From NCBI GenBank assembly GCA_020725385.1, contig DYFC01000001.1, positions 1 to 27,014 of the forward strand: DNA of 27,014 nucleotides. The letters run 5' to 3'. The position numbers and the translations under genes are program-made. Every line of letters starts with the position of its first letter. Within the stretch, counting starts at the first letter, position 1. Shown piece after piece: positions 1-27,014 of this stretch. Under the pieces are notes generated by a model that searched no databases, was not told where the DNA came from, and saw nothing but the letters and a program-made list of their open reading frames with translations. The stretch is from Nitrospira japonica (GTDB lineage Bacteria; Nitrospirota; Thermodesulfovibrionia; Thermodesulfovibrionales; SM23-35).

Positions 1-7
1 CAAAGTA

Positions 8-673
8 ATGCACGATGCACAGCCGGTGATAAAGGATGTCAGGGAGCGTTTTGAGAGAGAAGAGACAATAGAATTATTAAAGAAGGTTGGAGATAATATC
101 CCGTTCTTCCTTAGTATGATGGATATGCTGAATGTTGCCAAAGGCATGATGAAAGACATGATGCCTGTAGTTGGTAAAATTTCTCATGATGTTGTTCCTA
201 CCATTAATATGTTACGTGAGAAATTTGAGAATGAGGAAACTCTCACGATGATTGAGAAACTCGGAGATGATGTTCCAGTCCTTATACTTTTGCTGGAACT
301 GTTAGGCAAACCTGAGATGACAGCACTTCTCATAAGGGTGAATGAAAATCTTAAACTTTTGCAAAAGGTATCCGAGTTGCTTCCTGTATTTGATAATCTA
401 ATGGGATTTCTCCAGCAATTGAATCAGAATGGCACGCTAAATACTATAACAAACATGTTATTGAATAAGGATGTTGCAGCATTAGTGAAAGGTGTAGATA
501 AGTGCCTTGAGACTACAATGGCTGATATAAAAGCAAGTCCAGTTAAACCAGGTATAAAAACGATTATTTCTGCAATAATGAATTCTGAAGTGCAAAAAAC
601 ACTAATCATACTTACAAAATTTGCCAAATATTTTCCAAGAAGTTTTGAACAAGCAATGCAGGAGACTAAATAG
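8..673 (+). CDS. DUF1641-like helical protein, probably 5'-truncated by the window edge
   Basis: Frame is open to the window start. Amphipathic helical sequence with an internal repeat (PVIKDVRERFEREETIELLKKVGDNIP / PTINMLREKFENEETLTMIEKLGDDVP). The C-terminal KPGIKTIISAIMNSEVQKTL resembles the DUF1641 motif. Confidence 0.55.
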   Translation: MHDAQPVIKDVRERFEREETIELLKKVGDNIPFFLSMMDMLNVAKGMMKDMMPVVGKISHDVVPTINMLREKFENEETLTMIEKLGDDVPVLILLLELLGKPEMTALLIRVNENLKLLQKVSELLPVFDNLMGFLQQLNQNGTLNTITNMLLNKDVAALVKGVDKCLETTMADIKASPVKPGIKTIISAIMNSEVQKTLIILTKFAKYFPRSFEQAMQETK

Positions 674-686
674 TTTTATATGTGAT

Positions 687-708
687 GCCCTGCTTTAAAA
701 GGCAGGGC
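687..708. terminator. Intrinsic terminator hairpin between convergent genes
   Basis: GCCCTGC-TTTAAAAG-GCAGGGC followed by TTATTTTTTT on the + strand. Confidence 0.75.
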
Positions 709-1143
709 TTATTTTTTTATAGTTCTCGAAAGAAAAACGATACAATCCTTACAGGTTAAATTATTATTTCTTTGACATCTCATTTGATTCAATTCCCAAC
801 AAGGCTTGAGTCTATCTAAATAACCTGAACATGAATTTCTTTTTTCCTTGGTACAGTCTGTCATTTCCCAGCAGGGTAAATAATTAAGAAGTTTTTTAAT
901 TCCCTCGATACTTATTTTTTTCTTATGTAATAATTCTCTTAAACATTGTAACCAGCGAATATCATTTTCAGAATAAAATCTATTTTTGTTTCTTCTTGCT
1001 GGTTTTATTAAGTTATGCTTTTCATAAAGCCTTAAAGTTTGTTTTGTTGTGCCAATAAGTTCTGCAACAATACCAATAGGATATAAAGGCATATCTTTTT
1101 TGTCTTTCCAAAAATTTTTTTTACTTATTTTTGCCTGTTTCAT
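709..1143 (-). CDS. MerR-family (HspR-like) regulator with a Cys-rich C-terminal CW domain
   Basis: HTH YPIGIVAELIGTTKQTLRLYEKHNLIKPARRNKNRFYSENDI; tail CWEMTDC..CSGY..PCWE..C..CKDC. Confidence 0.85.
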   Translation of the reverse strand: MKQAKISKKNFWKDKKDMPLYPIGIVAELIGTTKQTLRLYEKHNLIKPARRNKNRFYSENDIRWLQCLRELLHKKKISIEGIKKLLNYLPCWEMTDCTKEKRNSCSGYLDRLKPCWELNQMRCQRNNNLTCKDCIVFLSRTIKK

Positions 1144-1599
1144 TTATAAAAATTTTTTTAGGTGAAAATTAATTTTCTTATTGCTTTTTTTTAAATGATA
1201 GCATAAAATCACTTACATAAAAATTTAAATTGTAATTAATATTATAACTAAAATTTTAGAAAAAATAGTATGAAAATTTGATAATTATTTTCTGAGATTA
1301 ATTAATTAAAATTTTAAATAATTTATCTTCTATATCACATTAAATGCTTTTATAAAAATAAATGAAAAAAGAAGCTCAATGTGGTTGAAAAATATGTGTT
1401 AAAAAAAGGAGGAAAAAATAATAACAACGAAAATAATACTTAAAAAACAAGTAGTTTCAATATTATTAAAATTATTAATAATTATTGTTATACTAATAAA
1501 AAAGTATGAGAAAATATATAAATAATTAATTTAAAAAAAACAAAAATAAAATATTAATAATATTAAAATTATAAAATCATAATACATATAAAATAATAC

Positions 1600-1629
1600 T
1601 TGACATAAAATAAAATTGTATATACAATT
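1600..1629 (+). promoter_or_regulatory. Sigma70-type promoter of the tmc/hmc operon with a palindromic operator over the -10
   Basis: TTGACA (1600-1605), 17 nt, TACAAT (1623-1628). Perfect palindrome AATTGTATATACAATT at 1614-1629. Confidence 0.7.
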
Positions 1630-1683
1630 AATCTAAATTTTGAAAGTTTAAAATAATGCAAAGGAGGTCCCATAAAATCATCA

Positions 1684-2940
1684 ATGGCTGAAATAAATAA
1701 CTGGGATTGGGATACAAAAGAAAAATATATCGCCGATATCAATGAATGGAAGAAAAAATTTAAAGCAGTTCGTGAAATTTCCATAAGTGATGACGGTGAA
1801 AGAATAGCTGCCGTTGTTGAAAATAATGATGGTAGATTTACAATATGTAATAACGGCGGAGTATGGGAGGAAACCTTCGAAAGATTATGGAAACTTAAAT
1901 TCAATAACGAAAATCAACTTTATTCGCTTGCTTATAGAGATTATGAGTGGGGAGTTGGTATAGATAATGGAATGTGGGAGGAAAAATTTGATTCTATCTG
2001 GAATCTTACTTTAACACCTGATGGAAAAGGAGCTGTTGCGAACTGTAAGAAAGATGGAACTTATGGAGTTGTACTTAATGGGAATGTTTGGGAAAACAGG
2101 TTTGCTGATGCAAGAAATCTTGCTATAAGTCCTGATGGTACTAAGACAGCATCAAATGTTCAAACAAAATCTATTAAGGTTGCAGATATTTTTGCTTTTG
2201 CTGAAGGAATATATTCAATTGCAATTGATGGTAATCCTTGGGATAGAAATTTCATGAGTATATGGAGTTTTACTTTTAGTTCTGATAGTACTAAAGTAGC
2301 TGCAGAAGTAATGCTTGACGTAGGAGCTTTTACAATAGCCGTTGATGGGAAACCATGGGACCAAGTATTTGGGTGTGTGTGGGAACCTATTTTTAAGCCA
2401 GGTACTCATGATGTTGTTGCACCAGTAAAGCGAGGCGCAACATGGACACTGGCAATGAATGGGAAGCCCATATGGGGGGAATTTTTCCAAATCTGGGGAC
2501 AGAAATATAGTCCTGATGGACAAAAACTTGCTGCAACAGTTGCAACAGAGTTTACCAAATGGACAATAGCAGTTGAAAGTAATGCTTGGAGCAGGACATG
2601 GAATGAAACAGTGCTTGCCCCTCATTTCAGTCCTGATAGCAGAAGAGTTGCTGCAATAGTTAAGGAAGATAATCGCTGGACAATAGCAGTTGATGGGATA
2701 CCATGGATTGAAACTTTTGATATGATTTGGGACCCTGTTTTTAGTCCAAATGGCGATAAGGTAATAGCAAAGGCTGAGAAAAATAAAAAATATTATATAG
2801 TTGTTGATGGGAAAATAGGTAAAAATGGTTACGATGCTCTTTGGGACCCTGTTTTCGGTCCTGATGGTAAAAAGGTTCTTATTAAATGTATTGAAAATGG
2901 TAAATATTATCGTCGTATTGTTCCTGTAAATGAAATTTAA
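1684..2940 (+). CDS. tmcD: TmcD-like Trp-rich beta-propeller (WD40/PD40-type repeat) subunit of the Tmc complex
   Basis: 418 aa with repeated W-x-P-x-FSPDG / W-TIAVDG-x-PW units, directly upstream of tmcC- and tmcB-like genes. Confidence 0.8.
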   Translation: MAEINNWDWDTKEKYIADINEWKKKFKAVREISISDDGERIAAVVENNDGRFTICNNGGVWEETFERLWKLKFNNENQLYSLAYRDYEWGVGIDNGMWEEKFDSIWNLTLTPDGKGAVANCKKDGTYGVVLNGNVWENRFADARNLAISPDGTKTASNVQTKSIKVADIFAFAEGIYSIAIDGNPWDRNFMSIWSFTFSSDSTKVAAEVMLDVGAFTIAVDGKPWDQVFGCVWEPIFKPGTHDVVAPVKRGATWTLAMNGKPIWGEFFQIWGQKYSPDGQKLAATVATEFTKWTIAVESNAWSRTWNETVLAPHFSPDSRRVAAIVKEDNRWTIAVDGIPWIETFDMIWDPVFSPNGDKVIAKAEKNKKYYIVVDGKIGKNGYDALWDPVFGPDGKKVLIKCIENGKYYRRIVPVNEI

Positions 2941-2956
2941 GAATGGGAGTTAAAAT

Positions 2957-3631
2957 ATGATTGATTTTATAAAAGACCCTTCATTTTATAATCTCGTTAG
3001 AGGACCGTTAGTATGGATAGCCTTTATATGCTTCATTGGAGGAAGTATTTATAAGATAAGGCAAATCATTATTCTTGCTAAGAAAGAAAAGGTAATCTTG
3101 CCATTTCTCGATCTTAAGGCTAGTATTCGTTCACTTATTCATTGGATATTGCCATTTGGCAGTACGAACTGGAGAAAGAGATGGGTAATGACATTTATGA
3201 CTTTTATTTTTCACATATGTTTGGTTTTTACTCCGATCTTTTTACTTTCTCATAATGTGTTGTGGAATGAATCATGGGGGATAACATGGTGGACATTACC
3301 AGAAACCTTAGCTGACATAATGACTATCGCAGTTATAGTAACCTCTTTATTTTTCCTATTCAGAAGGCTTTTTGCCCCAGAAGTAAGATTTGTTACTTTT
3401 TCATCTGATTATCTGATTCTTTTTATCGCTCTAATGCCTTTTTTGACAGGATTTTTTGCATATCATCAACTGCTATTACCTTATAAAGCTATGGTAATTT
3501 TCCATATGATTTTTGGTTGTATAATGTTAATCGCAATTCCTTTTACACGTTTAGCTCATATGTTCTATTTTTTCCTTACAAGAGCATATTTAGGTTCAGA
3601 GGTTGCATTCAGAAAAGGTACAGATTGGTAG
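2957..3631 (+). CDS. tmcC: TmcC/HmcE-family membrane cytochrome b (NarI-like)
   Basis: About five hydrophobic segments. His motifs FIFHICL, LSHN, IFHM and IPFTRLAHMF are typical of NarI/DsrM/TmcC. Confidence 0.8.
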   Translation: MIDFIKDPSFYNLVRGPLVWIAFICFIGGSIYKIRQIIILAKKEKVILPFLDLKASIRSLIHWILPFGSTNWRKRWVMTFMTFIFHICLVFTPIFLLSHNVLWNESWGITWWTLPETLADIMTIAVIVTSLFFLFRRLFAPEVRFVTFSSDYLILFIALMPFLTGFFAYHQLLLPYKAMVIFHMIFGCIMLIAIPFTRLAHMFYFFLTRAYLGSEVAFRKGTDW

Positions 3632-3665
3632 CATTTAATTACATTAATACGTAGGAGGATTTTTG

Positions 3666-4982
3666 ATGCTTAAGTATGAGAGGAAGGAAATTGCAGACCT
3701 CGGCATTGATGAATCAGTAAAAAGATTAACGCCTGAAAAGATAACAAAAACTATTAATAATGTTCTTAAAGGTACAGGTGCAAGACTTAAAGCATATCTC
3801 GATACATGTATACATTGTGGACTATGCGCAGAAGCCTGTCACTATTATCTTTCACATGGTAAAAATCCAACATATTCTCCTGTTGCCAAAGTTAAGCTAA
3901 CTTTGTGGGAAATGGTAAAGAACAAAGGGAATGTCAGCCCTGATTTTATAGCTCAATGTTCAAGGATTGCATATACTGAATGTAACCGATGCCGTAGATG
4001 CAGTCTTTATTGTCCTTATGGTATTGATATATGGTATTTAATTGCATTAGTTCGACGTATTTGCCTTCTTTTAAAAGTTGTTCCACAGTATGAAATGGAT
4101 ACTAATTATAGTCATGCTGCTACTTTAAACATGATGTGGCTTAAACAAGATGATTGGATAGATACAGTTCAATGGCAGGAAGAAGAAGTCAGAATGGAAT
4201 ATAAGACTGCGAGGATTCCATTTGATAAAGAAGGCGCAGAAGTAATGTATACTCCAATAGCTCCTGAACCTAAATTCAAACCACAACTTCTCGCTGCAAC
4301 CGCTAAAATTATGCATGCTGCTGGTGTTGATTGGACAATGCCATCATTTGATGGGTGGGATAATAGTGACATTTCAATGCATGTTGCTGATTTTGAGACA
4401 ATGTCAAGGGTTGAAAGGAAACATTTTGAAGCTGCATTTAAATTAAAAGTCAAGCGAATTGTGATGTGTGAGTGAGGGCATGCATTTAATGCCGCGAGTT
4501 ACGTGGCTCCCCAATGGTTAGGATGGAAACAAGCACCAATTGAGTATATACACGCTACAAAATTTTATTATGAACTTATACGGGATGGCAGACTCAAAAT
4601 AATAAGAAAGATAAAAGAGCCTGTTACTTATCAAGAACCTTGTAATATAGTAAGGAATGCTGGCTACAAAGAAATTTTACAGTATATATTTCATGCGATA
4701 TGTGAAAATGTGATTGATCCACATCCAAATGGAATGCACAATTACTGTTGTATTGCTGGTGGTGGAGTAATAAACTGTGGCCCACCATGGAAAATGGTCA
4801 GAATGGAAGGAAATAGAGCAAAAGCAGAACAACTCAGAGAAACAGGCGCCCATATTGTTATTACTCCATGTCACAATTGTCACAGTGGAATTGAGGATCT
4901 TATAAAACATTACAAATTGGATATGCATGCTGTTTTTTATTCAGATTTACTTTTACAATGTATCGAGTTACCGAAAGAATAG
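3666..4982 (+). CDS. tmcB: TmcB/HmcF-family cytoplasmic Fe-S (CCG-domain, HdrD/DsrK-like) protein; predicted selenoprotein with in-frame TGA at 4473-4475
   Basis: ORFs 3663..4475 and 4503..4982 are in the same frame; read-through gives IVMCE-U-GHAFNAASYVAPQW (438 aa from ATG 3666, RBS GGAGG at 3654-3658). Motifs CIHCGLCAEAC, CNRCRRCSLYCP, YQEPCN, NYCC, PCHNC. Confidence 0.85.
4476..4513 (+). promoter_or_regulatory. Putative bacterial SECIS element
   Basis: Stem GCCGCG (4491-4496) / CGTGGC (4502-4507) with loop AGUUA starting 21 nt after the UGA. Possible lower pairing of GGG (4476-4478) with the CCCC run (4509-4512). Confidence 0.7.
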
Positions 4983-5016
4983 AATTATACAAAAATAAAT
5001 CGGGAAGGGATAAGAA

Positions 5017-6708
5017 ATGAATAGAAAATTAATTTACTTTTTAGTGAGTATAGCTTATCTCATTTTAATTGCGATCGGTTTGTACGGTGTGTATACTGTT
5101 GAAGCTACACTTCATGTTAAGGAAACTCCTGTTGCCGAACCTCAAAACAAAATTTCAATCGCTCACACTGAAATTTTTGGAAAACTTGAACGTCCTCAAG
5201 TTATTTTTGATCACGGCAAACATGTCGAGGCTATGAAAGCCGAGGGATGTGCTGCATGCCATCCGGTTAAGAAAGATAATGTCATTTCATTTGACTTTCC
5301 CAAAAAAGTTAAGGGTAAAAGCAAAACAGATGCAATGAACGCTTTCCATGATGAATGCATTGAATGCCATAAGAAACAAAGTAGCGAAAATAAAAAATCA
5401 GGGCCTGTTACCTGCGCCGATTGTCATAATAAAAAGAACGATAAGATCAAAATCAAATATCCTATTGCAGAATTTGATTTTTCCTATCATGATAAACATG
5501 TAAGAAAGCTAAAGGAAAAAATAGGCAAGGATGACTGTGGACAATGTCATCACTTCTACAGCTTGGAAGAGAAAAAATTAGTTTATAAAGAAGGTACCGA
5601 AGAATCCTGTTATTATTGCCATGATCTTAACAAAAAGAGAGGTCCCGAGCTGACTGCTATAACGAAAGTATCTGCAGAAAAAGGACTTACAATAAAGAAT
5701 GCATCACATCAGCAATGCTTAAACTGTCATTTGAAATATCAGAAACAGGGTGATAAAGAGACAGGACCAACTGAATGTATCAAGTGCCATACAGGGAAAT
5801 ATAAAACTGTTGAAGAGCTTTCAAAGGTTTCCAGACCGGACAGGAAACAAAAGGACAGAATATTTATATCCGTTGAAAATTCAAAAATGAAAGGCGTTCC
5901 TTTTGATCATAAAAATCATGAAATGACTTCCAAAACCTGTCGTTCATGTCATCATGAAACTTTAAAAGCGTGCAAAGAATGCCACACACTCACAGGCAAG
6001 CCTGAGGGCAATGGAATTAATCTTGCTAATGCATATCATCAGGTATTTTCAGAGCATAGCTGTACAGGATGTCATAATAAAAATAAGCAGACAAAAGAGT
6101 GTGCGGGCTGTCATTATGCAATTCCCGTAATGGATGTAGATTCACTTAATCCTAAAAAAGATACCTGTAATACTTGCCATAGCGGACAGAAAGAAAAATA
6201 TTCTGCTGCACCTATTCCAATGAGTTCGGTTGAAAAAGTAAAGAAAGAGATTGAGATAAAAGTTCTCGAGAACGAATATGAACCTTCAAAATTCCCTCAT
6301 CTTGAGGTAATTAAGAAACTCGTAAAAATATCCAATGATAACAAAATGGCTACTTATTTCCATAGAAATGCTAAAACACTTTGCGAAGGCTGTCATCATA
6401 GAAGTAATATAAGCGCAGAGGCCCAGCAGGATACACCGCCAAACTGCAAAAATTGCCACATGGTCGCCTACGACAGAAAAAATCCTAATAAAACAAGACT
6501 GCTCTCAGCATATCACAGACAGTGCGTAGGATGTCATGATCAAATGCAGATAAAGAAGGGAAGCAGTTTTAATTTCGAGGAAGGCGATAGATGCGGGGCA
6601 TGCCACAAGAAGAAAGTTGGCGGACCGGCAGAAATAATTACTATGAAAAATGACCGTGTTGTAAAACAGAATACGACAAATATTATTAATGTCTGGCACC
6701 CTGAATAA
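5017..6708 (+). CDS. hmcA: High-molecular-weight 16-heme cytochrome c (HmcA)
   Basis: 16 CxxCH motifs counted, cytochrome c3-type FDH..H distal-ligand motifs, and an N-terminal hydrophobic signal/anchor. Confidence 0.92.
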   Translation: MNRKLIYFLVSIAYLILIAIGLYGVYTVEATLHVKETPVAEPQNKISIAHTEIFGKLERPQVIFDHGKHVEAMKAEGCAACHPVKKDNVISFDFPKKVKGKSKTDAMNAFHDECIECHKKQSSENKKSGPVTCADCHNKKNDKIKIKYPIAEFDFSYHDKHVRKLKEKIGKDDCGQCHHFYSLEEKKLVYKEGTEESCYYCHDLNKKRGPELTAITKVSAEKGLTIKNASHQQCLNCHLKYQKQGDKETGPTECIKCHTGKYKTVEELSKVSRPDRKQKDRIFISVENSKMKGVPFDHKNHEMTSKTCRSCHHETLKACKECHTLTGKPEGNGINLANAYHQVFSEHSCTGCHNKNKQTKECAGCHYAIPVMDVDSLNPKKDTCNTCHSGQKEKYSAAPIPMSSVEKVKKEIEIKVLENEYEPSKFPHLEVIKKLVKISNDNKMATYFHRNAKTLCEGCHHRSNISAEAQQDTPPNCKNCHMVAYDRKNPNKTRLLSAYHRQCVGCHDQMQIKKGSSFNFEEGDRCGACHKKKVGGPAEIITMKNDRVVKQNTTNIINVWHPE

Positions 6709-6757
6709 AGGTAAATTGGTTTAAGGAAAAAGGTTAATTAAATAGAGAGGAGCAAGG

Positions 6758-7672
6758 ATGGACAGAAGGAATTTTCTAAAAATATTTGGATCAGGCGTTG
6801 CTACAGCGGCAACAGGAAACCTTCTTAACCCGGCAAAAACTAACGCCAGTGAGGATAATCAGGCAACAGAATTTTATGGAATTCTGGTTGATACAACAAG
6901 ATGTATCGGATGCAGACGTTGTGAAAAAGCATGTGCTGAAGCTAATGGGCTTCCGGTTCCTGATATTGACGAATTAACAAACAAAAGTGTTCTTGAAAAG
7001 ATGAGAAGGACATCCGATACACAATATACAATAATTAACCGCTACGATACTGAAAAAGGCCCAATTTACGTGCCAAAGAGATGTATGCATTGCAATCAAC
7101 CCGGTTGTGCTGCTGCCTGTCTTGTTAAAGCCATGAGAAAACGTCCATCCGGACATGTTACATGGGATGCTAATTGCATTGGCTGCAGATTATGCATGGT
7201 TTCATGTCCTTTTGATATACCAAAATTCGAATATACTAAAGCAATGCCAAGAATACAAAAGTGCAATCTTTGTTATGACAGATATAAAAAAGGAGGCATC
7301 CCTGCCTGTGTGGAAGTCTGTCCAACACAGGTGCTTGTTTTTGGGACAAGAAGACAGATACTGGAAGAAGGAAAAAGAAGAATAGCCGCAGACCCGGATA
7401 AATATGTAAATCATATATATGGTGAATATGAAGTAGGTGGAACATCTCATTTATATCTATCATCTGTTCCTTTTGAACAAATTGGGTTTAGAAAAGATCT
7501 TGGAACAGTTCCTTATCCGGAATATAGTACGGGCTTTCTTTTTGCAGTTCCATTTATATTTGTGCTCTGGCCTATTGCAATGCTTGGAATTAACCGTGCT
7601 ACTAAAAAAGATGATGAAAGCGGGCACGGCGAAAACCATGAAAATAAAGAACATGAAAAAGGGAAACATTAG
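6758..7672 (+). CDS. hmcB: HmcB periplasmic 4Fe-4S protein (NrfC/HybA-like)
   Basis: Tat signal DRRNFLK, Fe-S motifs CIGCRRCEKAC, CMHCNQPGCAAAC, CIGCRLCMVSCP, KCNLC..PACVEVCP, and a C-terminal TM helix. Confidence 0.9.
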   Translation: MDRRNFLKIFGSGVATAATGNLLNPAKTNASEDNQATEFYGILVDTTRCIGCRRCEKACAEANGLPVPDIDELTNKSVLEKMRRTSDTQYTIINRYDTEKGPIYVPKRCMHCNQPGCAAACLVKAMRKRPSGHVTWDANCIGCRLCMVSCPFDIPKFEYTKAMPRIQKCNLCYDRYKKGGIPACVEVCPTQVLVFGTRRQILEEGKRRIAADPDKYVNHIYGEYEVGGTSHLYLSSVPFEQIGFRKDLGTVPYPEYSTGFLFAVPFIFVLWPIAMLGINRATKKDDESGHGENHENKEHEKGKH

Positions 7673-7693
7673 TAGAAAGGAAGAGGATAAAGC

Positions 7694-8962
7694 ATGGCAG
7701 GAGAAAAATTAGATACTGTAGCAATAGTTGAAGAAAAAGATGATAGCCCTAAAATAAAAAATCTTTCTGATTTCTGGACATTCCTTAAAAAAGAGTTAAA
7801 ACCAAGAGGGAATATTGCAACTCCATTCAACTTAATCTCACTTCCAATAATGATTCTTGGTTATATCTTTATTGTTTACAGACTTGCTGCGGGGCTTGGA
7901 AAACCAATTACAAATCTTAATCAGGATTTCCCCTGGGGGCTTTGGATAGGTTTCGATGTTGTTACAGGAGTTGCTTTTGCCGGTGGTGCATATGTTTTGT
8001 GCTTTGTTGTATATATTTTGCGTGCAGAAAAGTATCATGCCATTATAAGAGCAACGGTTCTTAATGGTTTTCTTGCTTATCTCTTTTATGCCGGCGCTAT
8101 TGTGCTTGATATTGGTCGTTGGTGGAACATATATAATCCAATGATTGGAAATTCATTTGGCGTAAATGCTGTTATGTTCCTTGTTGCATGGCATTTTTTC
8201 CTTTATATGCTTGCGGAACTTGTTGAATTCTCTCCAACCATTGCTGAATGGCTCGGGATGAAAAGACTAAGAAAAATTCTCGGTTCGCTTACATTGGGTG
8301 CAGTTGTATTTGGTATCTGTCTTTCGACACTCCATCAGTCAGGACTTGCAGCCCTTATGATAATGGCAAAGAATAAGATTCATCCTTTATGGTACACGGA
8401 ATTCATACCTATTCTTTATTTTGTTTCCAGTATTTTTGCAGGTCTTTCGATGGTTATATTTGAAGGTTCTATAAGCCACAAGGTTTTTGGCGACCAGATA
8501 GACGAGGCTCACCATAAACATTACGATGATATTCTTGTCGGACTGGCAAGAATATGTTCGGTGGCAATGTTTGGATATTTCTTCCTTAAAATAATACTAC
8601 TTGTTCATGAGCACGCAGTGCCTTATCTTAATTCACCCATGGGCTACTGGTTCTTACTTGAAATAATAGGATTTGTACTTGTGCCATGTTTTATGTTTGC
8701 TCACGGTGCGCAACAAAGAAATACATCAACAATAAAGTTTGCTGCTGTTATAACAATGATCGGGATTATAATTAATAGGTTGAATTACACATTTATAGCA
8801 TATAACTGGTATGTGCCTTTGAGTCAGAAATATTGGCCTGCTCCGATGGAGTTGATAATTACAGCATCTATTATTCTGACAGAAATCTGGGCATTCAGAT
8901 GGATAGTAAACAGAATGCCGGTATTAAAAGAACCACCTGCATGGGCAAGAAAACTTCATTAG
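7694..8962 (+). CDS. hmcC: HmcC integral membrane subunit (NrfD/HybB family)
   Basis: PWGLWIGFDVVTGVAFAGG, LSTLHQSGL and IHPLWY motifs with many TM helices. Confidence 0.9.
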   Translation: MAGEKLDTVAIVEEKDDSPKIKNLSDFWTFLKKELKPRGNIATPFNLISLPIMILGYIFIVYRLAAGLGKPITNLNQDFPWGLWIGFDVVTGVAFAGGAYVLCFVVYILRAEKYHAIIRATVLNGFLAYLFYAGAIVLDIGRWWNIYNPMIGNSFGVNAVMFLVAWHFFLYMLAELVEFSPTIAEWLGMKRLRKILGSLTLGAVVFGICLSTLHQSGLAALMIMAKNKIHPLWYTEFIPILYFVSSIFAGLSMVIFEGSISHKVFGDQIDEAHHKHYDDILVGLARICSVAMFGYFFLKIILLVHEHAVPYLNSPMGYWFLLEIIGFVLVPCFMFAHGAQQRNTSTIKFAAVITMIGIIINRLNYTFIAYNWYVPLSQKYWPAPMELIITASIILTEIWAFRWIVNRMPVLKEPPAWARKLH

Positions 8963-8988
8963 TGAAAATAAAAACGGAGGTTTAAATA

Positions 8989-9111
8989 ATGGAAGAACTC
9001 TTCACTTATACAGATATATTCGCAACAAAAGGAGTTGAATACCTTATTATTATTGCCTTTTTCATTCTTATAGTTGCATTCTGGGGTCTTGTCAATATGA
9101 GACCACAGTAA
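8989..9111 (+). CDS. hmcD: HmcD-like 40-aa single-TM protein (absent from the ORF track)
   Basis: RBS GGAGG at 8976-8980. Translation MEELFTYTDIFATKGVEYLIIIAFFILIVAFWGLVNMRPQ. Lies after hmcC and before the terminator. Confidence 0.75.
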   Translation: MEELFTYTDIFATKGVEYLIIIAFFILIVAFWGLVNMRPQ

Positions 9112-9144
9112 ATAAAATTTAATTAAAATTTACTAAATTAATTT

Positions 9145-9180
9145 AAAGCCGGTTTTGATAACTAAACCGGTTTTTATTTA
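9145..9180 (+). terminator. Intrinsic terminator of the tmc/hmc operon
   Basis: AAAGCCGGTTT..AAACCGGTTTT stem followed by a T-rich tail. Confidence 0.75.
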
Positions 9181-9366
9181 TTTAAAAACAATAAAAATAT
9201 AAAAAAGTTGTTTGTGATTTTTAATTATCAATTTTTAAAAGTAAATATATACAATTACTCAATCATAAATAGAGTTCTTAACTTAATTTAAGCATTATTA
9301 GAAATTTGATTACAAAAAATTTTTTTAAAAAACTTTTAATTATTAAATAAATATAAGGTTTTTAGA

Positions 9367-9648
9367 ATGAAAATTGTAAATTGTTGGGAATTTAAAAAAT
9401 GTGGAAGAGAACCGGGTGGTGATAAGGTCAATGAATTAGGAGTTTGTCCTGCTGCAATAGATGATAAATACAATGGTCTGAATAAAGGTAAAAATGCGGG
9501 ACGGGCATGTTGGTTAATGTCAGGAACTTTATGTGATATTAAAGTTAAAGGTAAAAGACATAAAAGACAATGGGAATGTACACAATGCTTTTTTTTTCAG
9601 ATTGTTAAAGAAGAAGAAGGAGACAATTTTGTTTATCACATTGGATGA
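9367..9648 (+). CDS. Stand-alone two-CW-domain Cys-rich protein
   Basis: NCWEFKKCGREPGG..CPAA..GRACW..GTLC..CTQC..VKEEEG pattern. Confidence 0.75.
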   Translation: MKIVNCWEFKKCGREPGGDKVNELGVCPAAIDDKYNGLNKGKNAGRACWLMSGTLCDIKVKGKRHKRQWECTQCFFFQIVKEEEGDNFVYHIG

Positions 9649-9683
9649 TTTATACCTGCATCCCATGCAGGATATATTTAGGC

Positions 9684-10244
9684 TCAACATGAACCTATAA
9701 AAATTGGTGCAGAAGTGGGAGTTTTGCCCCTTAAAACTTCTATGTAATGACTATAAGTCATGGGTTTATCAACTTTTAATAACTCGGCATCTATAACTTT
9801 TCCATAAAAAGTTGTATGAGTTCCACAATCAAATGTGCCGTCAACTTCACAATCTAAATAAGCTATAGAATTATCAATAATTATGGGTGCCCCGGATTTG
9901 CCTATTTTGTAATTTATTTCCTTAAATTTATCAAATGTTCTACCACTTCTGAATCCATACATCATAATAAATTTTTTAGGGGTATCTATTGAAAGAACAG
10001 AAACACTGAAAATTTTACTATATGTAATATATTCATGTGTAAGAGATTCTTTATTAATGCTTACAACTAATCTTGGCGGATTTGCTGATACCTGAGTTAA
10101 AGAACACGCAATTAAGCTATTGAATTTATCGTCTTTTTTAGAGCTTATTAGATAAATACCGGAGCTAATGAGGAAAAATACCCTCGGTTCTACCATAAGT
10201 TTATTTACAAGTGAACAAAAATCCCCTTCGACTGTTACTGACAT
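9684..10244 (-). CDS. Flavin reductase family protein (flavoredoxin/DIM6-NTAB-like)
   Basis: GIYLISS, QVSANPP, GFRSGRTFDKF, GAPII, GTHTTFYGKV, PMTY motifs and RBS GAGG upstream. Extends to 9678 if the TGA is recoded. Confidence 0.85.
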   Translation of the reverse strand: MSVTVEGDFCSLVNKLMVEPRVFFLISSGIYLISSKKDDKFNSLIACSLTQVSANPPRLVVSINKESLTHEYITYSKIFSVSVLSIDTPKKFIMMYGFRSGRTFDKFKEINYKIGKSGAPIIIDNSIAYLDCEVDGTFDCGTHTTFYGKVIDAELLKVDKPMTYSHYIEVLRGKTPTSAPIFIGSC

Positions 10245-10440
10245 ATTATCCTCAAATTAAAAGCAAAATAAAATTAAAATTAGCATGTTTTTTAATATTA
10301 TAAACTTTAATATAATATTTGTCTACCTAATGTAAACTAATATATTACAAAATTATTGTTGTAGAATTTGGTGTTGTGAATTAAAACAAATTATATGCTT
10401 TGAATTATGTGTAAGGTTATTTTGTGAAAACTTTTGAATA

Positions 10441-10481
10441 AAAAATCCCCACAAATGTAAATTTTACAAGTATGGGGATTT
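10441..10481 (-). terminator. Intrinsic terminator downstream of the second MerR gene
   Basis: Minus strand AAATCCCCA...TGGGGATTT stem running into a T-tract. Confidence 0.7.
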
Positions 10482-10493
10482 ATGTCATAAATA

Positions 10494-10976
10494 TTAGAAT
10501 TCTCTCAATCTACCATTGCCGTTGCCGCCATTTTTACCATTTCCTTTATTGCTCTTTGATAGGAAGACAACACAATCTTCGCAACCTTCATTAGATTTGC
10601 GATTGCAAAACATTTTATTCAATTCCCAGCATGGTTTAGTTCTGTCAATGTAAGCTTGACATTCATTTTTTCTACCAGCAGGGCAGTCTGTTATTTCATA
10701 ACATGGCGCATATTCAAGAAGCTTCTTAATGCCTTCAATGCTAAATTTTTTGTCATGAATTAAATCCCTAAGGCACATTAGCCATCTCACATCATTTTCT
10801 GAATAAAATCTGTTTTTATTTTTTCGTGATGGCTTTATTAAACCATGTTTTTCATAGAGCCTTAAAGTTTGATTTGTTGTCCCGACTAAGTCAGCTACTA
10901 CACCAATTGTGTAAAGTGGTAAATTGCTTTTTTCTGTTCCGATAACCATTTCAAGTTTTTTCTTTGTTTTCCCCAT
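10494..10976 (-). CDS. MerR-family regulator with a Cys-rich CW tail, paralog of 709..1143
   Basis: YTIGVVADLVGTTNQTLRLYEKHGLIKPSRKNKNRFYSENDVRWL; tail CYEITDC..CQAY..PCWE..C..CEDC. Confidence 0.85.
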   Translation of the reverse strand: MGKTKKKLEMVIGTEKSNLPLYTIGVVADLVGTTNQTLRLYEKHGLIKPSRKNKNRFYSENDVRWLMCLRDLIHDKKFSIEGIKKLLEYAPCYEITDCPAGRKNECQAYIDRTKPCWELNKMFCNRKSNEGCEDCVVFLSKSNKGNGKNGGNGNGRLREF

Positions 10977-11234
10977 GAATAATAACTCCCTTACATGTAA
11001 TTTTTTAAAAAATATTTTAAAATATTTCGAAATAAAAATTGAATAGTAAATTAAATAAATTACATTATAATATTATATTTTACTTGAATATTATTATAAT
11101 CAATAAAGTGTTAATATTTCAATAATAAAAAATCTTTATTTGTAATTTATATTTTGATTCCTATTAATAATATACATCTTCTTACATATTTTGTGTTAAA
11201 ATTTATGTAAATTTTATAAGGAGCAAATTAATAT

Positions 11235-12965
11235 ATGAAAATGACAGGAGCTGAAATATTTCTTGAGTGTCTTAAACGAGAGGGAGTAAAGCATGTTTTT
11301 GGTTATCCCGGAGGTGTAATTCTAAATATTTTCGACCTGCTTTATGATGATAAAGATATTCAATTAATCCTCACACGCCATGAGCAGGGCGCTGTTCATG
11401 CTGCTGATGGATATGCACGTTCAACAGGCAAACCCGGAGTTGTTCTTGTAACATCAGGTCCCGGTGCAACAAATACTGTTACTGGAATTGCAACTGCATC
11501 AATGGATTCCATTCCTCTGGTTGTTTTTTCGGGGCAGGTACCAACAATGTTAATTGGTAATGATGCATTTCAGGAAGCCGATATTGTTGGTATTTCGAGG
11601 CCTTGCACAAAATATAATTTTCTTGCTAAGGATACAAAAGATCTATCAAGAATAATTAGAGAAGCATTTCATATTGCTACTACAGGACGCCCCGGTCCGG
11701 TATTAATAGATTTGCCTAAAGATGTTACAGCTTCAAAAGCAGATTTTGTATGGCCTGAAGTGAAAATCAGAAGCTACAATCCGACGTATGAAGGCAATAA
11801 ATGGATGATTACACAGGCAGCGCATATGATAGCAAAATCGAAAAAAGCTCTTATTATAGCAGGCGGCGGCGTTATTTTATCCGGTGGCTCGAAGGAATTA
11901 AAAGAACTTGCTGAATTCACAGAAATACCGGTAACAATGACCTTAATGGGACTTGGTTCTTTTCCGGGTACTCACAGACTTTCTCTCGGAATGCCAGGAA
12001 TGCACGGGACTTATTATGCAAACAAAGCTATACAGGAAAGCGATCTTTTAATTGCAATAGGAATGAGATTTGATGACAGGGTTACGGGTAAGATAGATGC
12101 TTTTGCACCCAATGCAAAGATAATTCATATTGATATAGACCCCACTTCAATAAGAAAAAATGTAAGGGTTGATGTGCCTATTGTTGGAGATGTAAAAAGA
12201 GTTTTAACTGTTCTGAATAAAGTCTTAAAAGAAGATATTAAAGAACAATGGACCGAAGTTCGAAGAGCATGGTTGAAACAAATAGATATATGGAAACATG
12301 AAAGACCGATGACTTATACATACAGTGATGAAGTTATAAAACCCCAATTTGTTGTTGAAAAAATATATGAACTTACAAAAGGTGATGCTATAATTTCTAC
12401 CGAAGTAGGCCAGAATCAAATGTGGGCAGCGCAATTTTACAAATTTGATAAGCCAAGAATGTGGTTGACCTCAGGTGGACTTGGAACAATGGGTTATGGT
12501 TTCCCTGCTGCAATTGGCGCACAGATTGCACATCCAAATAAGCTTGTAATAGATATTGCAGGTGATGGAAGCATACAGATGAATATACAGGAACTTGCAA
12601 CAGCAGTTATAAACAAATTGCCTGTAAAAGTAGCAATACTGAACAATCATTATCTTGGCATGGTAAGACAATGGCAGGAACTTTTTTTCAATGAGAGATA
12701 TTCTTACACGCATCTCGAAGTAATTCCAGATTTTGTCAAAGTAGCCGAAGCATATGGAGCAGTTGGCTTAAGAGCAACAAAACCCTCCGAGGTTGAGCCA
12801 GTTCTCAAAGAAGGCTTTAAAATAAAGAAGACTGTATTTATGGACTTTATATGTGACTGGAAAGAGAAGGTTTTTCCGATGGTCCCGGCAGGTGCTCCTA
12901 TTGATCATATGCTTTTTGAAGAGAAATCCGAAAAAGCGGAAAAGAAACTTAAAGCTGTTAAATAA
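11235..12965 (+). CDS. ilvB: Acetolactate synthase large subunit
   Basis: [36 protein letters not shown] and LGMVRQWQ motifs. Confidence 0.97.
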
Positions 12966-12991
12966 AAATAAAAAATAAAAAGAGGGAACAT

Positions 12992-13477
12992 ATGCGTCAT
13001 ACAATATCATTACTTGTAGAGAATAGGTTTGGAGTACTTTCAAGAATTTCCGGCTTGTTTAGCGGTAGAGGTTATAATATCGAAAGCCTTTCTGTTGGTG
13101 AAACAATTGACCCTGAAATATCAAACATGACAATTGTTACAAGTGGTGATGACCAGATTATAGAGCAGATTACCAAACAACTGAATAAGCTGATTGATGT
13201 AATTAAAGTTGTTGATATGACAGAACTCGATCATGTTGAAAGGGAAATGGTTTTAATAAAAGTTGCTCCCCGTCAGGAAGACAAGGCTGAAGTATTAAGA
13301 ATCGCTGAAATATTCAGGGGTAGAATTGTTGATTCAAGTCAAAGGACTTATACAATAGAGGTAACCGGGGATGAGAAGAAAATAGAAGCTTTGATCGAAC
13401 TGCTGCGGCCTATGGGAATAAAAGAATTCGTAAGAACAGGTAAGATAGCAATAGCAAGAGAAGGTGTAAAGAAGTAA
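12992..13477 (+). CDS. ilvN: Acetolactate synthase small regulatory subunit
   Basis: ACT domain [20 protein letters not shown] and [12 protein letters not shown]. Confidence 0.97.
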
Positions 13478-13485
13478 CGCACAAC

Positions 13486-14508
13486 TTATTTATTTAATTT
13501 CTCAATTATCTTTTCATACACCTTCCCGGCTTCAATATTATTCATGCATTTTAAATCATTACAGGTTTTCTTAAAACACGGACTGCATTGAACATCAGCT
13601 TTGATAATCGTATTATTTTTACCGTAAGGACCTGTCCTGACCGGGTCGGTTGGACCAAAAATAGCAAAAACAGGAACATTCAATGCTGCTGCAATATGCA
13701 TTGGACCTGAATCGTTTGTTATTAAAAATTTTGCTTTGCTAATTATTCCGGTCAATTCTTTTAAAGTAGTTTTACCTGTAAGGTTGATGGCTTTACCTTT
13801 TGAGATTTTTACAATTTCTTCTGCTGCTTTTGAATCTTTATCGGTTCCGACAATAATAGATCTAAAAGGAAGAAAAGATGCAAGAACGCCGAATTTATTT
13901 GGAGGCCATATTTTTGTTTTCCATCTCGCACCCGGTACAATTACAACATACTCTTCGTGATTGAACGTGAAATTCGTTAAAGTTGAATCAGTCATGTTGT
14001 AAGATAAAGGAAAATTTATCTCAGATATATCGCAACCGATAAAATCAGCTATTTTTAGGTATCTATCGACTGCGTGAATATTTTTCCCGCCCCGAACTTT
14101 ATGGGTGTAAAAATATTTACTGCCCTCTCTTGCTTCTTGAAAACCAATTCTTAATGGTGAATTTGTTGATAATGCAATAATTCCACTCCTAAGCAATCCC
14201 TGCAAATCTATAACCAGATCGTATTTTTGTTCTTTTAAAGCCTTTAAAAAGAATCTTATATCCCGGAAAGCATTTCCTGCCATACTAATCTTTAGCCATG
14301 AATTTTTATCAATTACCCATAATCTATCAATCATGGGATGTCCTTGAAGAATTCCTTCAAATTCTTTGAAGACAACCCAATGAATTTCAGATTCGTGAAA
14401 ATGTTTCCTCAAAATATTTAAAAAAGATAAACTGTGAATTATGTCGCCGAGAGAACTTGGCTTAATAATAAGAATTTTTCCCGGTGAATTTATTTGTATT
14501 CTTTGCAT
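13486..14508 (-). CDS. waaC: GT9 LPS heptosyltransferase (WaaC-like)
   Basis: KPSSLGDIIH, DLQGLLRS and NDSGPMHIAAA motifs. Confidence 0.75.
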   Translation of the reverse strand: MQRIQINSPGKILIIKPSSLGDIIHSLSFLNILRKHFHESEIHWVVFKEFEGILQGHPMIDRLWVIDKNSWLKISMAGNAFRDIRFFLKALKEQKYDLVIDLQGLLRSGIIALSTNSPLRIGFQEAREGSKYFYTHKVRGGKNIHAVDRYLKIADFIGCDISEINFPLSYNMTDSTLTNFTFNHEEYVVIVPGARWKTKIWPPNKFGVLASFLPFRSIIVGTDKDSKAAEEIVKISKGKAINLTGKTTLKELTGIISKAKFLITNDSGPMHIAAALNVPVFAIFGPTDPVRTGPYGKNNTIIKADVQCSPCFKKTCNDLKCMNNIEAGKVYEKIIEKLNK

Positions 14509-14513
14509 AAAAG

Positions 14514-16091
14514 TTAGCTTTGATAATGTATTTTTTGATTAAGTATATAGTTTGCCGCTTCTGTTAAATTCTTTGCAGTATAATCGGCATTTGGTGATTT
14601 TTGCAATTTCCCTGTCTGAACCAAAATAGCTTTTGAACCCGTAGCTTTTGCAAGCAGCATATCCGATTCTTTATCTCCAACAATATATGATTTCTTTAAA
14701 TCAATCTTATATTCAGCTCTTGATAGAAAAAGCATTTCAGGTTCGGGTTTTCTGCATGAACAGTGTTCTTCGGGAAGATGTGGACAGTAATAGAAATTAT
14801 CGAAACCGTATTTTTCAATAAATATTCTATTTATCTCTCTAACAAATGATTCATTAACAATTCCTCTGCCAATTCCGGATTGGTTTGAAATTCCGATAAT
14901 TTTAAAACCTTGTTCTTTAAGTTTCGAGATTGAATTTATATCGTCAAAAACATTAAAATCCTCATATCGATTTATATATCCTGAATCTCTATTTAGAGTT
15001 CCATCTCTATCGAAAAACACAGCGGGTCTGAATGGAAGTAATTTTTTGATTGCAAGATATACATCATCGGAAGTTATTGCATACATACAATTGAGATCAT
15101 TTTTGTCACATTCTCTTTTAAAGCACGGGCTACAAGATAATTCCGGTTTAATTACTATATTGTTGTTCATCAGGGCGTATGGTGGAGGACCTGTAAGGTT
15201 AGGGTCGGTTGAACCAAATATAGCTACCATTGGTGTTCTCACCGCATAAGCAATATGCATTGGACCGGAATCATTTGTTACAAAAACATCGCATTCGGAA
15301 ATAAGACTAATAAGTTCCCTCAGGGAAGTATTTCCTGCAAGATTGAGTACTATTTTACTGGAACGAAAATCTGGCAGAATTTTCTTATAAATGTCATCGG
15401 CAAGGTTAGTTTCATTTTTACTCCCAAAAATAAGAACGCTTCCTCCGGTTTCACTTATAAACCAGTTTATGACTTCAGCAAACCTTTCCGGAAACCATCT
15501 CTTTGCAGAACCATATGTTGCTCCGGGATTTATACCAAGTATAGGTCTCTTAAGGTTAAGTAATGTTTGCCTTGCAGAGAGTCTTTCTTCAAGCAGCAAA
15601 TTTATATAAGGATAAACTAAACCGGTTTTTATTCCGATATTTTCAAGAAGGTTAAGATAATAAAATATCTGGTGTTTTTTTTCATAATCCTCAGGTAGGG
15701 GAATTCTTTTTGTTAATAGAAACCCTCGTGCGTCTCTATTATATCCAATCCGTTCTTTAATTCCCGACAAAAAAGTGAGCAATGCTGCATCAAATGCATT
15801 CTGGAATAAAATGGCGCATGGAAAATTTTTTTTACGCAAGATATTTGAGATTCTAAATTTGCCGGTAAAACCTTTATATAGATCTTCGTAGAGAATTATT
15901 TCATCAATAAAAGGATTTTCCTCGAAAATTGCCGAGACCCAAGGTTTTACAAGTAAAGAGATTTTTGCTTGGGGCAACGCTTTTTTTAAAAAATGAATTG
16001 CAGGAAGTGTCATAACACTATCGCCTATCCAGTTGACACCTCTAACAAGTAAGCCCGTACAATTTTTATCGAACATTAGATATTTTAACAT
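14514..16091 (-). CDS. waaF: LPS heptosyltransferase II fused to D-glycero-D-manno-heptose-1,7-bisphosphate phosphatase (WaaF-GmhB)
   Basis: N-terminal NWIGDSVM, PGATYGSAKRW, NDSGPMH; C-terminal HAD FFDRDGTLN, SNQSGIGRG, CPH..CSCRKP, VGDKESD. Confidence 0.9.
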   Translation of the reverse strand: MLKYLMFDKNCTGLLVRGVNWIGDSVMTLPAIHFLKKALPQAKISLLVKPWVSAIFEENPFIDEIILYEDLYKGFTGKFRISNILRKKNFPCAILFQNAFDAALLTFLSGIKERIGYNRDARGFLLTKRIPLPEDYEKKHQIFYYLNLLENIGIKTGLVYPYINLLLEERLSARQTLLNLKRPILGINPGATYGSAKRWFPERFAEVINWFISETGGSVLIFGSKNETNLADDIYKKILPDFRSSKIVLNLAGNTSLRELISLISECDVFVTNDSGPMHIAYAVRTPMVAIFGSTDPNLTGPPPYALMNNNIVIKPELSCSPCFKRECDKNDLNCMYAITSDDVYLAIKKLLPFRPAVFFDRDGTLNRDSGYINRYEDFNVFDDINSISKLKEQGFKIIGISNQSGIGRGIVNESFVREINRIFIEKYGFDNFYYCPHLPEEHCSCRKPEPEMLFLSRAEYKIDLKKSYIVGDKESDMLLAKATGSKAILVQTGKLQKSPNADYTAKNLTEAANYILNQKIHYQS

Positions 16092-16113
16092 TAAAATACT
16101 AAACTATTTATAC

Positions 16114-16142
16114 TTGCTGTTTGCCTGAACAGAATGTATAAT
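16114..16142 (+). promoter_or_regulatory. Possible sigma70 promoter for the lapA-like gene
   Basis: TTGCTG (16114-16119), 17 nt, TATAAT (16137-16142). Confidence 0.5.
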
Positions 16143-16172
16143 CTAAATACATAAACTAAAAAGTGAGGATAA

Positions 16173-16424
16173 ATGTTTACATTAATTTTTCTTTTATTTG
16201 TAATTATAATAGTTGCAATATTTTCGGTACAGAATGCATTGCCTGTTGCTATAACTTTCTTTTTCTGGAAATTTGAAGCATCCCTTGCAATAATAGTTTT
16301 TCTATCGGCATTATGTGGTTTAATAGCAGGCTTGATTATTTCTTCATGGATGAGGGTAAAGACTTCAAGGAAAGAAAAAGAAGAAACGTCTCTTCCGGAA
16401 TCAGAAAAAAATTTAAATGTTTAA
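16173..16424 (+). CDS. lapA: LapA-family (DUF1049) small membrane protein
   Basis: Two TM helices with FSVQN..V.ITFFFWKFE.SLA. Confidence 0.75.
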   Translation: MFTLIFLLFVIIIVAIFSVQNALPVAITFFFWKFEASLAIIVFLSALCGLIAGLIISSWMRVKTSRKEKEETSLPESEKNLNV

Positions 16425-17038
16425 TATGCTATTTGGTTTTTCCCGATTAAGCCTTCCCGTATAACCTTTATCTTTTTATTAGTTACATCTACAATTGTTG
16501 AAGGAAGTGACCCGGTGGAAGTGCCACAATCGAAAATCATGTCAATTTCATCCCGGAAGTATTTAAAGACCGTGTCAGCATCTTTAGCCGGTGGAAGATT
16601 GGATAGATTTGCACTAGTTGACGTTATCGGGAAATCCAATGCTTTTGCAAGATGTAAAGCAAAAGACTCACCGGGAATTCTAACAGCTACTTTATTTGTT
16701 CCACCGGTAATAAGAGAAGATAAAGTTTTCTTAGCTGGAAGAAGTAAAGTTAAAGGTCCCGGCCAGAACTCTTCTATTAGCTTCTCCGCATTTTTATTCA
16801 CATATTCAGCAATTAAACGAAGTTGCTCTTTATTGCCAATGATCAAGGGTATTCCTTTTTCAGACGGTCTTTTCTTTAATTTAATAAGTTTTTTTAGTGA
16901 ATTTTCTACGTCATATTTAACTCCGAGTCCATAAAATGTTTCTGTCGCATAGGCGATAATGCCGCCTTTCTTGAGTATTTCAATTGCTATGTCTATACTC
17001 TCTTTGATGTTTCTTTTGTTAATTTTGATTACAGGCAT
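16421..17038 (-). CDS. tsaC: L-threonylcarbamoyladenylate synthase (TsaC/YrdC)
   Basis: TETFYGL, KKRP, FWPGPLTL, VAVRIP, TSTSANLS and PSTIVD motifs. Confidence 0.93.
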   Translation of the reverse strand: MPVIKINKRNIKESIDIAIEILKKGGIIAYATETFYGLGVKYDVENSLKKLIKLKKRPSEKGIPLIIGNKEQLRLIAEYVNKNAEKLIEEFWPGPLTLLLPAKKTLSSLITGGTNKVAVRIPGESFALHLAKALDFPITSTSANLSNLPPAKDADTVFKYFRDEIDMIFDCGTSTGSLPSTIVDVTNKKIKVIREGLIGKNQIAY

Positions 17039-17046
17039 TTAAAATA

Positions 17047-17811
17047 CTAACATATTTGTCCTCTGATTCCAATCTTAGTCTTTTCAGCCGGGATATTTTT
17101 ACCTGATTCTTCAACTGCTTTTTCAACAAGTTTTACAAGTCCGGTGCAACAGGGTACTTCCATATATGCGATTGAGACTGATTTAATATTGTTATTCTTT
17201 ATAATAGTCGTTAATTTTTCTCTGTAAGCTTCTGAATTATCAAGCTTTGGACATCCTATGGCAAGTGTTTTGCCTTTTATAAAATCTCCGTGAAAACCTG
17301 CATATGCATAAGCGCAACAATCAGCAGCCACAAGTAAATCAGCATCATTATAATATGGTGCCTGTAATGGTAGAAGGTGGATCTGAACAGGCCAGTTTCT
17401 GAGTTGCGGTTCAACTTTTAATTCCAAAGTGCTTTTATGTGTTTCAGGAGGTTTTATTGTCTGCGCCATGCTTCCCGGACAGCCACACGGGAGCGTGGTT
17501 TTTCGGGTATGCTCATGAGGTTCATGCTTTTTTTGAGCTTCTTCCATACGCCATACAGCTTCTTTCCCTTTTGTTTTTAAGAGATACTCTTTTGTAGCCT
17601 CAATATCAAAGGCTTCTGCCTCTCTTTCTTCAATTTTTAGCGCACCTGTTGGGCATTCACCTATGCAGTCACCGAAGCCGTCACAAAAATTTTCTTTGAC
17701 TAATTTTGCTTTTCCATCCACAATCTGTAAAGCTCCTTCAGAACATGCACTTACACAATTGCCACAACCATCACATAATTCTTCATTAATTGTAATAATT
17801 TTTCTTTTCAT
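17047..17811 (-). CDS. 2x[4Fe-4S] ferredoxin-domain protein with a Cys-rich C-terminal domain (FrdX-like)
   Basis: CDGCGNCVSAC, CDGFGDCIGECP, GCPGS, NWPVQI, AADC, GCPKLD, MEVPCC. Confidence 0.8.
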   Translation of the reverse strand: MKRKIITINEELCDGCGNCVSACSEGALQIVDGKAKLVKENFCDGFGDCIGECPTGALKIEEREAEAFDIEATKEYLLKTKGKEAVWRMEEAQKKHEPHEHTRKTTLPCGCPGSMAQTIKPPETHKSTLELKVEPQLRNWPVQIHLLPLQAPYYNDADLLVAADCCAYAYAGFHGDFIKGKTLAIGCPKLDNSEAYREKLTTIIKNNNIKSVSIAYMEVPCCTGLVKLVEKAVEESGKNIPAEKTKIGIRGQIC

Positions 17812-17842
17812 CTTAACCCTCCATTTAATTAGCCTTGGTTTT

Positions 17843-17884
17843 AAGATAAAACAAAATAAATGAAGAGTCTTTGACTTAAATCAA
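17843..17884 (-). promoter_or_regulatory. Crp/Fnr (HcpR-type) box and class II promoter
   Basis: Minus strand TTGATTTAAGTCAA (17884-17871) and -10 TATCTT (17848-17843), placing the box centre near -41.5. Confidence 0.75.
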
Positions 17885-17893
17885 TAAAGCGTG

Positions 17894-18562
17894 TTATCCG
17901 GAGAATAATTTTAATTTTTCAGGGTCTTTAATTATTATTGTGTTATTTTTTTCGGAGATGAGATTTTTTTGTTTAAGGAATGCCAGTGCTCTTGATAGTG
18001 TCTCAGGGATTGTCCCGAGAAGAGAAGCGATTTCTTTTTTTGAGCAGGAAAGATTGTAAATCAAGGCGCCACCTTCTTCAAAACTATTTTCAAGCAGATA
18101 ACCGGCGAGTCTTGATTTAATATCTTTAAGTGATAATTCTTCTATTTTTTGAACGAATTGCCTGAGCCTTCTTGAATAGCCGCTCATCATTTTAAATGCA
18201 AGTTCAGGGTATTTTCTGATTAATGAAAGAATTCCCTCTCTTGATATTCTTACAAGAACAGAATCTTCAATTGCCATACATGAAGCAGGATAATCCATTG
18301 AATCGAAAATTGCGGCTTCTGCTACAGTTTCTCCTTTACCATGAATATGCAAAGTATGCTCTTTGCCGTCAGGAGATAATTTGTAAATTTTAACTTTGCC
18401 GGATATAACTATAAAAAATGCAGATGCTTCCTGTCCTTCAGAAAATATTTGCTCTCCTTTATTTACTTTTTTAATTGATGCAAAATTAACGAGCAAATCA
18501 ATCTCTTTTTCCGAAAAAGAGTCGAATAAAAACGTTGATAAAAGGAATTTGCGTATATCCAT
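17894..18562 (-). CDS. Crp/Fnr-family regulator (HcpR/Dnr-like)
   Basis: cNMP-binding-like domain GKVKIYKLSPDGKE and HTH EIASLLGTIPETLSR. No FNR-type Cys cluster. Confidence 0.9.
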   Translation of the reverse strand: MDIRKFLLSTFLFDSFSEKEIDLLVNFASIKKVNKGEQIFSEGQEASAFFIVISGKVKIYKLSPDGKEHTLHIHGKGETVAEAAIFDSMDYPASCMAIEDSVLVRISREGILSLIRKYPELAFKMMSGYSRRLRQFVQKIEELSLKDIKSRLAGYLLENSFEEGGALIYNLSCSKKEIASLLGTIPETLSRALAFLKQKNLISEKNNTIIIKDPEKLKLFSG

Positions 18563-18590
18563 AATAATTATATAAGTTGTAAAATATTAT

Positions 18591-19787
18591 ATGAATTATA
18601 ACGAAATAGTTGCTTTAAGAAAAGCCTTTAAATCTGTTAAAGAAAGGCAGAAAAATAAAGTACTTCCTGATTTTGAAAATAGAAAAAATAAATTAAAATC
18701 AATAAGGGAATTTTCTGTCGGTAACAGTGATCTTCTAAAACAGTCTGTAAGAAAATTAGAAGAGAATGGCATCAGGGTTTTTACTGCAAAAACTTGTGAA
18801 GATGCGATAGGAATTGTGCTTCAGGAAATCGGTCATGAAGAACTTATTGTAAAATCAAAATCTAATGTTACCAAAGAAATCAGACTTTCCGATGAATTAA
18901 AAGACAAGAATATAGAAGTAATAGAAACAGATATTGGCGATAGAATAATGCAGATTCTGAAATGTAAGCCTTCCCATCCAACAGGGCCTGTTGCGCATCT
19001 TTCAGCAAAAACAATTTCTAAAGGACTTTCAGAATATTATGGCAAAAAAATAAGTGATGATCCTGAAGAGATTGTGAAGTTTATGAGAAAAGAAATTAGA
19101 GAATACATCGAAAAAGCTAATATTGGCATTACAGGCGCCAATGCTATTACTGCCGAGGAAGGCTCTATTATTCTTGCGCATAATGAAGGTAATATATTTG
19201 AAGTATTGCGAAAGAAAAAACACATTGTTATTACAGGGATAGATAAAATATATCCGGCTATTGAAGATGCAATCAATATGCTCAAGATAATTTGCTTTAA
19301 CGCAACCGGTTCATTTATTCCATCTTTTGTTGAAATTATTAGCGGTATGAGTAAGACCGCTGATGTGGAGAAAAAGTTTTTTAAGGGAGTGCATCCACCC
19401 CGTGATGTAATTCTCATACTTCTTGATAATAAAAGAACAGAAATAATTGAAAAAGGTTATAAGGAGCTTCTTTATTGTATTGATTGCGGAAACTGCCTTT
19501 TGCACTGCCCTATGTATAATACTGTCGGCACTGAATTCGCCGAGGATAAATATCTTGGTGGAAAGGGTCTTGCATATCAGAGTATTTCTTCAGATGAAGT
19601 AAATAAAAAACTTGATTTTTGCCTTACATGCGGAAGATGTAAAAAGAATTGCCCCCTGTCCATAAATATTCCTTTAGCTATTAGAAAAATTAGAAGCGAT
19701 AATTTTATTAAAGAGTCTTATCTTTTCTTAAAATCCCACCTTTTCTGGATTTACCAGAATCTTTTGCTTTCTATGAAAACTAAATAG
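18591..19787 (+). CDS. LUD-domain 4Fe-4S protein (LutB/LldF-like)
   Basis: VKSKSNVTKEI, ETDIGD, PSHPTGP, GITGAN, NEGN, CIDCGNCLLHCP, CLTCGRCKKNCP. Confidence 0.85.
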   Translation: MNYNEIVALRKAFKSVKERQKNKVLPDFENRKNKLKSIREFSVGNSDLLKQSVRKLEENGIRVFTAKTCEDAIGIVLQEIGHEELIVKSKSNVTKEIRLSDELKDKNIEVIETDIGDRIMQILKCKPSHPTGPVAHLSAKTISKGLSEYYGKKISDDPEEIVKFMRKEIREYIEKANIGITGANAITAEEGSIILAHNEGNIFEVLRKKKHIVITGIDKIYPAIEDAINMLKIICFNATGSFIPSFVEIISGMSKTADVEKKFFKGVHPPRDVILILLDNKRTEIIEKGYKELLYCIDCGNCLLHCPMYNTVGTEFAEDKYLGGKGLAYQSISSDEVNKKLDFCLTCGRCKKNCPLSINIPLAIRKIRSDNFIKESYLFLKSHLFWIYQNLLLSMKTK

Positions 19788-19829
19788 AAATCGATATGTA
19801 GAGCAATTAAGATGAATCTATAAAGCTCC

Positions 19830-19884
19830 AAGATTCCTCGCTCCGCTCGGAATGACAGATAGTGAAGGATACGGATTAATATAG
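19830..19884. repeat. REP-like repeat, single arm, related to the core of the element at 22032-22217
   Basis: AAGATTCCTCGCTCCGCTCGGAATGACAGA matches 22062-22091 (AAGATTCCTCGCTTTGCTCGGAATGACAGA) with 2 mismatches. Confidence 0.85.
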
Positions 19885-19973
19885 GAAGGGGACGAAATTA
19901 TAAAAGTGACACAGCCTTTTGCCCAGAGAATCCAGAAAGCTTAAATACAGATAAAAATAATACCAAAAAATAC

Positions 19974-20037
19974 TTGACAAAATTCAGGAATACTAATAAA
20001 CTTATTGCAATCGGCAACCTATTACCTATGAGGTAAT
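19974..20037 (+). promoter_or_regulatory. Sigma70 promoter with a downstream palindrome
   Basis: TTGACA (19974-19979), 17 nt, TAAACT (19997-20002). ATTACCT-ATG-AGGTAAT at 20021-20037. Confidence 0.6.
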
Positions 20038-20212
20038 TTGATGTTTCCATTTAAATATTCCAAATCTGCTATGATTTTTGTTCCATTTTTCAATCAGTTA
20101 ATCTCTTTTTATTTAATACCGCTACAAGTATTTTTTTGTCCCGAGCAATTAAAAATACTTAATTTATATAACATTTTATATCAGAAATACTTAATGAAAA
20201 GGAGGAACGAAA

Positions 20213-21781
20213 ATGAGTTTAAGCAAACCTAATGCAAGTGCTGCAACTGTGACAACAACAAGAGTCTCGCCATCACCATTTTCCGGGTTATGTGTCAACT
20301 GTGTTGATGGATGCCCCGGATATTGTGAGGTGGGGAGGTCGGCTTTAAGAGGAAGGGAAATAATTTATCCCCAACCATTTGGAAAAGTAATTTCTGGCTC
20401 TGAAAAAGATTATCCTGTTGACTTTTCTCACTTTAATATTCATGGAACATGCGTAGGAGCTGTTGGTGCTGATGCTGATTCAGATAAGGCGACATTCCCA
20501 AACGTAAACGTTGAAACAGAAATAAACGGAGCTAATGGAAACAAAATAAAAATGAAGGTACCTGTTTTTACAGGCGCGCTTGGTTCAACAGAAGTTGCAC
20601 GTGTTAACTGGGAAGGAACAGCGATTGGTGCTGCGATTAGCGGTTCAATATTGGTATGTGGAGAAAACGTATGTGGAATGGATCCGAAAGCTGAAATTAA
20701 GAATGGAAAAATTGTCAATTCTCCGGAACTTGCAAGAAGAGTGAAGATTTACAAGGATTGGTATGATGGCTATGGCACAATGCTTGTTCAACTCAATGTA
20801 GAGGATACAAGATTAGGGGTTGCTGAATATGCAGTTGAAAAACTTGGTGTAGAAGGTATAGAGCTTAAATGGGGACAGGGTGCAAAATGTATAGGCGGAG
20901 AGGTAAAACTTCCAACTTTGGACAGAGCATTACAATTGAAATCAAGAGGATATATTGTTTTGCCAGACCCGGAAAATAAAACAGTCCAGGAAGCGCATAA
21001 ACTCGGAGGCATTGCAGAATTTGAACGTCATTCACGCCTTGGGATGGTAGATGAAGAATCTTTTATGAAGGAAGTAGAAAGAGTAAGAAAGATAGGAGCT
21101 AAATATGTAACATTGAAAACCGGAGCTTACAGACCTGTTGATCTTGCAAGAGCAGTTAAATATGCATCTCAAGCTAAAATTGACCTTCTTACTGTTGATG
21201 GCGCAGGTGGTGGTACAGGCATGAGCCCGTGGCGTATGATGAATGAATGGGGAATTCCTACGGTTTATCTTGAGAGTCTTCTTTATAAATATCTTAAAAG
21301 ATTACAGGAAAAGGGTGAATATATACCTCCTGTTGCAATAGCAGGTGGTATTACGCTGGAAGACCATATATTTAAGGCTATAGCTCTTGGCGCTCCTTTT
21401 GTAAAAGCAATATGTATGGGACGCTCTACTCTTACAGCAGGGATGGTAGGTAAGACACAGGGCAAATTTATAGAAGAAGCGTATGGTAAAGGTAAAGAGT
21501 ATGAAGAAGCCCTTCTTAGAACTTTCAATGGAGCTGCTTCCTTAAAAGAAAAATACGGGAAAGATTTTAAAAAGATACCTCCTTCTGCAATTGGAATATG
21601 GACATACTATGATAGACTTTCAGTCGGTTTAAAACAGTTAATGGCCGGGGCAAGAAAGTTTGCTCTTCAATATATTGACAGAAATGACATTATGTCATTG
21701 ACACGTGAGGCAGCAGATGTATCTGGAATAACATATCTTATGGATGCAGATATGAAAGAAGTTGAAAATATTTTAGGATAA
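20213..21781 (+). CDS. FMN-binding glutamate synthase family protein (stand-alone synthase domain, GltB2-like)
   Basis: IELKWGQGAKCIGGE, DGAGGGTG, WGIPT, AGG and FKAIALGA motifs; N-terminal CVNCVDGCPGYC; no amidotransferase domain. Confidence 0.88.
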   Translation: MSLSKPNASAATVTTTRVSPSPFSGLCVNCVDGCPGYCEVGRSALRGREIIYPQPFGKVISGSEKDYPVDFSHFNIHGTCVGAVGADADSDKATFPNVNVETEINGANGNKIKMKVPVFTGALGSTEVARVNWEGTAIGAAISGSILVCGENVCGMDPKAEIKNGKIVNSPELARRVKIYKDWYDGYGTMLVQLNVEDTRLGVAEYAVEKLGVEGIELKWGQGAKCIGGEVKLPTLDRALQLKSRGYIVLPDPENKTVQEAHKLGGIAEFERHSRLGMVDEESFMKEVERVRKIGAKYVTLKTGAYRPVDLARAVKYASQAKIDLLTVDGAGGGTGMSPWRMMNEWGIPTVYLESLLYKYLKRLQEKGEYIPPVAIAGGITLEDHIFKAIALGAPFVKAICMGRSTLTAGMVGKTQGKFIEEAYGKGKEYEEALLRTFNGAASLKEKYGKDFKKIPPSAIGIWTYYDRLSVGLKQLMAGARKFALQYIDRNDIMSLTREAADVSGITYLMDADMKEVENILG

Positions 21782-21791
21782 GGAGGAAAAA

Positions 21792-22013
21792 ATGCTTAAT
21801 TTGATTTGTTATAAATATTGTGCTTCACCTTTTTGTATGGTTAGTTGTCCTGCCGGAGCAATAAGTATTTCTGAGAAGGACAATAATGTATATGCTGATA
21901 CAAATAAATGCAATAGATGTGGAATTTGCAGGGGAATGTGTTCGATTCTGAGTTTTGATAAAAATCTAAGAAGGAAAAGACCATGGATGCGTGAGGATTT
22001 TGGAAAAAAGTAA
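21792..22013 (+). CDS. Small 4Fe-4S ferredoxin-like protein
   Basis: RBS AGGAGG; CYKYCASPFCMVSCP and CNRCGICRGMC. Confidence 0.75.
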   Translation: MLNLICYKYCASPFCMVSCPAGAISISEKDNNVYADTNKCNRCGICRGMCSILSFDKNLRRKRPWMREDFGKK

Positions 22014-22031
22014 GACAATTATTTTGAGGGT

Positions 22032-22217
22032 CAGCAATTCACGTTGAATATTGAAAGGCGTAAGATTCCTCGCTTTGCTCGGAATGACAGAAAGTAAGGT
22101 GCCCGGAATGACAGAGAGTAAAGGATTCGGAATAATAGAGAAAAGAAGATTTGTGTTGTCATTCCGAAGGAGTATAGGCGACTGAGGAATCTTACCTCTT
22201 TTTACCGTAAATTGCTG
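22032..22217. mobile_element. 186-bp non-autonomous MITE-like element with internal REP-like inverted repeats
   Basis: TIRs CAGCAATTCACG (22032-22043) / CGTAAATTGCTG (22206-22217), 11/12 match. Perfect 9-bp direct repeat TTTGAGGGT at 22023-22031 and 22218-22226. Confidence 0.8.
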
Positions 22218-22231
22218 TTTGAGGGTATATT

Positions 22232-22702
22232 ATGGAAGAGGAAATTTTGGAAGATATACTTTCAGGTTATAGGGGCAATCGCAGTGAGATTGTCCCTATT
22301 CTTCAAGAGGTTCAAGACAATCTTGGCTATTTGCCTGAGAAAGCAATGACAGAAATAGCAGAATTTATAGGAGTGCCCGAAAGTCATGTTTATTCAGTTG
22401 CTTCTTTTTATGCACAGTTCAGATTACTTCCATTGGGAAGAAAAAGAATTGCTGTATGTAGAGGAACCGCATGTCATATCAGAGGTGCTCCACAGATTCT
22501 AAAAACAATTGAGCAAAAGATAAATTTAAAAGAGGGTGAGACATCTGAAGATCTTGAATACACCCTTGAAACCGTAGCATGTATAGGTTGTTGCGCACTT
22601 GCACCTTGCATAAGAATTAATAAAGATGTGTCAGGTGAAATGACGCCTGAAAAGGCAGAATTGTTATTCTCTGAAAATAATAAAGAGGCAGAAAATGAAT
22701 GA
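22232..22702 (+). CDS. NuoE/HydC-like [2Fe-2S] subunit
   Basis: VASFYAQF, CRGTACH, CIGCCALAP. Confidence 0.9.
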   Translation: MEEEILEDILSGYRGNRSEIVPILQEVQDNLGYLPEKAMTEIAEFIGVPESHVYSVASFYAQFRLLPLGRKRIAVCRGTACHIRGAPQILKTIEQKINLKEGETSEDLEYTLETVACIGCCALAPCIRINKDVSGEMTPEKAELLFSENNKEAENE

Positions 22703-24311
22703 CAAAAAAGTCTTGCTACATGTTTGTCAGGGAACAGGTTGCATATCAGGAGGTGCAGATAAAGTTTTTAATCAACTTAATGAATTATTAGATAATTCAG
22801 ACTACAATCATAATGTTATTGTCAAAAAAACAGGTTGTCATGGTTTCTGCCAGCAAGGACCTCTTATTGTTGTTGAACCTCATGGATTCTTTTATACGAA
22901 AGTAAAAGAGGATGATATCGGAGAAATTTTAAAATCACTTGAACCTGATGGTAATCCTGTAAAAAGACTTTTTTATCATGAACCATTAACCAATCAACCT
23001 ATACCAAAATATAATGATATACCTTTTTATAAACTTCAAACCAGAGAAATTTTAAGACATTGTGGAGACATTGATCCCGAAGATATACAGGATTATATAT
23101 CAATAGGCGGTTATAAAGCTTTAAATAAAGCCTTATTACAGAGTCCTGAAAATATAATTAATGAAGTAAAAAGATCAGGACTCAGGGGACTTGGTGGAGC
23201 CGGTTTTCCTGCAGGAAGAAAATGGGAATTATGCAGAAATGCTAAGGGGGACATTAAATATGTTATCTGCAATGCTGATGAAGGAGACCCCGGCGCTTTT
23301 CAGGACCGTTCTGTAATGGAGGGGAATCCTCATTCAGTTATTGAAGGAATGATTATTGCCGGATACGCTGTTGGAGCTCAAAAAGGATTTATTTATGTAA
23401 GGGCAGAATATCCACTCGCTGTTTTAAGGTTGAAAATTGCGATAGAACAGGCACGTGAAGAAGGATTTTTAGGAGAAAATATCCTTGATACCAACTTTAG
23501 TTTTGATATAGAAATCTTTCAGGGTGCAGGCGCATTTGTATGCGGTGAATCTACTGCTTTAGTACGCTCTATTGAGGGCAAAAGAGGTTGGCCAAAACCA
23601 ATGCCCCGTGCACATACTACAGAAGAAGGATTATGGAATAAGCCAACTCTGCTTAATAATGTTAAGACGTTCGCAAATATTCCCTTAATAATCAATAATG
23701 GGGCTAAATGGTTTTCTTCGAAAGGTACTGAAAAATGTAAAGGCACTGCTGTTTTCTCATTAACAGGAAAAGTCGTAAATTGTGGTTTGATCGAGGTTCC
23801 AATGGGTATTACTTTAAGAAAAATTATATATGAAATCGGAGGAGGGATTGCAGGCGGTAAAAAATTGAAAGCAGTCCAGACAGGAGGACCATCAGGAGGT
23901 TGTATTCCAGCGGATTTGCTTGATATGCCGGTAGATTTTGATTCTCTTAAAGAAGCAGGAACAATTATGGGTTCCGGAGGGATGGTAATAATGGATGAAG
24001 ATACCTGTATGGTTGATGTTGCGCGTTATTTTCTTGATTTTACGCAGAGAGAATCTTGTGGACAGTGTATTCCATGCAGGCTTGGAACAGTTCAGATGTT
24101 TAAAATTCTAGATGATATAACAAAAGGTAAAGGAAGAAAAGGAGATATTGATTTATTGATTGAACTTAGCGAGTCAATTATGAAAGGTTCAATATGCGGA
24201 CTTGGCAAAACTGCTCCAAACCCTGTTTTAACAACAATACGTTATTTCAGGAATGAGTATGAGGCTCATATAAATGATAAAAAATGTCCTGCAAAAATTT
24301 GTGCGATGTAA
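22695..24311 (+). CDS. NuoF/HydB-like FMN/NAD(P)-binding diaphorase subunit
   Basis: N-terminal CQGTGC..GCHGFC domain, [43 protein letters not shown]. Ends at CPAKICAM without a C-terminal 2x[4Fe-4S] domain. Confidence 0.9.
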
Positions 24312-24323
24312 TGAACTAAAGAA

Positions 24324-26924
24324 ATGGAGAATTTTATGGAAACTATAACCATAAATATTGATGGACGGGAAATTATAGCAAGAAAAAATTCAACCATTCT
24401 TGAGAGTGCTCTTGAAAATAAAATATTTATTCCACATCTTTGTTACCATCCTGATTTGAAACCAGCCGGTTCCTGCAGATTATGTCTTGTAGAACTTGAT
24501 AACGGTAAAATTCTGACATCATGCAGGATGCCTGTTAAAGAAGGAATGACTATCAAAACAAATAGCCCTGAAATAGAAAGAATTAGACTTCCTATAGTTG
24601 AAATGATTGTTTCTAATCATCATATGGATTGTAAGAATTGCCTTAAAAAAGGAAATTGTACATTGCAACGCATAATGGCTTTCATGAAAATTGACAAACA
24701 GAAGATTAGAGAAAATTACCGTCTGCCTGAAAAAGATCTGCCTCTTGATGATTCAAATCCATTTTTTATAAGAGACCATAATAAATGTGTATTGTGTGGG
24801 ATATGTGTGAGAACATGTCAGGAAATTACGAAGATAAATGCGATTGATTTTGCGGGAAGGGGGAATACTGCCAAGATAGCTACTTTTGGTGATAAACCTG
24901 TAACTCAATCAAAATGTGTATCATGCGGGGAGTGTGTTGTGCGCTGTCCTGTGGGGGCTCTTGTTCTTAGAACGCCAAGAAAACCCTCTACAGAAATTAA
25001 GACTGTATGTCCTCATTGCGGTGTTGGATGTGGAGTGTATATTGGTATAAAAGATAATCAGATAGTTAGTGTCAAAGGTGACAAATTAAATCATATAAAC
25101 AATGGAATTCTTTGTGTGAAAGGAAGATTCGGACTTGATTTCGTATCATCACCGGAACGTCTTAACAATCCAATAATAAAGAAAAAAGAAGTAACATGGG
25201 ATGAAGCCTTTGATTATATATCTAAAAAGCTCAAAAGATATAAAGGTGATGATTTTGCAATGATCGCATCTCCAAGATGTACAAATGAAGAAAATTATAT
25301 TGCCCAGAAATTTACGCGTGTTGTTATGGGAAGTAACAATATTGATACTCCTGTTCGTCTCTGTTCGGGCCCCACACTTGCTGCTTTGAGAAAAACAGGC
25401 AACTGGATGGATTTTGATATGATTTATGAAGATCCGAATAAACCACCTGACCTTCTTCAAAAAACAAAGGACTTTCTTGAGTACGCAAATTGCATAATTT
25501 TAGCAGGTACAAATATTACAAAATCATATCCTATTTTGGGAATCAGAATAAAAAAAGCTCTTGAAAATGGTAAAAAGCTTATTGTAATAAGCCCGAATAG
25601 GACCGAACTGACCCGTTATGCTTATAAATGGCTTCAACCATACCCGGGAACAGACCTTGCAGTTATAACGGGAATGTGTAATGTAATTTTAGAAGAAGGA
25701 CTTCACGATGAGCATTTCTTAAGGACCTATTGTAATAATTTTGATGAATTTAAAGAATCCCTTGAAGATTTCTCTCCCGGAAGAGTTGAGAGGATAACAG
25801 GGGTATCACGTAATTTAATAGAAGACGCTGCAAAAATATATTCAGAAAACAAACCGGGCATAATATTTTGGGGAACAGGAATTACTCAATATTCACACGG
25901 GACTGAAAGTGTTTATTCACTTATTAATCTTGCGTTGATTACAGGAAATATTCAATTTAATCATTCACTAATTCCATTGTGGAGGCAGAGCAATGCTCTT
26001 GGTGCATGTGATATGGGATGCCTTCCTGATTTCTATCCAGGGTATCAGCCCGTTGATTCTGGGGAAATATCAAAGAAATTCAGTTATTACTGGAATAAAG
26101 GTATGAATATAGTGCCCGGGCTTACTTTAAATGAAATACTCGATGCAGCAATTCAAGGTAAAATTAAATGCATTTATATAATCGGCTCAAATCTGGGTTC
26201 TACAATTGCACCGCCATCCAGAGTTAAAACTGCATTAAAGAAGTCAAAACTTGTTATTGTGCAGGATATGTTTTTAAATGAAACCTCCGGTTATGCTGAT
26301 GTTATTCTGCCTGCATCTGGTTTTGCTGAAAAATCAGGTAGTGTCATTAATTTTCAAGGTAAAGTTCAGAGGGTTAACAGAGCTTTAAATTCTAAAAACG
26401 GTACAATGAGTGACTGGGAAATATTATGTGAGATTGCTAAACGGATGAAGTGCGAAGGATTTGAATATAGTAGCAGTGATAATATTCTTGATGAGATCAA
26501 TAATGTCATTCAGGATTTTCAGGTAAAAATTGATAAATTTAATCTTTTTCCACTGCATTTTAACGCTCCTGAAGAGATAACAGATATGGATTATCCACTA
26601 TATTTGATTACAGAAAGAGATTTGTTTACAGGTGGAGTAATTGTTAATAAAGTAGATGGCTTGAGAAAATTAAGGGTGAAAGATGTTATATATATGAATC
26701 CAAAAGATGCTGATGATTTTGCTTTAGAAGAAGATGAGAGGATTATGGTAATTTCAAGACATGGTAAAAAACAAGGGATTCTAAAAGTTACCGGAGACAC
26801 GCCTGCCGGAGTAATTGTTATGAATGTTGATGAAAGTATAAATAAACTTTTCAATCCTGTTATTGATGAAAGCTCCAAAACACCTGAAATGAAAATTTGT
26901 GCAGTCAGGGTAGAGAAAATATAA
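24324..26924 (+). CDS. NuoG/FdhA-like molybdopterin-oxidoreductase-family subunit with altered FDH catalytic motifs
   Basis: N-terminal 2Fe-2S and 4Fe-4S motifs (GSCRLC, H..DCKNC..C, CVLCGICVRTC, CVSCGECVVRCP), CPHCGVGC..CVKG, TNEENY, ADVILP..FAEKSG. Confidence 0.85.
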   Translation: MENFMETITINIDGREIIARKNSTILESALENKIFIPHLCYHPDLKPAGSCRLCLVELDNGKILTSCRMPVKEGMTIKTNSPEIERIRLPIVEMIVSNHHMDCKNCLKKGNCTLQRIMAFMKIDKQKIRENYRLPEKDLPLDDSNPFFIRDHNKCVLCGICVRTCQEITKINAIDFAGRGNTAKIATFGDKPVTQSKCVSCGECVVRCPVGALVLRTPRKPSTEIKTVCPHCGVGCGVYIGIKDNQIVSVKGDKLNHINNGILCVKGRFGLDFVSSPERLNNPIIKKKEVTWDEAFDYISKKLKRYKGDDFAMIASPRCTNEENYIAQKFTRVVMGSNNIDTPVRLCSGPTLAALRKTGNWMDFDMIYEDPNKPPDLLQKTKDFLEYANCIILAGTNITKSYPILGIRIKKALENGKKLIVISPNRTELTRYAYKWLQPYPGTDLAVITGMCNVILEEGLHDEHFLRTYCNNFDEFKESLEDFSPGRVERITGVSRNLIEDAAKIYSENKPGIIFWGTGITQYSHGTESVYSLINLALITGNIQFNHSLIPLWRQSNALGACDMGCLPDFYPGYQPVDSGEISKKFSYYWNKGMNIVPGLTLNEILDAAIQGKIKCIYIIGSNLGSTIAPPSRVKTALKKSKLVIVQDMFLNETSGYADVILPASGFAEKSGSVINFQGKVQRVNRALNSKNGTMSDWEILCEIAKRMKCEGFEYSSSDNILDEINNVIQDFQVKIDKFNLFPLHFNAPEEITDMDYPLYLITERDLFTGGVIVNKVDGLRKLRVKDVIYMNPKDADDFALEEDERIMVISRHGKKQGILKVTGDTPAGVIVMNVDESINKLFNPVIDESSKTPEMKICAVRVEKI

Positions 26925-27014
26925 TCCATAGAATACGTTGCTATGTAGTTTATCCGAATAGTGTATTTTCTGCTTTACCCAAATAATGCAGACATTGCTC
27001 AAAAATTTATTTAA

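What the first reader, a model, noticed from the sequence alone, without database searches (positions are those of the whole stretch)
3666..4982. Selenocysteine-recoded TmcB: UGA at a conserved Fe-S ligand plus SECIS
Seen: two ORFs in one frame are separated only by TGA 4473-4475, reading M-C-E-[UGA]-G-H-A-F. The downstream 'ORF' has no convincing RBS and starts at a GTG inside the hairpin. The GC-rich hairpin GCCGCG-AGUUA-CGUGGC, in otherwise AT-rich coding sequence, has its loop 21 nt after the UGA with GU near the loop start. Known: TmcB/HmcF/DsrK CCG domains carry E-C-G-H, whose Cys ligates the non-cubane-type Fe-S site of heterodisulfide-reductase-like proteins, and bacterial SECIS elements have this geometry. 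Inference: a full-length 438-aa selenoprotein with a C-x-U motif at the presumed thiol/disulfide (DsrC-type) active site, which pipelines would call a pseudogene. Sec forms of CCG-domain proteins may already be predicted elsewhere; I cannot check that.
Basis: partly seen in the sequence, partly recalled or inferred. Interest (0 to 1): 0.92.

Follow-up and report, generated by a model that had tools for sequence, protein, structure and literature searches.

The report
Recoded UGA in a TmcB gene
An in-frame UGA stop codon in a respiratory iron-sulfur protein gene of a sulfite-reducing bacterium is a conserved selenocysteine-type recoding site of an already known selenoprotein family, with the oddity that this genome shows no gene for making the selenium donor.

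Summary
ATG 3666 to TAG 4982 is one 438-codon frame broken only by TGA 4473-4475, followed by the hairpin 4491-4507. It is not a nonsense mutation. Of 42 full-length TmcB-like loci from related genomes, 29 carry TGA at this exact column (E-U-G-H) and 13 carry TGC/TGT. The hairpin is kept in the TGA forms (93% of cells paired) and not in the Cys forms (46%). Codons after the TGA are under purifying selection. Contigs of three public runs show the same TGA.

The protein is a TmcB/HmcF-type catalytic subunit in a conserved TmcD-TmcC-TmcB-HmcA-HmcB-HmcC cluster. The recoded residue is the Cys of the T/GECGH motif, a leftover of the lost second noncubane cluster and a proposed catalytic thiol. It is not a plain cluster ligand.

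This kind is already in print: 'Fe-S oxidoreductase (GlpC)-like' selenoproteins with a 'UGH' motif. I rate it a new member of a known kind.

The caveat matters. The genome has selA, two selB, tRNA-Sec(UCA) and two UGA-containing fdhA genes, but no selD, and the syntenic selD site is empty here and in a sister species. A Sec-like tRNA-Cys(GCA) sits beside the second selB, so Cys insertion at this UGA cannot be excluded.

The parts
1684..2940 (+). TmcD-family subunit gene, first gene of the cluster
   Evidence: NCBIfam NF045725 TmcD_fam 506 bits, above the cutoff of 440, full length.
2957..3631 (+). TmcC-family membrane anchor (cytochrome b type, NarI-like)
   Evidence: NF045723 TmcC 273.9 bits, above the cutoff of 240. 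HmcE scores 187.6. Pfam Nitrate_red_gam.
3653..3658 (+). Shine-Dalgarno AGGAGG, 7 nt before the ATG of tmcB
   Evidence: Read directly and checked.
3666..4982 (+). TmcB/HmcF-type cytoplasmic Fe-S catalytic subunit, 438 codons with one in-frame UGA
   Evidence: NF045724 TmcB 662.5 bits over residues 8-434 (cutoff 735, not reached). HmcF 346, DsrK 187. Pfam Fer4_8 and CCG. The model folds like EtfD and HdrB. pN/pS is about 0.06 before and 0.10 after the UGA against the G009 ortholog.
4473..4475 (+). Recoded UGA, codon 270, in the E-U-G-H motif
   Evidence: TGA in the same column in 29 of 42 homologous loci and TGC/TGT in 13. Identical in contigs of 3 public runs from 2 studies.
4491..4507 (+). 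SECIS-type hairpin: 6-bp stem GCCGCG/CGUGGC, loop AGUUA
   Evidence: MFE fold. 93.0% of 114 cells paired in 20 TGA loci against 46.3% of 54 cells in 10 Cys loci. The closing pair is G-C here, A-U in most loci and U-A in L146/L147.
5017..6708 (+). HmcA-like multihaem (16-haem type) periplasmic cytochrome c
   Evidence: NF045713 HmcA 510 bits, above the cutoff of 400. TmcA model 107.8, below the cutoff of 114.
6758..7672 (+). HmcB-like periplasmic Fe-S subunit
   Evidence: NF045715 HmcB 344 bits (cutoff 420, not reached). Pfam Fer4_11.
7694..8962 (+). HmcC-like NrfD-family membrane subunit
   Evidence: NF045714 HmcC 388 bits (cutoff 550, not reached). Pfam NrfD.
9367..9648 (+). Small two-CW-domain protein at the end of the cluster
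   Evidence: NF045718 two_CW_domain 99.2 bits, above the cutoff of 35. A 93-aa ORF sits at the same place in G009.

Best explanation
TGA 4473-4475 is a programmed, SECIS-dependent recoding site inside one functional gene.

What the protein is: the cytoplasmic catalytic Fe-S subunit (TmcB/HmcF type, related to DsrK and HdrD) of a transmembrane redox complex encoded by TmcD-TmcC-TmcB-HmcA-HmcB-HmcC. It should carry two cubane [4Fe-4S] clusters (Cys48/51/54/58 and Cys106/109/112/116). It should also carry one noncubane [4Fe-4S] cluster on the C-terminal CCG motif (Cys326, 361, 362, 402, 405).

What the recoded residue is: residue 270 sits in E-U-G-H. This is the one thiol left from the lost first CCG motif. 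It lies two residues from a His that ligates the noncubane cluster in the homolog EtfD.

Inferred mechanism: a SelB-type factor bound to the hairpin 15 nt downstream delivers a Sec-type tRNA to the UGA. The selenol (or thiol) then acts next to the single noncubane cluster as the nucleophile or resolving group in reducing a protein disulfide or trisulfide, DsrC being the obvious candidate.

In the family at large the residue is selenocysteine, so this is a member of the known 'Fe-S oxidoreductase (GlpC)-like, UGH' selenoprotein family.

Shown: one gene, a conserved UGA/Cys column, a conserved hairpin, selA, selB and tRNA-Sec in the genome. Inferred: that Sec itself, and not Cys, is inserted in this organism; the chemistry; the substrate.
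For: 1. Same-column TGA or Cys. Among 42 full-length TmcB-like loci (own plus 41 from the 61 genomes), 29 have TGA and 13 have TGC/TGT at the column of residue 270. The TGA forms lie in 25 of the 37 genomes of the same taxonomic family.

2. The tree of the 42 needs at least 6-7 Sec/Cys switches, and all three main clades hold TGA forms.

3. Hairpin. 93.0% of cells are paired in 20 TGA loci against 46.3% in 10 Cys loci, and 21-54% when the partners are slid. Mean MFE of the 38 nt is -11.75 against -5.41 kcal/mol (the sequences are kin and not independent). G32 is nearly invariant and T34 invariant in the loop. The closing pair is G-C here, A-U in 16 loci, and U-A in L146/L147. The two differences from the G009 hairpin are both synonymous and compensatory, while synonymous sites of the gene are saturated (pS 0.85-1.0).

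4. The gene is translated through the UGA. The HMM match runs over residues 8-434. The 9 codons between TGA and the GTG show 4 synonymous and 0 non-synonymous differences. pN is 0.10 against pS of about 1.0 downstream. G271, H272 and A273 are invariant in 15 homologs.

5. Machinery in the genome: selA at 628 bits, two selB above cutoff, and tRNA-Sec with UCA anticodon, G73 and an 8-bp acceptor stem. Two fdhA genes carry UGA at the canonical site with hairpins.

6. The TGA and hairpin are identical in contigs of runs X3, X4 and X6, from 2 studies.

7. Literature. Fe-S oxidoreductase (GlpC) selenoproteins are listed in passages of PMC1794560. The motif 'UGH' is listed in passages of PMC13188914. 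The Cys of T/GECGH in DsrK, HmcF and TmcB is proposed as catalytic in passages of 10.1101/2023.08.03.551783.

8. Fold and alignment. EtfD and HdrB are the top structural matches. U270 aligns with EtfD Cys581 and H272 with His583. The ligand roles of those residues come from passages of PMC13083937.
Against: 1. selD was not found in this genome. The best TIGR00476 hit scores 69 bits against a cutoff of 125 and is ThiL. tblastn with a same-genus SelD at E up to 10 gives only that ThiL locus and one weak hit on C10 that I did not identify.

2. In same-genus genomes G002 and G003 selD lies next to a 93-aa gene, YedF and a desulfurase. The same place in G000 is a roughly 700-nt AT-rich stretch with no ORF of 90 aa or more. 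Sister species G005 is collinear there at 81% identity and also lacks selD. 35 of the 37 genomes searched do have selD.

3. The assembly is 96.6% complete and has no contig under 5155 bases. In two relatives the stored loci that hold selD are only 2.0-2.6 kb long (loci L135, L136). An unbinned selD is therefore possible.

4. A Sec-like tRNA-Cys (GCA anticodon, U73, 8-bp acceptor stem) lies next to the second selB, so Cys could be inserted at this UGA.

5. The hairpin alone is not thermodynamically unusual (z = -0.04). In the pair count, 94 of 500 column shuffles reach the observed pairing. Only one pair shows a two-sided change within alignment A1.

6. The TmcB equivalog cutoff is not reached (662.5 below 735).

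7. No expression or protein data. The substrate of any Tmc/Hmc complex is not established.
Confidence: 0.7

Rival explanations
1. The UGA is recoded through the SECIS, but in this organism the inserted residue is cysteine. selD has been lost in the lineage of G000 and G005. The Sec-like tRNA-Cys(GCA) (selC*/tRNAReC type) with its neighbouring second SelB, or Cys-tRNA-Sec made in some other way, would deliver Cys to UGA-270 and to the fdhA UGAs.
For: - selD was not found. Its syntenic site is empty in both G000 and G005, two species only 81% identical there.
- Both still keep an intact selA (628 and 631 bits), selB, tRNA-Sec and a UGA in fdhA. UGA decoding is therefore still under selection.
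- The tRNA at G000:C15:23008-23099 has a GCA anticodon, U73, an 8-bp acceptor stem and a long variable arm. It lies 50 nt from a full-length SelB paralog that is 58% identical to the other SelB.
- Passages of PMC13582414 state that tRNAReC with UCA or GCA anticodon decodes UGA as Cys with a SECIS. They also state that in such genomes UGA may be read as Cys.
- Passages of PMC5389517 describe selC* with selB*.
Against: - The genome is an incomplete assembly (96.6% complete, 71 contigs), so selD could be unbinned.
- selA and the canonical tRNA-Sec(UCA) are intact, and they have no known use without selenophosphate.
- Second Sec-like tRNA hits occur in 19 of the 37 genomes searched, nearly all of which have selD. 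The Cys-tRNA system therefore does not by itself indicate loss of Sec.
- PMC5389517 reports a complete selABCD set in all selC*-bearing genomes it examined.
Confidence: 0.2
2. A nonsense mutation: the gene is a recent pseudogene and the hairpin is a coincidence.
For: The single-sequence fold is not better than shuffles. selD was not found.
Against: - The same TGA is present in 29 of 42 loci across 25 genomes, with the hairpin kept.
- The sequence downstream is under purifying selection against an ortholog whose synonymous sites are saturated.
- The HMM match is full length.
Confidence: 0.02
3. A split gene: two separate polypeptides (269 aa and 159 aa from GTG 4503) that assemble afterwards.
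For: Table 11 gives two ORFs.
Against: - There is no ribosome-binding site before GTG 4503.
- The 9 codons between the TGA and the GTG encode the invariant G-H-A of the motif. They show 0 non-synonymous and 4 synonymous changes.
- In the Cys forms the frame is continuous.
Confidence: 0.02

Closest known systems
Fe-S oxidoreductase (GlpC, COG0247)-like selenoprotein family (Zhang and Gladyshev; listed in PMC1794560 and PMC13188914)
   Same: Both are CCG-domain Fe-S proteins of anaerobic sulfate reducers and syntrophs. The 2026 review lists the Sec motif as 'UGH' with one Sec, and here it is E-U-G-H. There are Cys homologs at the same site.
   Different: [quoted passage not shown] No paper in the library joins selenocysteine to TmcB, HmcF or DsrK. 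I could not compare sequences with the cited representative, and supplements were closed.
TmcB of the TmcABCD complex and HmcF of HmcABCDEF (Desulfovibrio vulgaris)
   Same: Best NCBIfam match, over the full length. Two ferredoxin motifs, one complete C-terminal CCG motif and the T/GECGH motif are present. The neighbours are TmcC and TmcD.
   Different: Sec codon in place of Cys. The score is below the TmcB equivalog cutoff. The gene order is D-C-B followed by HmcA-, HmcB- and HmcC-like genes instead of a tetrahaem TmcA. It is therefore a Tmc/Hmc hybrid cluster, conserved in G009.
DsrK of DsrMKJOP
   Same: Same architecture, with a single noncubane cluster plus the conserved Cys of GECGH that is proposed to act in DsrC-trisulfide reduction.
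   Different: Only about 27% identical. The genome has its own DsrK at C53, without a stop. None of the DsrK-like matches (about 24-32% identity, roughly 500-580-residue frames) listed shows a stop.
HdrB/HdrD heterodisulfide reductase and mycobacterial EtfD (PDB 5ODC, 9OJN)
   Same: Same fold. Residue 270 aligns with the first Cys of the CxxC of the first CCG motif, and His272 with the His583 ligand of EtfD.
   Different: Those proteins keep the other Cys of the first motif and bind a second cluster there. This protein has no other Cys between residues 134 and 267.
selC* tRNA-Cys / tRNAReC with selB* (Mukai 2016; Vargas-Rodriguez 2018, the latter recalled and seen only as cited)
   Same: A Sec-like tRNA with GCA anticodon and U73 next to a second selB.
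   Different: In print these genomes have the complete selABCD set. Here selD was not found.

Membership tests
GlpC-like (Fe-S oxidoreductase) selenoprotein family | In-frame UGA in a 'UGH' motif of a COG0247/CCG-domain protein, with Cys in homologs | tested here: met
   E-U-G-H at codon 270. 13 of 42 homologous loci have E-C-G-H. Pfam CCG domain. The motif is as listed.
GlpC-like (Fe-S oxidoreductase) selenoprotein family | Bacterial SECIS: a stem-loop shortly after the UGA with a conserved G in the apical loop (distance rule recalled from bSECISearch, not from a call) | tested here: met
   The hairpin starts 15 nt after the UGA. The loop G is nearly invariant, and 93% of cells are paired in the TGA forms. 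There is no Rfam model for it.
Sec-decoding trait of the host | selA, selB and tRNA-Sec(UCA) present | tested here: met
Sec-decoding trait of the host | selD (selenophosphate synthetase) present | tested here: not met
   No hit above cutoff, no tblastn hit, and the syntenic site is empty. The assembly is 96.6% complete, so absence is not proven.
Sec-decoding trait of the host | Selenium actually present in the protein | not testable with these tools
   Needs 75Se labelling or mass spectrometry.
TmcB (NCBIfam NF045724 equivalog) | Score at or above the curated cutoff of 735 bits | tested here: not met
   662.5 bits with U read as C, over the full length 8-434. It is the nearest family, not a certified equivalog.
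Tmc complex (TmcABCD) | TmcC and TmcD partners encoded alongside | tested here: met
   TmcC 273.9 above 240 and TmcD 506 above 440.
Tmc complex (TmcABCD) | Tetrahaem type II cytochrome c3 (TmcA) as the periplasmic subunit | tested here: not met
   The adjacent cytochrome is 563 aa and matches HmcA (510 bits). The TmcA model scores 107.8, below its cutoff of 114.
Hmc complex (HmcABCDEF) | HmcA, HmcB, HmcC, HmcE and HmcF equivalogs | tested here: inconclusive
   HmcA is above cutoff. HmcB (344 of 420), HmcC (388 of 550), HmcE (187.6 of 275) and HmcF (346 of 750) are below. HmcD was not looked for.
DsrK/HdrD-type CCG catalytic subunit | Five-Cys motif CXnCCGXnCXXC for a noncubane [4Fe-4S] cluster | tested here: met
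   C326, C361, C362, C402 and C405 are invariant in 15 homologs. HdrB/EtfD fold. The cluster itself cannot be tested here.
DsrK/HdrD-type CCG catalytic subunit | Thiol/disulfide (DsrC-trisulfide) reductase activity | not testable with these tools
   dsrA, dsrC and dsrK are in the genome.

The most novel reading that the evidence does not exclude
G000 and its sister species G005 have really lost selD, yet keep the SECIS hairpin, a UGA in tmcB (G000) and fdhA (both), selA, selB and tRNA-Sec. They decode these UGAs as cysteine through the Sec-like tRNA-Cys(GCA) and its own SelB paralog. That would be a natural lineage of 'ex-selenoproteins' kept alive by SECIS-directed Cys insertion. Until now this has been shown only with transplanted parts in E. 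coli.
Probability: 0.2. Interest if true: 0.75.

Novelty: new member of a known kind. Interest (0 to 1): 0.4.

Why it matters
1. Annotation. In this bacterial family most TmcB-type genes are UGA forms (29 of 42 loci), and standard gene callers cut them in two. Inventories of respiratory complexes of these sulfite reducers are therefore wrong.

2. Mechanism. How DsrK, HmcF and TmcB reduce a disulfide or trisulfide with only one noncubane cluster is an open question. Natural, repeated Sec/Cys exchange (at least 6-7 switches) falls exactly on the Cys of T/GECGH. This is independent evidence that the residue is a redox-active catalytic group, which is the usual meaning of a Sec/Cys pair. It marks the residue as the one to mutate.

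3. Decoding. The missing selD beside a Cys-charged Sec-like tRNA and a second SelB gives a concrete natural case in which to test whether SECIS-directed Cys insertion is used in nature.

Tried and rejected
- Rfam: no family at gathering score in the whole window. Only two chance-level hits at E about 8-9 around the hairpin.
- Single-sequence folding: the 66-nt stretch is not more stable than shuffles, so it cannot support the SECIS by itself.
- Column-shuffle control of the pair count: not significant (94 of 500), because the hairpin columns hardly vary.
- PDB by sequence: only EtfD 9OJN, for both the single sequence and the profile. HdrB appeared only by fold. The AlphaFold model is moderate (mean pLDDT 71.6) and gives no coordinates, so I could not measure the distance from residue 270 to the cluster cysteines.
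- A further TGA in a CCG protein frame at G000:C40 is an ordinary stop upstream of the start codon.
- The G005 TmcB-like hit is a truncated remnant ending near residue 238. It says nothing about the UGA there.
- Search for a selD of this organism in JGI metagenome contigs: 42 selD loci were found, none with flanks 85% or more identical to G000. This is no evidence either way.
- Expression: no RNA holder is listed among the public runs.
- Run X1 does not cover 4443-4490.
- Literature: selenocysteine with TmcB gave 2 papers, neither linking them. Selenocysteine with HmcF, DsrK or Tmc complex gave none linking them. Selenocysteine with 'CCG domain' gave 3 papers, none relevant in the one I opened. 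Supplementary tables that may list the GlpC-type selenoproteins by locus tag were closed. These are Table S3 of PMC2702500, Table S4 of PMC4287179, and the supplements of PMC1794560.
- Fragments of TmcB-like genes with E above 1e-150 were left out of the 42-locus count.
Full report
OBSERVATION

The frame from ATG 3666 (AGGAGG at 3653-3658) to TAG 4980-4982 has a single internal stop, TGA 4473-4475, in the context I-V-M-C-E-[UGA]-G-H-A-F. Table 11 splits it into a 270-aa ORF and a 159-aa ORF. The second ORF starts at GTG 4503, which lies in the 3' arm of a hairpin. The hairpin is GCCGCG (4491-4496), AGUUA, CGUGGC (4502-4507). It is in the MFE fold and is 71% G+C in a gene of 36.5% G+C.

On its own the 66-nt stretch folds no better than shuffles (z = -0.04), and Rfam has nothing. 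The sequence alone therefore cannot say that the hairpin is meaningful.

WHAT THE GENE IS

Read through, the 438-aa product matches NCBIfam TmcB over residues 8-434. The score is 662.5 bits, below the equivalog cutoff of 735. HmcF scores 346 and DsrK 187. Pfam finds a ferredoxin domain and one CCG domain at 320-409.

The neighbours are TmcD (1684-2940, above cutoff), TmcC (2957-3631, above cutoff) and a 563-aa HmcA-type cytochrome (5017-6708, above cutoff). After these come HmcB-like and HmcC-like genes (below cutoff) and a two-CW-domain protein. The same order stands in genome G009, whose ortholog is 88% identical. This is a Tmc/Hmc hybrid cluster, not a textbook TmcABCD.

The genome has dsrA, dsrC and a separate DsrK without stops.

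IS THE UGA PROGRAMMED?

I searched 61 genomes (own plus 60 relatives) with the read-through protein. I then examined every match with E of 1e-150 or better. That made 42 loci: 30 and 12 fetched.
- 29 have TGA exactly in the column of residue 270, reading E-U-G-H. 13 have TGC or TGT.
- The TGA forms lie in 25 of the 37 genomes of the same taxonomic family. The only TmcB-like genes outside that family are Cys forms.
- A maximum-likelihood tree of the 42 needs at least 6-7 Sec/Cys switches. All three main clades hold TGA forms.
- None of the DsrK-like matches listed shows a stop.

The hairpin goes with the TGA.
- In 20 TGA loci, 93.0% of 114 cells pair in the given register, against 21-54% with slid partners. 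In 10 Cys loci only 46.3% pair.
- Two of the 20 TGA loci (L025, L030) use a hairpin shifted by a few bases.
- The 38 nt after the codon fold at -11.75 kcal/mol on average in TGA forms and -5.41 in Cys forms. The sequences are kin, so the p-value overstates.
- The loop keeps G32 (nearly invariant) and T34 (invariant).

Covariation is thin because the stem hardly varies. The shuffle control is not significant (94 of 500), and only one pair in A1 changes on both sides. That pair is the window's own G-C against A-U in the others. L146 and L147 add U-A at the same pair.

Against G009, synonymous sites of the gene are saturated (pS 0.85-1.0). The hairpin differs only by two synonymous, mutually compensating changes.

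The sequence after the UGA is coding. pN is 0.10 downstream and 0.05 upstream. The nine codons between TGA and GTG show 4 synonymous and 0 non-synonymous differences. G271, H272 and A273 are invariant in 15 homologs.

Contigs of three public runs from two studies (X3, X4, X6) cover the TGA and the hairpin without a difference. X1 does not cover that spot.

Pseudogene and split-gene readings are therefore practically excluded.

WHERE THE RESIDUE SITS

The protein has no Cys between residues 134 and 267. The first CCG motif is therefore gone except for residue 270, plus Cys268 in this clade. The C-terminal motif is complete: C326, C361, C362, C402 and C405 are invariant.

HMMER aligns ...C-E-U-G-H-A-F... 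with ...V-T-C581-P-H583-C584-F... of mycobacterial EtfD, PDB 9OJN. In EtfD, Cys581 and Cys584 ligate the cluster of the first CCG domain, and His583 ligates the noncubane cluster of the second (passages of PMC13083937). The predicted structure (pLDDT 71.6) matches EtfD, LutA and HdrB best.

Barbosa et al. (passages of 10.1101/2023.08.03.551783) describe this very Cys. [quoted passage not shown] They consider it probably essential for disulfide reduction and possibly able to touch the cluster.

The 'C-x-U' motif is found in 2 of 42 loci. Repeated Sec/Cys exchange at this position is what one expects of a redox-active catalytic residue. That expectation is established knowledge about selenoproteins, not a call.

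IS IT NEW?

'Fe-S oxidoreductase (GlpC)' is a listed bacterial selenoprotein family, with members in Syntrophobacter, Desulfotalea and Desulfovibrio (passages of PMC1794560, and PMC1976440). The 2026 review gives its Sec motif as 'UGH' (passages of PMC13188914). The 2022 review lists it under COG0247. Desulfobacterium autotrophicum has a Sec-containing hdrD4 (passages of PMC2702500).

No paper in the library links selenocysteine to TmcB, HmcF or DsrK. Supplementary tables that might do so were closed. I therefore rate this a new member of a known kind. What is added is the assignment to Tmc/Hmc-type respiratory complexes and to the T/GECGH residue.

THE SEC MACHINERY AND THE CAVEAT

The genome (71 contigs, 96.6% complete) has these parts:
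- selA;
- two full-length selB genes, 58% identical to each other;
- a canonical tRNA-Sec with UCA anticodon and G73;
- two fdhA genes with UGA at the canonical ...AR-x-U-H... site and hairpins.

selD was not found. The best HMM hits are ThiL and HypE, and tblastn with a same-genus SelD finds nothing else of note. Of the 37 genomes searched, 35 have selD, itself with a UGA. The two without it are G000 and G005, of the same genus.

In G002, G003 and several metagenome contigs, selD lies directly beside a 93-aa gene, YedF and a cysteine desulfurase/Sec-lyase-like gene. Homology to G000 stops at C15:19063, and about 700 nt of AT-rich DNA with no ORF of 90 aa or more follows. G005 is collinear with G000 through this spot at 81% identity. 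G005 also keeps an intact selA, two selB, tRNA-Sec and a UGA in fdhA.

Next to the desulfurase in G000 lie the second selB and a Sec-like tRNA with GCA anticodon, U73 and an 8-bp acceptor stem. This is the selC*/tRNAReC kind with selB* (passages of PMC5389517). That kind is reported to read UGA as Cys in the presence of a SECIS (as cited in PMC13582414; the original paper is recalled, not seen).

Two readings remain. In the first, selD is on an unbinned piece. The assembly has no contig under 5155 bases, and the stored loci holding selD in two relatives are only about 2 kb long (loci L135, L136). In the second, selD is truly lost and the UGAs are now read as Cys. I put 0.7 on SECIS-directed insertion of Sec, 0.2 on SECIS-directed Cys, and the rest on other outcomes.

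VERDICT

The kind is already known. The local chemistry is better described as a catalytic selenol or thiol beside a single noncubane cluster.

Noticed in passing
G000:C15:18314-19030 (L150:2815-3530), outside the window: selD is missing from the assembly. In same-genus genomes selD stands beside the 93-aa gene, YedF and the desulfurase. Here that place holds about 700 nt of very AT-rich DNA with no ORF of 90 aa or more. Sister species G005 has the same empty junction at 81% identity.
   Followed up: yes
G000:C15:21101-23099 (L150:5602-7600), outside the window: A second full-length SelB (58% identical to the first) lies 50 nt from a Sec-like tRNA with GCA anticodon, U73 and an 8-bp acceptor stem (selC*/tRNAReC type). 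Second Sec-like tRNA hits above the Rfam cutoff occur in 19 of the 37 genomes searched.
   Followed up: partly
L022:2704-2706 (G009:C19, ortholog of the window's gene): The 88% identical ortholog has a second in-frame TGA at codon 402 (S-P-U-H-N-C-H). This is the first Cys of the CxxC of the complete CCG motif, a presumed ligand of the noncubane cluster. It is followed by its own 8-bp hairpin, which the window's gene (TGT there) lacks. It was seen in 1 of 42 loci.
   Followed up: partly
window 1684-9648: The gene order is TmcD, TmcC, TmcB, HmcA-like, HmcB-like, HmcC-like, two-CW protein. This is a Tmc/Hmc hybrid cluster without a tetrahaem TmcA, conserved in G009.
   Followed up: partly
L027 (G020) and L034 (G025): Some Cys forms keep a hairpin or a decayed copy of it at the SECIS place (L027 -14.5 kcal/mol; L034 has a partial stem). 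They look like recent Sec-to-Cys conversions.
   Followed up: no
window 22232-26924: NuoE-like and NuoF-like genes are followed by an 866-aa NuoG/FdhA-like fusion without an internal stop. This looks like a Cys-type or non-Sec soluble formate dehydrogenase-like module. The two UGA-containing fdhA genes are on contig C27.
   Followed up: no
window 709-1143 (-) and 10494-10976 (-): Two MerR-family regulator genes flank the cluster, the second being HspR-like.
   Followed up: no
window 8-673 and 20213-21781: ORFs of 221 and 522 aa have no NCBIfam match. The first also has no Pfam match.
   Followed up: no
L183 (G005:C86:10500-15500): A TmcB-like gene in G005 is cut off near residue 238 and runs into unrelated sequence. 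It is a gene remnant.
   Followed up: partly
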